IMG/VR virus record: IMGVR_UViG_3300044487_000013 | Span: 1-64,000 of that record | Direction: 5' to 3' (one strand) | DNA: 64,000 bases | Source of the DNA: a virus | Part shown: piece after piece, positions 1 to 64,000 of the stretch | Layout of the letters: each line of letters starts with the position of its first letter | Numbering within the stretch: the stretch's first letter is position 1 | Notes under the pieces: model-generated | What the model saw: the letters and a program-made list of their open reading frames with translations, nothing else | Database searches by the model: none | What the model was told of the DNA's origin: nothing | Position numbers and translations under genes: made by a program

Positions 1-111
1 CTCGGCCACAACCTGGCCAACCACGCGACCGAACTTTCAGAGATTGCCACGCGCTATGAGGCCGCGAAGATGGCCCTGGCGACCATCCGCGACATGAGCA
101 AGGAGGCGTAA
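1..111 (+). CDS. hypothetical protein (3' fragment; the gene starts upstream of the window)
   Basis: Open frame from position 1 to TAA at 109-111. AGGAGG sits just upstream of the next start at 114. Confidence 0.4.
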   Translation, partial: LGHNLANHATELSEIATRYEAAKMALATIRDMSKEA

Positions 112-113
112 CA

Positions 114-380
114 ATGACCGACCTGATGAGCCACGTGCGCGGCTGGGTCCGCAAGGCCGAAACCTGGAACGCGCCGGACCTGCAATGCAGCCCGGAGGTG
201 CGCGCGATGATCGAGGCCCTCCCGGCCATCCAGGTCCGGACGCCTTGGCCGACCGCGGACCTGCCCTTCGAAGCGCCGCAGTACTTCATCGCGGTTCTCC
301 CGGATGGCCGGCGGTTCCTGGTCGATACCGAGGGCTACGATTACGCGCGGTACATCACGCGGCTTCCGGAGGTGATCTAA
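114..380 (+). CDS. hypothetical early protein
   Basis: ATG preceded by AGGAGG. 88 aa. Its stop overlaps the next start (TAATG). Confidence 0.6.
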   Translation: MTDLMSHVRGWVRKAETWNAPDLQCSPEVRAMIEALPAIQVRTPWPTADLPFEAPQYFIAVLPDGRRFLVDTEGYDYARYITRLPEVI

Positions 381-619
381 TGGCCGATGACAAGAAGGTC
401 GACGTCCAGGTCGAGGCCGCCCTGGGCATTATCCTGGCCGTGGCGAACGCCATCCAGGGCCTGGGCGAGGTGCCCTCGGGCGAATTGTACGCGCGCATGA
501 TGCCCCACGGCATCAAGCTGGACGCCTACGAGAAGATCATCAGCACCCTGAAGGGCGCCGGCCTGGTGCGGGAATCGAACCACCTGCTGACATGGGTCGG
601 GCCACCGCCGAAACCGTAA
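380..619 (+). CDS. hypothetical early protein
   Basis: ATG overlaps the upstream stop. It is the internal Met of ORF 185..619, whose N-terminal extension looks like a GC artefact. Confidence 0.5.
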   Translation: MADDKKVDVQVEAALGIILAVANAIQGLGEVPSGELYARMMPHGIKLDAYEKIISTLKGAGLVRESNHLLTWVGPPPKP

Positions 620-657
620 TCGTGGCCTCAAGATGGAGCACTCCGCCGGCCCGAAGC

Positions 658-723
658 GTAGGCGAAAGGTCGCAAACGGCCGGCGGGTTCAACGGTGGCA
701 CGCGGGCTGCATTAGGAACGGGC
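658..723 (+). promoter_or_regulatory. repeated intergenic element, copy A, with a sigma-54-like -24/-12 motif (TGGCACG-N4-CTGCA)
   Basis: GTAGGCGAAAGG box at 658-670. TGGCACG at 696-702 with GC at 709-710, so GG-N10-GC spacing. ATG of the next ORF lies 14 nt downstream of the -12 C. Confidence 0.45.
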
Positions 724-945
724 ATGACGAACGATTACGGCAAGGGACGCGGCGCGAAGAACCGGATCGCCAAGGCCGAACTCAAGGCAGCCTGGAACCA
801 GGCCATCCGCGAAGGCCGCCTGGTCAATTTTGGCGACACCATTCGCCAATACGACTCGGCTTTCGCCGCCCAACTCGCGGTCGACGCGGCCCGCAAGGAT
901 GGCCTCACCGCTTTCATCGTGCCAGCGCACCTGGCGGAGGAGTAA
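724..945 (+). CDS. hypothetical early protein
   Basis: Internal ATG of ORF 592..945, immediately downstream of repeat copy A. 73 aa. Confidence 0.55.
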   Translation: MTNDYGKGRGAKNRIAKAELKAAWNQAIREGRLVNFGDTIRQYDSAFAAQLAVDAARKDGLTAFIVPAHLAEE

Positions 946-1220
946 TGGACCGCGGGCGCCTCATCCTGGCTTGCCGCATCAAGGCCCTGGAGGCCGGCAT
1001 CTGGCAGCAGGCCGATGGCGAGATGGCCCGGCTGGCGGAGATGCACCCGGCGCATCTCATCAACGCCTACCTGGGCGCCCTGGAGGCCCGCGAGCCGGCC
1101 GGCATCACCCAGCCCTTGGCGGCCGAGGTGAAGCGCCGGGGCCTGGCGGCAGACGCCTATCGCGAGGCGATGCGCCGCGACCCATTTTGGAACAAGGCGG
1201 CAGCGACCCCGAAAGTGTAA
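945..1220 (+). CDS. hypothetical early protein
   Basis: TAATG start-stop overlap with the upstream gene. 91 aa. Confidence 0.55.
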   Translation: MDRGRLILACRIKALEAGIWQQADGEMARLAEMHPAHLINAYLGALEAREPAGITQPLAAEVKRRGLAADAYREAMRRDPFWNKAAATPKV

Positions 1221-1250
1221 TCCTGGCCTCACAATGGGGCACCTTCTACG

Positions 1251-1323
1251 GGCGAAGCGCTGGCGAGAGTCTCGAGAGTTGGCCCATTTTCCCGGTGGCA
1301 TGGCGAGTGCATTAGGTGAGAGC
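1251..1323 (+). promoter_or_regulatory. repeated intergenic element, copy B (TGGCATG-N4-GTGCA)
   Basis: GGCGAAGCGCTGGCGAGAG box followed by TGGCATG at 1296-1302 and GC at 1309-1310. Same 14-nt distance to the ATG at 1324 as copy A. Confidence 0.45.
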
Positions 1324-1521
1324 ATGATGAACACCAACGAGACCAACAACGAGACGGTAACGCGGCTGCGTCGCATCCCGGTCTTCCCGGCGCTCACCCT
1401 GGTCGGCTCACGGCCGACGGTCCTCGGGGTTTCCTACGACACCTACGCCGAGGCCCTGGCAGCTAAGGAGGCCAACGTCGAATACATCACGGTCGATATC
1501 TTCGGCCGGGAGGTGCGCTAA
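1324..1521 (+). CDS. hypothetical early protein
   Basis: Internal ATG of ORF 1234..1521. 65 aa. Confidence 0.5.
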   Translation: MMNTNETNNETVTRLRRIPVFPALTLVGSRPTVLGVSYDTYAEALAAKEANVEYITVDIFGREVR

Positions 1522-3086
1522 TGACTGCCGCGCGCATCTGGTCGTCCCAGCAGGGCGACATCTTCGACTGGCTCCTGACGGGAACGGGCCACGGGGTGGT
1601 CATTGCCCGCGCCGGCTGCGGCAAGACGACGACCATCGTGGAAGCGGTCCTCCGATGGCTGGCAGCGAACCCCGGCAAGACGGTCACGGTCTGCGCCTTC
1701 AACAAGCGCATCGAGGAGGAATTGGTAGCGCGGTTCATCGGGGTGCAAGGCGTCACGGTCAAGACCCTGCACGCCCTCGGGCTGGCGCGGGTTCGGCAAT
1801 GGTGGGACAACATCCGGATCAACGACCTGAAGAAGGATCCGATATCGCGGGCCGATGACCTGACCAACCGGGTCTGCGGGAACCGCGCGCCGGACGCCAT
1901 CAAGAAGCTGGTCAGCAAACTGCACACCAAGGGCCGCGAGATCAAGCCGCACGCCATGAAGGCCGCGGACCTGATGGACCTGGCGGAGCGGTTCGAATGC
2001 GTCCCGGATGAGAACTGGGAGGCCGAAGGGTTCGACGTAGACTTCGTCGCGGCGCGAGCGGCGGAGGCGATGGCCCTGGCTGCGAAGGAAAAGCCGGTGC
2101 GGACCGGAATTGATTTTGCCGACATGATTTTCCTGCCGGTGCGGAACGGCTGGCTCCGCGGCACGCAGGACCTGGTGGTGGTCGATGAGGCGCAGGACAT
2201 GACGGCCGCGAAGCTGGAACTGGCCCGCGGGTTCGTCAAGCCGGCCGGCGGCCGGATGCTCCTGGTGGGCGACGACCGGCAGGCGATATACGGGTTCGTT
2301 GGCGCCGATGAGAGCGGCCTGGCAGAGTTCAGCGAGAGCCTGGGCGCCCACCGGATGGGCCTCACGGTCACCTACCGCTGCGGCAAAGCGATTGTGGCCC
2401 TGGCCGCGGCGATGGTGCCTGACTTCGAAGCCGGCCCGAACAATCCGGCGGGCGAGATCCTCGCCATCCCCGAGGGCCGCCTGGCCGAGGAGGCCGACCT
2501 CGGGGACTTCATCCTGAGCCGGGTGAACGCCCCGCTGGTCTCGACGGCTATGACCCTCCTGCGCGCCGGCAAGCGGGCGCGGGTGGCCGGGAAGGATATC
2601 GGGAAGGAACTGATCGAGTTGGTCAAGCGCCTGAGCAAGAAGGCCCGGTCGGTCCCCGAGTTCATCGAGTCGGTGGCCGGCTACGAGGCCTCGCAGATTG
2701 CCCGCATCCGGAGCAAGAAGCGCAGCGAGGAAGCCACCGAGAAGATGATCGAGAGCCTGCTCGACAAGACCGAGATGCTCCGCGCCTTCGCGGATGACGC
2801 CCGCAACGTCAAGGAGATCGAGGAACGCATCGAAGCCCTCTTCACTGATACCGGGCTGGGCGCGGCCGGGGTGATCACCTTGAGCAGCGTTCACAAGGCG
2901 AAGGGCCTGGAGGCGAACCGGGTGTTCATCCTGGCCGACACCCTGAAGAACCATACGCGCGAAGAGGAGAACATCCGCTACGTCGCCATCACGCGCGCCA
3001 AGCAGACCCTGGTGTGGGTATCCGCCCAGGGCCTGCAGGCGGGCGAGGTGGCGCCGGAGCCGGAGAAGAAGGAGCGCCGGTCATGA
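1521..3086 (+). CDS. UvrD/Rep-family SF1 DNA helicase
   Basis: Walker A ARAGCGKTTT, DEAQD box (LVVVDEAQDM), VGDDRQAIYGF motif. 521 aa. TAATG overlap at the start. Confidence 0.85.
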   Translation: MTAARIWSSQQGDIFDWLLTGTGHGVVIARAGCGKTTTIVEAVLRWLAANPGKTVTVCAFNKRIEEELVARFIGVQGVTVKTLHALGLARVRQWWDNIRINDLKKDPISRADDLTNRVCGNRAPDAIKKLVSKLHTKGREIKPHAMKAADLMDLAERFECVPDENWEAEGFDVDFVAARAAEAMALAAKEKPVRTGIDFADMIFLPVRNGWLRGTQDLVVVDEAQDMTAAKLELARGFVKPAGGRMLLVGDDRQAIYGFVGADESGLAEFSESLGAHRMGLTVTYRCGKAIVALAAAMVPDFEAGPNNPAGEILAIPEGRLAEEADLGDFILSRVNAPLVSTAMTLLRAGKRARVAGKDIGKELIELVKRLSKKARSVPEFIESVAGYEASQIARIRSKKRSEEATEKMIESLLDKTEMLRAFADDARNVKEIEERIEALFTDTGLGAAGVITLSSVHKAKGLEANRVFILADTLKNHTREEENIRYVAITRAKQTLVWVSAQGLQAGEVAPEPEKKERRS

Positions 3087-3346
3087 AGACACTGCTGATC
3101 TGGTTGTGGCTTTCGCAGGGCGCAGACGTCGGCACGACTGCCGTCGCCCTCCATCGCGGGTGCGTCGAGCGGACCTACTGGACCGGGAACCCGGCGGCCA
3201 TTGCCGGCGGCAAGCTGGCCGGGTCGTTCGTCATCACCCTGGGCGCCCCGAAGGTGCGCGGCGGCAAGGCCCTGGTTCTCGGGTTTGCGGCGGCCACGAC
3301 AACGGCTGTGGTGCTCAATGTGCATACGATGGGAGGATGCCGGTGA
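3083..3346 (+). CDS. small hydrophobic (membrane) protein
   Basis: ATGA overlap with the helicase stop. Two predicted hydrophobic segments. Confidence 0.5.
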   Translation: MKTLLIWLWLSQGADVGTTAVALHRGCVERTYWTGNPAAIAGGKLAGSFVITLGAPKVRGGKALVLGFAAATTTAVVLNVHTMGGCR

Positions 3347-3648
3347 GCAACGACCTTCGATTGCAGGAACTCCGGGCCGCGGCATGGCGGGCCGCGACCG
3401 GCCGCACCGGCCGCGAGGAGGATCCCCGGCCGCTCCGGTACAAGACGGCCCGGACGTTCAACGGGACGCGCCGGGTGCTGGCCTCGGCCGACTGGGCCTA
3501 TCAATTACGCGGCCGGTACGTGCAATTCCACGGCAAGCGGATCGGCGGTCCGGTGACCAACCGCGCCGATGCCGAGAAGATCGTGACCGAGCACCAGGCG
3601 ATGATAACCTCGCACAACACGTTCGCAGCCAAGGCGGTGATCGGATGA
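3337..3648 (+). CDS. hypothetical protein
   Basis: ATG after GGGAGG. 103 aa. Confidence 0.5.
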   Translation: MPVSNDLRLQELRAAAWRAATGRTGREEDPRPLRYKTARTFNGTRRVLASADWAYQLRGRYVQFHGKRIGGPVTNRADAEKIVTEHQAMITSHNTFAAKAVIG

Positions 3649-3857
3649 GGCAGCTGTTCCTGGCGTTCGACGGTCGCGCGAGCCGGACCTACTGCGCGTT
3701 CTTCTCGGAAGCCGAGGTGACCGCGTTCGCCCGATGGACGTTCGGCGTCACGGACGCGGGCGGCCACATTCCGGTCGTCTACCCGACGCACGATCCTATT
3801 CCGTTCTTCGACACGGCCGCCGAGGCTATTGCCTACTTTAAGGAGCAGATGAAATGA
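3645..3857 (+). CDS. hypothetical protein
   Basis: ATGA-type overlap with the upstream gene. 70 aa. Confidence 0.5.
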   Translation: MRQLFLAFDGRASRTYCAFFSEAEVTAFARWTFGVTDAGGHIPVVYPTHDPIPFFDTAAEAIAYFKEQMK

Positions 3858-4027
3858 ACAACCGTCGCCGCCGCATCGCCAAGGCCACTCGGAAGATCAA
3901 CCGCCTGGTGGAGGAATTGCGCCCGGAGGGCTGCGCCAACGTCGAGGCGCGGCGCTCGAAGATCCGCAGGATCCTGGCGCTCCATCGGCACCTCGGGAGG
4001 TACTTCTATGCGCCGGCCTGGTATTAG
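3854..4027 (+). CDS. small basic hypothetical protein (57 aa, not in the ORF track)
   Basis: ATG at 3854 overlaps the upstream TGA (ATGAAATGA). Open frame to TAG at 4025-4027. Confidence 0.35.
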   Translation: MNNRRRRIAKATRKINRLVEELRPEGCANVEARRSKIRRILALHRHLGRYFYAPAWY

Positions 4028-4253
4028 AGCACGCGAGATGGTCGTCCCCGCGGTCGGTCAGGTGTGGGCCAGCAATGACCCGCGCCGGCTGTCGGCCTTC
4101 CGCATCATCGAGGTGAACGGAACCCAGGGCTGCAAGGATGACCCTGGGTTCATCATCGGAGAGCCGGTCTACCCGTTGAACGGCAGGCTCCGCTGCGTCG
4201 CCCTGGAGGCGTTCCACGTCACCGGGCAGAAGGGCTACCGCCGGATCTCATGA
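4008..4253 (+). CDS. hypothetical protein
   Basis: GGGAGG lies 8 nt upstream of the ATG at 4008. 81 aa. Confidence 0.45.
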   Translation: MRRPGIRAREMVVPAVGQVWASNDPRRLSAFRIIEVNGTQGCKDDPGFIIGEPVYPLNGRLRCVALEAFHVTGQKGYRRIS

Positions 4254-4441
4254 GCGACCCGAAGGTCGTCCACGTCCTACCGCGGCGCTATCGGCCGACG
4301 TTCCGGGAGATCAAGACCTGGACGGAGGACGGCTCGCAGTGGTTCTACCTGTGGGAATGCCGGCTGTGCGGCAAGCGGATCAAGCCGAACACGGCCGGCG
4401 CCCAATCGCACGTCGCCAAACATCTGAGGAGGAACCCATGA
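4250..4441 (+). CDS. small CxxC zinc-ribbon-like protein
   Basis: ATGA overlap with the upstream gene. CRLCGKR motif. Confidence 0.5.
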   Translation: MSDPKVVHVLPRRYRPTFREIKTWTEDGSQWFYLWECRLCGKRIKPNTAGAQSHVAKHLRRNP

Positions 4442-4665
4442 AGCGCCGCGATGCTCTCAAACGTGCCACGATGCTCATGTTCGGCATGGCTCTCGGGAGG
4501 ATGGACGTCCTCAAGGCGTCAACGCCCGAACGCTGCGGATGCCTGACCGTGAATCTGGATCAGTGGGGCGAGATCGTGTTCACGCTTCATGGCAAGCGGA
4601 TCTCCGTCCCGGTGGCCGAGGTGTTCGCGGCCCTGGCGGATGAGCGAGGCGTCAAAACGACCTGA
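4438..4665 (+). CDS. hypothetical protein
   Basis: TGAGGAGG lies upstream of the ATG at 4438. 75 aa. Confidence 0.55.
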   Translation: MKRRDALKRATMLMFGMALGRMDVLKASTPERCGCLTVNLDQWGEIVFTLHGKRISVPVAEVFAALADERGVKTT

Positions 4666-4773
4666 GCCATATCGCATACAGCTGTGCTTGAACGCCCGGC
4701 GGCCGATCGGATAAGATCGGGCGCTTCCAACATCAGGAGGGCGCCATTGCCCAGGTCGCGGCGCGATGACCAG

Positions 4774-4950
4774 ATGAAGGCGTTCGTGGAACAACACAGC
4801 ATCCACGGCGCCATCCATGCCCTGGTCGAAGTCTGTCACCGGCGAGCGGCCGAGCTAGATGATGAACCCGGCCGCCGGGCCGAAAACATACGTGAGGTTG
4901 CGAGGCGCCTCACGTATGTCGAAGAACTCGCCTCGCGGATGGAACTCTAA
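4774..4950 (+). CDS. hypothetical protein
   Basis: Internal ATG of ORF 4684..4950. 58 aa. Confidence 0.4.
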   Translation: MKAFVEQHSIHGAIHALVEVCHRRAAELDDEPGRRAENIREVARRLTYVEELASRMEL

Positions 4951-4966
4951 GGAAGGAGGAAACAAG

Positions 4967-5032
4967 ATGGCTGACGCATTGAAGGATCTACTCGATTGGA
5001 TCTTCGGCAACACCGTCGTGTGGGGTAACTAG
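4967..5032 (+). CDS. candidate 21-aa sORF (MADALKDLLDWIFGNTVVWGN)
   Basis: Very strong SD, AAGGAAGGAGGAAACAAG, immediately before the ATG. The stop is followed by a GC hairpin. Confidence 0.25.
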   Translation: MADALKDLLDWIFGNTVVWGN

Positions 5033-5056
5033 CCCACCATTTCCTGGCGCGCGGGG

Positions 5057-5458
5057 TCAGTCGATCGGCCCCGCGACCACGATGCGCCCGGTCGCCACGC
5101 AGCGAGCCTTCCCCATCTCATCATCGACCGTCAGCCGCACCAGGTAGTCGCCAGGCACCAGCGTCAGGTTCTTCCATTCAATCTGCTTCGTACGCGAGTC
5201 CGTGTGGATGCCGGAGGCAGTTTCCTCGTCGCCCTCCGGCCCGAGGAGCGCTACCCGCCCGCCGCGGTTCTTCTCGTCCGGCTCCACGATCGTTCGAAGC
5301 TTGACGTAGCGCATAGGCGCCATAGCGGCGGGCGTGAGCACCTGGACCGCGCATGCCGGCGCGGCCTCGGCCGATCGCATCCCGAGGGACGCCAGAACCA
5401 GGCCGATGATGACGGCCGCCCACAGCAGGCTCCAGTCTATGCGGCGCTCAGGCGACAT
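5057..5458 (-). CDS. membrane-anchored (N-terminal TM) hypothetical protein
   Basis: Hydrophobic segment WAAVIIGLVLASLG near the N-terminus. 133 aa. Confidence 0.5.
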   Translation of the reverse strand: MSPERRIDWSLLWAAVIIGLVLASLGMRSAEAAPACAVQVLTPAAMAPMRYVKLRTIVEPDEKNRGGRVALLGPEGDEETASGIHTDSRTKQIEWKNLTLVPGDYLVRLTVDDEMGKARCVATGRIVVAGPID

Positions 5459-5879
5459 GGCCCTGGTCCTTCAGCAGACCGCGGATATGGAGCAGCATCT
5501 CGATCGCCTTCGCGTACGTGATATCGACGTAGGTGCCCTCCGCCTTGGCCTGGCGGAGGTATTGAACCAGGTCGCCGGCCTCCTGGTACGCGTCGACCAG
5601 GGCGTTGCGCCCGTTGAACGGCTGGAGCAGCGTGCCGTACTTCGCCAGGCCGATTGCCTTCCGCGCCTCAACGTCCGCGATGACCAGGGCGTACGCGTCA
5701 TCGTCAATGTGAGGCTGGCGATCGAGCGAGGCGCTGAGCCGGTGCAGGTCCTGGATGACCAGGTCCTGCACGCACGGCTGATCGTTCTTCGTGGGCATCG
5801 GCTGCCCGGTGTTCAGGTTTTCCACGTGCGTTCTCCAGGCCGCGGTCCAATTAGACTCGGGCCAATCCGCGAGTAGCAT
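5448..5879 (-). CDS. putative MazG-like nucleotide pyrophosphohydrolase
   Basis: IADVEARKA ... AYQEAGDLVQYLRQ resembles MazG EExxE/ExxD helices. Weak call. Confidence 0.35.
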   Translation of the reverse strand: MLLADWPESNWTAAWRTHVENLNTGQPMPTKNDQPCVQDLVIQDLHRLSASLDRQPHIDDDAYALVIADVEARKAIGLAKYGTLLQPFNGRNALVDAYQEAGDLVQYLRQAKAEGTYVDITYAKAIEMLLHIRGLLKDQGHVA

Positions 5880-5883
5880 GGCC

Positions 5884-6234
5884 CTACGCCTTCGGCGCGT
5901 CCTCGATGGTCTTGGTGAGCACCAGCATGTAGCCGTGGACGTCGACCCGGTTGTCCCGCTTCGCCCGCCGCGCTTCGCGCGTCAGCTTCATGCCGGTCAG
6001 TAGGAGGATGACGTCCTCAGGCGTGAGCGGCGCGGTCAGCTTGTGCGCCAGCAGGCCGGACCAGACCTGGGCCATCGCGTCGTAGGCCGGCCGCGGGCGC
6101 CCGTACGACTGCGCGCGGTCACCGTTGACCAGGGCGTTGGCTTCCGCCATCTCGTCCTGGCCCGCGTCGATGATGTTCTGCGGGCCGGTCGCATCGAACC
6201 CCTGCCGCGCTTCGCGTTCCTGTTCCGTCGCCAT
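5884..6234 (-). CDS. conserved phage hypothetical protein
   Basis: Strong GAGGAGGAG SD upstream. 116 aa. Confidence 0.55.
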   Translation of the reverse strand: MATEQEREARQGFDATGPQNIIDAGQDEMAEANALVNGDRAQSYGRPRPAYDAMAQVWSGLLAHKLTAPLTPEDVILLLTGMKLTREARRAKRDNRVDVHGYMLVLTKTIEDAPKA

Positions 6235-6323
6235 GACTCCTCCTCAAGCAAACCGCGCAGATGGTATAGGGCGAACCGCCGCAGGTGCAAAACACCCGTG
6301 GCGATTGCGAGAGATCGTACGGA

Positions 6324-7457
6324 TTATCCACGGTCGCTGTCCCCGACCAGCACCGGCCACTTGCAGGTGCGGCGCCGCTTCTTGTCGATGAGCAGCAGCG
6401 TCTGGCTGGGCGGTTCGAAGTCTGCCTTGATGCTCAACGCGTACGCGTTGTAGCCGATGAGCGAACCGTTGCAGATGAAGTTCCCGCCATCCTTATCCTG
6501 GTGGAAGTGGCCGAAGATATCCAGGTCGGCCCACCGCGCCTTGTTCCACTGGTTGATGGCCTTGAACGCGGGGATGAACAGCCCGCCGACGCCACCCGCG
6601 TACTGAATGTCGTGGCCGTGGTGGAACCGGATCTTCCGGTCGTAGACGTCGAGGTACGTATGGTAGCCGTCCTCGATCACGAACCGAATCCGCGGTTCGT
6701 TCTTGAAGAGCGACGCCAGGTTCACGTACATCAGCGTCTCCAGGCTGTGGCCGGTCTCCGTGGCGTGATGCACCTTGTGCGTCGTCCGCGAATGGTTGCC
6801 CACCTTGCAGGGGATCACGAAGTTGTAGGTGCTGTTGTTCAGCAGGAACTGCAGGCCCGCGACGATCTGGTTCTGGACGTTGATCAGTGCGTGAATCGGC
6901 AGGGCCGCGTTTGACTCCGCGTTCATCTCGCCGTGAATGTTGTTCGTGATGAAGTCCCCGAGGAGCGCCAGCACCACCGTGTGGATCTTGACGTCCTGGT
7001 TCAGCAGCTTGATGAGGCGCAGGCCGCCCTGGAAGAACCGCGTCACGCGCCGCGTCTCGATCTCCGGATTGAACTCGTTCAGCCCGTTGACGCTGGCCGG
7101 CTTGACGATCTCCTCGGAGTGCCAATCGGACCCGATGAGGATCGGCGTGGCCTCGGACGTTCCGCTGCCCTCGCGCGCCTCAATCTTGAAGGTGCGTGCG
7201 ATGCCCTTACGGATCTCATCGAGCCACCCGAGGGCCGCGTCCTGGCGTTCGATGGTCTTGACTGCCGCCGCGTACTTCTCGCGCAGGTCCTTGACCTCGG
7301 CGGCATTCCGGATGCGCTCGCGGTCCGCGGTCACGCGGGCGGATGGTACGCTGGCCGCGCGCTCCTTTTGATAGCACGTGGCGCAGAGGCCGGTGCGGTT
7401 CTCTCGGTCGATCATGGCAGGGCAGAGCCGGCACTTGCGGTCGCGCTTGCTGGGCAT
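6324..7457 (-). CDS. calcineurin-like metallophosphoesterase with N-terminal Cys4 zinc finger
   Basis: Cys4-type zinc-finger pattern CRLCP...CATC. Phosphoesterase motifs LLGDFI, KVGNHS, FHHGHD, FGHFHQ. Confidence 0.6.
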   Translation of the reverse strand: MPSKRDRKCRLCPAMIDRENRTGLCATCYQKERAASVPSARVTADRERIRNAAEVKDLREKYAAAVKTIERQDAALGWLDEIRKGIARTFKIEAREGSGTSEATPILIGSDWHSEEIVKPASVNGLNEFNPEIETRRVTRFFQGGLRLIKLLNQDVKIHTVVLALLGDFITNNIHGEMNAESNAALPIHALINVQNQIVAGLQFLLNNSTYNFVIPCKVGNHSRTTHKVHHATETGHSLETLMYVNLASLFKNEPRIRFVIEDGYHTYLDVYDRKIRFHHGHDIQYAGGVGGLFIPAFKAINQWNKARWADLDIFGHFHQDKDGGNFICNGSLIGYNAYALSIKADFEPPSQTLLLIDKKRRRTCKWPVLVGDSDRG

Positions 7458-7510
7458 GGGAGTCTCCGGACGGTCAGGGCTGCAAGGTCGTTGCCCGCAG
7501 CGTTGTTCGA

Positions 7511-8041
7511 TTACGCGGCGAGCACCGGAATGTCGGTGGCATCCGCGCCGGTCAGTAACATTCCACCCAAGCGGTCACAACGGCCGCGATGGCCGCCGGG
7601 ACCGTCATCCACCTGGTACGCCCACCGGCTCTTGTACAACTCGCGGGTAGCCTTCGACCAATCGCGCGCCTTCACGGCCGCAATGCAGTTCTTGAAGCCG
7701 AGCGCCTTGAGGCCCATGTTGAACGCCAGGTCCAACACCACCCGCTGCCGCACCTCGTTCAGGTCGTTGAACTCCGGGAAGTAGACCGGCACAACCTGAA
7801 CCAGCCGCGCGGTATCGGCGCGGAGGACAGCGATGGCCTCCTCGCGCGTGATGCGGACCTTTTCCGTCATGCCATCGCGCGGGGCAATCTTGCGGCCGGC
7901 CGCCTTTTCGAGGGCGTCGTAGCCGCGGGCCGTGATGTTATAGCCGACCCCGATCGTCCAATTGCCCAGGGTATCGACGTACGGAGTGAGACGCACGCCC
8001 TCGTGGAGGACCAGCTGCGCCATCAGACGATCGAGGTTCAT
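7511..8041 (-). CDS. endolysin, T4/lambda-type lysozyme (GH24 muramidase)
   Basis: LHEGVRLTPYVDTLGNWTIGVGY matches the catalytic E-D-T region of phage lysozymes. Confidence 0.9.
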   Translation of the reverse strand: MNLDRLMAQLVLHEGVRLTPYVDTLGNWTIGVGYNITARGYDALEKAAGRKIAPRDGMTEKVRITREEAIAVLRADTARLVQVVPVYFPEFNDLNEVRQRVVLDLAFNMGLKALGFKNCIAAVKARDWSKATRELYKSRWAYQVDDGPGGHRGRCDRLGGMLLTGADATDIPVLAA

Positions 8042-8047
8042 AGCGTC

Positions 8048-8161
8048 CTACTTCTTGTTTCGTGCCGCGGCGAGCGCATCGACCACAGCCTTGACCTGGT
8101 CAGGATGGCCTGCCGCGTACATGGCAACCTTGACCGCGTACTTGAGAATGATCTGCCACAT
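8048..8161 (-). CDS. candidate 37-aa sORF
   Basis: ATG preceded by AAGGGTGAAG. Ends 7 nt before the endolysin start. No TM segment, so not an obvious holin. Confidence 0.25.
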   Translation of the reverse strand: MWQIILKYAVKVAMYAAGHPDQVKAVVDALAAARNKK

Positions 8162-8167
8162 GGTGCT

Positions 8168-8785
8168 TCACCCTTTCAGCTGGCTCAACCAGCCGCGTTC
8201 CACCCAATGGTGGTACTGCGCTTTGTCGCGCAGCAGTTCGGAATGGCCAACCTTGGCCACGAAGTCGTTCTTGTCAGCGAGCGGCGCCTCGCGCACGATG
8301 CCAACGTGACCGTCGAACAGTTCCCCGAGGATCTGGAAGCGGTCGGTGTTGTCGCTATGGACGTGCAGCCAGTACTGGGTGTTCGCGCGAAGGGCCTTGT
8401 ATTGCGCGCCAAGGTCCTGACGGATAGGCGACCCCATCGAGATCAGCGTCTGGATCTTCAGGTCATGCTCCGCCGCAGCGAAGGCCGCGACCTGGAGGCC
8501 ATGCGAATGAACGATGAGCGCCGTCCGGAAGCCGGGCATTCTGAGGTAGAGCCGAACGAAGTAGGAGAGCGCCGCACCGCCGGCCGCCCAATCACGGGTG
8601 CCGGACGCAACGCCAGGAACCCCGTCCAGGTCCGTCGACCAGATGAATGGCCGCGGGCCATCGTCGTAGATGGGCGCCACGCCCTGGTCCGCAAGGAACT
8701 GACCAAACTGGTGACCTGGGCAGAACCAGTCGTTGTCATTCTTGCCCTTCCACGAGTCGGTGCCAGCTACCAAAATGGGGTGCAT
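8168..8785 (-). CDS. alpha/beta-hydrolase-fold protein (lipase/esterase-like)
   Basis: Nucleophile-elbow-like VHSHG (xSxG). Sits next to the endolysin. Confidence 0.4.
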   Translation of the reverse strand: MHPILVAGTDSWKGKNDNDWFCPGHQFGQFLADQGVAPIYDDGPRPFIWSTDLDGVPGVASGTRDWAAGGAALSYFVRLYLRMPGFRTALIVHSHGLQVAAFAAAEHDLKIQTLISMGSPIRQDLGAQYKALRANTQYWLHVHSDNTDRFQILGELFDGHVGIVREAPLADKNDFVAKVGHSELLRDKAQYHHWVERGWLSQLKG

Positions 8786-8786
8786 G

Positions 8787-9335
8787 CTAGTTCTCCTCAG
8801 CCGACGTCGATTGCGAGATCTTCAGGACGCGGCAGCGGGCCAACGAGTTCAGCTTGAGCATCACGACATCGATGCCGAAGTCCCCGAGGGCATCCTGGGC
8901 CGCGTTGCGAAGGTCGGTCTTGATGGTGTCGCGTCGTTGCTTCTCCTGAAGGTCGGCCCAGTCCAGTTTGCAGCAGACCCGATGGAGCACTGTCATCGCG
9001 ATATCAACCGTCGCCGTCGCGGGCGAGTGCGTGCGCGGGACCAGCTTCATCAGGTCCGTCACCTCGTAGGTGATGGTGCCGCTCGCCAGGAACGTCTTAC
9101 CGTCCTTCGACTCCATCGTCTGAGTCTCCAGCCGGTCAGTCTGCCGGGCCATCGGGTACACCACCCATGTCGACGTCCAGGGCCACCACCAGTGGATGCC
9201 AGGCCCGCAGAAGATCGGCTCCGCGCCACCCTTGTACTTGATGGCGCCCTCGGTCGTGTCGAGGATCTCGCGCCGCGGGATGAACCGTCCCAGCCACGCA
9301 GCAATCTGCCCGATCCAAGCGAGGGCGCTTTCCAT
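8787..9335 (-). CDS. hypothetical protein
   Basis: 182 aa. 1-nt gap to the downstream gene. Trp-rich N-terminus. Confidence 0.5.
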   Translation of the reverse strand: MESALAWIGQIAAWLGRFIPRREILDTTEGAIKYKGGAEPIFCGPGIHWWWPWTSTWVVYPMARQTDRLETQTMESKDGKTFLASGTITYEVTDLMKLVPRTHSPATATVDIAMTVLHRVCCKLDWADLQEKQRRDTIKTDLRNAAQDALGDFGIDVVMLKLNSLARCRVLKISQSTSAEEN

Positions 9336-9344
9336 GACGTGCTC

Positions 9345-10031
9345 CTAATTCAGGTGGCAGCCGAGGAACGGGACGCTGCAAGACGTCGGGATCTTCCGGC
9401 TCTCCAGGACGACCAGCCGCGCCTCGTGGTTGTTCAGGGCATCCCGCTGGGCCGCCAGGGTGTCTCCGAGGGCCGCGATGGCGCCCTGCAGCTGGGCCGC
9501 GTAGTCCCGTAGGGCGGCCAGGTTGGCCTCCAGGGCCGCGACCCGCGGTCCCAGGTCAACGCCAGGCGCCGGGGTGGGCGTAGGCTCCGGGGTGGGCGCG
9601 GGCGCCGGGCTGCCGCCGGGGTCGACGGGGTCGACGAAGGGCCGGCCGCCCTTGCCGATGGTCGCGCCGCACGTGACCGCTGCTTCGCCGCTACCGTCCC
9701 GGAGGACGTCGTACATCAGCTGGTCGGCCTTGCTCTCCAGGATATCGCTGGCGACCTTGCCTGCGGGCGAGGCGATGAAGAACCCACTCTCCTTGCGGCT
9801 GAGGCCCCAGCCCGGATGCCGAAACGCGACCGCGTTGAGCATGGCGCCAAGCGGACAAGCGGGGTCGCCTGCCGCCGCACACAGCTTCGTCAGGTCAGCA
9901 GGCAGCGGCTTCCGTGCGTCCTTCAGGTCTTGGCAGATCTCCGCGGGCAGATTTTGCGCGGCGGCAGGCGCGGTCAAAGACAGGGTCATGAGCAGGGCGA
10001 CAGCCGCGCCCCACACGAGATTGCGCTTCAT
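9345..10031 (-). CDS. secreted protein with signal peptide, Pro/Thr linker and C-terminal coiled coil
   Basis: Signal peptide MKRNLVWGAAVALLMTLSLTAPAAAQ. GGGAGG SD. PAPAPTPEPTPTPAPG linker. Heptad-like C-terminus. Confidence 0.55.
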   Translation of the reverse strand: MKRNLVWGAAVALLMTLSLTAPAAAQNLPAEICQDLKDARKPLPADLTKLCAAAGDPACPLGAMLNAVAFRHPGWGLSRKESGFFIASPAGKVASDILESKADQLMYDVLRDGSGEAAVTCGATIGKGGRPFVDPVDPGGSPAPAPTPEPTPTPAPGVDLGPRVAALEANLAALRDYAAQLQGAIAALGDTLAAQRDALNNHEARLVVLESRKIPTSCSVPFLGCHLN

Positions 10032-10044
10032 AGGGAACCTCCCG

Positions 10045-10308
10045 TTACAGTTTGCCAGTCGAGAGCAGACGCGGTATGTGAACAAAGACGACGTCCACGA
10101 TAGCACCGAAGACCGCAGCGAGCAACGTGGTCCCGAGCCAGATCACGGTCTTCCGGTGGCTCTCCAAGGTCACGATCCGGGTGTTGTGCTCACCTTGCGT
10201 CGTCTTGATGCCGTCAATCTTCTCAGAGAGTTCCTTGTGATCGGCTCGCTGCTCTTGGCGCATCTCCGACAAGAACTCCTGCAGGTCGAATTGAACCCCG
10301 GCGCCCAT
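10045..10308 (-). CDS. small membrane protein (N-terminal coiled coil, C-terminal TM helix)
   Basis: C-terminal TM segment IWLGTTLLAAVFGAIVDVVFV. 87 aa. Possible holin-like protein. Confidence 0.5.
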   Translation of the reverse strand: MGAGVQFDLQEFLSEMRQEQRADHKELSEKIDGIKTTQGEHNTRIVTLESHRKTVIWLGTTLLAAVFGAIVDVVFVHIPRLLSTGKL

Positions 10309-10323
10309 AAGCCACTCCCGATC

Positions 10324-13300
10324 CTAGAAGGTTGAACAAAAGATCCGGCTCACTTTCAAGTTGACCACCGGAGTGCTGCTCAACACTCCGGTGCAGGGGA
10401 AGAGTGACACGCTGCTGCTGAAGGTCGACGGAATCGAAACCGTACCTTCGGTCACCAGGCCCGTTCCCACTGCGACGATAGTCCACTTAACTGAGTAGCC
10501 TGACACGTCCAACCGCAGACGATAATGTTCGGAGGTGGCATTAAAGGCCACTCCGGTGTCGGTGTCGTATTGCGTCGAGCCGTCGTGAACGCAGATTGCG
10601 AAGTTCCCAGTGTTCGAATTAACTCGGAACATTATACCAGCTGCCGGCATTTTGTCTGAGAACGTCGTGAACGTAGTCGGGCTGGCGGTCAGCCCGGCAA
10701 AGATCTTCCCACTGACCAACGTCGTCGGCGGCCCAATCCGTGTGAAGAACACGATCGGCCCGTACCTCAGCTGGGTGAAGTCGGTATTCGTGGTGACACG
10801 AGCGAAGTCCACGCCAGCACCGTTCGTACCCAGCTTGAAATAACGCGCGTCGGTCTGCGAGTCAGCATCCGTACCGTTGTTGGCGCCGGCCGAGGCGACT
10901 GCGACGCCGTAGCTCGACGTGGTGGCGCCGCTTGACACCTGCCAGGCGAATATACGCTTCTCGACAAAGTCGTCCACGTCCAGTTCGTTCGTGGTCGACG
11001 TGTTCTCTACCACCCCACCGAACTGCGAGCCGGTATCGTTGATGCTCTTCTGCAGGATCTTCAGGAGCAGATCCGACAGTTCGAACTTGACTGAGGACGC
11101 ATGCACGGTATAACGCGGCAGCAGCTGGTCCGACTCGTCATGGATCTGATCGATCGTGACGTCCTGGATCAGGAACTGACCCTTGCACGGTGGGTCCGAT
11201 AGGTCGATGTTGACCACCCGGCCCGGCGCCGAGTTCGGATCCCGCGTGGCGTAGTTCACGCTGACGATCGGCCAGGCGAACAATTCCAGTTCCGCCTGCG
11301 CCCGCATGTACAGCTGGAAGGGTGTGCTCAACGACGTGTCGATGATCGTGTACTCGTGAACGCCATCGGTCGGCTTGCCGTCCTTATCGAGTTCGATCAG
11401 CGAGATGGCCCGCTGCGACGAGATATCGTCGGCCTGGTAGAACAGGTTCACGGAGGTGCCGGAATCGACCGGGAAGACCAGAGCATCCTGCAGCAGGATG
11501 GAGCCTGGGCCGGACGGGGCGGTCACCCCGCTGTAGTTCAGCTTCTGGTAATTCGCCCACACCATTCCAGTGCCGCGGGCGAAGTACGTCGTATCCGCGA
11601 CGTTGAGGACCGTGCCGCCGGCAGCCGTCGCGGCAGTCGTGACCGTGCCTGCGCCGCGCACGTAGACCCGGTTACGCAGCTGCGACATGTCGGACGTCGA
11701 CCGAAACGCAGGCTGCATCAACAGCAGCGTCGAGGCCGTATCGTCGTCAATATCCGAGGGCTGCGGCAGCGAGTCCTCGGGGTTCGGGCCGTCGTCGTTC
11801 GGCCAGGAGACGACGTCGACCGGGGCGTTCGAGTTCGTCCGCGGCTGCAGAGCGCCAAGGCTCCAGCCGACGTACGGAGTCGACGTCGTGGTGTTATCCG
11901 CAACGATATAGCTGAGGACCACGTTGTGCGGGGTCCAATCCGGGTCGACCGCCGTGCCGCCATTGCCGGCCAGCAGGAAGTCCAGGTCGCTGTAGCCGAT
12001 GACCTGCGCCAGGCTGTCATAGGTGGTCGGCACGTCGTTCATCGCCTGCAGAGCGTCCGCATCGCCGTAGCCAATGATGGACCCGTACGCGCTATGCAGC
12101 GTGCCGGCGGCCTTGGCGACGCGAAGTTCCGCAACGATCTGCGCCAGCGTCTTGCGGTTCGGCGGGTTCGACCACGCCATGTAGATCAGCCGGGCGATGC
12201 ACGGAACGCCGTTGATCGTCGGACCGATCGGCAAACCCTGGAGCGTGCTGTAGTGGTTGCCGTCCGAACTCACGGCGTTCGACGCGGGCGTGGGCAGCGA
12301 CTCCGTGCCGTCCTGGTAGAGGAACGACACCTTGAACGCCACGATGCCGCCGGAGATCGACGTCACTCCGAACGACGTCATCGGCGGAGGCGGCAGCTGC
12401 ATCAGGCCGCCGTTCGAACCAACCGCAGAAGGCCCGAGGGCCGCGCCTGCCGGCGGAGCGACGTAGGCGAACGCAGGCCGCACTACCGTCGACGCGATCG
12501 TCGTGACCACCGAACTGCTCGCGCCTTGGACGACGTTGGACGAGAAGGATCCCAGCGTGAACGACGTCGTCGTGTTATCGCCAACCTCGCACACCGGGGT
12601 CCAATCCGTCAGACCTCCGCCGGTCGTGTAGATGCGGCACCAGATGCGGCGCGCGGTCACCGTATGGTTGCCGACGTCAGTACCAACCGGGACCGTCGAG
12701 AAGTTGAAGCTGTGCGTCGAGTCGATCGGCAGCAGCGTGACCGGACCGAGGGCCGACTGTATGGCCCCGTCGAACACGTTGGTCATCGCGAACTCGTACC
12801 AGCCGTGCGCGTGCGAGGTGTAGACTGCCGTGAACGCGCCATAGTCTGACACAACCAGCGGGGTCTGCGGCGCCCCGGTCAGCGGGGTATGCACCGTCGA
12901 ACTCGGCTGCGCCGGTAGGATGATGCCGGTCGGCACGATATGAAAGAAGTGCAGGACCTGGTTGAAGTCGACGTACCAGTGTCCTCCGCCGATGGCCTCG
13001 GCCAGCTGATTCAGGCACGATGAAAAGTTCTGCGACCCGTCGAAGAAGACCGTGATCTTCGCCAGGTTGTTCTGCACGTACGTCGTGCCGAAGCCAGGCG
13101 CGAACCTGGCAATCAGGTCACGGACGATCTCGGAGACTGACACCTGCAGGTACCGCCCGACCGGATAGTACTTGTTCAGTAGGAACGTCCAGTCGATCAC
13201 GTTGACGTCCCACCGCAGCTGGTCGACCTGCTCCTCGTAGTTCTGCGACCAGCTTTGAACCAGGCCGCGGAACAGCAGGCGGTCGCCGTCATCAGGGTCC

Positions 13301-13815
13301 GTGATCTCGAACGTCTCTCCATTCGAGGGCGGATTGCTGTTGCCGTCGATCGACACACTGGCCGTGCTCGCCTGGTTGTTCAGCGGGCGCCGTATGGTCA
13401 CGCCAGGCAGCCGGCGGAAGTCCTCGCCGCGCGTCAGCAGCGTGAACTTGTAGCCATTCCGGAACGTCGAGTCCGCGCCTGAGAGGGCGACCGCGTAGCA
13501 GAGCGGAACGGTCGTCACGGACGCGCCATGCGTGACGGTGACGGTCCGAGTCGTCACGGCCGCGAGGGCATCGATCGTGATCGTCACCTTCAGCTTGGTC
13601 GCGGACACCATCGAGACTGAATTGACCGTGATGCCGGCTCCGCTGAAGGCCACCACCTCGGTGCCGTCCCAGGCTTCGCCCTCGGACGCGACGAAGACGT
13701 AATGGACGTAGCCGCGGACGCCAACGGTCGGGTAGACCGAGGAGTCTTCGCGGAGCAGGTAAGACCCATCCTCCAGGAGGAGAGCGTCGCCGTTTTCCTG
13801 GCGCAGTATCGACAT
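10324..13815 (-). CDS. tail tip / host-specificity protein (lambda J-like, 1163 aa)
   Basis: Size and position after the minor tail genes. N-terminal Ig-like repeats. Confidence 0.7.
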   Translation of the reverse strand: MSILRQENGDALLLEDGSYLLREDSSVYPTVGVRGYVHYVFVASEGEAWDGTEVVAFSGAGITVNSVSMVSATKLKVTITIDALAAVTTRTVTVTHGASVTTVPLCYAVALSGADSTFRNGYKFTLLTRGEDFRRLPGVTIRRPLNNQASTASVSIDGNSNPPSNGETFEITDPDDGDRLLFRGLVQSWSQNYEEQVDQLRWDVNVIDWTFLLNKYYPVGRYLQVSVSEIVRDLIARFAPGFGTTYVQNNLAKITVFFDGSQNFSSCLNQLAEAIGGGHWYVDFNQVLHFFHIVPTGIILPAQPSSTVHTPLTGAPQTPLVVSDYGAFTAVYTSHAHGWYEFAMTNVFDGAIQSALGPVTLLPIDSTHSFNFSTVPVGTDVGNHTVTARRIWCRIYTTGGGLTDWTPVCEVGDNTTTSFTLGSFSSNVVQGASSSVVTTIASTVVRPAFAYVAPPAGAALGPSAVGSNGGLMQLPPPPMTSFGVTSISGGIVAFKVSFLYQDGTESLPTPASNAVSSDGNHYSTLQGLPIGPTINGVPCIARLIYMAWSNPPNRKTLAQIVAELRVAKAAGTLHSAYGSIIGYGDADALQAMNDVPTTYDSLAQVIGYSDLDFLLAGNGGTAVDPDWTPHNVVLSYIVADNTTTSTPYVGWSLGALQPRTNSNAPVDVVSWPNDDGPNPEDSLPQPSDIDDDTASTLLLMQPAFRSTSDMSQLRNRVYVRGAGTVTTAATAAGGTVLNVADTTYFARGTGMVWANYQKLNYSGVTAPSGPGSILLQDALVFPVDSGTSVNLFYQADDISSQRAISLIELDKDGKPTDGVHEYTIIDTSLSTPFQLYMRAQAELELFAWPIVSVNYATRDPNSAPGRVVNIDLSDPPCKGQFLIQDVTIDQIHDESDQLLPRYTVHASSVKFELSDLLLKILQKSINDTGSQFGGVVENTSTTNELDVDDFVEKRIFAWQVSSGATTSSYGVAVASAGANNGTDADSQTDARYFKLGTNGAGVDFARVTTNTDFTQLRYGPIVFFTRIGPPTTLVSGKIFAGLTASPTTFTTFSDKMPAAGIMFRVNSNTGNFAICVHDGSTQYDTDTGVAFNATSEHYRLRLDVSGYSVKWTIVAVGTGLVTEGTVSIPSTFSSSVSLFPCTGVLSSTPVVNLKVSRIFCSTF

Positions 13816-13821
13816 GATGTC

Positions 13822-14391
13822 CTACCGGGCGAAAACGTAGCCGGTGCCGCCGTTCATGTTGCCAGCCGATGGCAGGACGCGAACTGCTGTGATAGCGTTC
13901 GCGGTCGGGATGCACCAGAGGCCGACCGAGTCCACTGAGAAGAACATACCGCGTCCCCACTTCGGTCCGGTGAGATTGATGCCCTCGATCAGCAGTTCGC
14001 CGGTGCGCGCGGCAGTCGCGGCGGTATTCCAGAACTGCATCTGCGCCGCGTTCGTCTCGACGCCAGTCGTTCCGGAGATGCCGAGGTAGTCGCCCGAGGA
14101 CGCCAGGAAGGTGGCGCCGTTGTCGATGCTGGCCCGCGCCTGATACACACCGCTCGATGACAGCGTGCCGCCCTTGATGAGGATCCGGACCTCGTTGTAC
14201 CCGGCCAAGCCGGCCGTGTCCCAGGTCGTGTCGCCAGCAAAGACCTTGCTATTGATCAGGGTCCAGCGGGAAAGGGCCAGGACGTTCAGGATCGACACCT
14301 TCTTCGTGCTGCCACCATCCACGACCGCGAGGTAATCACCCGTCACCGGGCTGACCACTTCAGTGAGATTAGAGATCTTGCTATCAGCCAT
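13822..14391 (-). CDS. minor tail / fiber-like protein
   Basis: Position between the TMP-distal genes and the J-like gene. 189 aa. Confidence 0.45.
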   Translation of the reverse strand: MADSKISNLTEVVSPVTGDYLAVVDGGSTKKVSILNVLALSRWTLINSKVFAGDTTWDTAGLAGYNEVRILIKGGTLSSSGVYQARASIDNGATFLASSGDYLGISGTTGVETNAAQMQFWNTAATAARTGELLIEGINLTGPKWGRGMFFSVDSVGLWCIPTANAITAVRVLPSAGNMNGGTGYVFAR

Positions 14392-14400
14392 GATGACCCT

Positions 14401-14955
14401 CTAGACGAACGGTTCGATGATATCCACGTCCACAAACCCCGCAGCGTGGTTCGGGGTCGTGCATTCAATATGCTGGTCGTCAATGACAACCACGTCGGTC
14501 GCTTCCGATCCGCCGAAGAGGATCACCGACCCGGCCACGAAGTTGAAACCCTCGATGAGGACGTCCGTCCCGCCAGCGAAGGACCCGAAGGGTGGAGTGA
14601 TCCGAGTAATCGTCGCCGCGTAATAGGTGAAGGCGCCGTAGAGTGTCCCGCTCTGGCTCCCGCGCGTCACGATCACGTCGAACAGGCCAGCCTCGGTTGA
14701 TGCCGCGGTCACGCACGTAATCGTGTTGGAGTCTACCACCACGACGCTAGTCGCAGCCAGGCTACCGATCGTAACCGTGGGTGCGGACCCGTCCGCGTTG
14801 TTGGCGAAGTTAAAACCAGAGATGGTGACTGCCGTACCTCCAGTGGTACGGCAGGCATTCGGGGTTAGCGAAACCAGCTTTGGCTGCGTCTCGATTGCCA
14901 GCCGGCGCCGGCCCAAGTCCGTATTGGGCCGGAGCGGGATCTCTTGGTTCGGCAT
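14401..14955 (-). CDS. minor tail protein with two IPT/TIG (Ig-like) domains
   Basis: Two repeats of the PxxGxxxGGTxVxIxGxNF motif. Confidence 0.5.
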   Translation of the reverse strand: MPNQEIPLRPNTDLGRRRLAIETQPKLVSLTPNACRTTGGTAVTISGFNFANNADGSAPTVTIGSLAATSVVVVDSNTITCVTAASTEAGLFDVIVTRGSQSGTLYGAFTYYAATITRITPPFGSFAGGTDVLIEGFNFVAGSVILFGGSEATDVVVIDDQHIECTTPNHAAGFVDVDIIEPFV

Positions 14956-14958
14956 GGC

Positions 14959-15513
14959 TTAGTTCTTCGACTCCAGCATGTACTGATGGAGCGTCATCGA
15001 GCCGGTCGCGACCGTCTGCGTGAAGAACATGTCAACCTGCTGCGAGGCCGTCGAGTCGAAGTTCGTGCCTACCGCGGGCGCCGAGTTCCACGGCAGGATG
15101 GCCGTCAGGCATCCCTTCGGAGCCGATGCGGGCACCCCGAGAATGTCCTCACAGGTCCACCGGCCCTGGCCGATCAGGTTAGCTGAGGCGCCGACCGCGC
15201 GAACCGTGAGCAGGATCTCCAACTCGAAACCGACGTTGGTGTGCGCGGCCACCGTGTCGAGCAGGACGGCCAGCCCGTCGAAGACCACCGTGCCGCCAAA
15301 GCGCACGTCGAAACGCGCCGTGCCAGGCGTGGTGATCAAAGACGAGATGCGCCCCGTGGCCTTGATCAGCAGCTGCTGACCGAGGTTCGCCAGGAAGTTC
15401 GCCGGCAGAGTGTACTTCGCCGCGGCCGGTATAGCCGACGCGGCAGCTGCGGCAGTCAGGGCTGTACCGTCAACCTGCGACGAGACAAGAACTTGAGAGT
15501 AAGACAGCTGCAT
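14959..15513 (-). CDS. minor tail protein (distal tail protein candidate)
   Basis: Immediately downstream of the tape measure gene. 184 aa. Confidence 0.5.
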   Translation of the reverse strand: MQLSYSQVLVSSQVDGTALTAAAAASAIPAAAKYTLPANFLANLGQQLLIKATGRISSLITTPGTARFDVRFGGTVVFDGLAVLLDTVAAHTNVGFELEILLTVRAVGASANLIGQGRWTCEDILGVPASAPKGCLTAILPWNSAPAVGTNFDSTASQQVDMFFTQTVATGSMTLHQYMLESKN

Positions 15514-15524
15514 GACCGATCTCC

Positions 15525-18023
15525 TTATCGCGCACCGAACTGCTGGTGCATTTTGAGCGTTCGCATGATCTCATCCGCGACCTGCCGGGCAACGTCCGCG
15601 GCAGTCCCGTTGATATGGTTCGTGATCTGAATCCCACCGCCACCGGGACCAGCGACTCCGGTGTTCCCGATAGGCGTGATGATCTCCTTACCATGGAGCA
15701 TTGCCAGGGTGCCCGACCCGAAGTCTCCCGACCCGCCGTTGGCGAAGGACGGAATGGGGCCGCCGGAACCGCCGTTCTTGAATCCAGCGTACAGGTCGAT
15801 AATGCCCTGCTCGATCATCTGCTGGAGCGTCATACCCTTTTTCGCCATTGCCATCAGCTGCTGGTCGCTCGCGCCGACGTAGGCTGAAGGGTTCATCTCG
15901 TGGAACTTCTTCACGCCCTCGGCAGTCGTCAGGTCATAGCTCATCGACCCGCCGCTCAGCTGCCGTGCCTCGTATTCCTTCAGCGTCAGCACCTCGCCCG
16001 CCAGGGTCCGAACCTTTTCGGTGTCCTTGTCGATCGAGAACCCGACCTCGCCCCAGGTGTCGCGCATCATCTTCAGATGCTCGATCTCTTCCCTGGCCGC
16101 CTCGATATCAGCCTGCTTGTACTGATCCCGGTGGGCAATCATACGGTCGAAGGTCTCTTGAGCCTGCTCCAGCTGCTGCTCCAGATGCGCCTTCGAGCGG
16201 GTATCCTTGGCTACCTCGGCGTCCTCGTAATTCTTCTCGTCAGCCTTGTAGAGCGCCCACACGTCGTCGTAGTACTTCTCTTCCACGACGCCAGCATCGG
16301 ACAACTTCTGCACGAGCGCTTCGTACTTCGCCTCTTCCTTGATCTTGAACTTCTGCAGGTCGGTGGCGCCGATGGCCGCCTGCTCCTGGTACATTGCGTT
16401 CCAGGCTGCGCTCAGAGCGTCGACCGCCTTGATCTGCTCCTCGCTCGCCTTCTTCATCTGGTTGACAGCGTCGATCTCAGCCTTCGTCAGGTTCGGGAAG
16501 GCCGCGGCCAGCTTGTCGACCGCAACGCCAGCGTCCAGGTAGTACTTAATCGTCGCAATCTGCTCCGGCTCCATACCGGCCAGCGTATCCTTGTAGGTCG
16601 ATCCGGTGATCGACAGGTCCCGCCAGGCCTCGTTGTACGCCTTCAACTCGCTGGTCGACAGACGCAGGTTGTTCCCGAGGTGAGCCTCGGCGTTCGCGTG
16701 GCCCTCGGTGGCGTCGCCGGCATCGTGATGCTGCTTCGCGTTTTCCGCGGTCGCGTCCGTGTTCTGATCGATCGAGGCCTTGGCGTCGACCATCTTCAGG
16801 CGGATGGCTTCAATCTGGTCCTTGACCTTGCCGGTGGCAACTGCCCAGTCTTCCTCTGCCTGCTTGTCCTTGGCAATCGAGGCAGCCCGCTCCATCATGC
16901 GCTGTTCGAGGTTGGCAAGTTCGTCATCGATCCGCTTGACGTCCTCGGTGGCGCCGGGGATATGAAGGATCTCCAGGAACTCAGCAACCGCCTTCGACGC
17001 CAGCTTGAACGCCAGGATATCGCCGTCGATGATCTGCGCGATATCCTTAAACACGACCTTCGCCGCGTTCCATTCGACGCCCACGACGCCGACCGAGTCG
17101 ACCACCACCTCCGCGAAGCTGAGGGCCTCGATGGTCGCGTCATCGATCGCGTTCGCGACCGTGCGGACGGCCTTTTCCTGCGATCCACCGAACGCCTCGG
17201 AGATGGCATCGCGGATGCCGTCAAAGCCCGCGATGATGACCGGGGAGGTGGCGACAGTCTTGGCCAGTTCCTCTTTGAAATTGGCCCAGACAGTCTGTGC
17301 CTGGGCTACCTTTTCGTCCAGGCCGTCCGTCTGATCACCGATACGCTCGATCGCTGCGCCCACCTTTTCGAGGATGGCGACGCGAGCGGACTCCAGCTTC
17401 TCGTCCGCGGTCAGGCGATCGGAGGTCGTACTCAACTTGTCCGCATACCGCTCTTCGGCCGCGGCCAGGTCGATCTTGCCGAACTGCAGAGCGATAGCGC
17501 GGGTCCGACCCGTCAGCATCGCATCGTTCATCGTATCGAGGGCCTGCTTGACGTCGACGCCAGTCGCCTGCGCGAGTGCGAACGCACCCTTCGATAGTGT
17601 CTTGAACTGTTCGTCAGTGAGGTTCATGCCGGCGGCCAGGTCCTGGTTCGCCAGCTTCATGATCTGGAAGTCGTTGATCGTGTTGTGCGTGCCCTCGCGG
17701 ACCGCATCCAGGAGGGTTTCGCCCAAGCGGCCGGCTGCCTCAGTGAGGTGGTCGAAGTTACCCTCGACGTCTGCGATGACCGCGCCCTCGATCGTCAGTT
17801 CCTTGAACGTCTCGACCGCGAGTTCGGCAACCTTCTTGATGCCCTCAAGAGCAGCCTCGGCCGTGAAGAACCCTGCGGCCGACTCTGCGACGTGATGGCC
17901 GAACCCGCCAAACTTCTCGTCCAAGGCATCGATCTTGTGCCCGAGGATCTCCAGGACACCGGACATGTCATCACGGAGTTCGACCCTCCCAGACAGTGAT
18001 CCAATGTCGAGACCTTCGGCCAT
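15525..18023 (-). CDS. tail tape measure protein (832 aa)
   Basis: Long alpha-helical, Ala/Glu/Lys-rich protein. Gly-rich C-terminus. Follows the G/GT chaperone genes. Confidence 0.85.
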   Translation of the reverse strand: MAEGLDIGSLSGRVELRDDMSGVLEILGHKIDALDEKFGGFGHHVAESAAGFFTAEAALEGIKKVAELAVETFKELTIEGAVIADVEGNFDHLTEAAGRLGETLLDAVREGTHNTINDFQIMKLANQDLAAGMNLTDEQFKTLSKGAFALAQATGVDVKQALDTMNDAMLTGRTRAIALQFGKIDLAAAEERYADKLSTTSDRLTADEKLESARVAILEKVGAAIERIGDQTDGLDEKVAQAQTVWANFKEELAKTVATSPVIIAGFDGIRDAISEAFGGSQEKAVRTVANAIDDATIEALSFAEVVVDSVGVVGVEWNAAKVVFKDIAQIIDGDILAFKLASKAVAEFLEILHIPGATEDVKRIDDELANLEQRMMERAASIAKDKQAEEDWAVATGKVKDQIEAIRLKMVDAKASIDQNTDATAENAKQHHDAGDATEGHANAEAHLGNNLRLSTSELKAYNEAWRDLSITGSTYKDTLAGMEPEQIATIKYYLDAGVAVDKLAAAFPNLTKAEIDAVNQMKKASEEQIKAVDALSAAWNAMYQEQAAIGATDLQKFKIKEEAKYEALVQKLSDAGVVEEKYYDDVWALYKADEKNYEDAEVAKDTRSKAHLEQQLEQAQETFDRMIAHRDQYKQADIEAAREEIEHLKMMRDTWGEVGFSIDKDTEKVRTLAGEVLTLKEYEARQLSGGSMSYDLTTAEGVKKFHEMNPSAYVGASDQQLMAMAKKGMTLQQMIEQGIIDLYAGFKNGGSGGPIPSFANGGSGDFGSGTLAMLHGKEIITPIGNTGVAGPGGGGIQITNHINGTAADVARQVADEIMRTLKMHQQFGAR

Positions 18024-18025
18024 GA

Positions 18026-18456
18026 CTAACGCCTCTTCTTCTTTTTGGCTTCATCGGCCCTGGACACAGCAGCGAACGCCTGCGCGATGAACTTCTGCTG
18101 CTGCCAGGTCTGCCCACCTCCATCCCTCCGAGATTGCTCCGCCGGTGCTCGTGGCGCTTCACCCGGTGCCCGTTTCGGCTTAGGTGTGAAGTCGAGCAAG
18201 AAGTCGCGCGGTTGAAACTTGAGATCGACCTGTCCGGTACGGATGAGAACTGCAGCGTTCATCATCATAGCGGATATCATGCCGGCTTGCCAGTCAGCAC
18301 GCAGGCCGCCGATCGGTTCAACCTTGTCGAACTCCAGCCAGTCCTGGAACTGGGTCCAGGGCATGCGCCGAAGCATGGCCCGTACGTTCGGCTCGCCTAG
18401 TTCGAGGGCGAGTCGGTGGGCGAACCGCCAGAGGCCGTGGGCGCTTCGCCGGGTTC
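18026..18456 (-). CDS. tail assembly chaperone T domain (expressed as a G-T fusion by -1 frameshift)
   Basis: T-like sequence MPWTQFQDWLEFDKVEPIGG. This frame is open across the 3' end of the G gene. Slippery A_AAA_AAC at 18457-18463 on the minus strand. Confidence 0.55.
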
Positions 18457-18813
18457 GTTTTTTGCCGGCGCTTTCCCGAGAACGATGCCGTTCACAGCGA
18501 AGGACGCGTCGATGAGCGGGCCGTTCTCCTTGGTCGAGCGCCGCTTGAACGCCTCGATAGCGGCCGGCAGGTTTTCTTTCTCGATGCGGCTGCCGTCCGG
18601 GTTCACGATGCAGCGTACCAGGAGCCGGATGCCCTTGAACCGACGCTGTTCCTTGTCCTCGCTATCGTTTTCCTTCAGCCAGTCGAGGATGCCCTCGGAC
18701 GTCGCGACGGCCACCTTGACCGTGCCGCGCTTTGTCTCGACCAGGACGTAATCCACGTCCTCGTCCGGGTTCCGAGTCAGTTCATCGAAGGTCACTGTTG
18801 CGTTGCCGTTCAT
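18397..18813 (-). CDS. tail assembly chaperone G
   Basis: Start MNGNATVTF preceded by GGAGGA. Immediately upstream of the tape measure gene. Acidic. Confidence 0.6.
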   Translation of the reverse strand: MNGNATVTFDELTRNPDEDVDYVLVETKRGTVKVAVATSEGILDWLKENDSEDKEQRRFKGIRLLVRCIVNPDGSRIEKENLPAAIEAFKRRSTKENGPLIDASFAVNGIVLGKAPAKNEPGEAPTASGGSPTDSPSN

Positions 18814-18826
18814 ACCAATCCTCCAG

Positions 18827-19270
18827 CTACTGTGCCGATGGTCGCTTGATAGCAATGACGTTGAACGTGTACCGCTGATAGCCCTTGTCATCGACGCCCG
18901 CGTCGATGGGTTCTGACTGCTGGTGATGTATCGCCTGGTAGAAGCCTGAATTGATGAACTCGTTCCGGATGCCGTCGACCGCATTGTAAGCAGCCCAGGC
19001 CGCGTCGAGCGCCGGCCCGGAGTTCTTCGCCCGCGAGATGATGACAGCGGACGGCCGCTCGTACGCGCGGGTCTTGACGGCCGTCACATTGCCGTCTGCC
19101 GTCCGGGTCGTGTTCGTGTACTCTGGCGAGGTGCCGCCGGTGCTGATGATCGAGATCACCGCGCCGGAGGCGAGCGCCGGAAGGGTCGCCTTGGACGACG
19201 TCGTCAGGTCCTCCCCGAGGGAAGCGACACCAGCGTCGGTCAGCAACGTGACGAGATCATCGATCCACAT
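18827..19270 (-). CDS. tail completion/terminator-like or small tail tube protein
   Basis: The N-terminal region resembles DUF3168-type tail terminator proteins. Sits just before the chaperone genes. 147 aa. Confidence 0.4.
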   Translation of the reverse strand: MWIDDLVTLLTDAGVASLGEDLTTSSKATLPALASGAVISIISTGGTSPEYTNTTRTADGNVTAVKTRAYERPSAVIISRAKNSGPALDAAWAAYNAVDGIRNEFINSGFYQAIHHQQSEPIDAGVDDKGYQRYTFNVIAIKRPSAQ

Positions 19271-19273
19271 AAG

Positions 19274-19630
19274 CTATCCCATGAGCGCACGGTTCAAGTC
19301 GATCCGCTTACCCACCCGCACGGCCATCGAGGACCGGCTCTCGCGGATGACCGACTCCAGGTACTTCCACTGCCCGACCTTGTGAAACGCGTCCGGGTCC
19401 TCATGCACGAAGATGGCGTAGGGTGCCGCGGGGCCGCCCGCCACGATCAGCGTGTAAATGATCCGGCCCTCCCGGATCGGACCCACCACGTGGATGGACC
19501 CGCGCAACGGACCGTACTTCACCGGGGTCCGTCGCTTGACCTCCGTTGCCTCGACCTGCGTCTCCTGGTAGAGGGCGCGCGCTATCTCATCCGGGAAGCG
19601 CTGAGCCAGTCGCTTCAGCTTTTCCCGCAT
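19274..19630 (-). CDS. HK97 gp10-like head-tail joining protein
   Basis: RTPVKYGPLRGSIHV-type motif. Start chosen at the internal Met with an AAGGG SD. The upstream ORF extension looks artefactual. Confidence 0.5.
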   Translation of the reverse strand: MREKLKRLAQRFPDEIARALYQETQVEATEVKRRTPVKYGPLRGSIHVVGPIREGRIIYTLIVAGGPAAPYAIFVHEDPDAFHKVGQWKYLESVIRESRSSMAVRVGKRIDLNRALMG

Positions 19631-20825
19631 CGCCTGGGCGCCCTTCAGGTTGGCTGCTGGACTCGACACGTCGTAGTCTCCACGCCTTGTCGACCTCCTC
19701 GGTAAACCGGAGGCCGATATTTTCCCACCTGAATTGAGGCTGATGAGCGAGTGCGAGGCCTGCCGCAGCGTGCCGTTCACGCCAGGCACCGTCATAGTAC
19801 ATCGTTTCCAGTGAAGCAATAAAGTCCTTTTTGTCGGGGACACCACCGATCACGTTCACACCACCGAACGTCACCCCGTGGCTGGTGCATGGCACCAGGC
19901 GGGCCGCCGGCCTGGCCCAGTCCCCGAGGGCTGACCAGTCGGGAACGACCTGCGGGATGCCGCACGCCATGCCCTCCAGCGTTGTCAGGCCCCAGCCCTC
20001 GCCCTGGGTGGTGGAGATCTGGACGTCTGCCGCCTGGTAGGTCAGGACCAGTTCCTCTTCGGTGTAGCCCTCGTAGACGCCCGGCTGCTCCAGGAGCACC
20101 TTGCCACGCAGACCGTAATAACGCGTCAGCTGCTCGCAATCGACGCCCACGTCTCCGGTGGGGCACACGTGCAAGTAGAGGTACGCGTTGTCGAGCTTGT
20201 TCTTGTGAACGAACTCAGCGAAGTACTCGAAGGTCAGGTCGATGCGCTTCCGCGGCTGGTTGCGGTTCGTGTTCATCACGATAAACCCGCTGTGGCATGG
20301 TGCCGGAAGGCCGATCGTCTTGCGCGCAGCCAGCCGGTCGCCCGGCTTGTAGATCTCCAGGTCGACGCCCAGGCCGACGACACCAGCGGGCTTGAAGAAG
20401 CCGCCGGCCCGCGCCTCGTACTCCGCAAACCCCGTCCAGAAGATGGCGTAGTCCAGGTCCTGGATGTAACTGGCCCGGAGGTTCTTACCGTCGACCGCGA
20501 TGGCGCCCACCACGACTGGCTGTTGCTTGAGGGCGCGGATCTTCTCCATGTACCGCGGCACGTTCCAGGGGTCGTTCTGGATGACGATCAGGTCCGGGCG
20601 CTCCTTGGCGTAGATCTCCAGGAGCGTCTTGTCGCCCATGAGGCTGCCGCCAGGCACGTAGGCCGGGTAGATTTTGTACGGGTACTCGTGCGGGTATCCG
20701 CGGTAGTTGATCCCGAGGACGACGACGTCCCAAGTGCGCCGGAGCACTTCCAGCGTCTTGTGCGTCGCACGCGCGAACCCGCTGTCGCAACCAGCGTCGC
20801 CAATCCAGAGCAGCTTGCGCTTCAT
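19587..20825 (-). CDS. GT4-family (GT-B fold) glycosyltransferase
   Basis: EX7E motif EGWGLTTLE...GMACGIPQV. Start MKRKLLWIG with ATGA overlap. Confidence 0.75.
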   Translation of the reverse strand: MKRKLLWIGDAGCDSGFARATHKTLEVLRRTWDVVVLGINYRGYPHEYPYKIYPAYVPGGSLMGDKTLLEIYAKERPDLIVIQNDPWNVPRYMEKIRALKQQPVVVGAIAVDGKNLRASYIQDLDYAIFWTGFAEYEARAGGFFKPAGVVGLGVDLEIYKPGDRLAARKTIGLPAPCHSGFIVMNTNRNQPRKRIDLTFEYFAEFVHKNKLDNAYLYLHVCPTGDVGVDCEQLTRYYGLRGKVLLEQPGVYEGYTEEELVLTYQAADVQISTTQGEGWGLTTLEGMACGIPQVVPDWSALGDWARPAARLVPCTSHGVTFGGVNVIGGVPDKKDFIASLETMYYDGAWRERHAAAGLALAHQPQFRWENIGLRFTEEVDKAWRLRRVESSSQPEGRPGDAGKAEATGSALPG

Positions 20826-21631
20826 CGGTACCTCCGCTCGTAGATCCACTGCCGCCCAGGAAATGGGAACTCGAAGAACTTGTTCTGGATGTTCGACTGC
20901 CGACCGATATGCTGCACGAACGAGGGCACGCTGGCCGCGAAGCATCGCGCGCCGATCTCCTTGCCCCATATCTGGAGGAGCAGGTCGTGGCCCCGCTGCC
21001 GGTGCTGTTCGCGGCCATCATCGAGGAAAGGGTCCGGTCCCAGCCAATCAGCCAGCTGCTGCGCGACCTGCCGACGCCAGACCAGGCATTGCGCGCCGTA
21101 GAAACCGTACACCGGATGCGGGGCGACAGCCTCACCCTTCGCGAGCATCGCGCGCACGCGCGGGAAGGACTCGCCGTGCCGGATCACCGACTCGTCCTCG
21201 GCGCGGTAATGGGAGTCGCTGACCTTCTCGAAGGTGGCCGCCAGCGTGAACATTGGCACGGCCGCGTGGCCGTGGTCGGACAACCACGCCTCAACGCTCT
21301 CCAGGAACGTGTCGAGGAAGTCGAGATCGTCTTCCAGCTTCATCACGTAGTCCGCGTTCGTGTCGCTGCCCAGGCGGATGGCCCGCGCCGCGTTCTGCTG
21401 CCGGGTGCAAGGCTCGGCCTCGCAGATGATCTCCTCACCAAGCGGAATGTACTTCTCAGCTTCGATGAGGAAGTCGTCGTCCTTGGTGCCGCCGCAGGAG
21501 ATCTGCAGCGAGTGCAGGTAGGGCGATGACCAGAAGTCCGTGCGGGCCAGGTTCTCCAGCGTCCGCGCCAGGTAGTTCTCTCCGCCGGTCAGTCGGCGGT
21601 CGTGGGTCTCGATGACGACAGCAATTTTCAC
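20822..21631 (-). CDS. GT-A-fold glycosyltransferase (DXD motif)
   Basis: N-terminal MKIAVVIETHD strand. DXD-like EDDLDF. Confidence 0.5.
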   Translation of the reverse strand: MKIAVVIETHDRRLTGGENYLARTLENLARTDFWSSPYLHSLQISCGGTKDDDFLIEAEKYIPLGEEIICEAEPCTRQQNAARAIRLGSDTNADYVMKLEDDLDFLDTFLESVEAWLSDHGHAAVPMFTLAATFEKVSDSHYRAEDESVIRHGESFPRVRAMLAKGEAVAPHPVYGFYGAQCLVWRRQVAQQLADWLGPDPFLDDGREQHRQRGHDLLLQIWGKEIGARCFAASVPSFVQHIGRQSNIQNKFFEFPFPGRQWIYERRYR

Positions 21632-22170
21632 AGCATGGCCTCCAGCTTGCGGATGATCTCAGCCCGGTCGTGGTAGTGCCGCGGATTATCGCGGCTGATG
21701 GCCCGCGGCCGTTCCAACTGCTCGATCGGCATCACCACACTGTTGTGCGGCGCCTCCTGGTAGCGGTACGCCAGGTGCGTGAAGATGCGATCGATCTCGA
21801 TCGGGTCCAGGTCGCCGTACCAATCGTGCCACGGCTGGAAGTCGATGAGGCGCTTCGGAAAGAAGCATCCCCACCCGATCAGCGTGACGCGATTGCCGCA
21901 GAGTTCGTTGTAGATCCGGAGGTGACCGTGCGTGATGGCGTTCGTGACCCGCTCGTCATAGTGCCGCCACAGGCGTCGAATGTCAATCTGCGCGTCGTCA
22001 TCCTGGACGTAGATGATCTCGTTCCGCGCCTGCTTCGCCAGGTCAAACCGCGGCAGCAGGTTCGGACTCTCCGTTTGGACAAGCACATCATCGAACGGAA
22101 AGTTCATCTCGATATCCGCCGGCCACTCCTTCTCGCGAGTCACCAGGACGGCCGTCACCTTGTCGGTCAT
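21628..22170 (-). CDS. small GT-A-like glycosyltransferase
   Basis: VTAVLVTRE strand and QDDD acidic motif. ATGA overlaps on both sides. Confidence 0.35.
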   Translation of the reverse strand: MTDKVTAVLVTREKEWPADIEMNFPFDDVLVQTESPNLLPRFDLAKQARNEIIYVQDDDAQIDIRRLWRHYDERVTNAITHGHLRIYNELCGNRVTLIGWGCFFPKRLIDFQPWHDWYGDLDPIEIDRIFTHLAYRYQEAPHNSVVMPIEQLERPRAISRDNPRHYHDRAEIIRKLEAML

Positions 22171-22934
22171 CCCAGGATCTCCCGGAAGTAGGCAGCGTGC
22201 TCCGACGCCCAGTCCTCGTACGTTCGATGGTTGGTCAGGTAGAACAGGACCTGACGGAGGCTGTCCCAGCTGCCCTTCTCGTACTCAATGACCGGGCGCA
22301 CGATGGCGAAACCGATCCTCGGGCTGATCACCGGCTTGCCGGCGGCCATCGCCTCAATGATTGGTGTGCATCCACCTTCGAGCGATGACGTCACCAAGTA
22401 GTAGTCGATGCCCTGGTAGAACGCAGGCAGGTCCCCGTAGCGACTGCTGACGATCGGGCAGGGCCATCCGGTACCCCACGCGCGCACGTCGTAGCCGGCC
22501 TCCAGCATCTTCTTCACCAGGGCCTCCCCCTTCCGAGGGTTACCCGGCTTGACGCTGCCTGCCACCCCGAATACCGGCCGGCGCTTCGGCAGGAAGATAT
22601 CGTCCACGGCCTGCTCGATGATGCGCGGGTTCGGGGCGCCGAGGCTCAGCATCAGGTCGCGCATGGCCGGGTTCAGGACAACGTGGCCGTCGTACTTCGC
22701 TGCGAACTGCCGCGGCCGGCCATCGTCGTGCGCGAAGAGGCCGATCGCCTTGCGGCCACGGCCGCTCGGTGGGAAGTAGACGTTCGAATGGTACTCGACG
22801 TCGCACCTCCGCTCGAAGGCGTTGATGCGCGCGTCGAACCCGTACCGCGGCAGCCGGTCGACCAGTTCCTTGGCGAGCCGGCCGACGATCCAGTTCATGT
22901 CCGGCCCGGTGACCGGGATGTTGACGGTCACCAT
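22167..22934 (-). CDS. GT4-like glycosyltransferase (compact)
   Basis: EX7E motif EGGCTPIIEAMAAGKPVIS. Confidence 0.55.
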   Translation of the reverse strand: MVTVNIPVTGPDMNWIVGRLAKELVDRLPRYGFDARINAFERRCDVEYHSNVYFPPSGRGRKAIGLFAHDDGRPRQFAAKYDGHVVLNPAMRDLMLSLGAPNPRIIEQAVDDIFLPKRRPVFGVAGSVKPGNPRKGEALVKKMLEAGYDVRAWGTGWPCPIVSSRYGDLPAFYQGIDYYLVTSSLEGGCTPIIEAMAAGKPVISPRIGFAIVRPVIEYEKGSWDSLRQVLFYLTNHRTYEDWASEHAAYFREILG

Positions 22935-23488
22935 ATGCCTATGCCGCCCCAGTGGTGGCCTCCACTGATCTCAAGCCACGTGCCCGGAACGGTTTCGACC
23001 TTGATCTCGTTCCAGAACTGCGGCACCCCAGTCTGCTTCGCGTCGATATCATGCGTAGCCGTGATGGCATCCGGGGTGAGGAACCAACGGTACGCATCCC
23101 AGTCTTCCCGCTTGCCCTTGTAGGAGTCGTCGCCATCGAGGAACAGCAGGTCGGCCCGGCGGCCTGCGAGGGCCACGGCCACGAGTCCCTGCGTCTCCAG
23201 AGCGTGCGAGTCTCCGAGGATGCAGCGGATCCGGCCGCCGAACTCCTTCTCCAGGATCTTGTTGCGAACCTGGCAGGCAGCGAGGCTCAGCCCGGTCGCG
23301 TCGCCGGAGGCCGGCATGTCGACGGTCACCAGGAACGCATCGGGGAACAGCCGTCCGAGGTGCTGGATGAACCCGCCGGGGCCGGTACCGATCTCCAGGA
23401 TCGTCTGCGGGTCGCAGGCCGCCTTCAGGTAGCGGTCGAACTCCGCCACCTCCTCCGGCCACTGCAGCATCTTCAGGTCGTGAGGCAT
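22928..23488 (-). CDS. class I SAM-dependent methyltransferase
   Basis: Motif I ILEIGTGPGGF. Start at the Met with a GAGG SD (MPHDLKM). Confidence 0.7.
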   Translation of the reverse strand: MPHDLKMLQWPEEVAEFDRYLKAACDPQTILEIGTGPGGFIQHLGRLFPDAFLVTVDMPASGDATGLSLAACQVRNKILEKEFGGRIRCILGDSHALETQGLVAVALAGRRADLLFLDGDDSYKGKREDWDAYRWFLTPDAITATHDIDAKQTGVPQFWNEIKVETVPGTWLEISGGHHWGGIGIW

Positions 23489-24525
23489 AGGACCTCGTCG
23501 CAAATGAAGTGAGCGTCGTCCTCAGTGAGGCCGGGGTGCGTCGGCAGGCTGAAGCCGCGCGTACCGATCTCGGTGGCAGTCGGGAACTCCCCGCTGTTGA
23601 ACTCCGGCATGGTGTGCAGCGGGACGAAGGTCGGCCGCGTCTCGATGCCGCGGCTGCCCAGGGCGCCCATCACCATATCCCGGTTGACATGCCGCGGCAC
23701 CAGGGCCGTGAACAACCAGGGCGATACACGCGCGCCCGCGCGTGGGTGCTGGCGCGAGAGGTGGAAGAGGCGCCGCTTGTAGACCGCGATGACCTTCTCG
23801 CGGGCCGCCCACATCTCGTCCAGACGCGCCAGCTGCGCGACCCCGAGGGCCGCCTGCAGGTCAGTCATCCGGTAATTGAAGCCGAGTTCCGTATGGTAAT
23901 AGCGGCGCACCGGATGCTGGGCCATGCCCCGCAGCGACCGCAGCCGCATCGCGTACTTCGGATTGTTCGTCACCACCGCTCCGCCCTCGCCAGTCGTGAT
24001 CAGCTTGTTGCCGTAGAAGCTGAAGCAGGACATGTCGCCCAGGCAGATGGGCTGGCTGTAGAGCGCCTCGGCGGCATCCTCGATAATCGCCACGCGGTCG
24101 TTAAGGCCAGTGAAGTCGTCGGTCGGCACGCCGTAGAGATGCACCGGGATGATGGCGCGCGTGCGCCGCGTGATGGTTCGCTTCGTTGCGTCTATATCGA
24201 GGCCCCACGTGTCCGGATTGACGTCGACCAGAACGGGGCGGGCGCCGGTATACATCACCGCGTAGGCCGTCGCCACGTAGGTCAGGTCGGGCACGATCAC
24301 CTCGTCGCCAGGGCCGACGCCGAGGGCGGCGAGCGCCAGGTGCAAGGCCGTCGTCCCGCTGGACGTCGCGACCGCGAACTTCTGCTCGTGCGTGTACGCG
24401 AGGATCTTCTCGAACCGCTCGACCATCGGGCCGCTCGTGATCTGCCCGCTGTTGAAGACGTCGAGGAGAAGTTTTCGTTCGTAGGAGGAAAGATCTGGCC
24501 GGCTAACCTGGTACTTGTACGTCAT
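23473..24525 (-). CDS. DegT/DnrJ/EryC1/StrS-family PLP-dependent sugar aminotransferase
   Basis: SFYGNK PLP-lysine motif. Overall family pattern (ArnB/WecE/PglE-like). Confidence 0.9.
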   Translation of the reverse strand: MTYKYQVSRPDLSSYERKLLLDVFNSGQITSGPMVERFEKILAYTHEQKFAVATSSGTTALHLALAALGVGPGDEVIVPDLTYVATAYAVMYTGARPVLVDVNPDTWGLDIDATKRTITRRTRAIIPVHLYGVPTDDFTGLNDRVAIIEDAAEALYSQPICLGDMSCFSFYGNKLITTGEGGAVVTNNPKYAMRLRSLRGMAQHPVRRYYHTELGFNYRMTDLQAALGVAQLARLDEMWAAREKVIAVYKRRLFHLSRQHPRAGARVSPWLFTALVPRHVNRDMVMGALGSRGIETRPTFVPLHTMPEFNSGEFPTATEIGTRGFSLPTHPGLTEDDAHFICDEVLCLTT

Positions 24526-24787
24526 GCAAACATCCAGTCATCTCAACGTTCTGATCCCACACGTACTCGTTCCGTTCGAAGTCGTAGCGGGCGGTCGCCC
24601 GCAGGACCAACCATCCGAGGCCGGCCACTTCCATGAGGGCCGTCGTCTGATGGCAGGAGTCACTGTTCGTGTCGGTCACCGTGAACTGCCCGGTCGAGCG
24701 GCGGGCGTGATATGGGATCCAGTCGACCGGCTTCCGCTCTTGATGGCGCTTCAGCAGGTTCTCATCTCGCTCGTCGTAGAGCGCCAT
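24503..24787 (-). CDS. hypothetical protein (head completion region)
   Basis: 94 aa. Overlaps the aminotransferase start by 23 nt. Confidence 0.4.
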   Translation of the reverse strand: MALYDERDENLLKRHQERKPVDWIPYHARRSTGQFTVTDTNSDSCHQTTALMEVAGLGWLVLRATARYDFERNEYVWDQNVEMTGCLHDVQVPG

Positions 24788-24788
24788 G

Positions 24789-25205
24789 TTACTGGCCTCG
24801 CACCACCGACCCGAGGATCGTGTCCGTCACGAACGGAAGGTTCGTGCCCGAGTCCGCGAAGCCACCAGCCTGCACAACCGGGGCCGTGCCGCCACCCGGG
24901 AGAACGATCGAATCACGCAGATCGAGCGGACCTTGCCGGATGAACCCAGTGTTCGGCGTAGTGGTCGGTATGGCATCTAGAAAGGTCAGTACGGCGAACG
25001 TCATCACGAGTACGCCCTGGCTCGTATAACGCTGCCGTTGGCTCAGGTCCACGAGGGCGCGCAGCGTTTGCGGGCTGCCGAAGACGTCGTTCCCCTGGCC
25101 GTCGTCGCCAATCCAGGGCGTATGCACGACGTCCAGCTTCATCGACTCGAATTGCGGCGAGGCAATGTTCGCGATGGCGTCGCGGATGAGTGACTCGTAA
25201 CCCAT
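24789..25205 (-). CDS. head-tail adaptor-like protein
   Basis: Position after the gp6-like connector. 138 aa. Confidence 0.4.
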   Translation of the reverse strand: MGYESLIRDAIANIASPQFESMKLDVVHTPWIGDDGQGNDVFGSPQTLRALVDLSQRQRYTSQGVLVMTFAVLTFLDAIPTTTPNTGFIRQGPLDLRDSIVLPGGGTAPVVQAGGFADSGTNLPFVTDTILGSVVRGQ

Positions 25206-25214
25206 GACTCGCTC

Positions 25215-25832
25215 CTAATTGCAATCGTCGCTACCGAAGGACTCGAAGACGATCGGCAGCGTCGCCATGTTCTGGTTGAACCAGGACGCGACCAAGAGGC
25301 GCCGCACCTCATCGGGTACGACGTTCGACACGTAGTTCAGGTCCGACTGCTTGCGCCGGATCTCGACGTCGACGGCCTCGGTCGGCATGTTGCTGCTCGC
25401 CTGATGGCCCTTCACGTCCGAGAACGTGAGCGCCACCGACCCGGCCTTCAGGCTGGTGATGCCCTTGTCGAGCGGGTCGTTGTTCCCCAGGCGATCGGAC
25501 GCGCCCAGCTGCAGGGCGAACTCGCATTGAGCGTCCTTGAGGGCCTGCGGGATGGACGTGACGCCAGACGTCGGGATGGCAAAGCCGTTCCGGTTGACCA
25601 TGCCGACCCGCGGCCAGGTCAGGTTCTGCGTAGCGTCGACGGCCGCGCCGGTCCAATCGAAGCACGCCTCCATGCTGCGGCAGGCCGCGCGTAGCGCCGC
25701 TTCCTTGCGCGCGTCAATGGCCGTGGCGAACCAGGACACCGCCGGCAGCCGGTTGGCCGCGTACGTTTCGAACTCCGCGAGCGTCGCGAACGTATCCGCG
25801 GTTGCTGAGCCAGGCGTAGCAGTGAGACTCAT
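25215..25832 (-). CDS. head-tail connector protein (HK97 gp6-like)
   Basis: The N-terminal AEFETYAANRLPAVSW ... AALRAACRSMEACFDWTG segment resembles gp6 connectors. Directly after the capsid gene. Confidence 0.5.
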   Translation of the reverse strand: MSLTATPGSATADTFATLAEFETYAANRLPAVSWFATAIDARKEAALRAACRSMEACFDWTGAAVDATQNLTWPRVGMVNRNGFAIPTSGVTSIPQALKDAQCEFALQLGASDRLGNNDPLDKGITSLKAGSVALTFSDVKGHQASSNMPTEAVDVEIRRKQSDLNYVSNVVPDEVRRLLVASWFNQNMATLPIVFESFGSDDCN

Positions 25833-25930
25833 GGCAGGGTCCTCAAAAAGAAAACGCGGTAGGCAAGGATTATACCCTGCCTACCGCGTGGATGGTACCC
25901 GTCGATGACCTACCTACCGCCGCGTGGGAA

Positions 25931-26995
25931 CTAGCCGTTGAGGTGGCAGATCCCGCTCTTCCCCGAGGCCGTCGCGCGGATCAGCGGAGCGCCGATCGAG
26001 AAGACCTTGAAGTTGAGCTTGAACCCGCCGGCCTCGTCCCACTGCACGTTCTGGATCTGCTCGCCCTGGATCCAGGCCGCGACGTCGGGCGACGCCTGCA
26101 TGACGATCAGGTTGCCCGAGGGCAGCTGGTCGGCCACGCCAATCCGCTGCACACTCGACACCTGCGAGATGCGCCCACGGATCGACTGGATGTTCGCGGT
26201 CGCCGCGTTGTAATCGTTGTCGATGATCACACCCGCGTCGGTCGGCATGTACACCCAGTAGGGTCCGAAGAACTTGTTCGCCTGGAGCGCCGTGATGGCC
26301 GCGAGCAGGTCCTTCAGGTACGAAGAGCCGGCCTTCGTGCTGTCACCCCAGTCCTTGCCGCCGTCGAACGACACGGTCGTGACGCGGTTCGGATGCGTGG
26401 TGTAGCCGTAGATCGGCAGGCCGCCGAAGGTCGGTCCACCCTGGAACAGCATCTTCTCCAGCTGCTCGCTGACGACGCGCGCCGCGGTCTGAGCCTGGAT
26501 GGTGTCCAGGGTCTCGCCGCTCAGCCGCGCCGCGGCCAGCTTCCGGAGGTTGATGAAGTAGTCCTTGTGGGTGATCGGCAAGGGCAGCTGGTTCAGGTTG
26601 AACTCCTGAACGTCGTTGTCCGTCTGGCCGAGGCCGTCGAGCGACGTGATGGCCGCGTCCATGTCGGTCACCTGCTCGTAGCCGAACACCGTCTTCGCGA
26701 GGGCATTCGGAACGTTGCGGGTGAAGCCGGCCGAGATCAGGTCCTTGACGCCGACGAGGCGCATGACCGTCTCGCGGACCACCGCGTCATCGAAGTACTT
26801 CCACTCTTCGTGACGCAGCGTGTCGAGCGTGCGGAGGGCCGCGGTCGTCAGACCCTTGCCTTCCGTCATCGCCTTGTACAGCTGCTGGGTCGCCCAACGA
26901 CCGCTGTTCCCGTTGAACAACACGGTCGGGCTGGTGATGATGCTGGAAGCCGCGGGCGCCGATGCCACGCGACCCCGAGAAGTACGCTTCGCCAT
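25931..26995 (-). CDS. major capsid protein
   Basis: 354 aa. Downstream of the decoration-like and protease-scaffold genes. Lambda E-like order. Confidence 0.7.
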   Translation of the reverse strand: MAKRTSRGRVASAPAASSIITSPTVLFNGNSGRWATQQLYKAMTEGKGLTTAALRTLDTLRHEEWKYFDDAVVRETVMRLVGVKDLISAGFTRNVPNALAKTVFGYEQVTDMDAAITSLDGLGQTDNDVQEFNLNQLPLPITHKDYFINLRKLAAARLSGETLDTIQAQTAARVVSEQLEKMLFQGGPTFGGLPIYGYTTHPNRVTTVSFDGGKDWGDSTKAGSSYLKDLLAAITALQANKFFGPYWVYMPTDAGVIIDNDYNAATANIQSIRGRISQVSSVQRIGVADQLPSGNLIVMQASPDVAAWIQGEQIQNVQWDEAGGFKLNFKVFSIGAPLIRATASGKSGICHLNG

Positions 26996-27072
26996 GTTCA
27001 GTCTCCTCAGTCCTCTATGGCCGCCTTATATCCGTAGGCGACTCCGGTATTCGTGAACGATTGCGCCCGATC

Positions 27073-27504
27073 CTAGAGGATCTGGACGCGGCACTTCGTG
27101 ACGGTCACAACCGAACCGAGGGTCTCCATGACCCGCGCGATCGGATTGGTCGAGCCTTCCGCGAGCGTGCCGTCGCCGGCCGACTCCAGAAGGTCGTCCT
27201 CGGTGTAGTTCCCCGAGGCCAGGAACGCGGTCACTTCCATGCCCGCGGCGAACACGCCGACCTTGACCTTGTCGCCCGAGGCGTAGTAGGCCGAGATCGT
27301 GCCCGAACCCTGGTACGTGTTGTCGATGCCGGCGCCGAGTTCGTCGCGCTCCAGCGCGAACGCCTTCGGAACCTTCGTGGTGCTGGTCTGGTGCGCGATC
27401 GTGCCGACACCCTTGACCAGGTAGCCCGGCTTCACCGTGGCGGAGGCGGTACCCTCTTCGCTCACGGTCGGGCTTCCCTTGAGAACGATGGAACGCTTGT
27501 TCAT
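27073..27504 (-). CDS. putative head decoration protein
   Basis: 143 aa, Gly/Thr-rich. Sits immediately upstream of the major capsid gene (D-E order). Confidence 0.4.
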   Translation of the reverse strand: MNKRSIVLKGSPTVSEEGTASATVKPGYLVKGVGTIAHQTSTTKVPKAFALERDELGAGIDNTYQGSGTISAYYASGDKVKVGVFAAGMEVTAFLASGNYTEDDLLESAGDGTLAEGSTNPIARVMETLGSVVTVTKCRVQIL

Positions 27505-27576
27505 GACAGTCTCCTCATTCGAAGTCGTTGGTCGATGGACTCACCCGCCACCGATCCAGGTAAAACCGATCCGCGA

Positions 27577-28008
27577 CTACGGCAGGAACACCTGCCCGCC
27601 GCTCGGTCGGATGCTCACGCTTGCTTCCTGCACACCGTCGGTCGGCTGCTTCGGAGCAATGTTCACGACGAAGCCCGAGAAGATCCACGTCGCGCCGTCC
27701 GGGAACAGCAGGTCGTAGCGATCCTTCGAGCCGGATGCCCAGGCGTCGAGCAGACCCGTCGTCGCGTCGTGGGTCGCCTCGCCCGAGGGCAGAAAGTTGA
27801 GCATGAACTGAAGCTCACCCTTCCGGCGGATACCGACAACGTACGAGTCGTCGTCGGAATTTTGCGTGCTCGTGTCGATCGGCTTGCGGGTCAGAGCCGG
27901 CGGAGTAATGTCCTTCAACTCCGCGATGGCCGTGCCGTTCCGCTTGACGATCGTTCCGTGCGCCGAGATCCCGTTGCTCTCAGCGCCGGTGTTCGTCACA
28001 GGACTCAT
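27577..28008 (-). CDS. virion hypothetical protein
   Basis: 143 aa, beta-rich. Sits between the protease-scaffold and decoration genes. Confidence 0.4.
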   Translation of the reverse strand: MSPVTNTGAESNGISAHGTIVKRNGTAIAELKDITPPALTRKPIDTSTQNSDDDSYVVGIRRKGELQFMLNFLPSGEATHDATTGLLDAWASGSKDRYDLLFPDGATWIFSGFVVNIAPKQPTDGVQEASVSIRPSGGQVFLP

Positions 28009-28050
28009 GGTCTCTCCACCTTTCTAGTCGCGCGCCCGATTGGCGTCGAC

Positions 28051-37320: not shown

Positions 37321-39548
37321 TAGAACGGCAGGTCCTTGGGCGGCCCATCGGACTCGTTGGACCCTTTTTCCTCATCCGCCTGCCATTCGCCCTTGGACCC
37401 TACCAGCGTATCGAACAGCACGCGCGCCTCATCGATCGGCAACAGCGCTCGCACCCACTTGCCTTCGCGTCGCTTCCGGTCCGCGGACGTGCCCAGCCAA
37501 GGCGTGATGACCTTGCGTAGTTGGTCCGTGCCGATACGCCGATTGATCTTCATCGACTCGCACCACCGGAGGTAGTCGTCGTGGAGTTCCTGCTCGTACG
37601 TGAAGTCCGGCCACCCGCCATCGTCGCCCAGGTTCGCGTAGAGCAACTTCTCGTGCCACCACCGCATCTCCGTGGACAGCGACATTTCCTGTTGATTACG
37701 CAATTCCTCTGTGCGTGGCACTCGGCGTACCATCTCACGATCGGCCGGCATCGCCCACAGCAAACTGAGCAACGCTTGACAGCCCTCCGCACCTGTGCGC
37801 GGGTCCTTCATCATCTGCTTGTTCACCGCTTCGAAGTACGCGTAGTCCTGGAGATGCGCGTCGCTGACCCGCAGCGTGAGGAACCGACGTTCCTTCAGGC
37901 CGGCCTGGTGCGCCCAGTCCTCGTTGGTCGCCATGAACAGGTGCATGAAGTTAGGCTCCTCGATCACGTCGATGCCCTTGCGTTCGATGGCGAGCGTTGG
38001 CTCGGTGATGAGGCGCTTGAGCGACCCCAGGCTGGCCTTGTCGCCTGCGAAGAACGCCTCGTCCGCGAACACGACGACCTTGCCGGAGAGGGCCGCGTTG
38101 AACTTGCCGGCCAGCTGCTCCGTGCGGTCCAGCTGAATGAAGTGCCGACCGAACAGCCCTCGCCCGAAGATACGCACGAACGTACCCTTGCCGGCGCCCT
38201 GCGTGCCCTTCATCACCACGGCCACCTCGCTGGGCGTGCCCGGCTGCTGCACGGTCACCGCCATCAGGTTCAGGAGGTAATCGTAGTACTCCTGGTTGCC
38301 GGCGCAGATGATGTCCTTCACAAGGTCGAGGAAGAGTTGGCATTTGGGAGGACATTCAGCCATCACCCACGCCTTGAGCGTCACCTCGGAGGTGAGCGCC
38401 GCGTGCCCTGGCGGAGGCAGCAGCGGTTCGACCGCGTAGCCCTTCCAGAGGTTGTAGTCGACCTCCGGGCACTTGGCCGGCGGAGGCGCGAAGGTGATCT
38501 TCCTGAACGTCCGCTTATTTGGGTGCTCACGCCAGATCTCGAACTTGGTCTTGTACGTTTGCTCGCCCTTGTTCTCGCCGCGCGTCTTGGTCCCTACGGC
38601 CACCTTCTGGTGCGCGAACTCTTCGAACAGGGCGCGGGCCGGCTGCAGGACGACCTGCTCTTCCTCTTCCAGGCCATACACGTAGTCCTTGCCGACGCGG
38701 GCGCCGAAGCGGAACTCGTTCATCTCCGAGACGACCTTGTCGTAGACGGCCGTGTTGCCGCCCCACCACTGAACCAGGCGCTCGACTACATCCTTGCCGA
38801 TGCACTCGCCCAGGCTCGGGCCGCCGGTCGTCTTGCCGCCATCCAGGAACTCGTGGACGCTGGTGCTGTTGGCCTTCAGCCGGTCATCGACCTCGTCGTC
38901 CTTGGCAATCGCGCAGATGGCGCGTTGAATGTTCTGAATAGTGCCCAGGTCGACGTCGCGCGCTGCGAGGAACCCGCCGAGATGCAACGCGGAGTCATGC
39001 CGGCTGCCCTTGCCGCCCCAATGACGTCCGATCATCGTCGCGGTCGCGAGGTTGCGGCCGGTCTTTTCAGCGACCACCCGCTCCATCTGCTCCGCCTTGC
39101 CACGTTCCTTCCACGCCAGCTGCTCGCCAGTCGTGTGGATGGAGGGCGGCAACATCGTCTGGCCGCCCGTGGACCTTATTTCCAGCATCTTCTTACCGTC
39201 GGTATCGAGCCAGAACTTTGACTCGGTGCCCGGTGAGATGTAGAAGTAATGCGCGGTCCCGGTGCCAGGCCGGCCATGCGAACGGCCAGTGGGCGGCAGC
39301 AGGAAGTGCCCCGCGATGATGGCCTCGGGGCAATCGAGATCGAAGTCGATGAGATCACCGGATGGCTGGCCCAGCTTGACGCCTACGTTGGCGTCGGCGG
39401 AGAAGTGCTCCAGCGCATAGGTGCGCGTGGTCCACTTGGGTTCGTCCTTGCCGTCCATGCCGGGCTTCTTCGTGCCTGGCAGGAGCGGGACGACTGCCCA
39501 GCCCTCATCGATCAGCTGCTTCACTTCTAATCGTACGTCGCCGGCCAT
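37320..39548 (-). CDS. bifunctional primase-polymerase (prim-pol) / D5-like SF3 helicase
   Basis: N-terminal GWAVVPLLPGTKKP prim-pol motif. Walker A VVMKGTQGAGKGTF. 742 aa. Confidence 0.8.
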   Translation of the reverse strand: MAGDVRLEVKQLIDEGWAVVPLLPGTKKPGMDGKDEPKWTTRTYALEHFSADANVGVKLGQPSGDLIDFDLDCPEAIIAGHFLLPPTGRSHGRPGTGTAHYFYISPGTESKFWLDTDGKKMLEIRSTGGQTMLPPSIHTTGEQLAWKERGKAEQMERVVAEKTGRNLATATMIGRHWGGKGSRHDSALHLGGFLAARDVDLGTIQNIQRAICAIAKDDEVDDRLKANSTSVHEFLDGGKTTGGPSLGECIGKDVVERLVQWWGGNTAVYDKVVSEMNEFRFGARVGKDYVYGLEEEEQVVLQPARALFEEFAHQKVAVGTKTRGENKGEQTYKTKFEIWREHPNKRTFRKITFAPPPAKCPEVDYNLWKGYAVEPLLPPPGHAALTSEVTLKAWVMAECPPKCQLFLDLVKDIICAGNQEYYDYLLNLMAVTVQQPGTPSEVAVVMKGTQGAGKGTFVRIFGRGLFGRHFIQLDRTEQLAGKFNAALSGKVVVFADEAFFAGDKASLGSLKRLITEPTLAIERKGIDVIEEPNFMHLFMATNEDWAHQAGLKERRFLTLRVSDAHLQDYAYFEAVNKQMMKDPRTGAEGCQALLSLLWAMPADREMVRRVPRTEELRNQQEMSLSTEMRWWHEKLLYANLGDDGGWPDFTYEQELHDDYLRWCESMKINRRIGTDQLRKVITPWLGTSADRKRREGKWVRALLPIDEARVLFDTLVGSKGEWQADEEKGSNESDGPPKDLPF

Positions 39549-39599
39549 GAGTACCGCCTCGTTATGTGAAACGCATAACCGCTATGCCGATCGCCGGTG

Positions 39600-40193
39600 T
39601 CAGGAGCGGCGCTTGAACTCGCGATGGTCTTGCAGAAACCAGTGTTCTGCTTCGCGCGGCATCCACCCCTGATGGTGCCGAGGCAGGTGGTGCGCCAGTT
39701 CCTTGAGCAGAGCCTTGGGCGCTCGCTCGCTGATGAAGTTCTCATCGAGGGCCTGGTCGATGAACGCCAGGTCCCAGGTGCGTCGATAGCGGATGACGAA
39801 CTGTTCGTACACCGCGACGACGTCGTCGGCGGCCTTGATGGTCACTCGGTCTTCGGGGACCAGCGAGATGCCCAGGGCCTCTTCGATCGCTGCGGTCCAG
39901 ATGGCCTCGAAGTAGCGGAAGCCTTCTAGCGCCGGGGAGTGCTTGAGGTGGCGCGTCATGTCGTTGAGATAGGCTTCGCTGTCATCGTGGTGCAGGCCGG
40001 CATAGCGCAGCGTCCGCGGCAGCAGCCGCGCCACCGTGCAGGCATGCTGCGCCACGGAGTAGAAGTCACGTACCTGTCCGGTGAACCGGCAGAGATTGCC
40101 GAGGGCGCACGCGATATCCTGGACGTCGACGTCAGCAGGATCTGGTGCGCTCAGATCAATCCGCCGGTCAGAGACCGTGCGGAACCGGATCAC
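39600..40193 (-). CDS. HD-domain phosphohydrolase (YfbR-like 5'-deoxynucleotidase)
   Basis: HD-domain signature motifs present: a first conserved His (in AQHACTVA) and the HD dyad with EAYLND (in LHHDDSEAYLND). Confidence 0.7.
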   Translation of the reverse strand: MIRFRTVSDRRIDLSAPDPADVDVQDIACALGNLCRFTGQVRDFYSVAQHACTVARLLPRTLRYAGLHHDDSEAYLNDMTRHLKHSPALEGFRYFEAIWTAAIEEALGISLVPEDRVTIKAADDVVAVYEQFVIRYRRTWDLAFIDQALDENFISERAPKALLKELAHHLPRHHQGWMPREAEHWFLQDHREFKRRS

Positions 40194-40422
40194 GATAGAA
40201 CCTTCACCAGATCCGCGCGCAGACCCGTGACGGCCTTTCCGCTCTTGTCGACGGCGGCATTTTGCAAAAGCTGAACAGGCTCGAACGACACCAACAGGCC
40301 CTCTCGTAGGGTCTCGAACCGCGTCACGCAGTTGTTAGCACCGAAGAACCTCTCCTGGCCGGCTTCATCTCGGAGGAACCCGAAACGACGATCGCGTTTC
40401 AAGGTAACAATTTGACCCTGCA
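40190..40422 (-). CDS. cold-shock-domain-like nucleic-acid-binding protein
   Basis: GQIVTLKRDRRFGFL...ERFFG resembles a CSD RNP motif. Start has a GGGGTGA SD. Confidence 0.45.
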
Positions 40423-40478
40423 TACAATCACCCCGAAGCAAAATCGAAGGATACCACAATCTGGCCACTTTCACCCAG

Positions 40479-40685
40479 TTACCGCGACAGGTCTTCGTAG
40501 TGTTGTTCCGCGTGGAGTCGCTTCATGCACGCTAACGCCCCGCGACACGTGATGTACATGCGCGAGTGCTTCAGCCAGGTACGGGAAATTGGCCAGTACG
40601 CCTCAACGCACCAGCCCGCGATGTTCCAGCTGTTGACGTGCCCCCGAACGCGGAACATGACGAGGTACGGTTGGTCGTTCTTCAT
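40479..40685 (-). CDS. hypothetical protein
   Basis: 68 aa ORF. Confidence 0.4.
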   Translation of the reverse strand: MKNDQPYLVMFRVRGHVNSWNIAGWCVEAYWPISRTWLKHSRMYITCRGALACMKRLHAEQHYEDLSR

Positions 40686-40697
40686 AGCCCCAACTCC

Positions 40698-40946
40698 TCA
40701 GGTGATTGCCACGGACGTTCGCCCAGGCTCCGTGACGGTGAACCGCTGCAGCTTCCGGCAGCGACGGCAGCCGATGTACCCTCGCGGCGGCCACGTGGCG
40801 CGCAGCCTTCCGAGGTAGGGATGGTGGCGTCCGAACCAGCAGAGCACCAGCCCAGGCTTGAACCTTTTACCCAGCTCGATCAGCAGTTCGGTCACCGCCA
40901 TGCTGACGAGGACCATGATCACGGTCGCGAGCAGGAGCGTCTTCAT
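40698..40946 (-). CDS. small membrane protein with C-terminal CxxC
   Basis: N-terminal TM segment LLLATVIMVLVSMAV. Confidence 0.45.
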   Translation of the reverse strand: MKTLLLATVIMVLVSMAVTELLIELGKRFKPGLVLCWFGRHHPYLGRLRATWPPRGYIGCRRCRKLQRFTVTEPGRTSVAIT

Positions 40947-41134
40947 GGTGCCTCCACCTTGTCGAGCGCCTCGGCCTGTATGCGCGCCAGCTGCTCGTGG
41001 TTATATTCGTGGGCATCCGGGACGAGGGCGAGTATCAGTCGCCCATCGAGGAACCGGTCGACCACGCGAACGACCACGAAGCGGTCCCGACGACGCTTCG
41101 TGGCCTTCGAGATGTTCAGAACGTGGTGCTTCAT
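40943..41134 (-). CDS. hypothetical protein
   Basis: Internal Met with ATGA overlap to the upstream gene. The longer ORF is rejected. Confidence 0.35.
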   Translation of the reverse strand: MKHHVLNISKATKRRRDRFVVVRVVDRFLDGRLILALVPDAHEYNHEQLARIQAEALDKVEAP

Positions 41135-41349
41135 GCGGTCTTGTAGCCGACGTACGCCTTGCCGCCCCGCGGACCCTTCGAGCGGCTGACGCGAACGCGG
41201 CCCTCCTTGGCGTCCTTCGCGAGCACGGCCGAGACGAGGCCGACGCTCTTGTTGATGGCGACGGAGATCTGCCAGGCGGTCTTGTTGGGCCAGCGGTTCA
41301 GGTACCGCGAGATGGCCTGCCGAGTCGTTGTGCGTGGTGTCGTTTTCAT
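41131..41349 (-). CDS. small basic DNA-binding-like protein
   Basis: AAGGAGCGGAT-ATG RBS. 72 aa. HTH-like AISRYLNRWPNKTAWQISVAI. Confidence 0.5.
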   Translation of the reverse strand: MKTTPRTTTRQAISRYLNRWPNKTAWQISVAINKSVGLVSAVLAKDAKEGRVRVSRSKGPRGGKAYVGYKTA

Positions 41350-41358
41350 ATCCGCTCC

Positions 41359-41529
41359 TTATCTGAAGACAATGAACCAACGTAGTACCGAGACGAAGAG
41401 AAACGTGCCCAGGCCGTTGAGGAACGCCAGCCGCGGGTCCATCCCGAACACGCAGATCAGGATGACAGTCGACCACGCTGCGCCGAGGGCTTCGGGCCAG
41501 AACGCGGTCTTTGGTTGCGGTTGGCGCAT
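41359..41529 (-). CDS. candidate 56-aa two-TM membrane sORF
   Basis: GGGAGAAGGAATA-ATG SD. Not in the ORF track. Confidence 0.35.
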   Translation of the reverse strand: MRQPQPKTAFWPEALGAAWSTVILICVFGMDPRLAFLNGLGTFLFVSVLRWFIVFR

Positions 41530-41541
41530 TATTCCTTCTCC

Positions 41542-41721
41542 CTACTCTAGCGACGCTTTGACCACACCGTCCGTCAGATACACCCGGATCTCATTCGGCT
41601 TCGGCACGATGCTCGCCCACTCGATCGTGTACGTCCAATCGTCGTCCGAGAGCGCCTCTTGCCATCCGAACCTGAACTGAGCGTATCCAGGCCCCACGAA
41701 CCCGGTATCCGGCGGCACCAT
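41542..41721 (-). CDS. hypothetical protein (start uncertain)
   Basis: The C-terminal 59 aa look protein-like. The upstream part of ORF 41542..42138 is a GC artefact. Confidence 0.3.
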   Translation of the reverse strand: MVPPDTGFVGPGYAQFRFGWQEALSDDDWTYTIEWASIVPKPNEIRVYLTDGVVKASLE

Positions 41722-41834
41722 GAGTTCGTACTTGAACGGCCGCGGTCCCGGATGCTGCTTGCACCCGGCATCGCGGAGGACGATACGGATCGTCTCCGGG
41801 GTCACGACGATGTACGAGGTGGCCGCAGAAGGCG

Positions 41835-41930
41835 TCACAACTGGGCTTCCAGGCTCTGGATGAGCAAGTCGCGGGCCGGCGGCAGGCACTTCCACAACTC
41901 TTCGAGGGCCGCCGTCGAATCGTGCTTCAT
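41835..41930 (-). CDS. candidate 31-aa sORF
   Basis: Perfect AAGGAG SD 6 nt before the ATG. Sits 4 nt after the upstream stop. Confidence 0.3.
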   Translation of the reverse strand: MKHDSTAALEELWKCLPPARDLLIQSLEAQL

Positions 41931-41933
41931 GAT

Positions 41934-42719
41934 CTACTCCTTGGTGTCGAGGCGCGGCTGCTGGCGGTTGCCGTCCCAGTTCTCTCCCCACTTCGGCTCG
42001 CGAACGCAGAGATGGTAGACGACCACTGATGGCAGCAGTTGCCGTTTCGGCAGGGGCCAGAGCGCCGCGAACATGGTGTCGTCGTGCGCCGCGGACCCGA
42101 GGGAATACGGGTAGTTCTTGTGGCAGCTGGCGTGCCACATTTGGAAGTAGCCGATCGGCAGGTAGCCGTGCAGCTGGCTGACGAACCGGGCGCCGATGGG
42201 CCGGCGGGATGCGCTCTCGACCAGGCAGCGATGGGTGTGCTGTTGGGTCCCGTTGCGGCGCAGGTCATCGATCTCCTTGGCGCCTACGACGTTCACGCGG
42301 TCGGATCCGTACAGCGTCGCCTTGTCGAGGTACGTATGGTTGAACACCATCCGCCGGAAGTTGTCCGGGAGCACGATATCCGCGTCGAGGTGCGCCCGCC
42401 AGCCGTGGTACTGGAAGTACCCGAAGCCCGCGTTGATGGACGCGCCCTTGTTGAACCTGCGTCCGTTCTTCGTGATGAGATCGGTAGGCACGCAGAAGGC
42501 ACCGTGCTTGCGGCAAACCGCCTGCGTACGTTTGTCGTCGTGGGCCGTCACGACGATCATGGAGTCGAGATGCGGGTGGTTCATCTGCAGCGTGACGTCG
42601 AGCATGTCATCGTAGCCGACCGAGACCGTGACCGCTTCCAACCGGAGATCTTCCACGTTGCTGCCTTGCGCTGTCGCTGCGCCGCCCGCCTGGCTGGCGC
42701 CTGAGTACACGTCGTTCAT
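41934..42719 (-). CDS. putative GT-A-like nucleotide-sugar transferase (function uncertain)
   Basis: GAGGAGA SD. VTVSVGYDDMLDVTL...IVVTAHDD resembles GT-A beta1/DXD. Weak call. Confidence 0.35.
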   Translation of the reverse strand: MNDVYSGASQAGGAATAQGSNVEDLRLEAVTVSVGYDDMLDVTLQMNHPHLDSMIVVTAHDDKRTQAVCRKHGAFCVPTDLITKNGRRFNKGASINAGFGYFQYHGWRAHLDADIVLPDNFRRMVFNHTYLDKATLYGSDRVNVVGAKEIDDLRRNGTQQHTHRCLVESASRRPIGARFVSQLHGYLPIGYFQMWHASCHKNYPYSLGSAAHDDTMFAALWPLPKRQLLPSVVVYHLCVREPKWGENWDGNRQQPRLDTKE

Positions 42720-42750
42720 CACCGCTCTCCTCGCCGGGGAAGCTAGAAGG

Positions 42751-42954
42751 TCACAACACCCCGGCAATCGCCAGGGCAATCAACACGCAGAGCAACAGGA
42801 ACCCGCCGGCCAGGAGCGCCGAACACGCCAACGAGATCCATCGGGCACGCCAAGGGTTCTCCGCCTGGGCGTCGTCATCGAGGTAGAGGCCGCAGACGCT
42901 GCAGGCCATGAACCCTTTACCCTCGCAATTCCAGCAGGCCATCATCGGCTCCAA
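42751..42954 (-). CDS. small zinc-ribbon + TM protein
   Basis: CWNC...CSVC motif then a hydrophobic tail. The track start appears to be TTG. Confidence 0.35.
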   Translation of the reverse strand: MEPMMACWNCEGKGFMACSVCGLYLDDDAQAENPWRARWISLACSALLAGGFLLLCVLIALAIAGVL

Positions 42955-43187
42955 AAGAGGTGCCCGGTGATGATGCCGTACACGACGGCTACCACCGGGG
43001 TGAACGCTGCCGCGCCGCGGAGCAAGGCAGTCAGCGACTGGTAGTCGTGGCCGATATGGGCGCGTATCTCATACGCCACGATGCCGGCCAGGCTGAGTAT
43101 CAGTAGAATGTTCCAGGGCTTCATGGGATCAAAGACCTCCAGCTGCAAGAAGCAGAGCGCCGAGAGGAACGTGAACACGCCGATCAT
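42942..43187 (-). CDS. membrane protein (3 TM)
   Basis: Start at the internal Met MIGVFTFLSAL. Confidence 0.45.
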   Translation of the reverse strand: MIGVFTFLSALCFLQLEVFDPMKPWNILLILSLAGIVAYEIRAHIGHDYQSLTALLRGAAAFTPVVAVVYGIITGHLFWSR

Positions 43188-43315
43188 CACTCGACCTTGA
43201 CGCCTTGCTCGATGACGCGGCTGACGTAGTCGTCCCATTCAGCCACGTCCGCGACGATGACGCGGAGCAGGCCGGGCACGTGCGAGGGCAGGGTCCAGAG
43301 GCTGACGTAGATCAT
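43187..43315 (-). CDS. candidate 42-aa sORF
   Basis: CAGGAGAGAAGCC-ATG SD. TGATG overlap with the downstream gene. Confidence 0.25.
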   Translation of the reverse strand: MIYVSLWTLPSHVPGLLRVIVADVAEWDDYVSRVIEQGVKVE

Positions 43316-43375
43316 GGCTTCTCTCCTGAGCCACCGCTTGCGGTTGAGATCTTCATGGATGCTTTCCTCCGCCCA

Positions 43376-44830
43376 TCACTGGGGCATCGTTTGGATCACT
43401 GAATTGGTCAGCCCGTTGCTTGGAGATCCGTTGGCCGCGGTCGTGTAGTTGTCGACCACCACTACCCTGCTGAACGCGTAGCCACTTTCGAACGACCAGT
43501 AGCTGTAATGACCGACGTACGGCTGGGATAAGAACTCCACTCGGTTTCGCAGTACGTCGATTGACGAAAGGTTTCCTTGCAGGCTGATCGCGGCGGAGTA
43601 ATTCAAAGCGTCAGTCGACAGGTTAGAGCCGGCATCCACGATCCGGTTATCGCGCATCGACACTCTGGACGCGGAGTACCTGGCGTCGAGAATGCCGACT
43701 GCGATGCCTCTCACCGGGGCCTGCACGATCTCGTTGCCGACGATCAGTGCGCCCGAAATGTTGCCCAGGCATTGCAGGCCGATGCCGTAGTTGGCTGAGC
43801 CGGTGATGGTGCGCGCTGAGGCCTCCCGCTCGAAGCGGATGACGTTGTCGGAGATCCGCAGGTTCGTGAATTCCCCGTTGATGCCTGGAGTGTGCGACGT
43901 GGCGATGCCCCATGCACTGGGAGTCTGTCGGGTGACCTGGGCAACCGAGATAGAGTTTCCAGAGATTGTCACCAGATCCATAGCCGTCGTGGACCAGAGC
44001 GAGATGCCGTAGATGGTGTTCCGAACGTGGTTGCCTGTCACAGATGATGACTTCAGGTTCACGAGGTTCATCCCGCCTCGGAAGCCGTCGATAGTGTTGC
44101 CTGCGATCGAACCCGATCCGCTATGCACTTCGATCGCAGTCCAGGCCGCGTCGGCGGCTGACGATACGAAGGTGTTGTCGGTAATGTGGAAGTTGTCGCC
44201 ATCGATGTAAATCGAGCTATTGTCAAACTCCGGCTGTGCCGCGCGCTTCTCGAACACGAAATGGTTGCGCTCAACGTAGACACCTGATACCGCCGGCCCG
44301 TTCACGTCGAGCGGATCGGCACCGCTGACATGAAGCCTCATGTTCTCGAAATGCAGGTTCGTGCCCGCCCAGATCTCCCACACGAGTTGCTCGGTTCGCA
44401 CGTCGCTGACGTTGATCACGGCGCTCGTGTTGCCTGCCGCGTTTTGATCGATGGTAATTCCGGAGAACGTGAGATTATTCACCGCCGAGGTCTGCGGGGT
44501 GGCCGCGAAAATGTGGCGGTAATTTCCTGCGTCTGCCTTCACCTTGAACGCGCCGGGTCCACTGACCGCTAGATTGCTGCAGATTGGAATGGTGCTGGCT
44601 GCTGGGTTGATGATGTAGGTGCCTGCCGGGACATAGATGGTTCCACCACCTGAGGCGCAGACGGTCGAAAACGCACCCACGACAGCAGCCGTATCGTCAA
44701 TCGTTCCGGTGCCTGTGGCGCCATATTCGCGGATGCTGAGCGGTCGGATGGAAACGGCGGACGCAGGGACCAGCATCGCGAGAAGAAAAGACGTCACGAG
44801 ACTAGTGTGGATCCGGGTCTTATTCTCCAT
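43376..44830 (-). CDS. secreted right-handed beta-helix protein (pectate-lyase/tailspike-like, probable polysaccharide depolymerase)
   Basis: Signal peptide. YGATGTGTIDDTAAVVGAF NxxD-type repeats. Parallel beta-helix repeats. Confidence 0.65.
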   Translation of the reverse strand: MENKTRIHTSLVTSFLLAMLVPASAVSIRPLSIREYGATGTGTIDDTAAVVGAFSTVCASGGGTIYVPAGTYIINPAASTIPICSNLAVSGPGAFKVKADAGNYRHIFAATPQTSAVNNLTFSGITIDQNAAGNTSAVINVSDVRTEQLVWEIWAGTNLHFENMRLHVSGADPLDVNGPAVSGVYVERNHFVFEKRAAQPEFDNSSIYIDGDNFHITDNTFVSSAADAAWTAIEVHSGSGSIAGNTIDGFRGGMNLVNLKSSSVTGNHVRNTIYGISLWSTTAMDLVTISGNSISVAQVTRQTPSAWGIATSHTPGINGEFTNLRISDNVIRFEREASARTITGSANYGIGLQCLGNISGALIVGNEIVQAPVRGIAVGILDARYSASRVSMRDNRIVDAGSNLSTDALNYSAAISLQGNLSSIDVLRNRVEFLSQPYVGHYSYWSFESGYAFSRVVVVDNYTTAANGSPSNGLTNSVIQTMPQ

Positions 44831-45188
44831 CTGCCACCACCGTGATCTGCGTCTCCGGGCGCTTGCTGGTCAGCTTGCCCTCTTTCTGCAGCCGGCGCAC
44901 CAGCTTGCGGGCCTTCCGCAGCTGCCGGCCGCTCAGGTTCGGCTTGCGGCCGACGACGCGGCGCAGGCTGCCGTCCGTGTGGAATTGGTACGCCTCCCGG
45001 TCCATTGAGAGGACGTAGCCGTTCGCGATGGGCCTCGGCGGAGTCGTTCGGTGAACCAGGTCCTTGGCGATGCCTGGGATCTCACGCGCCTGTAGAATCA
45101 AACGCGCCTTCGAGATGCCCTCGCCACGCTGCTCCGCCCTCACTTCCTTCAGATTCTGGCTGAACAACTTCGCAGCTTTGCGGATCAT
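44820..45188 (-). CDS. basic hypothetical protein
   Basis: GAGAGGT SD. 122 aa. Confidence 0.5.
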   Translation of the reverse strand: MIRKAAKLFSQNLKEVRAEQRGEGISKARLILQAREIPGIAKDLVHRTTPPRPIANGYVLSMDREAYQFHTDGSLRRVVGRKPNLSGRQLRKARKLVRRLQKEGKLTSKRPETQITVVADGE

Positions 45189-45531
45189 GTTTGTACCTCT
45201 CGTTTTCGACTCGCGTCATCCATTGCAGGTGGTGCGGATTGACGCACAAGCAATTCTCACCCTTCGGGCACGTGTGGCCGGCCTCATGCGCTCCGGTCGG
45301 AGGCGGCCCGTGGAACCATTCGCACACTACGCGGGCGACTAGCTTGTTCGCCGTGCCGCGCCCGCCCAGGCGGATGGTCGGCCGCCGTTGGTTCCGGCGC
45401 TTCTTGCTGGTCGCGCCGGTCCAGGGCCAGCAGGCGTCGCGATTGACCGAATGATCGAAGGGCAGGTCGCGCCGCGGTATGGCGACCTTGGCCCACAAAC
45501 GCTTCTTCAGGTCGCCGCGGGCACCCGGCAT
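45082..45531 (-). CDS. HNH homing endonuclease
   Basis: CWPWTG...AHEAGHTCPKGENCLCVNPHHLQWMT HNH motif. The 3' end overlaps the next gene. Confidence 0.7.
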   Translation of the reverse strand: MPGARGDLKKRLWAKVAIPRRDLPFDHSVNRDACWPWTGATSKKRRNQRRPTIRLGGRGTANKLVARVVCEWFHGPPPTGAHEAGHTCPKGENCLCVNPHHLQWMTRVENERYKHDPQSCEVVQPESEGSEGGAAWRGHLEGAFDSTGA

Positions 45532-45809
45532 TACGCGCCCTTCAGCTTGAGCGTCAGCGGGAACGCCAGGTGCTTGCCGTCCGGGCCGGGCTGCGGCAGG
45601 CCGGTCAGTTCCAGGACGACCGGGCATGCCGGATCCTCGCAAGCGACCGCGTCGCCTACGCGGCCTGAGAAGAGCATAGGCTTTCCGCAGATGCACGTCG
45701 CGTTGAACGCGAGCGACCAGTTATGAACTTGAGGTTGACCTATGATCGGGACCATACCTACCTCCGATGATGCCTGGCGTTCTGCAAGGTCGCGGCCGGA
45801 TGCGTTCAA
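45531..45809 (-). CDS. hypothetical protein
   Basis: 92 aa. TAATG overlap. Confidence 0.4.
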   Translation of the reverse strand: MNASGRDLAERQASSEVGMVPIIGQPQVHNWSLAFNATCICGKPMLFSGRVGDAVACEDPACPVVLELTGLPQPGPDGKHLAFPLTLKLKGA

Positions 45810-45846
45810 GCACCCGGCCCAGGTTTCTGTCGCGCGTTCTGGTCGA

Positions 45847-46620
45847 TCAGTGTTCCAGGAAGGTGACGTCGTTGCGGTTGCCGCGGAGGCAGTACCCGCA
45901 TTGCTCGCAGTTCTCGCGGCGCTTCGTTTCCTCCGGGCAGATGTACGTGGGCGTGCCGTCGAACGTGATCAAGTTGTGCTTGCTGACCACCTCCTTGCCG
46001 TGCGCCATCATCAGGAGCGGCTTGCCGGCGCGTGGGTCGCCATCAATCCAGGCCCGGCGCCAGCCCTTCGGCGGGAGACGCGGATTGCTCTTGTCCATCG
46101 ACGCGAACATCTGGACGTTCCGCATGGCCCGGAGTTCCTCCAGGTACGGCAGCAGGTCGCTCACGCGCCAGCTTTTCGTGTAGACCCAGCAGGTCACGTC
46201 CGGCCGGTCGTCCAGCCGGCGGATCCAGTTCAGGATGTACTCGGCCGAGTCGAAGTCGCCCGAGACGTGCAGCCGCAGCATCGTCGCGTCCTCAGGAATG
46301 GGCGGCACCTCGTCGGTGACCGTGTTCCGCTGCCACATCTCGAACACCGGACCGTTCTCCGCGACCGGCCGCGCCGCGTAGCAGATCTCCAGGCACTCCG
46401 GGGTTGCGCCGGGGCAGGTTCCGGTGTTGATATGCGGGCCGTGCATGACGACCTGTGGACTGGCAGACCCGAGGGCGGCCCTGTTCGGCAGGCCGGGCAG
46501 CCGCGAGTAGCTGTAGACGTTCATGCCGATCTTCAGGTTGCCCTTGCCGTAGCGCTTCTCGACCAGGACGCCTCGCGTGTCCGGGATGAACACGACGAGC
46601 GGTTTACTAATCGCTGCCAT
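45847..46620 (-). CDS. Cys-rich conserved phage protein (Gp37/Gp68-like?)
   Basis: 257 aa. CPGATPECLEIC and CEQCGYC clusters. Family assignment is from memory only. Confidence 0.4.
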   Translation of the reverse strand: MAAISKPLVVFIPDTRGVLVEKRYGKGNLKIGMNVYSYSRLPGLPNRAALGSASPQVVMHGPHINTGTCPGATPECLEICYAARPVAENGPVFEMWQRNTVTDEVPPIPEDATMLRLHVSGDFDSAEYILNWIRRLDDRPDVTCWVYTKSWRVSDLLPYLEELRAMRNVQMFASMDKSNPRLPPKGWRRAWIDGDPRAGKPLLMMAHGKEVVSKHNLITFDGTPTYICPEETKRRENCEQCGYCLRGNRNDVTFLEH

Positions 46621-46936
46621 GGCTGATCTCCTCTGCTCGCTTGACGACCAACAGCTTCCGGCCGGGCGTCTCTGAGGTGGTGATATCGATCACGGTCTGA
46701 TCCTGCGGCACGTGCAGATGGACGTGGACGTCCGCATGCGTCTCCAGCGTGAAGCCATCGGTGGCGAGCACCCCGAAGTGGCACTCGACTACTCCGTCGA
46801 CCGGGAACCTCATCTCGATATCGCCCAGGTCCTGGACCTCGACGTCATCGAGGAATAGCCGTGTACCGTGGGCGCTGATGACGCGGCCGACGAGGCCTTG
46901 TTCGGCCGAGGGCGACTCGATCCGTATCTTCGGCAT
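46607..46936 (-). CDS. hypothetical protein
   Basis: 109 aa. Confidence 0.45.
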   Translation of the reverse strand: MPKIRIESPSAEQGLVGRVISAHGTRLFLDDVEVQDLGDIEMRFPVDGVVECHFGVLATDGFTLETHADVHVHLHVPQDQTVIDITTSETPGRKLLVVKRAEEISHGSD

Positions 46937-46945
46937 GATTGTACC

Positions 46946-47188
46946 TCAATACCCGAGGGCCATGAGCGCCCGGCGGAGCAGATGGTGAACGTTTAGCCGG
47001 TGGCGCGGGAACTCCTCGACCCGCGCGTATCGGCGCAGTGGACGATTTTTCCTGCCCCAGGCGCGCACGTCATAGGAGCCGGTCGGCCCGTTGCCGCCGG
47101 ACCCGTCGTTGACCATCTCCACGCGGCCGAGGCTGACCTTTCGGGACTCGTCACCCTTCGGCCACAGTTCGATGTTGACTACGATCAT
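46946..47188 (-). CDS. hypothetical protein
   Basis: Internal Met with an AAGGTG SD. The longer ORF N-terminus is an artefact. Confidence 0.4.
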   Translation of the reverse strand: MIVVNIELWPKGDESRKVSLGRVEMVNDGSGGNGPTGSYDVRAWGRKNRPLRRYARVEEFPRHRLNVHHLLRRALMALGY

Positions 47189-47192
47189 GGCG

Positions 47193-47774
47193 TCACACCT
47201 TGTTGTTGGGTTTGTACCCGAACGCAGTATGACCACCAGCATGCAAGAGCGGCACCTTGCTCCAGACCAGCCATTCGGTGGTGGCCGAGTCGCTGTGACC
47301 GTCGCCCGTAAAGCTGTAGCGTTCCAAGGCAATCTGCAGCTGCCGCGGGTGCATCCTGAGCCATCCGCCCCGCGGGTACTGCCCAGTCTTGGTGCCCTCC
47401 ACGAAGGACAGTCGAGACATGAGGACTGACCCCTTCTGCGCGTACACGAACGCGTGTTGGGCGATCGGAAGTTCGAGAGAGAACGGCGGGTTATCAATCA
47501 CCCAGTCCGGCATATGGCCACACGCCAGGAACATGTCGAGCCAGGTCTGGATCTTGGTGGCGTCGCCGTAGTGGTCCGCGACGCGATGAGTGTCCAGGTC
47601 GTTCGTGAAGAACGCGAGGCCAGGGACGCGTTCCCGCAGCTGCCTCACGATGGAGCCGTCGCCCACGGTTGGGCACCAGACCAAGTCGCCCGCCTTCATC
47701 TCCGGCAGGTGGTCGACCAGTGCGTCCACCTGCCAGGGCGCGGTCTCGTAAAATTCAAACGGTCGCTTCGACAT
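47193..47774 (-). CDS. DNA methyltransferase (N6-adenine/N4-cytosine type, DNPPF motif)
   Basis: Motif IV WVIDNPPF. 193 aa. Confidence 0.7.
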   Translation of the reverse strand: MSKRPFEFYETAPWQVDALVDHLPEMKAGDLVWCPTVGDGSIVRQLRERVPGLAFFTNDLDTHRVADHYGDATKIQTWLDMFLACGHMPDWVIDNPPFSLELPIAQHAFVYAQKGSVLMSRLSFVEGTKTGQYPRGGWLRMHPRQLQIALERYSFTGDGHSDSATTEWLVWSKVPLLHAGGHTAFGYKPNNKV

Positions 47775-48837
47775 GATGCTTCACCACGGTGGCCGGTTCA
47801 CCACCGACCTCCTTGAGGGCTGCGTTGACGCGGGCGACCGCAATCTCGAAGTAGTCCGGCTCGCGTTCGATGCCGACGTAGTGCCGCCCTTCGAGGACCG
47901 CGGCGATGCCTTCGGTGCCGGACCCCATAAACGGGTCGAGCACCAGGTGCCCCGGCCGCGTCATCAGGGTGGTGAGCCGGCGCATCAGGCTGATCGGCTT
48001 GACGGTCGGGTGGATGTTGTAGGCCTCGACGTTGTTGGCGCCCTTGAACCCGAACGACGTCTCCTTTTTGCGGAGCGGCAGGTCGGTGGCGCCCCAGTCG
48101 CGGTCCTTGGGGTTCGGCTTCGCACAGTAAAAGCACGGCTTCGCGTCGCGGATGAGACGCGCCAGGTCCGGGTCCTCAGCACCCAACTCGTCGTTGATGA
48201 TGATGTCGGTGGGGTGCTTGCCGGCATCCTCCACCTTCCACTGCTGGCCGTTCAGCTGGCCGCGGCCCTTCTCCTTGAATAGCTTACCCAGGTCGGCTAG
48301 GTTCCCCATCTCGCCGAGATACCGGCCGATGAGGAACGGCTCGAACGCGGCGCGCGGGTCGTTGACGTTGGTGACCTGGCTGGTCGAGTACATCCAGGCC
48401 ATGGGCCGGACCATCTGCAGGCCCGAGAGCCGGATGCCGCGGGCGAGCAGGTCCATCGTCTTCGACGCTGCGAACGCACCCACGTGGGCGCCGGGCCACA
48501 GGCGCTCCATCGCGGCGCGGATCCAGTCGCGGGAAAACTCCGCGAACTTCTCGGAGTCGTCGGCGGCCGTGGCCAGGGCGCGGCCATCTTCGAACGTGTC
48601 CCAGTCCTTGTCGCCCGCGAAGTCGAAGCCGTACGGCGGGTCGCACACGATCGCGTCGGCTTTGCCAATTTTGCCGGCGGTTGGCCGCAGGGCGCCGATG
48701 GTCGGGTCGCGGAGGACCTGCAGGGAGTCCCCGAGGATCAGGGTCACGATGGGCGTAGGCGGCATGGTTGCTCCTTCTGTAATTCGGTGGCGGAAAACGT
48801 TGTCGTTCAATTCACGGGGTGTCGTTGTTCCAAACAC
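47755..48837 (-). CDS. DNA methyltransferase (N6_N4_Mtase family)
   Basis: Motif IV IVCDPPYG and motif I VLDPFMGSGT. The alternative start MPPTP would end the gene at 48765. Confidence 0.85.
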   Translation of the reverse strand: MFGTTTPRELNDNVFRHRITEGATMPPTPIVTLILGDSLQVLRDPTIGALRPTAGKIGKADAIVCDPPYGFDFAGDKDWDTFEDGRALATAADDSEKFAEFSRDWIRAAMERLWPGAHVGAFAASKTMDLLARGIRLSGLQMVRPMAWMYSTSQVTNVNDPRAAFEPFLIGRYLGEMGNLADLGKLFKEKGRGQLNGQQWKVEDAGKHPTDIIINDELGAEDPDLARLIRDAKPCFYCAKPNPKDRDWGATDLPLRKKETSFGFKGANNVEAYNIHPTVKPISLMRRLTTLMTRPGHLVLDPFMGSGTEGIAAVLEGRHYVGIEREPDYFEIAVARVNAALKEVGGEPATVVKHHVEATV

Positions 48838-48922
48838 GACCGTAGAAGGTCACGCGGCGGTTGAGTACCCTCAATGCTCAAATAACGGCGGTTTGGCGGG
48901 CACAAGGCGCCAGTAACGCAGA

Positions 48923-48940
48923 TGGCACGGCGCGTGCTTC
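48923..48940 (+). promoter_or_regulatory. sigma-54-like -24/-12 motif (TGGCACG-N4-GTGCT) upstream of a plus-strand gene
   Basis: GG-N10-GC spacing identical to copies A-E. About 75 nt upstream of the AGGAGG-ATG at 49010. Confidence 0.4.
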
Positions 48941-49009
48941 ATATCCGGGCGTTGGCCGGAACATCCGGCCGCCAGGCGGGCAATCAAGCCCAGCCGTTAG
49001 GAGGCGAAC

Positions 49010-49426
49010 ATGAAGCGAAGTGATATCGACCGGATCGTCAAGGCCATCGAGGCGTCCCTGAACGCCGAAATTCCGGGCACGCCCCGCATCACGGGCCGCG
49101 TTGGCGGCCGGGTCATGTACGTGGCCCTGCCGGGCAAGGGCAAGAACCGCGATGCCCTGTCGCGCCGCGCCGGCCAGGTCTTGACGGCCATCGCCCGGAA
49201 GAAGGAGGCGACGTCGAAGGCCCTCCAGGGCGTCCTTCAGGTCAACCGGAACGTGATTGCCGGCGCCATCCATGAACTGAAGCAGGCGAAGCTGGTCAAG
49301 GCAGTCACGATGCCGGAGCCGGCGCTCGCTCAATCGGTTGCTGAACATCGTCCGCGTACCTCGGAGCGCAAGGCTCGTACCCCGCGTCTGGCTGCGACCG
49401 CGGCCGACCGCGCCCGCCGGAAGTAA
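49010..49426 (+). CDS. hypothetical protein (plus-strand gene embedded in the minus-strand module)
   Basis: TTAGGAGGCGAAC-ATG. 138 aa. A terminator hairpin follows. Confidence 0.6.
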   Translation: MKRSDIDRIVKAIEASLNAEIPGTPRITGRVGGRVMYVALPGKGKNRDALSRRAGQVLTAIARKKEATSKALQGVLQVNRNVIAGAIHELKQAKLVKAVTMPEPALAQSVAEHRPRTSERKARTPRLAATAADRARRK

Positions 49427-49442
49427 ACATCCCCTGGCGAAC

Positions 49443-49488
49443 GCGGGAGGAGGCTTGGCTTGCCCTCCTCCCGCCCCACCTCTTTCTC
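49443..49488. terminator. bidirectional intrinsic terminator between convergent genes
   Basis: GCGGGAGGAGG-N10-CCTCCTCCCGC, an 11-bp GC stem. TCTTTCT tail. Confidence 0.5.
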
Positions 49489-49490
49489 GA

Positions 49491-50282
49491 TTAGAACGGA
49501 ACGTTGTCGCGGGCGGGCGTCTGATGGACGACCTCGCCTTCGATGGCGTCGCCGCCCTCCTCGTCACCGACCCCGGTGAGTTCCTTGTCCTTGATGGCCT
49601 CGTACCAGGCGTTCGCGAACGCGAACTCCTCGGCGGTCACCGGGGTGCCCGAGAGGGTCACCAGGAACTTGCCGAATGAACCCGCGTCGTTCTTGTCGAT
49701 GAACACGCTGAGTTCGAGGCGCAGCTGATAGGGCCGGAAGCCCTTCTTCGCCATCTTCGCCAGCTGCACGTGCTTGTCGATGATGGAGTTCAGGCTCTGG
49801 CCGGCGCCGAACGAGGTGCTGGAGAAGCTGATCATCACCCGCTCCATCGACGGGGTGAGGATGGCCGCCCAGTCGTAGATCCGGACGCCTTCCGGCTTCT
49901 TCAGGTTGGCCGCACGCGCGCCCTCCCAGGTGACCCGCGCGTCATCCCATGCGACGCGTTCGCCGTTGGTCCCGTTTTCCTTCTTCAGGTGCGCCCGCTT
50001 GCTCATGCGGACCGGGATGATGGTGATCGGCCCGATGCCGTACACCTCACGCGTCTCCGAGTTGTACATCTCCCCGAACTCCAGGCCCTCGATGTACTTC
50101 CCTTCGCTGCGGTCGATCGCCTTCGACGTCTTCTGCGCGATGGCGAGGAACGGCAGCTTGGTGTCGCTGGCCGTGATGTTGTCCACGCCTGCGATATCGT
50201 CCGCGGCCAGGCCCGGATCGTACACCGCGACCTGCGTGTTCGCATCGCGCGTGGCGATGGCGTCGTTCTTCACTGACTTCAT
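49491..50282 (-). CDS. putative recombination protein (SSAP candidate)
   Basis: Start at the internal Met with ATGA overlap. Paired with a Gp157-like gene and an SNF2 helicase as in Sak/Erf modules. No family motif recognised. Confidence 0.4.
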   Translation of the reverse strand: MKSVKNDAIATRDANTQVAVYDPGLAADDIAGVDNITASDTKLPFLAIAQKTSKAIDRSEGKYIEGLEFGEMYNSETREVYGIGPITIIPVRMSKRAHLKKENGTNGERVAWDDARVTWEGARAANLKKPEGVRIYDWAAILTPSMERVMISFSSTSFGAGQSLNSIIDKHVQLAKMAKKGFRPYQLRLELSVFIDKNDAGSFGKFLVTLSGTPVTAEEFAFANAWYEAIKDKELTGVGDEEGGDAIEGEVVHQTPARDNVPF

Positions 50283-50842
50283 TTGCTGGCTCCTTTTGTG
50301 CGTGACAACTTGTACTTCAGAAAGACCTTCACTCCGGGGATGGTGCTCCGAACCTCCGTGCGCGTCGTGCCGTCGCCGTTGTCGATCTCCACGATCTCCA
50401 ACTCGCCCGCCTTGGCCTCGTCCTTCACGATGCCCTTCAAGCGCTCGGTGACCTCCGCGGTTTTCAGCTGCAGCAGGTCCTCGAAGCCGTTGTTCTTGAA
50501 GTACTCGATGATGGACGGTGCGTCCGCAGCAAGCAGGGACGGGTACGGCTCGCATGTCTCGGTCCACACGAACCCGTTGACGTCGGCCGACTCCAGTTCG
50601 GCTTCCTTCAGCCGGCGCCGTATGAGGATCTCCAGGGCGTCCACCTCGTTCCCGAGGGCCTTGGCCTGGGTCGACAACGACGCGGCCTCGGCCGCCTTGC
50701 GATTGAACTCCTCGGTGAGTTCCGCGATCGTCTTGGTGGCGCGGGTGTCGAGAGCCTCTTGAAGCGCAGCCTGCCGAGGTGTTGGTTCCTCAGGAACGTT
50801 GCCCTTGAGGTTCGAGTACTGACGCGGCTTCTTCGCTGCCAT
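50279..50842 (-). CDS. Gp157-like coiled-coil protein
   Basis: Acidic coiled-coil 187-aa protein sitting between the helicase and the SSAP-like gene. Confidence 0.4.
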   Translation of the reverse strand: MAAKKPRQYSNLKGNVPEEPTPRQAALQEALDTRATKTIAELTEEFNRKAAEAASLSTQAKALGNEVDALEILIRRRLKEAELESADVNGFVWTETCEPYPSLLAADAPSIIEYFKNNGFEDLLQLKTAEVTERLKGIVKDEAKAGELEIVEIDNGDGTTRTEVRSTIPGVKVFLKYKLSRTKGASK

Positions 50843-50963
50843 GAGTGTAGGTCCTTTATCCGCGGGTCACCGCTGCACGTCGCGTGCCCGCTGCGTTGTT
50901 GCGCCTACGAGGACGTTGTTGCACTTACGCGTGGGTGATTGCGCCCATCGTCCTGAACGCAGG

Positions 50964-52604
50964 TCACTCTTCCGAAAGCTTCTGTCGCCAGGTGGCGGCA
51001 GTCCACGTTGCAATATCCTCCTTGCCGCGTAGCGCCGCGAGGATATGGTGGTCGATCGTGCGCTCGCCCTTCGGGCCGACCGCGACGACGTCGACGTACC
51101 GGATCGGGTTCTTTTGCCCAGGCCGGTCGATGCGCCCTCGGGCCTGCAGGTACGCGCGCAGGTTGAAGTCGTGGCTCAGGTTGACGGCCATCGATGCGCC
51201 CGAAAGGTTCAACGCGGCTCCGCCGGCCTGCGGGCTGCCCACGACGACCACCGGATGATCGACCACCACGTCCGGGTTCAACGCCCGCACGGCCGCTTGC
51301 CGGTCCTGCGGCGATTGGCCGCCGTAGAGCAGGTGGCTCGTGTAGCCGACCTCCTCGCCCAGCACCCGGCCGGCGCGTTCAATCTCGGCGCGGAACCGTC
51401 CCCACACCAGCAGGCGATTCGGCTTCTCGACGGTCCCCAGCCAGGTGATGAGTGCGTCCAGCTTGGACCGGCCTATCTCCTTCAGCATGGTGGTGGGCGC
51501 GTCAATCAGCCGTTCGCCGGCCGTCATGCCGGTACCGAAGTCCAGCTTGCCTTCCTCCAGGTCGATGCGCTCGACACCGCCCAGGAACCCGCCGGTGATC
51601 TGCGCCAAGCGGAGGGCTTTGACGAACGCCTGTCGGGCGACGCTGGCCAGGTCCAGGCCATCGTCGGTACCCAGCCAAGCCACCATGTCCTTCTTCATCG
51701 CTCGATAGATCCGCCATTCGTCGTCGTTCAGCCGCGCCTCGACCAGCACCGGGTCGAGCACCGGCGGCAGGTCGAAGCACTCGCGGGTCTCGCGCCGGAG
51801 AATGTACGGCTCACACTTGGCGCGCAGTTCCTCCAGCCGCGGCCACCTGGTCTCGACTGGAAAGTTCTTCCACATCTGCTCTTGCTTGATGGCGTCTCGC
51901 TTATTCGTGCAGGGCGCCAGGCCCGCGTAGTAGTGCATGAACCGCGACTCGGCCGTCGACACCACCCGCTTGCCGCGTGCGTTGACGTACGGGAACCCGA
52001 GGATATTCTCGTCCAGCATCCGCATCTGAGCGTTCAGGTCGAGCGGCGAGTCCGCGATCGGCGTGCCGTTCAGCAGCGTGACTCGGCGGGCCATCTTGCG
52101 GATCTCGTAGCACGCCTTCCACTGCTCGGTGCCCTGGTCCTTGAGTGCCCACGCCTCGTCGCACACCAGCCAGAAGCGCCAGCGGGACAGGAACGACAGC
52201 AGCGGGACCAGCCGGTCCTCGCGCCGTACGAACTCGTAGTTCGACACCACCCACCGGAGGCCCATCCCTTCCGGACTCTTCGGGAACGCGCCCGGCTTGG
52301 CCGTGCGGACCGAGTACTCCATCAGGTGGTTCATCATCGACGGCCAGCCGTGCTTCGACACCTCCCCGAGGGCCGGATCCGGGTCGGCCCACACGCCACG
52401 TGCCGCGGCGGGACAGACCACCATCATCAGGTCGATCTCGGTGCCCTGGTAGAGGATCTGCGCGGTGTCAACGATCTGCTTGCTCTTGCCGGCGCCGACC
52501 TGGTCAGCCAGCATCGCGGCTGGATGTTTTAAGAGCCAGGTGACCCCGAACTTCTGGTGGTCGCGCGGCTTCGTCGCGCAATGCGTCCAATTGATCTCCA
52601 ACAT
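50964..52604 (-). CDS. SNF2-family DEAD/DEAH-box helicase
   Basis: QVGAGKSKQ Walker A. DEAW box LVCDEAWALKD. Helicase C region. Confidence 0.85.
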   Translation of the reverse strand: MLEINWTHCATKPRDHQKFGVTWLLKHPAAMLADQVGAGKSKQIVDTAQILYQGTEIDLMMVVCPAAARGVWADPDPALGEVSKHGWPSMMNHLMEYSVRTAKPGAFPKSPEGMGLRWVVSNYEFVRREDRLVPLLSFLSRWRFWLVCDEAWALKDQGTEQWKACYEIRKMARRVTLLNGTPIADSPLDLNAQMRMLDENILGFPYVNARGKRVVSTAESRFMHYYAGLAPCTNKRDAIKQEQMWKNFPVETRWPRLEELRAKCEPYILRRETRECFDLPPVLDPVLVEARLNDDEWRIYRAMKKDMVAWLGTDDGLDLASVARQAFVKALRLAQITGGFLGGVERIDLEEGKLDFGTGMTAGERLIDAPTTMLKEIGRSKLDALITWLGTVEKPNRLLVWGRFRAEIERAGRVLGEEVGYTSHLLYGGQSPQDRQAAVRALNPDVVVDHPVVVVGSPQAGGAALNLSGASMAVNLSHDFNLRAYLQARGRIDRPGQKNPIRYVDVVAVGPKGERTIDHHILAALRGKEDIATWTAATWRQKLSEE

Positions 52605-52759
52605 GGGAGTGCGCCTCGTAGGAGTCGATCCTGATCACGATGTTACCGGTCAGCAGACCGCTCCTCTGCAGGAGCAGCCACATATCGCGGAACTGTTCGG
52701 TCACGACGTCCTCGCGGGACGCGTGGAGTTGTAGCGGCGAGATGATGCGCGAGACTGAT

Positions 52760-52861
52760 TTAGGCATCGTACTTGGACCGTGGGAAGAAGGTGAGGCCCA
52801 TCAGGACCATGATGCCGACGTAGGCGGTCACGCCGATGAGGAACTGAACGTCTGCGCTCAT
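52760..52861 (-). CDS. candidate 33-aa hydrophobic peptide
   Basis: CAAGGAGACAGC-ATG SD. ATGA overlap with the exonuclease stop. MSADVQFLIGVTAYVGIMVLMGLTFF. Confidence 0.35.
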   Translation of the reverse strand: MSADVQFLIGVTAYVGIMVLMGLTFFPRSKYDA

Positions 52862-53802
52862 GCTGTCTCCTTGACTGGGAAGTTTCCTTTGAGTGCCTCG
52901 CCGCAGACCTTCTTGACGTCTTGGCTGAAGCCGGTGGACTCCTCAGCAATCCACTTCAGGTCCCGCCGGGTCATCATCTTCAGCTTGGTGCCGTTCCACT
53001 TCTTATTGGTGAACACCACCTCGCCGTCGCGCCACACCAGGACACCCTTGGCGTCGATGGCGTTGGGGTCCCGTGGCCAGCACCACTCGTGCAGGTCCTT
53101 CAGGTTGCGCGGCACCTTCGGGTACCGTTCCATCTGCGCCATGACCACCTCCAGGGAGGCGACCACGTCGTCAATCGAACCGTGGGCACCTTCGTGCTTG
53201 CGCCCGAGGAACGTCTCGACCGCGTCGCTCAGGGTGCGGCCTTGGACCTTTTGCCAGAGGCGATAGCCGTCGATGGCGAACGCCTTGTCGTAGGACCAGG
53301 GATGGCCGGCGCGGGTGAACGCAGCGGCCATGAGCGGCAGGTCGTAGCGGTAGATATTGAACCCGCCGAAGTCTGCGTTGCTGAAGCCACGATGCAGGTT
53401 CTCCGCTAGGTCCTGGAAGGTGGGGTAGGGCGCGAACTCGTGGACGTCAGGCGATTGCGCCGCGTCCATGAGCATAGTTGTATGGTCACCCCGCGGCCCG
53501 CCGCACAGTCTGCAACCCTCCACCTTCGTGTTGGTGATGCCGTGGCCAGGATACCCGCCATCTTCCTCGGCGCCCGGCTTCCCGAAGGTGGCCTCGTGCG
53601 GTATGGTGCAGAGCGGATTGACGTAGGATTGCCACTGCTTGAACGAGTGATCCGGTCTGACCATGACGAAGCCCAGGTCCACGATGCGCGCGGACGACGG
53701 GTCTTGTCCGGTGGTTTCGGTGTCGAAGAAGATTACCGGCCGCTCGATGGTCACCAGGCTGATGAACCGGAGCGCCAAGTCGCGTAGCTTGTCGAGGTTC
53801 AT
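52858..53802 (-). CDS. DEDDh 3'-5' exonuclease (DnaQ-like)
   Basis: Exo I motif IFFDTETTG. Exo III motif HGSIDDVVA. Confidence 0.8.
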   Translation of the reverse strand: MNLDKLRDLALRFISLVTIERPVIFFDTETTGQDPSSARIVDLGFVMVRPDHSFKQWQSYVNPLCTIPHEATFGKPGAEEDGGYPGHGITNTKVEGCRLCGGPRGDHTTMLMDAAQSPDVHEFAPYPTFQDLAENLHRGFSNADFGGFNIYRYDLPLMAAAFTRAGHPWSYDKAFAIDGYRLWQKVQGRTLSDAVETFLGRKHEGAHGSIDDVVASLEVVMAQMERYPKVPRNLKDLHEWCWPRDPNAIDAKGVLVWRDGEVVFTNKKWNGTKLKMMTRRDLKWIAEESTGFSQDVKKVCGEALKGNFPVKETA

Positions 53803-54026
53803 ACCGTCTCCGTCAGGTCGTGAAGGATATCGTCGCGCAGCTTCCACAACGCAGTCCGCTCCGCGATCGTGAGCGAACGCCCCGCGACGTATGGGTCGAA
53901 GTTGTTCTTGATGATGGCGCGGACGCGCGCCAGCACTTGGTCTGGTGAATGTACCGGACAGAAGGTCTTGGCGTCAACGCCCGTTATCGCTGGGCACAGT
54001 GGAAACGCGCACGGCTTCTGGTTCAT
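53799..54026 (-). CDS. hypothetical protein
   Basis: 75 aa. ATGA overlap. Confidence 0.45.
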   Translation of the reverse strand: MNQKPCAFPLCPAITGVDAKTFCPVHSPDQVLARVRAIIKNNFDPYVAGRSLTIAERTALWKLRDDILHDLTETV

Positions 54027-54523
54027 CGGAGGGCCGCCTTATCGTTGATGAGATGAGCGACAACGTCGTAATCCCACCCTTCGAGTCGGATGGCACCGAA
54101 CACCTGCAGGCTCTGCGCCAGGTCCAGGCCGCGTGAGTATGTGCCCAGGTTCTGCGCCTCCGCTGCCTTTCGTCCTCCTACGCCGATGCCAGCGACGTTC
54201 GGGAAGAGGTGCCGAAACAGAACGCCCGGTTGCCAGATTGAGACGGCCTCCGGCGCGTCCTCGAAGATGACGACCCACGCCTTGCCGTCCGTAGCGACGC
54301 TCAGCTGATGCCCGAGGATCAGCTGGTCTGGCGAGACGATCTCCTTCATGCGCCTGCCCTTGCGGAGGTACTTCATCTCGATCCAGCACGTGGCGCCGTA
54401 CCATGAGTAGGACCAATCGGGGACCGCGTTGGTCGATTGATCCTGGTGCTTGATTGCGACGCCTCCGCGGCAGATCCGCTTCGCGCCGGCCATGCACTTC
54501 TCTGTGATCTCACGTTCGTCCAT
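54023..54523 (-). CDS. VRR-NUC / PD-(D/E)xK nuclease
   Basis: PDW...CWIEMKY matches the D...E-x-K core. Confidence 0.5.
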   Translation of the reverse strand: MDEREITEKCMAGAKRICRGGVAIKHQDQSTNAVPDWSYSWYGATCWIEMKYLRKGRRMKEIVSPDQLILGHQLSVATDGKAWVVIFEDAPEAVSIWQPGVLFRHLFPNVAGIGVGGRKAAEAQNLGTYSRGLDLAQSLQVFGAIRLEGWDYDVVAHLINDKAALR

Positions 54524-54774
54524 GATGACACCTGGGGAGAATGGCCCGCGCCCTCGGCACCCACCGCGTGTGGGAACGCACAGCTACCGAGATCCTTTCC
54601 GCTCAACGTCTGGTTCGGATCGTTCCCGCCCCGTAACTCAAGGGCGTGATGAGAACGGTGGGCCGCGACGGAGCATCCTGGTGCGCCGACACGAGCCTGG
54701 CGGGAGGGCACGGATGGCTTAGGTCCGCGCTATTCCTCCCGTGGGTCCCAGGCGCGCATGCGCGAGCCAGCTTT

Positions 54775-55015
54775 CTACGCGTTGTTGATCCGGACCCCGT
54801 AGCCGGAGCCGGTCATGAACGCCTTGTTGATCTCGTCCTTCAGCAGGCGCGAGAGGTTCTTCCGCGACTCCTTGAGGGCGTCCTTCAGGAAGTGGCTGTC
54901 GAAGTTCAGGTCGAACGTCATCTCACCTTGTTTCCTCAGCCCGAGGACGTACTCGCTTCCGTCGAGCGGCTGAGGGTAGGTGATATCCCGCAGTTCCCCG
55001 ATGGTCAGGAACTGC
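54775..55015 (-). pseudogene. C-terminal segment in the +1 frame relative to the upstream ORF (split or frameshifted gene)
   Basis: Frame stays protein-like (FLTIGELRDITYPQPLDGSEYVLGLRK...) straight after the upstream stop at 55016-55018. Confidence 0.3.
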
Positions 55016-55621
55016 TTAGGTGATCGACTGAAATTCGCGGGTACGGACCTGGAACCCCGTAAGGTCCTTTCCGGCCAGCTTGTTTTCCGCCGCGTAGTCG
55101 ACCAGCGTCGACTCCTTCGCCGCCTGAGCGTTCTTCGCGACGACCAGCTTCGCGGCCTGCGCGATGCCATAGATCTCGCCCTGCTCGTTCACGTACACGA
55201 CGATCGTTTCGAAGACCTTCATACCATCCTCCAGTGTGAGAAGTAGTTCGTCCACGTTGCATCGGCACATAGGGTGCCACGGTAGGTCGTTCATCTGCGC
55301 GAGGTAGAGCGCCGCGTCCTGCTTCGCACGTTCCTCTGCGGCCAGGTCCCGCTGCGGTTCCATTGGCCGCATGATGATCTCGTAGAGTCGACGGTCAGTC
55401 AGGTCCGCGCACAAGGGTGCCTTCACCTCCAGGACCAGGCCATAGTGGCCGCCGATGGTATCCGGCTCGCCCGCGAAGAAGGCCGCCTTCGCTCGCTCGA
55501 ACTCGTCCTCGTACTGCGTCACGTAGGTGACTACCTGACGCCTGCGAGCGTACTGCGCCTGCTCCAGAGCGTCGTAGTACCGCTCGGCATCCTCGTGGCT
55601 CATGTACGAGTTATTTGGCAT
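55016..55621 (-). CDS. hypothetical protein (N-terminal part of a possible split gene)
   Basis: Start MPNNSYMSHEDAERYY. 201 aa. Confidence 0.5.
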   Translation of the reverse strand: MPNNSYMSHEDAERYYDALEQAQYARRRQVVTYVTQYEDEFERAKAAFFAGEPDTIGGHYGLVLEVKAPLCADLTDRRLYEIIMRPMEPQRDLAAEERAKQDAALYLAQMNDLPWHPMCRCNVDELLLTLEDGMKVFETIVVYVNEQGEIYGIAQAAKLVVAKNAQAAKESTLVDYAAENKLAGKDLTGFQVRTREFQSIT

Positions 55622-57842
55622 CGGCCCAGGTCCTTCCAACTCCGACCTCCCACAAGATGGGAACGCGGAACTCCAGGTACTGCGTGTTCAGCGCTTCCTT
55701 CAGCTTCATTGGGTCACCATGCAGATCTCCTGCCAGAGCGTCATGCACGGTAAACCGCTCGATCAGACCCAACTCGTGACGCCTTTTGTGGATCTCGACC
55801 AGGGTCACTTTGATGTCATCGGCCTCGGTACCCTGGATGACACCGTTGAGCGCCGAGTAGAAACGGTCGCCTACGCCGAACCGACGACGTCGCCCGAGGA
55901 ACGTTTTTACGTAGCCGCGATGCGGATAACCCGCATCGTAGTACTTTCGGCAGGCGCCACCGCACGAGTCCGCGCCGAATGAACCCTCTCGCTGGAAGGA
56001 CGCGCGATGGCCGGGCATCGAGAGGTGCGCGGCCAGCTTGAGCAGTGGTTTCACGGACGGAAACATCGTGTGGTACGTCTCCGATAGCTGCACCACCTCT
56101 TGGAACTTCGGCCCGCCGACCCGATGGGTGCTCTTGCTCTTTGTCGCGTCCAGCCATTCGTCGTAGGACGGGATCTGGTCCTCCGGCACACCAAGCTGGC
56201 GAGCCATCTTCGGGATCCCGGCGCCGAACACCTGGGCGAAGTTCACGTTCTTGACGTGGGTGCGGATCAGGTCGCGACCTGCATGTTCGAAAATGAGTCG
56301 GCCCACGACTCCGTGGTAGTCCGTCAGCTTGTCATCAGCCGTGAGCGGCAAGCCGGCCAGCCGCTTGGCCTCGGCCCGCGCCTCGATCTCGCGCCATCCC
56401 CAGTCGCGTTTGTACGCCTCGATGATGCGTGGGTCGTTTCCATAGTGGGCGAAGATGCGGAACTGCAGCGAGTTGGCGTCCGCGTTGACGTACTTGGCTG
56501 ACGGGTCCGCGGTCTTGAACAGTTTCTTCACGATGTACTTGCGGGTGAAGGGCCGGTTCTTCTTCTGGCTCTCCACCCCGAACACCTGCTGGATGTTCGC
56601 GCCATCGTCGCGGAACGGTGCGGCCGAGGAGAAACGGCCCGAGACCGCTCCGCCGTGGCCCTCAGCATCATCCTGGTAGGGCATCTGGTGTAGTTCGTAG
56701 CGGAGGATGCCGTCCCGCGACGTCGATCGCTGATACTTCAGGAGGAACTTGGACCGCAGGCTCTCCAGCTGGAGGCCGGCGCTCATCGCCTGGACCCAAC
56801 GGTTCTGGATGGGTTTCAGCAGAGCGACCGCGAACGAGTAGTTCGGCTCGCCAGTCTCCGGATGGTAGGGCTGCTCCTCATCGAGCGGCGGGTCGATATG
56901 CAGGCGGCTGAACAGCTGCAAGGCCGCCTTGCGGTTGGTGAACTTCTCGAACTCGACCCCGGTCGCCTTCCGAATGGCGTGCCGCAGGTTGTCCAGGTCG
57001 CGGGCGCTCGCGTTGACCCAGCGGTTCAGCAGTTCGACGTCGATGGGCGCTCCGTTATGCTCCATCTCTACGACGACCGGGATGACCGCGTCCTCGACCG
57101 CGCGCACGGTGTGCAGGTCCTGCTCGGTCAGCTGCGGCCACATAGCGGCCTGGAGCAGATGCACGATCCGGACGTCGCCCTCGGCGCGGGGCGCCACTAG
57201 GCCTGCTGGGTACTCCGCGAACTTGCTGGGGTCCAGGTCATAGCCGCCTGCCGCGCGCACCTTGGCTTCCTCTGGCGTGATGATGCCCGGCTGGACCAGG
57301 AACGCGTTCGCCAGGTCCTCCTGGTTGAACCGGATCCGGTGGTCGTCCAGCAATGCCGCATAGTGAGCAACGTCCCCGAAGGTGCAGCCTTGCGCTTCGA
57401 GATCCAGCCCATCGGCACGGAACATATGCAGGTCGAACTTGGTGCGGATGTTGACGATCCGCTTGCCGCGCAGTTCCCTTCGCGCCCATTCGAAGAACCT
57501 CTCCTCCGGGATGTTCACCCCGATCTTGTGGCGGATAGGCAGGTACCGCGAGCGGCCGTCCGGGGTCCAGATGCCGGCGCCGATCATGCGGTCACCGGCC
57601 CACCACTTGAGGCCGGTGGTTTCCAGGTCGATGATGATCTCGTCCATGCCGGCGAGCGACGGCAGGTCCGGCGGCTGCCAGTCCTTGACGCTGTCGAGCA
57701 TCGCCTGGTACGTGCGTCGGTCGCCTGCGTACCGCGCCTCCTGGCGCAGCAGGTCGACCCCGGCACGGTGGCGCGACATGGCGTCGGCGGCCCGCTGATC
57801 TTCCTCCGCGGAATGTGCCTTGGAGTATTCGAAGAGGTTCAT
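55611..57842 (-). CDS. family A DNA polymerase with 3'-5' exonuclease domain
   Basis: Exo motif IIIDLETTGL. Pol motif A DANSLQFRIFAHY, motif B NVNFAQVFGAG, motif C FTVHDA. Confidence 0.9.
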   Translation of the reverse strand: MNLFEYSKAHSAEEDQRAADAMSRHRAGVDLLRQEARYAGDRRTYQAMLDSVKDWQPPDLPSLAGMDEIIIDLETTGLKWWAGDRMIGAGIWTPDGRSRYLPIRHKIGVNIPEERFFEWARRELRGKRIVNIRTKFDLHMFRADGLDLEAQGCTFGDVAHYAALLDDHRIRFNQEDLANAFLVQPGIITPEEAKVRAAGGYDLDPSKFAEYPAGLVAPRAEGDVRIVHLLQAAMWPQLTEQDLHTVRAVEDAVIPVVVEMEHNGAPIDVELLNRWVNASARDLDNLRHAIRKATGVEFEKFTNRKAALQLFSRLHIDPPLDEEQPYHPETGEPNYSFAVALLKPIQNRWVQAMSAGLQLESLRSKFLLKYQRSTSRDGILRYELHQMPYQDDAEGHGGAVSGRFSSAAPFRDDGANIQQVFGVESQKKNRPFTRKYIVKKLFKTADPSAKYVNADANSLQFRIFAHYGNDPRIIEAYKRDWGWREIEARAEAKRLAGLPLTADDKLTDYHGVVGRLIFEHAGRDLIRTHVKNVNFAQVFGAGIPKMARQLGVPEDQIPSYDEWLDATKSKSTHRVGGPKFQEVVQLSETYHTMFPSVKPLLKLAAHLSMPGHRASFQREGSFGADSCGGACRKYYDAGYPHRGYVKTFLGRRRRFGVGDRFYSALNGVIQGTEADDIKVTLVEIHKRRHELGLIERFTVHDALAGDLHGDPMKLKEALNTQYLEFRVPILWEVGVGRTWADAK

Positions 57843-58273
57843 TCGGCCTCAAGTGGCAGCGTGATGCCCAGGCCGTCACCCTGGGCATTACCCACGCGGC
57901 TTGCTATGCGGACACGTCGTTTGCGTTTCGGGTTCAGGTGGTTCTCATAGCTGATATGGTGCGAGCGGCACAGAGCCTCGTGGTTCTTTGGCGCGTTGTT
58001 AGTGTCGTCGCCGTCCTTGTGATGAATGTCGGCAGGGTCGCCACATTTGATGCAGAGAGGTTCCGCCCCACCGTGTCGTTCAATCCAGATGTTGCGCGCC
58101 CGCTCGTGCTTCGCGGACTCACTCATGCCAACAGGACGCTTCGAATTGACCGCGTGCGTACTGCAGCTATGCGAGCAGAACTTTGCCTCGCCGCGGTTGA
58201 CGTACTTGATCTCCGCGAAGAAGATGCGCCCGCATGGCGCCCAGTGACATGTACGTTCAACCATTGTCGGCAT
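57839..58273 (-). CDS. HNH endonuclease
   Basis: CIKCGDPADIHHKDGDDTNNAPKNHEALCRSHH. Confidence 0.65.
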   Translation of the reverse strand: MPTMVERTCHWAPCGRIFFAEIKYVNRGEAKFCSHSCSTHAVNSKRPVGMSESAKHERARNIWIERHGGAEPLCIKCGDPADIHHKDGDDTNNAPKNHEALCRSHHISYENHLNPKRKRRVRIASRVGNAQGDGLGITLPLEAE

Positions 58274-58282
58274 AAAGGGTAT

Positions 58283-58615
58283 TGGAGACGGTGGGAGTCG
58301 AACCCACGTCCGAACGAATGTTCCCGCGTCCATCTACGTGCATAGCCCGGTGCCGCCGGGCACGGTCTTGAACGACGCTGCGGTTTTCTTACTTGCCCGT
58401 CCCTGATCCGCAGCCAAACAGGATCGTGGGCCATAGCCGATTAATGACGTGGATGACGGCTTATCGGCATCAGCCGGTCCACGGACGGCTGCCTTAAGCA
58501 GCCATCGGGAGTGCAACAGGTTCCGCAATTAAGGGATCTGCCAGCGGATTAACGAGTCACTGGTGCTCGGCACGCAGACCCGGTTCAACGCGCTCGTCGA
58601 AGCCGTGTCGTCCCC
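58283..58615 (-). ncRNA. ssrA: tmRNA (ssrA), complete
   Basis: 5' GGGGACGACACGGCUUCGACG pairs with 3' ...GGACGUGGGUUCGACUCCCACCGUCUCCA, giving a G3-U wobble acceptor. Internal ORF ends GCUGCUUAA. Confidence 0.7.
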
Positions 58616-58757
58616 AAATGGTGGCCAGCCGCCCCTGGCCGGGTGTTTCGCGGCATCACGGCAACCTCGTACGTTGACGGATGGGAGAGGTGCCAGCAGC
58701 TGGAGCGGACCGCATGCGCCGGTTCCATGTCGCTGGCGTCCCGCCTTAGCGGGAAGA

Positions 58758-59291
58758 TCAAAGTCGTGGCAATTCGTCGCGAGTGAAATCGTACACGATC
58801 GTCGCGTACGGCGCCAGCAGTTCGAACGCCTTGTACGCTTGGTGCAAAAACCCTTCCGTCTGATACGACGGCCGTTCGCGACCTTCCTTGGTCACGTTGT
58901 TCAGAGTGACCGAGAACGGTGGCAGACACAAGATCACCGGCACCTTGTGATGACGGAGCAACCGAGTCAGCATCTCCAATTCACCGTCGTGGATTTCGAC
59001 GCGGTCGGGCCGAAGGATCGGCGCGTACGCGACCTCCGACAGGTGAAAGCGGTCGAACGCGATCGGTGCGGCCTTGGTCCAGACCGCCTGGGCTGAGCGC
59101 TCCTCGAACCGCGCCTCCATGACCTTGCGCGTGTACGCGAGCATGGCTGGTTCGTCGCCGCCCCAGCCCTTCGGGTTCGCGCCCTCAGACCCGAGGCCCT
59201 GGCGTAGAGCCTTCAGCTGCCTGCGCTGGTACCCGAGGCGTTGGATGGTCGTGGTCTTGCCGGAACCGTCCGGCCCTTCAACGATGATCAT
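58758..59291 (-). CDS. thymidylate (dNMP) kinase
   Basis: P-loop IIVEGPDGSGKTT. Confidence 0.65.
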   Translation of the reverse strand: MIIVEGPDGSGKTTTIQRLGYQRRQLKALRQGLGSEGANPKGWGGDEPAMLAYTRKVMEARFEERSAQAVWTKAAPIAFDRFHLSEVAYAPILRPDRVEIHDGELEMLTRLLRHHKVPVILCLPPFSVTLNNVTKEGRERPSYQTEGFLHQAYKAFELLAPYATIVYDFTRDELPRL

Positions 59292-59488
59292 GCGGTCGCC
59301 TCCGCCACCAGCTTACCGTTGACCGAGATCAGGGTGAACAGGTGAATGCCGGTTGACTCCACGCGGATCTCGTAGGCGATCGACCCGATGAACGTGGTGC
59401 CCTGCGCCAGGCCGGCCAGCTTGAGGCGCCGGGCGTAGGCTTCCAGCTTGCGGGCGATGGGTGCAGTGATGCCGGGTGCTTCGGTCAT
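59288..59488 (-). CDS. hypothetical protein
   Basis: 66 aa. ATGA overlap. Confidence 0.4.
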   Translation of the reverse strand: MTEAPGITAPIARKLEAYARRLKLAGLAQGTTFIGSIAYEIRVESTGIHLFTLISVNGKLVAEATA

Positions 59489-59706
59489 GTCCGTGGCTTC
59501 CTCCGCCGTTCCTTAACGGCCTTCGCGAGTCGGTTCTGTTCGGTGATGTACGGGTCGAGCATGCGGACGCAGTGGCTTCGGATCTGACTGCCGATATCGC
59601 GGAGCATGCCGTCGTCGGAGGCCGTGAGTACCTTGGCCAGGGCGTGGATGTTGAAGAGACGATAGACCTCGACCGGGGTCCTCGCTCTCACGTGCGGCTT
59701 CTTCAT
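59485..59706 (-). CDS. hypothetical protein
   Basis: 73 aa. ATGA overlap. Confidence 0.4.
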   Translation of the reverse strand: MKKPHVRARTPVEVYRLFNIHALAKVLTASDDGMLRDIGSQIRSHCVRMLDPYITEQNRLAKAVKERRRKPRT

Positions 59707-60191
59707 TCGTCCCGTCCCTTCGTTCGTCCAAGGATGTAGTCCGGCCGGCGGGCCGCGTTCGGCGGGCAGACGCAGAGGATGCGCCAGCCGCGGTCGAGTT
59801 CCGTTTGAAGCATGTCCGTGCAGTAGTCGGTGACGACCTTCACCTCATCGATCGCGAGCAGGCCGATATGCGGGACCTGCACGTAGACCTTCATCTTCTG
59901 CACGACGGTGGGCCGGGTCGGGTCGTCGCTGTCCGAGGGAAGGATGGCTTCAAGCGGCAGTGTGCCCTTGAATTTTTTAATCTCGTAGGCGACGCCCAAC
60001 TCGGCCAGGTACGGTCCATCCTGGAGAATGTCGATCAGGGTGTCCCGTTCCCAGTTGTAGCCCTTTTCGCGGTCTGCTTCTTCCGGCGCTCTCGGGAAGA
60101 TCTCCTTGAGGCGTCGGTAGACCGTGAGATCCGCCGCGGCTTTGGCGAGCACGTCATTGGCGCGGTAGTCGAGTTCGATGCGGACGATCAT
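59703..60191 (-). CDS. hypothetical protein (possible PD-(D/E)xK-like)
   Basis: 162 aa. AIDEVKVV segment. Confidence 0.4.
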   Translation of the reverse strand: MIVRIELDYRANDVLAKAAADLTVYRRLKEIFPRAPEEADREKGYNWERDTLIDILQDGPYLAELGVAYEIKKFKGTLPLEAILPSDSDDPTRPTVVQKMKVYVQVPHIGLLAIDEVKVVTDYCTDMLQTELDRGWRILCVCPPNAARRPDYILGRTKGRDE

Positions 60192-60391
60192 TGCGCCACC
60201 GTCCTCCGTAGGTGAATCCTTCCGCCGAAGCTAACCGCACGATGGCACTCCGGGCAGAGCCTTATTCCGTTCGGTTTGCTTTCGTAAAATATCTGCCCAG
60301 GCCGCGTGATGTAGTCCGCGCAGCTGTCGCACAGATCCTCATTGGCCGGAACCCACTTCGTCCTCGGGAATTGAAGCACGCGTGTGGTCAT
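60188..60391 (-). CDS. zinc-ribbon protein
   Basis: CDSC...CPEC. Start at the internal Met. Confidence 0.4.
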   Translation of the reverse strand: MTTRVLQFPRTKWVPANEDLCDSCADYITRPGQIFYESKPNGIRLCPECHRAVSFGGRIHLRRTVAQ

Positions 60392-60657
60392 CGGACGCGG
60401 TCCTCGAACACTTCGAGGCGTGAGATCCAACGCATCCCGGTGCCTGGCGTGTTGGTCGTCCACCAACGCAGGCCGTCCTTCGAATGGCCCCAGGTGAAGC
60501 CCTTGTGCTCCGGCCGGTTGCGGTAGCGATGGAGCGCCAGGAGCGCCCGGCGCTTGGTGCTGAAGATGCCCAGCGACATGTCATGGAGCCACAGCTGCCA
60601 GACCGGCATCTCGACCTTCACCTTGACGGTGGCTTTGAGCAATCCGATCGACGCCAT
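60388..60657 (-). CDS. hypothetical protein
   Basis: TGATG overlap with the upstream gene. Confidence 0.4.
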   Translation of the reverse strand: MASIGLLKATVKVKVEMPVWQLWLHDMSLGIFSTKRRALLALHRYRNRPEHKGFTWGHSKDGLRWWTTNTPGTGMRWISRLEVFEDRVR

Positions 60658-61103
60658 CAGTTCCTCTCCCAGTAGATCGGGCACAGCCCGTTCTCGATGC
60701 GGTCCTTGTGGCCCGCCTTGAACAACACGACGACCGTGCCGTACGGGCAGGGCTGCGCGGCCTCGACGTGCTGAACCTTCGACCGCATGATATGGAGTTC
60801 GTGCGCGGACCCGAGGACGAGTTCCTGCCAGTACAATGTGGTCATGGCCTCGACCCGGACGACCGCGGCGAACGCCCGCCGATGATGGCCGGCCATCGCG
60901 CGTGCGCGGGCCAGCCGGTCCTTGTCCGTCTCGTCCGCGATGCCCAGCGGATGGACGATCTCGGCGCCTGGCACGAGCCGGCGCAGGAGCGCCAGCGTGC
61001 TTTCGTCGTACGGCTTGGCGCCTTCGCCAGTCGTGATGCGGGCTGAGTTCCGGATGGCGCCGGCAGGGCGGGTCGCCTTGTTCCGCTTGCTCTTCTTGCT
61101 CAC
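60657..61103 (-). CDS. hypothetical protein
   Basis: 148 aa, basic N-terminus. Confidence 0.45.
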   Translation of the reverse strand: MSKKSKRNKATRPAGAIRNSARITTGEGAKPYDESTLALLRRLVPGAEIVHPLGIADETDKDRLARARAMAGHHRRAFAAVVRVEAMTTLYWQELVLGSAHELHIMRSKVQHVEAAQPCPYGTVVVLFKAGHKDRIENGLCPIYWERN

Positions 61104-61124
61104 GTCATCTCCTCGCTGTCGTTG

Positions 61125-61160
61125 AAAGTGGTCACCGGAGTCGGGTTCGTCCGACCCCGG
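61125..61160 (-). terminator. hairpin downstream of the SprT-like gene
   Basis: CACCGGAGTCGG-GTTCGT-CCGACCCCGGTG, a 12-bp stem with one mismatch. Confidence 0.3.
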
Positions 61161-61175
61161 TGCAACCGCGGGTCC

Positions 61176-62324
61176 TTACTCGACCTGCCGGAGGAGCCCG
61201 GCCTGTTTCAACCGAGAGATGAGACTGGCGGGATGCGCCACCCCGAGAGCCTTGCATCGCTCCGAGATGCGCTCCGCCAACTCGGTCGCAGTGACCGGGC
61301 CGGCCTCGATCTCAGATCGGACCAGCTGCGCGGCCTCGCTGTTGGGCCAGCGTTCCGCATTGCCCGGATCGAGTTCCAGGGCGACCCGCTTGCGCGGCGC
61401 GGGCGCCTGGCGCGGCTTCTTCTCCTTCGGGGTCATCGCCTGCCTGGCGTCCTCCATCAGCGTGGGTGCGGCGGGCGCCGCGGCGGGCGGTTCCGCGGCG
61501 GGCGGTTCCGCGGCGGGCGGTTCGGCAGGCACGTTCCAGGGATCCTTCTGGATGACTACCTCACCCGGCTCCGGTGCGACCTCGGCGGCCACCTGATGCA
61601 CGAACGGGTCGGAGGCTTCTTCGATGATCGGCTCGCCCAATTCCGTCCAGGACCGGAACTCGTCGCCCCGCTTGTAACAGGCCCCGATGAACTGGCCCTC
61701 GGTCGCGGAGAATACGTAGACGTCCAGGATGTTGTCGTTGGTGCGGTTCACCATCAGCCGGCTTTCTTCGTGGGCGTCCTCCGCCGAGAACCGCTCCTTC
61801 AGCGTCTCGGTCGATTGGACCTTACGCCCTTTTTCCTCCCGCTCGCGCGTGACCATCAGGGTAAATGGGCCGCGATGCCGTGCGTAGATCTCGCGCATGT
61901 TTTCGTATCGAGCCATCTGCCAGATCCTCCAGTCGCTGTTGGTGACCAGGTCCCGCAGGACCCGGCAGTAGGTCGGGCCATGCCCGAACCGTTTCGTGGT
62001 GAGATGATCGAGAACGTGTGCGGCTTCGTGGAGCACCAGGCCCGCCCGCAGCCGGCCGCCTTCATCGAGCGGCAATCGCGGGAGGCTGATGCCGTAGCCG
62101 CGGAGGATATGGAACCTGGCGCGGCCCCGCTTGCATCCCCACAGCAGTTTCACCGACCGCGGTAGTTCAGGCTTCCAGAACAGTCGCATCCCGGCGAGGA
62201 TGCGCCGCGCTTCGAGTTCGTCGCATGGCGTCAGATGCGCCGCGACCAGTTCGCGGAGCCAGCCCTCGCGTGCCGCGCGTTTCAGGATGCTGGCGTACTC
62301 CAGGGACCTGGGATCCGGACGCAT
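61176..62324 (-). CDS. SprT-like zinc metallopeptidase domain protein with PAAEP tandem repeats
   Basis: HEAAHVLDHL...GHGPTY (HExxH ... GHGP). (PAAEP)x3 linker. Start uncertain (62324 or 62189). Confidence 0.55.
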   Translation of the reverse strand: MRPDPRSLEYASILKRAAREGWLRELVAAHLTPCDELEARRILAGMRLFWKPELPRSVKLLWGCKRGRARFHILRGYGISLPRLPLDEGGRLRAGLVLHEAAHVLDHLTTKRFGHGPTYCRVLRDLVTNSDWRIWQMARYENMREIYARHRGPFTLMVTREREEKGRKVQSTETLKERFSAEDAHEESRLMVNRTNDNILDVYVFSATEGQFIGACYKRGDEFRSWTELGEPIIEEASDPFVHQVAAEVAPEPGEVVIQKDPWNVPAEPPAAEPPAAEPPAAAPAAPTLMEDARQAMTPKEKKPRQAPAPRKRVALELDPGNAERWPNSEAAQLVRSEIEAGPVTATELAERISERCKALGVAHPASLISRLKQAGLLRQVE

Positions 62325-62466
62325 GGGTTCGGGCCTCCGTTGGGGTGACGTTCCAGCCGGTCGTCTCGTGGCCGCAGTCGATGCAGCGGAGCGAGATCCG
62401 GTTGGCTTCGAATTGCGGCAGCCGGTCATGGCCGCCGCGCATGATGCACGCGAGTCGTTTGAACAT
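62167..62466 (-). CDS. possible small zinc-ribbon protein (overlaps the SprT-like start)
   Basis: MFKRLACIMRGGHDRLPQFEANRISLRCIDCGHE. The tail is low-complexity. Confidence 0.25.
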   Translation of the reverse strand: MFKRLACIMRGGHDRLPQFEANRISLRCIDCGHETTGWNVTPTEARTHASGSQVPGVRQHPETRGTRGLAPRTGRGASDAMRRTRSAAHPRRDATVLEA

Positions 62467-62468
62467 TG

Positions 62469-62804
62469 TCAGTCTCGTGGGTCCGGAATGCGGCCGGCCA
62501 GGTAATCGGCGTAGGCTTCGGCTTCGCGCGCCGCGATGAGCGCCACTGGGACCGGGATGAACCCGTCGTGCGCCGCAATCTTCTTGCTGCGCGCGGTGAT
62601 CTCGGCCTCCATCAGCATCGAGCAGCGGGCGCACATTCCGTGCGACACGAGGCCGTCAGCCTGGCCGTCATCCTTGAGCGTTTCCGTGGCGTGCATCAGG
62701 TGCTGGCTCCATCCGCCGGTGCATACCGTCACCATGATCTCCTCGGTGGTGGTTGGGCCGGTCCATCCCGGCCAGCCCATCCTATTGCACTTGGCGTGCC
62801 GCAC
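62469..62804 (-). CDS. hypothetical protein (first minus-strand gene next to the divergent early region)
   Basis: 111 aa. Confidence 0.4.
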   Translation of the reverse strand: MRHAKCNRMGWPGWTGPTTTEEIMVTVCTGGWSQHLMHATETLKDDGQADGLVSHGMCARCSMLMEAEITARSKKIAAHDGFIPVPVALIAAREAEAYADYLAGRIPDPRD

Positions 62805-62961
62805 GGTTCAAGCGGGAAACGGTGCGCGAACTCGGGCAGTTGTGCGTTGGTGCCCGCCGCGGCGCATGTTCTTTACTGAGACGGTTGTTACATAAAGCGG
62901 TCAACGGCCGGGGAAAATCCCTGACGCCAATTCCGTCATCAGATGACCGAAAACTGTACTC

Positions 62962-63041
62962 GGAAATAGGCGAAGCGCTGGCGAAACGGCCGGAATGGCC
63001 GCCGGTTTCCCGATGGCATGGCGCTCGCACAAGAAGGCGGC
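62962..63041 (+). promoter_or_regulatory. repeated element copy E (TGGCATG-N4-TCGCA)
   Basis: GGCGAAGCGCTGGCGAAACGG box then TGGCATGGCGCTCGCA. ATG at 63042. Confidence 0.4.
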
Positions 63042-63365
63042 ATGACAAAACAGAAACCGATCCGATTCTGGTACGAGGGCTTCGAATACGAGATCCGCGA
63101 CGGCCACGCTTTCGGCGCCGATGGCCTGCCATCGCGCAACCAGCCGACGCGCCGGGGCGCCAAGTTCAACGAGCCGATCATCGATGCCGCCTACGAGAAG
63201 GAGATCATCGAGGCGGCCCAGCCGGTGACCATCCAGTACGAAGTGCCGGGCCGGCGCGGCGGGCCGATGGTCGCCAAGGAGCGTACGTTCCCGAACCAGC
63301 CCGCCCTGGAGGACTGGGCCAACGACCACCCGGAAGCCAACATTCTGCGCTATTCGGCGCGGTAA
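63042..63365 (+). CDS. hypothetical early protein
   Basis: Internal ATG with a GAAGG SD. 107 aa. Confidence 0.55.
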   Translation: MTKQKPIRFWYEGFEYEIRDGHAFGADGLPSRNQPTRRGAKFNEPIIDAAYEKEIIEAAQPVTIQYEVPGRRGGPMVAKERTFPNQPALEDWANDHPEANILRYSAR

Positions 63366-63389
63366 TCCGGGCGACGGAAGTGTGATCGG

Positions 63390-63467
63390 CGGCCGGCGAA
63401 ACGTAGGCGAAACGGCCTGATTGGCGGGCCGTTCCAGGGTGGCATGGTCCCTGCAGTAGGGTAGGGC
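63390..63467 (+). promoter_or_regulatory. repeated element copy C (TGGCATG-N4-CTGCA)
   Basis: GTAGGCGAAACGG box then TGGCATGGTCCCTGCAG. ATG at 63468. Confidence 0.4.
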
Positions 63468-63563
63468 ATGACCACGAACACCACCCTGGACCGATGGCTG
63501 GCGGAACAGAAGCTGGAACGCGAATTGGCGGCCGAACGCCGCGCCGCGGCCCGCAAAGCCTGA
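63468..63563 (+). CDS. candidate 31-aa sORF (MTTNTTLDRWLAEQKLERELAAERRAAARKA)
   Basis: Same geometry as the other copies: the ATG lies 14 nt after the -12-like GC. Confidence 0.35.
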   Translation: MTTNTTLDRWLAEQKLERELAAERRAAARKA

Positions 63564-63609
63564 TCACGGTCTTGGCGGTTCGCGACTCAAAGCGAGCCAC
63601 CAGCCGCGG

Positions 63610-63682
63610 CCGAAGCGCAGGCGAAAGCACGCGATTGGCCGAAGGGTTCAAGGGTGGCACGGAGATGGCAATAGGAGAAGGC
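63610..63682 (+). promoter_or_regulatory. repeated element copy D (TGGCACG-N4-TGGCA)
   Basis: GCAGGCGAAAGCACG box then TGGCACGGAGATGGCAA. ATG at 63683. Confidence 0.4.
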
Positions 63683-63892
63683 ATGAACACCTCAACGACC
63701 TTCACCCCGCGGGTTCGGTTCAATTGGGGATTTTGGGACGCGGTCGCCGCGAAGCGGGACGGCCGCCGGGTCCAAGACGAACTTTGGATCTCGCGCCACT
63801 TCGACCGCGCCTACGCCAAGGGCTACTCGGCCGGCAAGCAGGCCGAGGGCCAGCCCGCGACGAGCGACGCGGCATGGAAGGAGAGCCGATAA
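63683..63892 (+). CDS. hypothetical early protein
   Basis: Internal ATG of ORF 63494..63892. 69 aa. Confidence 0.5.
   Translation: MNTSTTFTPRVRFNWGFWDAVAAKRDGRRVQDELWISRHFDRAYAKGYSAGKQAEGQPATSDAAWKESR

Positions 63893-64000: not shown

Follow-up and report, generated by a model that had tools for sequence, protein, structure and literature searches.

A putative virion glycosylation locus with one conserved glycosyltransferase in the neck module of an uncultured siphovirus and its relatives

What do six genes for sugar-processing enzymes do among the neck and tail genes of a phage, and which molecule do they modify? This question is raised by the window analyzed here, a stretch of 64,000 nucleotides (IMG/VR record IMGVR_UViG_3300044487_000013, positions 1 to 64,000) from an uncultured siphovirus of about 66 kb. 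Six co-oriented and mutually overlapping genes, which a first-pass annotation made from the sequence had described as a glycosylation cluster, were all found on the minus strand at 19587-24525, with the head-tail adaptor (Ad1) side upstream and the gp10-like, tail-terminator and tape-measure side downstream. The genes and the surrounding features, in the order of transcription, are as follows.

27577..28008, minus strand: tail tube protein, context and candidate acceptor (PF16461 Phage_TTP_12), encoded upstream of the capsid gene
25931..26995, minus strand: major capsid protein, context and candidate acceptor (phrog_771, E 4.9e-19; PF19774; Linocin_M18)
25854..25889, minus strand: strong terminator-like hairpin separating the capsid and Ad1 genes (15-bp stem, then a T-run)
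25215..25832, minus strand: head-tail adaptor Ad1, upstream boundary (phrog_477, E 1.3e-27; PF20557)
24503..25205, minus strand: two small neck-region genes, 138 aa and 94 aa, abutting the cassette upstream
23473..24525, minus strand: ORF1, 350 aa, PLP-dependent nucleotide-sugar 4-aminotransferase, perosamine-synthase-like (PF01041 DegT, E 4.7e-97)
22928..23503, minus strand: ORF2, 186-191 aa, class I SAM-dependent methyltransferase (Methyltransf_24, 31.1 bits; cut-off 26.3)
22167..22934, minus strand: ORF3, 255 aa, short GT-B-type protein (Glycos_transf_1, 33.5 bits, residues 166-208 only)
21628..22170, minus strand: ORF4, 180 aa, compact GT-A glycosyltransferase, GT64 (EXTL2)-like fold, invariant DDD
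20822..21631, minus strand: ORF5, 269 aa, GT-A glycosyltransferase, GT13 (GnT-I / POMGnT1)-like fold, invariant EDD..D
19587..20825, minus strand: ORF6, 412 aa, full-length GT4 (GT-B), B736L-like anchor enzyme (phrog_2170, E 1.2e-33, full length)
19274..19630, minus strand: HK97 gp10-like tail-completion / Neck1 protein, downstream boundary (phrog_5, E 7.4e-9; PF04883 weak)
18827..19270, minus strand: tail terminator, context (PF12691 weak), with a homologue in every related lineage

The cassette ORFs are genuine genes, since their GC3 (0.81-0.88) equals that of the adjoining genes, independent assemblies contain proteins identical to theirs, and their catalytic motifs are unchanged across 29-65 homologues. 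The coupling by overlaps noticed earlier takes the form of ATGA at ORF3/4 and ORF5/6 and of GTGA at ORF4/5, while the overlaps are longer elsewhere: ORF2 and ORF3 have 7 nt in common, ORF1 and ORF2 16-31 nt, ORF1 and the upstream 94-aa gene 23 nt, and ORF6 and the gp10-like gene 44 nt. Profile matches of the neighboring genes bore out the proposed position between head-tail connector genes and gp10-like and tail genes, and chaperones and the tape measure are encoded further downstream of the tail terminator. The 138-aa neck gene has 30-63% identity in relatives, and no homologue of the 94-aa gene was found in the related loci examined. The major capsid protein shows 36% identity to that of Brevundimonas phage StAshley, and the tail tube protein 35-47% identity to the gene at the canonical post-terminator position in L026, L031, L033, L038 and L039. 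No promoter-like or terminator-like site was found on the cassette's own strand at its borders. The hairpin at 25854..25889 probably marks the start of a lower-expressed transcription unit of neck, glycosylation and tail genes, and the cassette is predicted to be co-transcribed with the neck and tail genes.

The first-pass annotation had described the cluster as embedded, implying an insertion, and had proposed a search of related phages for the same position. Related lineages were sampled in three ways, namely by capsid homology, by ORF5 homology and by GT4 homology, and a GT4 homologous to ORF6 (41-58% identity) was found at the Ad1–gp10 locus in all 13 lineages spanning the interval. The gp10-like gene lies directly 3' of this GT4 in the window and in 11 of the 13, while in L004 and L009 an FkbM methyltransferase and a GT-A-like gene separate the two. 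One lineage (L015) has the GT4 alone, without accessory genes, and the accessory genes found elsewhere include a GT11 fucosyltransferase, FkbM and other methyltransferases, a hexapeptide acyltransferase, a sulfotransferase, an NTP-transferase, a B12-radical-SAM enzyme and GT2. Among the relatives the capsid protein shows identities of 29% to 66%, while that of the GT4 holds at 41-58%, and divergence of the GT4 does not track that of any structural protein (|r| <=0.36, n = 10-13). Instead of an insertion, the comparison points to a locus of ancestral origin in which one GT4 is fixed and the tailoring genes can be exchanged; its recurrence across the clade, which is a new result, indicates that it is no one-off insertion. 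Because tailoring genes are swapped between related phages and the anchor GT4 is kept, the locus behaves as a hypervariable island for the glycan type, similar to those for O-antigen or flagellin glycosylation. A Vicinamibacterales MAG has megabase contigs that contain distant relatives. The host, for which there is a hint of Acidobacteriota, is probably no actinobacterium.

When each ORF was compared with protein families and solved structures, all six earlier assignments to a family or fold held. ORF1 is the DegT-family PLP sugar aminotransferase that had been recognized, and its best solved relative is the Caulobacter GDP-perosamine synthase 3BN1 (E 1e-81, 47% identity over 334 residues), the Schiff-base lysine being conserved in FYGNK (aa 170-174). 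The LegC and PseC models of NCBIfam ranked highest, with LegC, PseC and ArnB scores all below the cut-offs. GDP-4-keto-6-deoxymannose is the substrate of GDP-perosamine synthase and would be that of ORF1. Since this type of substrate requires a dehydratase and the phage is without one, a host nucleotide-sugar is presumably used; in agreement with the earlier remark, neither a dehydratase nor an epimerase turned up in the cluster or in tests of the larger ORFs across the rest of the window. The level of identity to GDP-perosamine synthase supports the proposal that a host nucleotide-sugar is turned into an amino and methylated sugar. ORF2 could start at the TTG at 23503 or at the ATG at 23488, and its assignment as a class I SAM methyltransferase was upheld by the Methyltransf_24 score above the cut-off and the SAM motif EIGTGPGG (aa 32-39); its homologue in L029 also matches RMNT_CmcI weakly. 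Because L031 has a homologous methyltransferase without any aminotransferase, ORF2 is probably a sugar O-methyltransferase rather than an N-methyltransferase.

Two GT4 proteins with EX7E motifs had been called. For ORF6 the call stands over the full length: Glycos_transf_1 and Glyco_trans_1_4 exceed their cut-offs, EX7E occupies aa 276-284, and the family profile aligns end-to-end with chlorovirus NY-2A B736L (3OY2) at E 4.3e-33 (next match 3e-11), taking in the RNxxRKRxD and EX7E regions. The mechanical frame of ORF6 extends to 20969, and the start at 20825 is backed by the ATGA coupling and the homologue alignment. For ORF3, a protein of only 255 aa with homologues in L029 (68% identity) and L021, the call concerns the C-terminal half, where the GT4 donor-binding region (EX7E, aa 186-194) is the sole recognizable part; only residues 168-208 aligned to the core GT4 profile (hhalign), and no solved relative was found by sequence search. 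ORF4 and ORF5 gave no match in Pfam, PHROG or NCBIfam, and yet both are GT-A folds with high confidence, in accordance with the two GT-A-like (DXD) calls made before. None of the six proteins has a membrane segment (maximum of the 19-residue Kyte-Doolittle mean <=1.39).

Between the two functions offered by the first-pass annotation, we favor virion glycosylation over lysogenic serotype conversion, because the locus is core to the whole clade, is co-transcribed with neck and tail genes by prediction, and no integrase was found among the larger ORFs tested. With a probability of roughly 0.55, the cassette serves to glycosylate virion proteins in the cytoplasm late in infection, as in cluster O mycobacteriophages. 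The host would supply GDP-mannose and, by its 4,6-dehydratase, GDP-4-keto-6-deoxymannose, which ORF1, judging from its 47% identity and conserved lysine, may transaminate to a GDP-perosamine-type 4-amino-4,6-dideoxyhexose. ORF6, as the sole invariant gene of the locus in the clade, may form the lineage-independent linkage to the acceptor or the first sugar, the chain could be extended by ORF3 (GT4-type donor domain), ORF4 (GT64-like, retaining-type) and ORF5 (GT13-like, inverting-type, EDD), and ORF2 would add a methyl group to a sugar, probably on oxygen. Analogy and the conserved position suggest that the acceptor is most likely at least one virion structural protein, encoded in the same operon and made simultaneously, and a putative lineage-specific sugar chain would most likely coat the phage's own particle. 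The window's aminotransferase and the GT11 fucosyltransferase represent the two main alternative accessory sets, and the sugars of both enzymes derive from GDP-4-keto-6-deoxymannose. Together with an anchor whose homologue binds GDP-mannose, this would make the locus chemically coherent, which speaks for the proposed pathway. The Ser/Thr-rich C-terminal extension that is reported to be the glycosylation site in mycobacteriophages (PMC12619734) is absent from the capsid protein and the tail tube protein.

The strongest competitor, which we regard as improbable though worth weighing, is that the enzymes remodel the LPS O-antigen, capsule/EPS or S-layer glycan of the host during lytic infection, acting on lipid-linked intermediates at the cytoplasmic membrane face, so that the receptor is destroyed or masked and progeny are spared loss on debris or superinfection is blocked. 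O-polysaccharide clusters typically hold a perosamine synthase, GT4, GT-A and a methyltransferase, the content to which homology assigns the cassette, and its variability resembles O-antigen locus diversity. The solubility of the six proteins is compatible with a lipid-linked acceptor, since Und-PP-linked O-antigen units, too, are assembled by soluble GT4 and GT-A enzymes on the membrane's inner face, and peripheral O-antigen glycosyltransferases likewise are without membrane segments. However, the cassette has no gene for an initiating phosphoglycosyltransferase, a flippase, a polymerase, an ABC exporter or a ligase, late expression allows little time for export, and the absence of a promoter or terminator of its own also argues against this function. 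Host-surface functions in phages are usually encoded by morons at variable sites, and it is hard to reconcile such a function with strict linkage to neck genes in 13 lineages, with capsid identity down to 29% and the GT4-only version included.

A less probable target is a non-virion protein, either a host protein or the phage's own secreted protein with 29% Ser/Thr (30401-31654), which would be glycosylated in the cytoplasm before export as in HMW1C or Aah-type adhesin glycosylation. Glycosylation ahead of Sec export is an established mechanism, and this protein with its signal peptide and Ser/Thr-rich repeats is encoded in the same late region; but it is missing from L029, the closest cassette-sharing relative, and from other lineages keeping the GT4, and therefore cannot be the acceptor that is conserved. 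Hypermodification of phage DNA, in which glycosylated hydroxymethylated bases shield it against restriction, is very unlikely. Phage GT-B enzymes including T4 alpha-glucosyltransferase resemble B736L by HHpred (PMC6024577), and there is a report of DNA hypermodification by multiple glycosyltransferases (Pyle et al., 2024, as cited in PMC12619734), but the weak matches to PF20706 'GT4-conflict' score under the cut-off and are restricted to the generic EX7E region. The phage encodes an N6/N4 DNA methylase instead, the cassette lies in the neck module away from replication genes, and tests of the larger ORFs in the window, which covers all but about 2 kb of the genome, revealed neither a thymidylate-synthase-type hydroxymethylase nor any other gene for base hypermodification. 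Least credible is a serotype-conversion cassette expressed from a prophage, which is largely refuted: although the distant relatives in the megabase contigs mean that some members of the wider group may integrate, no integrase, repressor or other lysogeny gene was found among the larger ORFs tested in the window, a capsid search of 185,579 genomes gave no close prophage relatives, and the cassette lies amid the genes of the late operon, overlaps at its junctions, and has neither a promoter of its own nor Gtr- or Oac-type membrane proteins.

Among known systems, the GtrABC/Oac lysogenic modules are likewise phage-encoded sugar-modifying enzymes, but those are integral membrane proteins which temperate phages encode near the attachment site and express from the prophage, and none of these features holds for the present cassette. 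ORF1 keeps the PLP lysine and the surrounding motif of GDP-perosamine synthase (Per/RfbE; Caulobacter crescentus, PDB 3BN1/3DR4), whereas cellular Per/RfbE is found in O-antigen clusters with a GDP-mannose dehydratase and an N-acetyltransferase, neither of which is in the phage cassette; unlike the window, the relatives L021, L017 and L014 pair the aminotransferase with a hexapeptide acyltransferase. In cyanosiphovirus S-CBS4, gp014-016 comprise a GT4 homologue (31.6% identity over 92% of the query) adjoining a galactosyltransferase and a SAM methyltransferase in the structural region, but at a portal-to-protease position, without an aminotransferase and with functions known from annotation alone. 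The closest solved homologue of the anchor GT4 is chlorovirus B736L (NY-2A; PDB 3OY2/3OY7; PBCV-1 orthologue A546L), a soluble, virus-encoded GT-B enzyme which binds GDP-mannose (PMC9614988) and whose virus itself carries out the cytoplasmic glycosylation of its capsid protein. It is from a eukaryotic giant virus, and the match is no proof of a capsid acceptor, because the acceptor and true donor of B736L are not established and NY-2A capsid glycans are without mannose (PMC9614988).

The nearest parallel to virion glycosylation is provided by actinobacteriophage cassettes (cluster O Corndog gp35-38; cluster F Che8; Freeman et al., 2023, Cell Host Microbe 31:1216, as cited in PMC11600133 and PMC12619734). 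In Corndog-type phages the stretch between portal and protease encodes an O-methyltransferase, two glycosyltransferases and a GlcNAc-transferase (PMC4351075), and, according to the same citing papers, the encoded enzymes modify both capsid and tail tube without being virion components themselves; for the window cassette such a modification is a prediction. Both kinds of cassette combine a methyltransferase with multiple glycosyltransferases, and both are co-oriented within the virion structural operon (PMC4351075) and expressed late. The enzyme families differ, no match to ORF6 or ORF5 being found in mycobacteriophages by tblastn, and the window cassette lies instead in the neck module from Ad1 to gp10 and adds a nucleotide-sugar aminotransferase. 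It differs from the actinophage cassettes also in that its clade keeps one GT4 as a fixed core gene while the rest of the cassette is exchanged.

The six cassette ORFs (19587-24525) are co-oriented on the minus strand and transcribed from right to left. The first-pass annotation had placed them between head-tail connector genes and gp10-like and tail genes, and profile matches of the neighbors bear out this flanking order, which is listed here in the direction of transcription together with the cassette.

25931-26995, minus strand, capsid protein
25854-25889, minus strand, terminator-like hairpin directly after the major capsid gene (15-bp stem with 10 G-C pairs, then a T-run)
25215-25832, minus strand, head-tail adaptor Ad1
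between Ad1 and the cassette, minus strand, a 138-aa gene and then a 94-aa gene
23473-24525, minus strand, ORF1, aminotransferase
22928-23503, minus strand, ORF2, methyltransferase
22167-22934, minus strand, ORF3, GT4 glycosyltransferase recognizable in part
21628-22170, minus strand, ORF4, GT-A-like protein
20822-21631, minus strand, ORF5, GT-A-like protein
19587-20825, minus strand, ORF6, GT4 glycosyltransferase (the anchor)
19274-19630, minus strand, gp10-like Neck1 gene, directly after the cassette
18827-19270, minus strand, tail terminator
between the tail terminator and the tape measure, minus strand, G/T-type chaperones
15525-18023, minus strand, tape measure

The junctions are ATGA at ORF3/4 and ORF5/6 and GTGA at ORF4/5; ORF2 and ORF3 overlap by 7 nt, and ORF1 and ORF2 by 16-31 nt, a range set by the choice of ORF2 start. 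The cassette also overlaps both of its neighbors, by 23 nt between the 94-aa gene and ORF1 and by 44 nt between ORF6 and the gp10-like gene. The mechanical ORF of ORF6 starts at 20969; the ATGA coupling and the N-termini of ten homologues support the ATG at 20825 as the start. Since GC3 of the cassette ORFs (0.81-0.88) equals that of the flanking capsid, adaptor, and tape-measure genes, the cassette is not compositionally foreign. No promoter-like or terminator-like site was seen flanking the cassette on its own strand; because the hairpin follows the capsid gene and the cassette lacks bracketing sites of its own, we regard it as part of the neck and tail transcription unit. A likely role for the hairpin itself is attenuation, by which capsid expression would be set relative to that of the neck and tail genes. 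The 94-aa gene (24503-24787, minus strand), just upstream of the aminotransferase gene, is without homologue in any related locus, and the equivalent slot in the related phage contig L004 holds a MUG113/T5orf172-type (GIY-YIG-like) protein. There are thus hints that the cassette border is a landing site for mobile elements.

The family calls made from the sequence for the six genes all hold, with the caveat that ORF3 is recognizable as a GT4 in one half only. ORF1 matched the DegT/DnrJ/EryC1/StrS family over the full domain (PF01041, 325.9 bits against a Pfam gathering cut-off of 19.8, E 4.7e-97; residues 15-345 aligned with profile positions 6-359 of 360), and its Schiff-base (PLP) lysine, aa 174 in FYGNK, aligns with the lysine of FFGNK in 3BN1. 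Its closest solved relative is the Caulobacter crescentus GDP-perosamine synthase (E 1e-81, 47% identity over 334 residues), and the next distinct solved protein follows at E 8e-65, while ORF1 stays under all NCBIfam equivalog cut-offs (LegC, 265 bits vs. 420; PseC, 237 vs. 423.5). These similarities are a strong lead, not proof, that ORF1 may be a GDP-perosamine synthase. Sugar aminotransferases are rare in sequenced phages: at E < 1e-20, 8 of 50,697 records have one, and identity never exceeds 40%.

ORF2 is a class I SAM methyltransferase with a Methyltransf_24 match and the motif EIGTGPGG; its homologue in the close relative L029 also matches the rhamnosyl-O-methyltransferase/CmcI family marginally, and comparison of ORF2 with solved structures gave nothing significant. 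N-methylation of the new amine was considered because an N-acyltransferase fills the slot after the aminotransferase in three other lineages, but it was judged less likely. Since the related locus L031 has a homologous methyltransferase without any aminotransferase, this comparison favors O-methylation as the probable activity of ORF2. In ORF3 (255 aa), the GT4 match is confined to residues 166-208, which include the EX7E motif; no solved relative was found, and profile comparison aligns the EX7E region alone.

ORF4 and ORF5 gave no match in Pfam, PHROGs, or NCBIfam. Alignments with metagenomic homologues (30 for ORF4 and 112 for ORF5) contain the invariant residues D57-D58-D59 and E100-D101-D102-D104, respectively, and AlphaFold2 models were obtained with a pLDDT of 95.6 each. 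Both proteins combine a Rossmann-like fold with a conserved acidic DXD-type metal/nucleotide-binding motif and so belong with GT-A enzymes, which gives folds to two widespread families of “hypothetical” proteins. Likeness of ORF5 to GT13 and of ORF4 to GT64 is at the fold level only, with 15-22% identity. A single-sequence pattern scan of IMG/VR with ORF5 found nothing, and tblastn of ORF5 against GenBank phages (50,697 records) gave no match.

ORF6 is a full-length GT4 enzyme (PF13692, 31.2 against a cut-off of 27; PF00534, 28.7 against 26.4) and matches the GT4 structure 3OY2 over its full length. Its EX7E motif is EGWGLTTLE (aa 276-284), and neither glutamate varies among 10 family members. 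A profile of the ten-member family matched B736L of chlorovirus NY-2A from end to end (E 4.3e-33), with the next match at 3e-11; for B736L, which binds GDP-mannose, no acceptor is known (PMC9614988). A phage core gene is hereby linked to the long-unexplained chlorovirus enzyme B736L/A546L. The ORF6-type family comprises at least 1,474 clusters at E ≤ 1e-10, many of them on contigs of 58-98 kb. Membrane segments were found in none of the six cassette proteins.

For comparison across related phages, capsid-based scans of IMG/VR gave 21 related contigs, and look-ups based on ORF5 and the GT4 added further independent lineages, including two contigs of NCBI MAG assemblies and a related element present three times in a Vicinamibacterales (Acidobacteriota) MAG. 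An ORF6-type GT4 lies within the Ad1-to-gp10 interval in all 13 lineages that span it, and directly upstream of the gp10-like gene in 11; in L004 and L009, an FkbM methyltransferase gene and a GT-A-like gene separate the two. Capsid protein identity drops from 66 to 29%, while the GT4 holds 41-58%. The genes accompanying the GT4 differ as follows.

Cassette content of related phage contigs and lineages (L numbers) besides the GT4
L015: none
L039, L040: one unknown gene (281 or 219 aa)
L031: methyltransferase, ORF5-like
L009: GT11, FkbM methyltransferase, GT-A-like 235-aa protein
L004: the L009 set and two more methyltransferases
L020: the L009 gene set and one further methyltransferase, in different order
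L021: aminotransferase (48%), hexapeptide acyltransferase, 254-aa gene, ORF3-like
L017, L014: aminotransferase then acyltransferase as in L021; contigs end inside the cassette, before any GT4
L025: NTP-transferase/methyltransferase fusion, ORF5-like
L026 (about 7 kb): methyltransferase, phosphoribosyltransferase-like, sulfotransferase, two ORF5-like, others
L038: GT2, methyltransferase, B12-binding radical-SAM enzyme, GT2, others
L029: the six genes of the window (GT4 included) and one extra 207-aa gene

Since the GT4 is fixed and the accessory genes differ among lineages, the locus is ancestral and combines a single fixed anchor enzyme with tailoring genes that are hypervariable. The B12-binding radical-SAM enzyme (L038, 4027-5625; 532 aa) is encoded beside the GT2 enzymes and the methyltransferase in this 98-kb relative and may perform C-methylation or other radical tailoring of a sugar. 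The phosphoribosyltransferase-domain and sulfotransferase-family proteins of L026 (12785-14217) suggest that its glycan decorations are sulfated or otherwise unusual. Apart from the cassette, the tail tube gene (Phage_TTP_12; 27577-28008, minus strand) lies upstream of the capsid gene and not after the tail terminator. This relocation is shared by the closer relatives L004, L009, L015, L020, L021, L025, and L029, and the gene is in the canonical position in the more distant L026, L031, L033, L038, and L039.

The exact cassette proteins recur on a 66,052-bp JGI contig and on contigs of run SRR35899596. The window also encodes replication and DNA genes (primase-polymerase/helicase, SNF2 helicase, exonuclease, DNA polymerase A, UvrD helicase, and N6/N4 DNA methylase), a portal, a MuF-like protein, a large terminase, and a lysozyme. 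Megablast of 16 kb against GenBank phages gave no nucleotide match, and the nearest cultured capsid protein is that of a Brevundimonas phage (36% identity). In prokaryotic data, only the ORF5 profile reached distant elements, in the Vicinamibacterales MAG CBDFLL01. These are three near-identical copies (L032, L033, and L034) on three megabase contigs (1.0-1.8 Mb), each with a capsid gene (29% identity), an ORF5-like gene, a GT4 (46-49%), gp10 (59-61%), a terminator, and a tail tube gene; possible explanations are several prophages, a transposable phage, or an artefact of the assembly. As distant relatives with a capsid protein just 29% identical, they give the only hint of a host for the group, namely Acidobacteriota. 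A complete tmRNA gene (58280-58615, minus strand; Rfam RF00023, 134.8 bits against a gathering score of 47, full model 1-374) has the orientation of the phage genes and lies a short way downstream of the gene for DNA polymerase A (55611-57842), and ARAGORN predicts the tag peptide AEPVALPMAA. A pectate-lyase/RHGA-type beta-helix protein of 484 aa (43376-44830, minus strand), whose gene is remote from the tail module and surrounded by small genes without known function, is likely a polysaccharide depolymerase or tailspike. A PADLOC scan for defence systems gave no relevant match.

Beyond the enzyme identities, the context, and the comparative pattern, which rest on direct observation, we infer the following sugar, order of steps, and acceptor. 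In the cytoplasm, a host dehydratase would turn host GDP-mannose into GDP-4-keto-6-deoxymannose, from which ORF1 would make a perosamine-type amino sugar; ORF6 would form a lineage-invariant linkage, ORF3, ORF4, and ORF5 would extend the chain, and ORF2 would methylate a sugar. The two main alternative accessory sets have a perosamine-synthase-like aminotransferase and a GT11 fucosyltransferase, and the sugars of both branch from GDP-4-keto-6-deoxymannose. With the GDP-mannose binding of the anchor homologue, GDP-sugars give the chemistry of the cassette a coherent theme. One or more virion proteins are the most likely acceptor. This is because the locus has kept its place beside the neck genes through deep divergence and is co-transcribed with them, because no lysogeny genes were found among the ORFs tested, and because a similar structural-operon cassette in cluster O mycobacteriophages modifies capsid and tail tube, according to Freeman et al. 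2023 as cited in PMC11600133 and PMC12619734. As to which protein, identity of the GT4 compared with that of the capsid, tail tube, Ad1, 138-aa, gp10, and terminator proteins (10-13 lineages) gave no signal of co-divergence (r from -0.36 to +0.12), and neither did a Ser/Thr-composition test; no Ser/Thr-rich C-terminal extension was found on the capsid or tail tube protein.

Remodelling of envelope glycans during lytic growth, to which we give a minor but real chance, would fit the O-antigen-like gene content of the cassette and is compatible with soluble enzymes, but the cassette has no initiating, flipping, polymerising, or export gene, and the strict linkage to the neck module would be unexplained. 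Glycosylation of a non-virion protein is improbable. The candidate acceptor is a Ser/Thr-rich protein of about 417 aa encoded at 30401-31654 (minus strand), between the MuF-like and Pa193_gp24-like head genes, and it is absent in L029 and missing from relatives that retain the GT4. This protein has a typical Sec signal peptide (MKRILAALFALSVLVAAPAKA), 29% Ser/Thr, imperfect TVTG/ASG-type repeats, and no Pfam match, and a secreted protein within a head-assembly module is odd in itself. We consider DNA glycosylation very improbable, since the larger ORFs tested in the window, which spans all but about 2 kb of the genome, gave no match to thymidylate-synthase-family or related proteins or to a hydroxymethylase, and hence no hydroxymethylated-base pathway. 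Lysogenic serotype conversion is scarcely credible, because 185,579 prokaryotic genomes scanned with a capsid profile yielded no relatives, the ORFs tested include no integrase or repressor, the cassette lies inside a late operon without its own promoter, and its enzymes have no membrane segments, whereas Gtr/Oac-type O-antigen conversion uses integral membrane enzymes of temperate phages expressed in the lysogen.

If glycosylation of virion proteins is the function, a large clade of siphoviruses of about 60-70 kb, known from metagenomes only and without cultured relative, has it as a conserved core trait; the strategy would draw on different enzyme families, arranged as a hypervariable island with a single fixed glycosyltransferase at its center. 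Phage surface glycans would then be a general, evolvable trait and not a peculiarity of actinophages, and the cassette would provide a defined, testable gene set for roles of phage glycans beyond mammalian antibodies. A more specific idea, which we hold to be doubtful, is a “glycan serotype” island, in which the fixed anchor and fast-exchanged tailoring enzymes would give structural proteins of this uncultured clade, probably infecting soil Acidobacteriota, a lineage-specific sugar coat. Because structural proteins would receive this coat in the cytoplasm during their synthesis, it could hide capsid or tail proteins from protein-recognising host immune sensors or shield them from other diversifying pressures, and could also alter surface properties of the particle outside the cell.

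To our knowledge, mycobacteriophages are the only phages whose own enzymes have been demonstrated to glycosylate virions. Corndog (cluster O) has a cassette of methyltransferase and glycosyltransferase genes in its structural operon (PMC4351075). The present cassette resembles such systems in that phage glycosyltransferases and a methyltransferase are co-transcribed with structural genes. Tblastn searches with ORF6 and ORF5 gave no mycobacteriophage match among 50,697 phage records, and mycobacteriophage Ardmore gp87 has generic GT-A fold similarity only (TM about 0.5). By analogy, the cassette probably works like actinophage virion glycosylation, while not belonging to that system by homology. 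It differs in its operon position, in the combination of a fixed anchor GT4 with an exchangeable cassette, in a step for amino-sugar synthesis by ORF1, and in a host that is probably non-actinobacterial.

What the first reader, a model, noticed from the sequence alone, without database searches (positions are those of the whole stretch)
58283..58615. Complete tmRNA (ssrA) gene inside the phage replication module, abutting an HNH endonuclease gene
On the minus strand, the 5' end GGGGACGACACGGCUUCGACGAGCG pairs with the 3' end CGUCUCCA to give the canonical 7-bp acceptor stem with a G3-U wobble (alanine identity). The UUCGACG element, a T-arm GUGGGUUCGACUCCCAC, and a 3' region close to E. coli ssrA (UUCGGACGUGGGUUCGACUCCCACCGUCUCCA against UUCGGACGCGGGUUCAACUCCCGCCAGCUCCA) are all present. 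An internal frame ends GCU GCU UAA (…AA stop). The predicted tag AEPVALPMAA is unusual: it lacks the usual ANDxxYALAA pattern. The gene lies between phage genes on both sides (HNH endonuclease, dTMP kinase), so it appears to be phage-encoded rather than host flank. Phage-borne tmRNAs are rare and could rescue stalled ribosomes during infection or retarget tagging.
Basis: seen in the sequence. Interest (0 to 1): 0.7.

Follow-up and report, generated by a model that had tools for sequence, protein, structure and literature searches.

The report
Phage-encoded tmRNA gene, conserved in relatives
A previously unsequenced tailed phage carries its own complete ribosome-rescue RNA (tmRNA) next to its DNA polymerase gene; related phages keep it too, so it is a real working gene, but phage tmRNAs are a known if uncommon thing.

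Summary
ARAGORN and Rfam RF00023 (134.8 bits, gathering score 47, full-length match) both call a one-piece tmRNA at 58283-58615 (-), tag AEPVALPMAA. The window is phage throughout (portal, terminase, capsid, lambda-like tail, primase-polymerase, SNF2 helicase, PolA). The tmRNA lies between a thymidylate-kinase-like gene and an HNH gene that starts 9 nt after its discriminator base. It is not an integration junction: no repeat of its 3' end, no integrase found, phage genes on both sides. Eight further metagenomic relatives (PolA 56-92% identical) carry a tmRNA 0.07-1.3 kb upstream of PolA. The copies are only 47-72% identical, yet they keep the acceptor stem with G3:U, T-arm, helix 2, PK1 and PK2 through compensatory changes (covariation 0.356 against 0.141 in shuffles, 0/500). 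The 9-11 codon tag frame stays open through synonymous changes. Seven tags follow A-E-P-x-x-L-x-(R/M/Q)-A-A; two deviate. The gene is dispensable: one relative keeps only a 39-nt remnant, and basal lineages lack it. No SmpB is encoded, so host SmpB is needed. About 2% of sequenced phages carry tmRNAs, so this is a new member of a known kind. Host and in vivo role are unresolved.

The parts
58283..58615 (-). One-piece tmRNA (ssrA) gene, 333 nt, ending at discriminator A; no encoded CCA
   Evidence: ARAGORN. Rfam RF00023 at 134.8 bits, full model. Structural covariation across relatives.
58609..58615 (-). Acceptor stem 5' strand GGGGACG. It pairs with 58284-58290 (CGUCUCC). G3:U is the alanine identity pair. 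The discriminator A is at 58283.
   Evidence: all 7 pairs form in all eight ARAGORN-called copies. helix 1: 100% paired, 3 of 7 pairs with changes on both sides, G:U invariant.
58291..58307 (-). T-arm GUGGG-UUCGACU-CCCAC
   Evidence: helix 10: 100% paired, 3 of 5 pairs with changes on both sides.
58541..58569 (-). Pseudoknot PK1. Stem 1 is CGAG/CUCG and stem 2 is CCAGUG/CGCUGG. It ends 14 nt upstream of the resume codon.
   Evidence: same H-type geometry (loops 2/1/6) in six copies. helices 5 and 6: 100% and 91% paired, with compensatory changes.
58494..58526 (-). Tag reading frame GCG GAA CCU GUU GCA CUC CCG AUG GCU GCU UAA, encoding (A)AEPVALPMAA. The resume codon GCG is preceded by UUAAUU.
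   Evidence: In the eight ARAGORN-called copies the frame is open, length changes are whole codons only, and conserved residues persist through synonymous changes.
58484..58506 (-). Helix 5 hairpin. Its 5' strand is formed by the last tag codons, and its loop (UUAAG) holds the UAA stop.
   Evidence: Seven of the eight copies printed correctly show the stop in a hairpin loop (the L006 line was mis-anchored).
57839..58273 (-). HNH endonuclease gene (144 aa). It starts 9 nt after the tmRNA discriminator, and its stop overlaps the PolA start. It is a sporadic mobile cassette, not part of the tmRNA function.
   Evidence: phrog_1271 at E = 3e-9. Motif visible. A homologue is found only in L003, at the same junction.
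55611..57842 (-). Family A DNA polymerase, the syntenic anchor downstream of the tmRNA in all relatives
   Evidence: PF00476 at E = 2.4e-21 and phrog_17 at E = 1.5e-53. Relatives.
58758..59291 (-). P-loop, thymidylate-kinase-like gene upstream of the tmRNA
   Evidence: phrog_761 at E = 1e-12; Pfam matches below threshold. Homologues next to the tmRNA or PolA in all relatives.

Best explanation
This is a functional one-piece tmRNA gene that belongs to the phage.

Shown: it has every sequence and structure hallmark of tmRNA, it sits among phage replication genes on their strand, and it has been kept under selection for both RNA structure and tag coding in a clade of roughly 65-kb siphophages.

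Inferred mechanism:
1. It is transcribed together with the replication genes. No promoter of its own was found, and in three relatives it starts within about 12 nt of the end of the preceding ORF.
2. Host RNase P cuts the 5' end, host exonucleases trim the 3' end, and the host CCA-adding enzyme completes it.
3. Host AlaRS charges it with alanine through the G3:U pair.
4. It binds host SmpB, because the phage encodes none.
5. It enters stalled ribosomes in the infected cell and switches translation to its own frame. This appends (A)AEPVALPMAA and releases the ribosome at UAA.

The likely benefit is extra ribosome-rescue capacity while host transcription is shut down and mRNA is being degraded. 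The tag keeps the terminal Ala-Ala, so tagged fragments are probably still sent to ClpXP-type proteolysis. The gene is accessory, since some relatives have lost it.
For: Identity.

Phage context: portal, terminase, capsid, primase-polymerase, SNF2 helicase and PolA; lambda-like tail genes, and no integrase among the listed families. The 3' end occurs only once in the window.

Conservation: a full-length RF00023 match lies upstream of PolA in L002, L003, L004, L005, L006, L007, L013 and L048. Pairwise tmRNA identity is only 47-72%.

Structural selection: 26 of 66 RNAalifold pairs have changes on both sides. With the canonical structure, including PK1 and PK2, 83.9% of cells pair and 28 pairs have changes on both sides. 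The covariation score is 0.356 against 0.141 in shuffles (0 of 500 reach it) and at most 0.10 when partners are slid.

Coding selection: GCG-GAA is invariant; Pro, Leu, Ala and Arg are kept through synonymous codons; indels are whole codons only.

No SmpB: a control SmpB hits PF01668 at 1.5e-57, no window protein does, and tblastn finds nothing.

Single origin: tmRNA-bearing phages fall in one PolA clade. L049 keeps a 39-nt remnant at the syntenic site.

Literature: the terminal Ala-Ala is the main ClpXP determinant (PMC7652416). Similar roles have been proposed for other phage tmRNAs (PMC9004378, PMC7162821, PMC12656738).
Against: - No expression, processing, charging or tagging data exist; every step after transcription is inferred.
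- No promoter was found, and the upstream spacers are not conserved.
- The gene is dispensable: L049 lost it, and L015 lacks it within 5 kb of PolA.
- The antepenultimate tag residue is R, M or Q in the eight ARAGORN-called copies (Ala in L048), not Leu. The SspB-type N-terminal motif is absent, so degradation efficiency in the unknown host is uncertain.
- The MFE z-score is only -1.6, as expected for a pseudoknotted RNA.
- The host is unknown, so no comparison with the host ssrA was possible.
Confidence: 0.8

Rival explanations
1. The phage tmRNA mainly interferes with or re-routes host trans-translation rather than simply adding capacity. It would out-compete host tmRNA for SmpB and attach a lineage-specific tag (AEPxxLx[R/M/Q]AA). 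That tag would be a poor degron or would be read by a different adaptor or protease. The result could be to spare rescued phage proteins, or to blunt host defences that act by cleaving mRNA or tRNA.
For: The tag motif is conserved yet non-canonical: no AND...Y adaptor-type segment, and R, M or Q in place of the antepenultimate Leu. The phage depends on host SmpB, so competition with host tmRNA cannot be avoided. A TLD-only phage tmRNA (mycobacteriophage DS6A) is reported to inhibit endogenous tmRNA (PMC4131195, PMC11915505).
Against: The terminal Ala-Ala, the dominant ClpXP determinant, is invariant (PMC7652416). Arg is tolerated or favoured upstream of Ala-Ala in an E. coli degron screen, though at a different position (PMC10862746). 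A pure inhibitor would not need a conserved tag frame, PK1 and a stop in helix 5. There are no functional data either way.
Confidence: 0.12
2. The gene is a captured bacterial ssrA that is now a neutral passenger or decaying pseudogene with no role in infection.
For: The gene is dispensable. L049 has only a 39-nt remnant. L015, L028 and the basal lineages lack it. L048 has a degenerate T-loop and scores only 73.5 bits. L005 lacks about 55 nt of the pseudoknot region.
Against: Across copies only 47-72% identical, the helices are kept by compensatory changes, well beyond both shuffled and slid controls. G3:U is invariant. The tag frame stays open, with synonymous substitutions and whole-codon indels. 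Neutral decay over this divergence would have destroyed these features.
Confidence: 0.05
3. It is the host's own ssrA at a prophage integration junction, or an attP-type tmRNA fragment, and not a phage gene.
For: tmRNA genes are common integration sites for temperate phages and genomic islands (PMC11915505, PMC9004378).
Against: The match covers the full model 1-374, not a 3' fragment. The 3' end is not repeated in 64 kb. Both sides carry phage genes (HNH and PolA on one side; kinase-like, phrog_8380 and phrog_4796 genes on the other). No integrase or SmpB was found. The same arrangement recurs in eight other phage contigs of up to 67 kb.
Confidence: 0.02

Closest known systems
Bacterial one-piece tmRNA (SsrA, Rfam RF00023), e.g. 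E. coli ssrA
   Same: Full architecture: acceptor stem with G3:U, T-arm, long helix 2, PK1 just before a GCN resume codon, a short tag frame ending Ala-Ala with the stop in the helix 5 loop, then PK2.
   Different: It is encoded by a phage, with no adjacent smpB. The tag is AEPVALPMAA rather than ANDENYALAA. CCA is not encoded. The PK3/PK4 region matches the model poorly. There is no BLAST-level similarity to E. coli ssrA.
tmRNAs of isolate phages: Bxz1-like mycobacteriophages, Bacillus phage G, Stenotrophomonas myophage Marzo, huge phages (PMC4131195, PMC8928761, PMC7162821)
   Same: A complete tmRNA gene carried by a phage with no sign of lysogeny. The presumed role is to support translation during infection.
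   Different: Where described, those carriers have large genomes (for example Marzo: 159 kb, 23 tRNAs; huge phages above 200 kb, some with SmpB). This window has no tRNA and no SmpB, and its relatives are about 65 kb. No nucleotide similarity to any tmRNA in 50,697 phage records.
tmRNA of virulent Bradyrhizobium elkanii siphophages (PMC12656738)
   Same: Mid-sized, high-GC siphophages that carry a tmRNA, no tRNAs and a family A polymerase. This is the closest match in lifestyle and gene content.
   Different: Those genomes average 62.9 kb and 67% GC, with Leu at the PolA 762 position. The window is at least 64 kb and 63.7% GC, with Phe at the equivalent position (F535; motif assignment from my own knowledge). 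Their sequences (PX020967-PX020982) were not available, so homology of the two tmRNAs is untested.
Two-piece (permuted) phage tmRNA of OM43 phage Melnitz and pelagimyophages (PMC9004378)
   Same: A phage-encoded complete tmRNA, found in some but not all members of a viral group.
   Different: Melnitz has a circularly permuted two-piece gene with a glutamine riboswitch. Here the gene is one-piece, and Rfam finds no other RNA family in the window.
TLD-only mini-tmRNA of mycobacteriophage DS6A (PMC4131195, PMC11915505)
   Same: A phage-borne derivative of tmRNA that must use host SmpB.
   Different: DS6A lacks the mRNA-like domain. Here the tag frame, PK1 and helix 5 are present and conserved.

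Membership tests
tmRNA, one-piece form (Rfam RF00023) | Covariance-model score above the curated gathering score over the full model | tested here: met
   134.8 bits against 47, model 1-374/374, E = 1.4e-52. ARAGORN agrees independently.
tmRNA, one-piece form (Rfam RF00023) | tRNA-like domain: 7-bp acceptor stem formed by the 5' and 3' ends, G3:U alanine identity pair, T-arm | tested here: met
   all pairs form in all eight ARAGORN-called copies; both helices 100% paired, with compensatory changes; G:U in 7 of 7.
tmRNA, one-piece form (Rfam RF00023) | Pseudoknot PK1 immediately upstream of the resume codon | tested here: met
   H-type pseudoknot, 4 + 6 bp, ending 14 nt before the resume codon, with the same geometry in six copies. 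One search, helices 5 and 6. For L007 and L013 the pseudoknot was read by eye only.
tmRNA, one-piece form (Rfam RF00023) | Short internal reading frame that starts at an Ala (GCN) resume codon with no start codon and ends at a stop in the helix 5 loop | tested here: met
   GCG resume codon, 10 codons, UAA in the UUAAG loop.
tmRNA, one-piece form (Rfam RF00023) | Tag ends in a hydrophobic, Ala-Ala type degron | tested here: met
   Ala-Ala is terminal in all nine copies. The commoner ...ALAA or ...LAA form is not present (M, R or Q in eight copies, Ala in L048). That form is typical, not defining.
tmRNA, one-piece form (Rfam RF00023) | Non-permuted gene order (acceptor 5' strand, then mRNA-like domain, then T-arm and acceptor 3' strand) | tested here: met
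   ARAGORN does not flag it as permuted.
tmRNA, one-piece form (Rfam RF00023) | Alanylation, SmpB binding and trans-translation activity | not testable with these tools
   Needs biochemistry or infected-cell RNA and proteomics.
Phage-encoded (not host or att-derived) tmRNA | Phage genes on both sides, and the same locus in independent related phage genomes | tested here: met
   for the flanks. Synteny upstream of PolA in eight other contigs.
Phage-encoded (not host or att-derived) tmRNA | No integration signature (duplicated 3' end, neighbouring integrase) | tested here: met
   The 3' 23-mer occurs once, even allowing 3 mismatches. No integrase appears among the listed Pfam families (7 weak families were not displayed).
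attP-type tmRNA fragment of temperate phages | Only the 3' portion of ssrA is present, next to an integrase | tested here: not met
   Full-length match; no integrase.
Two-piece (permuted) tmRNA | Circularly permuted gene: the 3' tRNA-like half precedes the mRNA-like half | tested here: not met
   Standard order.
TLD-only mini-tmRNA (DS6A type) | Lacks the tag frame and pseudoknots | tested here: not met
   Tag frame, PK1, helix 5 and PK2 are present.

The most novel reading that the evidence does not exclude
This clade evolved its own tag family (AEPxxLx[R/M/Q]AA), kept by selection. The tmRNA would then do more than add rescue capacity. It would take over host SmpB and give rescued polypeptides a phage-tuned fate, such as weaker or adaptor-independent proteolysis or a different protease. 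Alternatively it could counter abortive-infection systems that cleave mRNA or tRNA and stall ribosomes. Nine naturally diverged alleles and a natural deletion (L049) would make this directly testable.
Probability: 0.12. Interest if true: 0.7.

Novelty: new member of a known kind. Interest (0 to 1): 0.35.

Why it matters
What phage tmRNAs do has never been shown experimentally. Most known examples sit in very large phages, next to big tRNA sets, where their contribution is hard to isolate.

Here the tmRNA is the only translation-related gene found in a mid-sized (about 65 kb) siphophage. It has been kept under both structural and coding selection across a clade. It also comes with natural controls: relatives that never had it, one that deleted it, and alleles with different tags.

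If an isolate and its host can be obtained, that is a clean comparative and genetic system for asking whether a phage tmRNA boosts ribosome rescue, competes with the host tmRNA, or alters the fate of tagged proteins. As a discovery it extends a known phenomenon rather than revealing a new one.

Tried and rejected
- **Nucleotide searches.** The tmRNA and the 14-kb region found nothing in 50,697 phage records. The tmRNA found nothing in E. coli genomes even at E <= 10.
- **IMG/VR.** A single-sequence PolA scan and two tmRNA DNA patterns found nothing. The alignment-based scan found only tmRNA-negative relatives.
- **Host identification failed.**
  - The one genome-contig scan gave only distant PolA hits in Peribacteria and Myxococcaceae MAGs.
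  - Sample and accession strings are in no held paper.
  - A homologue search I meant for the DegT gene was run on the wrong ORF (6324-7457, a conserved hypothetical) and gave no taxon names.
- **Weak host hint only.** Head genes are about 36% identical to Brevundimonas phages StAshley and MaInes. StAshley has no tmRNA.
- **Bradyrhizobium elkanii phages.** Their accessions are not in the local collection, so that tmRNA could not be compared.
- **Alphaproteobacterial tag lead.** From memory, the L048 tag ANYNAPLQAAA resembles alphaproteobacterial tags such as ANDNFAPVAQAA. I could not verify this, so I do not rely on it.
- **Alignment problems.** MAFFT mis-registered the L004 5' end and the helix 5 and PK2 regions. 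The low pairing of helices 7 and 8 is therefore an alignment artefact, and per-sequence checks were used instead.
- **Tree support.** Bootstrap values for deep nodes of the NJ tree were unreliable; only the topology is used, with caution.
- **Promoters.** No sigma-70-like promoter was found upstream in the window or in L002.

Full report
**1. The observation**

ARAGORN finds exactly one tRNA-like gene in the 64-kb window. It is a tmRNA at 58283-58615 on the minus strand, with tag AEPVALPMAA. Rfam's RF00023 model matches 58280-58615 (-) at 134.8 bits against a gathering score of 47. The E-value is 1.4e-52, and the match covers the whole model without truncation.

- GGGGACG pairs with CGUCUCC over 7 bp, with G3:U, followed by discriminator A.
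- The T-arm is GUGGG/UUCGACU/CCCAC.
- The resume codon GCG is preceded by UUAAUU.
- The frame is GCG GAA CCU GUU GCA CUC CCG AUG GCU GCU UAA.
- The stop codon sits in the loop of a 9-bp hairpin (helix 5). The last tag codons form its 5' strand.

PK1 is present as an H-type pseudoknot (CGAG/CUCG and CCAGUG/CGCUGG) ending 14 nt before the resume codon. CCA is not encoded; AUA follows the discriminator. A plain MFE fold recovers the acceptor stem, T-arm, helix 5 and one PK2 stem. Its z-score is only -1.6, which is unremarkable for a pseudoknotted RNA.

**2. Context: a phage, not a junction**

The window is 63.7% GC, and its genes are tightly packed, almost all on the minus strand. The recognisable genes are:

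| Gene | Coordinates |
|---|---|
| HK97-type capsid protein | 25931-26995 |
| Portal | 32329-33867 |
| Large terminase | 34359-36647 |
| Primase-polymerase | 37320-39548 |
| DNA methylase | 47755-48837 |
| SNF2 helicase | 50964-52604 |
| RNase T-like exonuclease | 52858-53847 |
| Family A DNA polymerase (PolA) | 55611-57842 |

Lambda-like tail tube, tail terminator and tail chaperone genes are also present.

The tmRNA lies between two genes. Upstream is a P-loop gene resembling thymidylate kinase (58758-59291; phrog_761, with Pfam matches below threshold). Downstream is an HNH endonuclease gene (57839-58273; phrog_1271, motif visible). Genes further upstream also match phage families (phrog_8380 and phrog_4796).

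The 3' end of the tmRNA occurs only once in the window, even allowing three mismatches. No integrase and no SmpB were found. The SmpB test had a positive control: an E. coli SmpB sequence hit PF01668 at 1.5e-57, and none of the 53 window proteins scanned with it did. tblastn was also negative. The integration-junction and attP readings are therefore rejected.

**3. The phage is new; relatives exist only in recent metagenomes**

Nothing in 50,697 phage records matches at the nucleotide level. PolA is about 25% identical to that of any isolate. The portal and capsid proteins are about 36% identical to those of Brevundimonas phages StAshley and MaInes, and StAshley has no tmRNA.

A protein search found a family of PolA relatives on metagenomic contigs of up to 68 kb. 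I fetched their neighbourhoods (plus scans 67 and 83). L001 is the same phage as the window.

**4. The tmRNA is a conserved, syntenic but dispensable gene of one clade**

A full-length RF00023 match lies upstream of PolA on the same strand, 75 nt to about 1.3 kb away, in eight further phages:

| Locus | PolA identity to window | Tag |
|---|---|---|
| L002 | 92% | AERAPLQMAA |
| L003 | 72% | AEPEYLQRAA |
| L004 | 69% | AEPELRRAA |
| L013 | 70% | AEPELRQAA |
| L005 | 64% | AEPVTLQRAA |
| L006 | 59% | AEPVLARAA |
| L007 | 56% | AEPQYLQRAA |
| L048 | 56% | ANYNAPLQAAA |

 The L048 copy scores 73.5 bits. ARAGORN misses it because its T-loop is degenerate, so its tag was read by eye.

Rfam and ARAGORN find no tmRNA near PolA in L008, L014, L015, L016, L017, L018, L020, L028 or L049.

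In a PolA tree the carriers fall in one clade and the basal lineages lack the gene, with L015 a nested exception (deep support is unreliable). L049 (68% PolA identity) was not in that tree. It keeps a 39-nt remnant, with 31 of 39 bases identical to positions 265-303 of the L003 tmRNA. The remnant sits exactly between the kinase-like gene and PolA and scores above all 200 shuffles. That shows secondary loss by deletion.

The simplest history is one acquisition, then vertical inheritance, then occasional loss.

**5. Evidence that the gene is functional**

The nine copies are only 47-72% identical to each other, yet structure and coding are both preserved.
- RNAalifold finds 26 of 66 pairs with changes on both sides.
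- I imposed the canonical structure, with PK1 and PK2 written as pseudoknots, on seven copies. 83.9% of cells pair and 28 pairs have changes on both sides.
- The covariation score is 0.356. Column shuffles give 0.141 (0 of 500 reach the observed value), and sliding the partners gives at most 0.10.
- The acceptor stem, T-arm and PK1 stem 1 are 100% paired, and G3:U is invariant.
- In the eight ARAGORN-called copies the tag frame is always open and differs in length only by whole codons. It keeps GCG-GAA invariant.
- Those copies preserve Pro (CCU/CCC), Leu (CUC/CUU/UUG), Arg (CGC/CGU) and the terminal Ala-Ala (GCU/GCA/GCG and GCU/GCC) through synonymous changes.

These are signatures of selection on both the RNA fold and the encoded peptide. 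They argue against a decaying passenger gene.

**6. How it most likely works**

The shown parts are the anatomy, the context and the selection. The rest is inferred from established tmRNA biology.
1. **Transcription.** No sigma-70-type promoter lies upstream, and the upstream spacers are not conserved. In L004, L005 and L006 the tmRNA begins within about 12 nt of the end of the preceding ORF. Co-transcription with the replication genes, followed by RNase P processing, is the most plausible route.
2. **3' end.** Copies that do not encode CCA need the host CCA-adding enzyme.
3. **Charging.** Charging by host AlaRS follows from the G3:U pair.
4. **SmpB.** Dependence on host SmpB follows from the absence of a phage smpB.
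5. **Action.** The RNA would rescue stalled ribosomes, adding (A)AEPVALPMAA.

The terminal Ala-Ala carboxylate is the main ClpXP determinant, and the antepenultimate Leu contributes only modestly (PMC7652416). The tag is therefore probably still a degron, perhaps a weaker one and independent of an SspB-type adaptor.

The benefit is probably extra rescue capacity while host transcription is shut off and mRNAs are being degraded. The same role has been proposed for other phage tmRNAs (PMC9004378, PMC7162821, PMC12656738).

A competing possibility is that it chiefly competes with host tmRNA or changes the fate of tagged proteins. I cannot exclude this and put it at about 0.12.

**7. Comparison with what is known**

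Phage tmRNAs are established. One survey found them in 402 of 18,146 phage genomes, as 133 unique sequences (PMC9004378). Known carriers include Bxz1-like mycobacteriophages and Bacillus phage G (PMC4131195), huge phages, where some also carry SmpB (PMC7162821), and pelagimyophages with two-piece forms.

The closest in lifestyle are virulent B. elkanii siphophages, which have a tmRNA, no tRNA and a PolA (PMC12656738). They differ in size (62.9 kb), GC content (67%) and the PolA 762 residue (Leu there; Phe535 here).

This locus passes every testable defining feature of RF00023. It fails those of the attP-fragment, two-piece and TLD-only forms. It is a new member of a known kind.

What is modestly distinctive:
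- It is the only translation-related gene in a mid-sized phage.
- It has a conserved, lineage-specific tag motif.
- Natural presence and absence variants exist.

**8. Side finding: the HNH gene**

An HNH homologue (55% identical) exists only in L003, again directly after the tmRNA. In both phages the cassette begins right after the discriminator (UCCA|AUACCYUUUAUGCC). It replaces the encoded CCA and the roughly 75-nt spacer that L002 and L005 retain. In the window its stop codon overlaps the PolA start.

This sporadic, precisely bounded distribution fits a mobile homing-endonuclease cassette that targets the tmRNA 3' end or the PolA upstream site. It is not part of the tmRNA's function.

**9. 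Verdict**

The novelty is limited to a new lineage, and I score interest at about 0.35. The host, the expression of the gene and its in vivo role remain open.

Noticed in passing
window 57839-58282; L003:9364-9722: The HNH cassette is inserted exactly after the tmRNA discriminator base in two divergent phages (window and L003, 55% identical HNH). The junction AAUACCYUUUAUGCC is conserved. Both have lost the encoded CCA and the roughly 75-nt tmRNA-PolA spacer that L002 and L005 keep. In the window the HNH stop overlaps the PolA start (GAATGAAC). This looks like a homing endonuclease whose site is the tmRNA 3' end.
   Followed up: partly
L049:5849-5887: A 39-nt remnant of the tmRNA helix 2 3' strand lies between the kinase-like gene and PolA, in a relative that otherwise lacks a tmRNA. 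It matches L003 at 31 of 39 bases and beats all 200 shuffles. This is a natural deletion allele.
   Followed up: yes
L048:4434-4749: A divergent tmRNA scores 73.5 bits in Rfam but is missed by ARAGORN. Its T-loop is degenerate (GGCAGAU), and its tag, read by eye, is ANYNAPLQAAA. The tag links the clade motif (APLQ, as in L002) to the canonical 'AN...' start. From memory it resembles alphaproteobacterial tags; this is unverified.
   Followed up: partly
L005:9650-9926: A short tmRNA (277 nt) lacks about 55 nt of the PK3/PK4 region but still scores 117.9 bits, with an intact TLD, PK1 and tag. A natural minimal variant.
   Followed up: no
window 58283; L002, L004, L005, L006, L013, L048 3' ends: The encoded CCA is polymorphic within the clade. 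It is present in six copies and absent in the window, L003 and L007. The host must therefore have a CCA-adding enzyme.
   Followed up: partly
window 58621-58640; L002:1970-1995 (approximate): A GC-rich hairpin lies just 5' of the tmRNA in the window (GGCCAG...CUGGCC) and in L002 (CCCGCCAGG...CCUGGCGGG). It could be a terminator for the upstream genes or a processing signal. It is not conserved in the other relatives.
   Followed up: no
L006:9049-9531; L007:9509-9997 compared with window 58758-59291: The kinase-like gene lies upstream of the tmRNA in the window, L003, L004, L005 and L013, but downstream of it in L006 and L007. The tmRNA-PolA interval is a hot spot for small-gene insertion and rearrangement.
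   Followed up: partly
L002:1287-1810: The kinase-like gene of the closest relative gives two overlapping tblastn segments in different registers. This suggests a frameshift, either a pseudogene or an assembly error.
   Followed up: no
window 19587-24525: A sugar-modification cluster sits inside the virion module. It includes a DegT/DnrJ/EryC1 aminotransferase (23473-24525, Pfam E = 5e-97) and a group 1 glycosyltransferase (19587-20969). It may glycosylate the virion or modify a host surface sugar.
   Followed up: no
window 34359-36647: The large terminase is unusually long (762 aa). The Terminase_6N match covers only residues 353-569, leaving an N-terminal extension of about 350 residues with no annotation.
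   Followed up: no
window 55611-57842 (residue F535): Motif B of PolA reads K-N-V-N-F-A-Q-V-F-G. Phe sits at the position equivalent to E. coli Pol I 762, and it is invariant across 21 relatives. The B. elkanii tmRNA-bearing phages are reported to have Leu there. The position assignment comes from my own knowledge of motif B.
   Followed up: partly
L007:12896-12972; L003:9279-9363: L007 carries a real tRNA-Arg(TCT) downstream of PolA (Rfam 68.3 bits). The 'tRNA-Val' that ARAGORN reports in L003 is just the tRNA-like domain of its tmRNA.
   Followed up: no

Follow-up and report, generated by a model that had tools for sequence, protein, structure and literature searches.

At least six copies of one control element precede a block of small genes in the genome of an uncultured tailed phage of approximately 66 kb, and each copy is probably a σ54 (RpoN)-dependent promoter that would be read by the host RNA polymerase to give leaderless or near-leaderless transcripts. 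The DNA analyzed here, which we call the window, is the 64,000-nt stretch from position 1 to 64,000 of IMG/VR record IMGVR_UViG_3300044487_000013; genes for a portal protein, large terminase, family A DNA polymerase, primase and helicases identify it as a tailed phage. Six copies (A, B, C, D, E and G) lie on the plus strand, ahead of a rightward block of small genes and a UvrD-like helicase gene, and a seventh core (copy F) points leftward from the divergent control region. The features are listed below in window coordinates, with bit scores from a matrix trained solely on sites from relatives.

652..726, plus strand: copy A, CGAAGCGTAGGCGAAA, with core TGGCACGCGGGCTGCA at 696-711, then 13 nt and an ATG at 724
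724-945 and 945-1220, plus strand: ORFs following copy A
1253..1326, plus strand: copy B, CGAAGCGCTGGCGAGA, with core TGGCATGGCGAGTGCA at 1296-1311, then 13 nt and an ATG at 1324
1324-1521 and 1521-3086, plus strand: ORF and UvrD-like helicase following copy B
48923..48938, plus strand: candidate eighth core, TGGCACGGCGCGTGCT, scoring 17.2 bits (null maximum 16.9)
62786..62801, minus strand: copy F, core only, CGGCACGCCAAGTGCA, no CGAA repeats, 19.3 bits
62969-63044, plus strand: copy E, whole element
62969..62986, plus strand: copy E upstream site, GGCGAA-N5-GGCGAAA, half-sites 11 bp apart, at approximately -72 to -55 from the predicted start
63014..63029, plus strand: copy E core, TGGCATGGCGCTCGCA (-24 GG, -12 GC), 15.9 bits
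63042..63365, plus strand: 107-aa ORF reported by the gene caller, ATG 13 nt past the copy E GC, no family match
63395-63470, plus strand: copy C, whole element
63395..63412, plus strand: copy C upstream site, GGCGAA-N5-GGCGAAA
63440..63455, plus strand: copy C core, TGGCATGGTCCCTGCA, 21.9 bits, the top site of the genome
63468..63563, plus strand: 31-aa ORF, ATG 13 nt past the copy C GC
63609-63685, plus strand: copy D, whole element
63609..63626, plus strand: copy D upstream site, GCCGAA-N5-GGCGAAA
63655..63670, plus strand: copy D core, TGGCACGGAGATGGCA, 19.5 bits
63683..63892, plus strand: 69-aa ORF, ATG 13 nt past the copy D GC, heading a run of six or more genes, overlapping or tightly spaced, that continues beyond the window end
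1.8 kb past the window end (on Logan contig L014), plus strand: copy G, then 13 nt and the ATG of a 43-aa CxxC..CxxC ORF

The element is approximately 75 nt long and is common to copies A, B, C, D and E in the window. It consists, in order, of two CGAA half-sites in an 11-bp register, 27 to 28 nt, TGGCAYG-N4-nnGCA, 13 nt and the ATG, with the GG-N10-GC spacing exact in all copies. Each copy is intergenic, co-oriented with the called gene that follows it on the same strand, and occupies nearly the entire gap before that gene. In pattern scans of the window, the core pattern TGGCAYG-N6-GCA matched exactly the five in-window copies on both strands of the 64 kb (0.41 ± 0.64 expected), the upstream pattern CGAA-N6-GCGARA matched exactly the same five places (0.57 expected), and the composite pattern gave 5 matches, all at copies A to E (0.00 expected). 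These three scans exclude a chance origin of the copies.

Several claims of a first-pass annotation of this DNA could be followed up directly. Copies E, C and D are present where it had placed them, before ATGs at 63042, 63468 and 63683, and the element is repeated ahead of consecutive plus-strand genes as it had proposed. The conserved spacing that it expected was borne out by alignment, in which the six plus-strand copies share 31 invariant columns over approximately 90 nt. Its distance of "about 14 nt" to the ATG was close but imprecise, since the GCA ends 12 nt before the ATG and 13 nt lie between GC and ATG. The picture of one small ORF per element did not hold, as the number of genes per unit ranges from 1 to 6 or more. 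The 31-aa ORF is probably a real gene; it is 100% identical in the relative L034 and 53% identical in L031, and was called as a gene on both contigs.

The annotation had also suggested that the region continues circularly into copies A and B at the window start, which is essentially right, although the two ends of the window are not directly adjacent. Contig L014 extends 2,053 nt beyond the window end and carries 5 or 6 more genes together with copy G. When this extension is mapped onto the 99%-identical relative L034, a gap of only approximately 31 nt remains before window position 1, and a 100%-identical protein was found on a 66,052-nt JGI contig; the circular continuation rests on these two results. 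A near-identity DNA search against cultured phages gave no match, and the portal proteins of the closest cultured phages are 36 to 38% identical. A perosamine synthetase, an auxiliary gene examined as a clue to the host, had its best matches on other phage-sized contigs without taxonomy. The only taxonomic label obtained came from a Bryobacteraceae-binned contig that encodes a 56%-identical helicase and carries no such promoter sites. The single Rfam match in the window is a tmRNA located away from the element. Most proteins of the small-gene block, which is putatively early, belong to no known family.

The assignment of the core to σ54 is based on its sequence, its spacing and its conservation. 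The extended σ54 consensus is TGGCACG-N4-TTGCA, or with alternative bases TGGCA(C/T)(G/A)-N4-TTGCA (PMC11704786). Each copy fits the latter form at 10 to 11 of 12 positions, and with the exact GG-N10-GC spacing this upholds the earlier description of the element as σ54-like. GG and GC lie 10 bp apart in all 31 curated sites, comprising the six plus-strand copies, copy F and 24 sites in six relatives that were picked by pattern and then curated by position. Among five orthologous pairs compared between the window and L034, there were no mismatches in TGGCA (0/25), nGCA (0/20) or ATG (0/15), whereas the internal N5 spacer had 6 in 25 (24%). The consensus blocks thus evolve more slowly than the spacer, which is the conservation pattern of a -24/-12 promoter. 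When the matrix trained on relatives was applied, the seven sites of this genome ranked at the top, with 15.9 to 21.9 bits against null maxima of 10.4 to 16.9. A solitary plus-strand gene (49010-49426) begins 72 nt downstream of the possible eighth core; the winged-helix matches of its 138-aa product are weak and sub-threshold, and the AlphaFold model of this protein (pLDDT 43.0) is too poor for use.

Transcription by σ54 strictly needs an AAA+ enhancer-binding protein, and a host-encoded activator is the norm. We searched for such a protein using a six-frame motif scan, together with Pfam on all ORFs of at least 230 aa and 21 small proteins. Neither a GAFTGA nor a Walker-A signature was present in the six frames of the phage, PF00158 matched no phage ORF of at least 230 aa, and no AAA+ enhancer-binding ATPase was found in the window, its 2-kb extension or any fetched relative. 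Beyond the core, the TA at +3/+4 after GC, the GGC before the ATG and the AC after it are also conserved. Conservation reaches further downstream than in typical bacterial σ54 promoters, and this counts against the σ54 explanation.

A feature missed by the first-pass annotation is the fixed register between core and start codon, which is conserved across diverged relatives in the aligned sequences. In 23 of the 31 curated sites the start codon follows exactly 13 nt after GC (the ATG begins 14 nt after the C), even though those 13 nt diverge; copies share descent within and between genomes, so these are not 23 independent events. The start codon is ATG in 23/23 of the register sites, compared with 82.5% among 200 called genes, and outside gene callers set the start on the register ATG in most cases. 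This register would put the transcription start 0 to 3 nt before the AUG. We therefore infer that the mRNAs of the first genes are leaderless or near-leaderless, their 5' ends being predicted from the -12 position with perhaps a leader of 1 to 3 nt. The register also places Shine-Dalgarno-like purines upstream of the predicted transcript start. An AGGA of this kind lies 7 to 8 nt before the ATG; it would be pointless on a leaderless transcript and counts against the leaderless reading. At two sites in the relative L037 the same module is directly followed by GGAGG and then an ATG, as would be expected if the transcript begins at that point. Copy F has an ordinary long leader, with GAGGAG ahead of the ATG of a conserved small Cys/His protein (62735-62469); the upstream site of copy E is approximately 200 bp upstream of the start predicted for copy F.

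The CGAA site (CGAAGCGCTGGCGAAA) occurs in the window at these promoters only, at a constant 27 to 28 nt from the core. It is a pair of direct repeats centered near -62, approximately 35 to 46 bp upstream of GG, and all six plus-strand copies have the same half-sites at the same distance. We consider it a putative protein-binding site for a promoter-proximal regulator. Classical σ54 enhancers are inverted repeats at approximately -100 to -150; the -62 site would be closer to the promoter and differently arranged, which again counts against the preferred explanation. The repeats are present in L031, L032, L037 and L034, while L033 has a different shared inverted repeat instead. In every relative with CGAA repeats the leftward genes begin with that of the small Cys/His protein, which is absent from that place in L033. 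It has no Pfam or PDB match, a homologue search returned a near-identical one only, and its AlphaFold model (pLDDT 58.6) is too poor for use.

The same sites were found on both sides of the divergent gap in L034, L031, L032, L033, L037 and L038, whose helicases are 63 to 99% identical. The clade defined by this helicase comprises 2,861 homologues at E <= 1e-40; the source sample is Logan run SRR35899596, and relatives came from JGI 3300072491. In more distant relatives a perfect TGGCACG-N4-TTGCA precedes the helicase gene by 50 to 110 nt, and the leaders are ordinary. Copy A resembles D and copy B resembles G, whether the comparison stays in this genome or extends to L034. The A and D copies of L034 have approximately 45 nearly identical nucleotides in common that differ from copy A of the window, which suggests gene conversion, and the gene content between copies varies among close relatives. 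The modular duplication proposed earlier thus finds support in paralogous A/D and B/G pairs with signs of duplication or gene conversion, and the best explanation of these likenesses is that the copies arose by duplication, with sequence exchange continuing. A scan of metagenomes matched eight short contigs; L024, L025, L026, L027 and L028, all too short for interpretation, look like further genuine examples with ordinary leaders. The composite scan of IMG/VR, which used a 28-36-nt gap fitting copies A and D only, gave no match. In 185,579 reference genomes, scanned for host promoters with the composite element, there were six matches, and these look like chance from the matched sequences alone, having no further element blocks and no ATG at 13 nt.

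Since the half-sites and their distance are the same in all six copies, no terminator-like site separates the units and the element fills nearly all of the intergenic gap, the promoters look co-regulated and additive. The suggestion of individually regulated micro-operons finds no support. The search for intrinsic terminators between units of the small-gene block returned none, or no more than in shuffled sequences. A scan for σ70-type promoters (-35/-10 hexamers, 16-18 bp apart) found 0 sites in 62400-64000 and 0 in 1-5400. TGGCAY lies 11 nt from the conserved TA, and the relatives show no conserved -35 block.

Our preferred explanation would work as follows. The σ54 holoenzyme would dock on TGGCAY (-24) and nGCA (-12), and a protein would bind the two CGAA half-sites, which lie 11 bp apart on one helix face and are centered near -62, thereby switching all six rightward promoters together. 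This protein may be the activator or the activator's partner, and may be either host-encoded or a non-canonical phage protein. Transcription would start 11 to 14 nt after GC, that is, 0 to 3 nt before the AUG, so that ribosomes would meet the first gene of each unit on a leaderless or near-leaderless mRNA. The genes that follow it would rely on Shine-Dalgarno sites and overlapping stop and start codons. With no terminators between units, the promoters would add up along the block and would not form independent operons, and on read-through transcripts the purine-rich stretch between -12 and the ATG could act as a ribosome-binding site.

The CGAA-N7-CGAA repeat could instead be the operator at which a phage repressor or shut-off factor acts, or could bind an architectural protein, with activation coming from an enhancer-binding protein bound elsewhere or acting from solution. 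We regard this as possible but rather unlikely. At approximately 35 to 46 bp upstream of GG, the site is too close for classical DNA looping and its repeats are direct, not inverted. The leftward promoter F has no CGAA copy of its own, and the Cys/His protein accompanies the repeats in all relatives that have them. L033 is, however, the sole contrast, no DNA-binding fold could be assigned to the small protein, and activators too typically bind near -62 on one helix face; by itself the sequence fits activation and repression equally. It is improbable, in our judgment, that the element serves a phage-specified machine, with its likeness to -24/-12 coincidental or convergent. Candidates would be an unrecognized phage sigma-like factor, a small early protein that redirects the host polymerase, or a phage RNA polymerase that has escaped recognition. 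The conservation that continues to the start codon (TA, GGC, ATGAC) recalls phage-polymerase promoters, which cover the initiation region, and some copies (L032 +9743, L031 +6675) contain CACTATAG(A/G), which we take to resemble SP6/T7-type promoters; the missing enhancer-binding ATPase and the many early proteins of no known family point the same way. Against this, no ORF has a single-subunit RNA polymerase match in Pfam or PHROG or a DxDGD catalytic motif, and both halves of the σ54 consensus persist at the exact 10-bp spacing across seven genomes despite drift in the spacer. On either side of the divergent region, moreover, the first promoter is of the element type and so has to function before phage protein synthesis begins, unless an injected protein is available.

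Two further readings give the repeat a role other than promotion. If the repeats were chiefly recombination substrates that shuffle small gene cassettes, promoter activity being secondary, then the pairing of copies, the A/D identity in L034 and the variable gene content between copies would all follow. Recombination needs similarity alone, and leaves unexplained why precisely the σ54 positions and the ATG register stay fixed when the rest of the sequence drifts and why the same core occurs in relatives with unrelated flanks. We think this unlikely as the chief role, and it is compatible with the σ54 explanation without replacing it. A function mainly at the RNA level seems very improbable to us, whether as a processing site, as a translational operator that overlaps the ATG or as a structured leader of transcripts begun further upstream. 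The ATG and the next two bases are conserved, a purine-rich Shine-Dalgarno-like stretch is present and, with no terminators between units, read-through RNA containing the element is expected. The RNAalifold consensus of the six copies nevertheless reaches only -1.8 kcal/mol with a slightly unfavorable covariation term (+0.86), no Rfam family matched the element, and we saw no further promoter from which the upstream RNA could arise. Conservation peaks in the GG and GC blocks 10 bp apart, a signature of DNA recognition, and the GG of the supposed Shine-Dalgarno site is less conserved than the TA.

A σ54 polymerase cannot open DNA without an ATP-driven activator, which makes it an odd choice for genes that the virus needs at once. 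A phage clade with six to eight such promoters therefore raises the question of the activator, which could be a host signaling protein, tying infection to host physiology, or a new phage factor. A bolder and quite doubtful version of the σ54 explanation is that a clade of approximately 65-kb phages starts infection from σ54 promoters that initiate on the start codon and are switched by a small factor at -62, not by a distant AAA+ protein. A phage gene might supply that factor, one candidate being the conserved Cys/His protein expressed from the leftward promoter. If true, it would be a new way to activate σ54 polymerase or to bypass activation. Further questions are whether σ54 promoters can be set for leaderless mRNAs and by what route repeated promoter modules come to be distributed over early genes. 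At 75 nt the module is compact, and with its fixed geometry of binding site, -24/-12 core and start codon it could also be a ready part for reporter tests and orthogonal expression designs.

The use of σ54 by phages is known but rare, and the present layout has not been described before. Our literature search found no paper on σ54 early promoters or σ54 leaderless transcripts in phages. Pseudomonas phage YuA depends on σ70 and σ54 according to a 2024 transcriptome study (PMC10914365), and its GenBank record annotates three active "-24/-12 consensus" promoters. Like the present phage, YuA (Yuavirus), with a genome of approximately 60 kb and 64% G+C, is tailed, has no RNA polymerase or enhancer-binding protein of its own and uses host σ54; a scan of 50 kb of its genome revealed no GAFTGA motif. 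Ceyssens et al. reportedly tested its promoters in an rpoN mutant in 2008. YuA is only distantly related, the DNA polymerase being approximately 25% identical to relatives of that family. Its sites lie in the late particle-formation and lysis region, are not copies of each other and do not match the strict TGGCAYG-N6-GC, whereas the present phage has six to eight copies of one composite element across the small-gene block and the divergent control region, which have an upstream repeat in common and stand at a fixed distance from their start codons.

The resemblance to classical σ54 promoters such as glnAp2/NtrC and nifH/NifA lies in the GG and GC 10 bp apart, the TGGCACG-N4-TTGCA consensus and a specific upstream protein-binding site, which is putative here. 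Classical enhancers usually consist of inverted repeats approximately 100 to 150 bp upstream and act by looping, often with IHF, and the mRNAs have ordinary leaders; the present site is a direct-repeat pair near -62 and the cognate ATPase was not found in the phage. In leaderless mRNAs such as λ cI from PRM, the start codon is at or next to the 5' end, as predicted here. Known leaderless cases come from σ70-type promoters, whereas those described here appear to be of the σ54 type with a predicted 5' end, and we know of no described family of σ54 promoters set to start at the start codon, a text search having returned none. The leaderless starts of S. meliloti are all AUG (PMC3616915), the same strict preference that is seen in 23/23 of the present sites. 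The closest parallel to the repeated arrangement is the promoter-early stem-loop repeats (PeSLs) that flank small gene cassettes in T4-type phages; there too, early-promoter sequences recur between small uncharacterized genes and the copies show signs of exchange, and a shuffling of the cassettes by these repeats has been proposed. PeSLs are σ70 early promoters paired with a stem-loop; the present element differs in having no conserved stem-loop and in its probable σ54 promoter type.

The five plus-strand copies in the window, E, C and D near its end and A and B at its start, are versions of one common element. The first-pass annotation had described sigma-54-like copies E, C and D preceding small ORFs, and these were recovered at the claimed places, with ATGs at 63042, 63468 and 63683. 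The element begins with two CGAA-containing half-sites 11 bp apart (GGCGAA-N5-GGCGAAA), continues through 27-28 nt with two further blocks, a weaker ATTGGCC and a GTTYC, and ends with the core TGGCAYG-N4-nnGCA, 13 nt and the ATG. Chance was ruled out by three pattern scans of the window: over 64 kb and both strands the core pattern matched exactly copies A to E (0.41 matches expected), the upstream pattern matched the same five sites and none other (0.57 expected), and the composite pattern gave five matches against 0.00 expected. A leftward-facing copy, predicted to drive the leftward genes via an ordinary leader, has the core only:

62801-62786, minus strand, copy F, core only (CGGCACGCCAAGTGCA)

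Copies A and B additionally share a 34-nt block (608-641 and 1209-1242, plus strand, 82% identical; CCGTAATCGTGGCCTCAAGATGGAGCAC and its partner) that the other copies lack. In both it overlaps the stop codon of the gene before, some 80-110 nt ahead of the predicted start.

The window belongs to a tailed double-stranded DNA phage, which also encodes a primase-helicase and an SNF2 helicase. The main landmarks are:

32329-33867, minus strand, portal protein
34359-36647, minus strand, large terminase
55611-57842, minus strand, family A DNA polymerase
1521-3086, plus strand, UvrD-like helicase

The leftward gene block spans about 5057 to 62804, and the rightward block of small genes and the UvrD-like helicase begins near 62950, extends beyond the window end and continues from the window start to about 4665. 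Near-identical DNA was not found among cultured phages, and the closest cultured portal matches are only 36-38% identical. A full-length one-piece tmRNA gene (58280-58615, minus strand; Rfam RF00023, 134.8 bits, E 1.4e-52), with the tag peptide AEPVALPMAA according to ARAGORN, could aid host identification. A sugar-modification set amid the structural genes (19587-24525, minus strand) comprises two group-1 glycosyltransferases and a DegT/perosamine-synthetase-type aminotransferase (E 4.7e-97), with homologues on many phage-sized contigs. The major capsid gene (25931-26995) is followed by a strong terminator-like hairpin plus T-run (GGTAGGCAGGGTATAATCCTTGCCTACCGCGTTTTCTTTTT; 25833-25930, minus strand) that includes TATAAT, and the late region may use signals other than those of the small-gene block.

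The Logan contig L014 shares 2,507 identical nt with the window and adds 2,053 nt past the window end, including a further copy:

L014 extension, plus strand, copy G: GGCGAACCGCTGGCGAAAG ... TGGCATGCCGCTCGCA, 13 nt, ATG of a 43-aa CxxC..CxxC ORF

The entire rightward block is found in one piece on a JGI contig (L034; helicase 99% identical), where the orthologues lie in the order E, C, D, G, A, B and the extension maps about 31 nt from window position 1; a 66,052-nt contig carries a 100%-identical protein. The suggested circular continuation into A and B is therefore right in substance, but it is not direct, since about 2.1 kb and one copy intervene. Two Cys-rich CxxC..CxxC micro-ORFs, of 43 aa (L014 4325-4456, 1.8 kb past the window end) and 26 aa (7472-7392, minus strand, in the related phage L033), start exactly 13 nt past a core and were overlooked by gene callers.

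The core matches the sigma-54 promoter consensus, TGGCA(T/C)(G/A)-N4-TTGCA (quoted in PMC11704786), with exact GG-N10-GC spacing in all copies, which bears out the original sigma-54-like call. Three lines of evidence make this more than resemblance. Across five orthologous pairs between the window and L034, mismatches numbered 0/25 in TGGCA, 0/20 in nGCA and 0/15 in the ATG, and 24% of cells differed in the five spacer bases. A weight matrix built from other phages' sites only ranked the seven sites of this genome at the top (15.9-21.9 bits; maxima in 20 shuffled genomes, 10.4-16.9 bits). Finally, five relatives retrieved through the helicase (L031, L032, L033, L037 and L038; 63-70% identical) keep the same gene order, with the polymerase leftward, a divergent gap, small genes and the helicase, and have sites of this type flanking the gap as well as between the small genes. 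In more distant relatives (41-54% identical) a perfect TGGCACG-N4-TTGCA precedes the helicase gene by 50-110 nt, and L001 carries two such sites in divergent orientation; the leaders are ordinary Shine-Dalgarno leaders in every case. Elsewhere in the window, an outside pipeline called a lone plus-strand gene within the leftward cluster (49010-49426; 138 aa), which has a strong GGAGG site and, 72 nt upstream, a possible sigma-54-type core (TGGCACGGCGCGTGCT, from 48923, plus strand; 17.2 bits). Its winged-helix matches are weak and below threshold and its structure model was unusable; the long minus-strand ORF overlying it (48878-49567) is probably not a gene.

Of 31 curated sites on both strands of seven genomes, 23 have the start codon exactly 13 nt past the GC; given the common ancestry of the copies, this count overstates independent events. 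Each of the 23 starts is an ATG, compared with 82.5% of 200 called genes in five relatives, and outside pipelines set most of them on these ATGs. The 13 nt themselves diverge among sites (consensus nTAGGnnnGGGC). The eight exceptions comprise distances of 14, 15, 16 and 16 nt, the two long-leader sites of the F type, and two sites in L037 where GGAGG and then ATG come immediately after the module. Taking the GC as -12 (after PMC11704786), transcription is predicted to start 0-3 nt before the AUG, and the first cistron of each unit would have a leaderless or near-leaderless mRNA. The L037 pair, with a ribosome-binding site beginning at the module end, fits this start point.

A sigma-70 reading of the element was rejected on wrong spacing and the lack of a conserved -35 block. 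Conservation up to the start codon might suit a phage-specific sigma factor or polymerase, but a candidate gene is absent and we regard this as improbable. The element is unlikely to act at the RNA level: conservation is highest in the two DNA-recognition blocks, and a consensus fold and an Rfam match are both absent. A role as recombination substrates is compatible with the copies being sigma-54 promoters. A resembles D, B resembles G, and A and D of L034 are nearly identical over about 45 nt, but such a role leaves the constraint pattern unexplained. The proposal of individually regulated micro-operons found no support, given one upstream site common to all copies and no terminators between units.

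The half-sites lie on one helix face, with their centre near -62 and their distance to the core constant. In position and direct-repeat form they differ from classical enhancers. They behave like the binding site of a putative specific regulator, activator or repressor alike. F has the half-sites of copy E some 200 bp upstream of its predicted start, at a classical enhancer distance. CGAA repeats of the same kind occur in L034, L031, L032 and L037; L033 has instead an inverted repeat, GACCAG-N11-CTGGTC, common to its two divergent promoters. The first leftward gene (62469-62735, minus strand) specifies a conserved small Cys/His protein (M[IV]T[VI]C.GW..H..H...SHGMC..C). Every genome with CGAA repeats has this gene first, but L033 lacks it there. 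The protein is on this basis a candidate regulator, though a weak lead; searches found no family or structure match and the predicted model was poor. The second leftward gene (61176-62429, minus strand) encodes a 417-aa protein with a HEAAH metalloprotease-like motif and an AEPP repeat, for which no family match was found. In five short, unrelated-looking contigs (L024, L025 and L027, from JGI metagenomes, L026 and L028) the upstream repeat of this phage again precedes a perfect sigma-54 core with the spacing unchanged (for example CGAAGCGTTGGCGAAAG-N26-TGGCACGTTGGTTGCA), but the leaders are ordinary; the regulator site may be in use outside this phage clade.

Sigma-54 requires an AAA+ activator. 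All frames of the window and of 38 fetched loci, among them 50 kb of Pseudomonas phage YuA, lacked a GAFTGA or matching Walker A signature, and no ORF of at least 230 aa matched a sigma-54 activator domain. Among 21 small proteins of the rightward block the sole above-threshold match was to one domain of unknown function, DUF6891; no sign of a phage RNA polymerase was found. A reference-genome scan with the composite element gave six matches only, chance-like by appearance. A host-encoded activator, as must hold for YuA, would be the simplest assumption.

YuA is a precedent for phage sigma-54 promoters: it depends on sigma-70 and sigma-54 (2024 study, PMC10914365), and its record lists three active '-24/-12 consensus' promoters within the structural and lysis region. 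Our literature search turned up neither sigma-54 promoters positioned to give leaderless transcripts nor phage early promoters of the sigma-54 type. Unlike those of YuA, the promoters of this phage are copies of one composite module, lie at the divergent control region and in the small-gene block, share a promoter-proximal repeat and are locked to the start codon.
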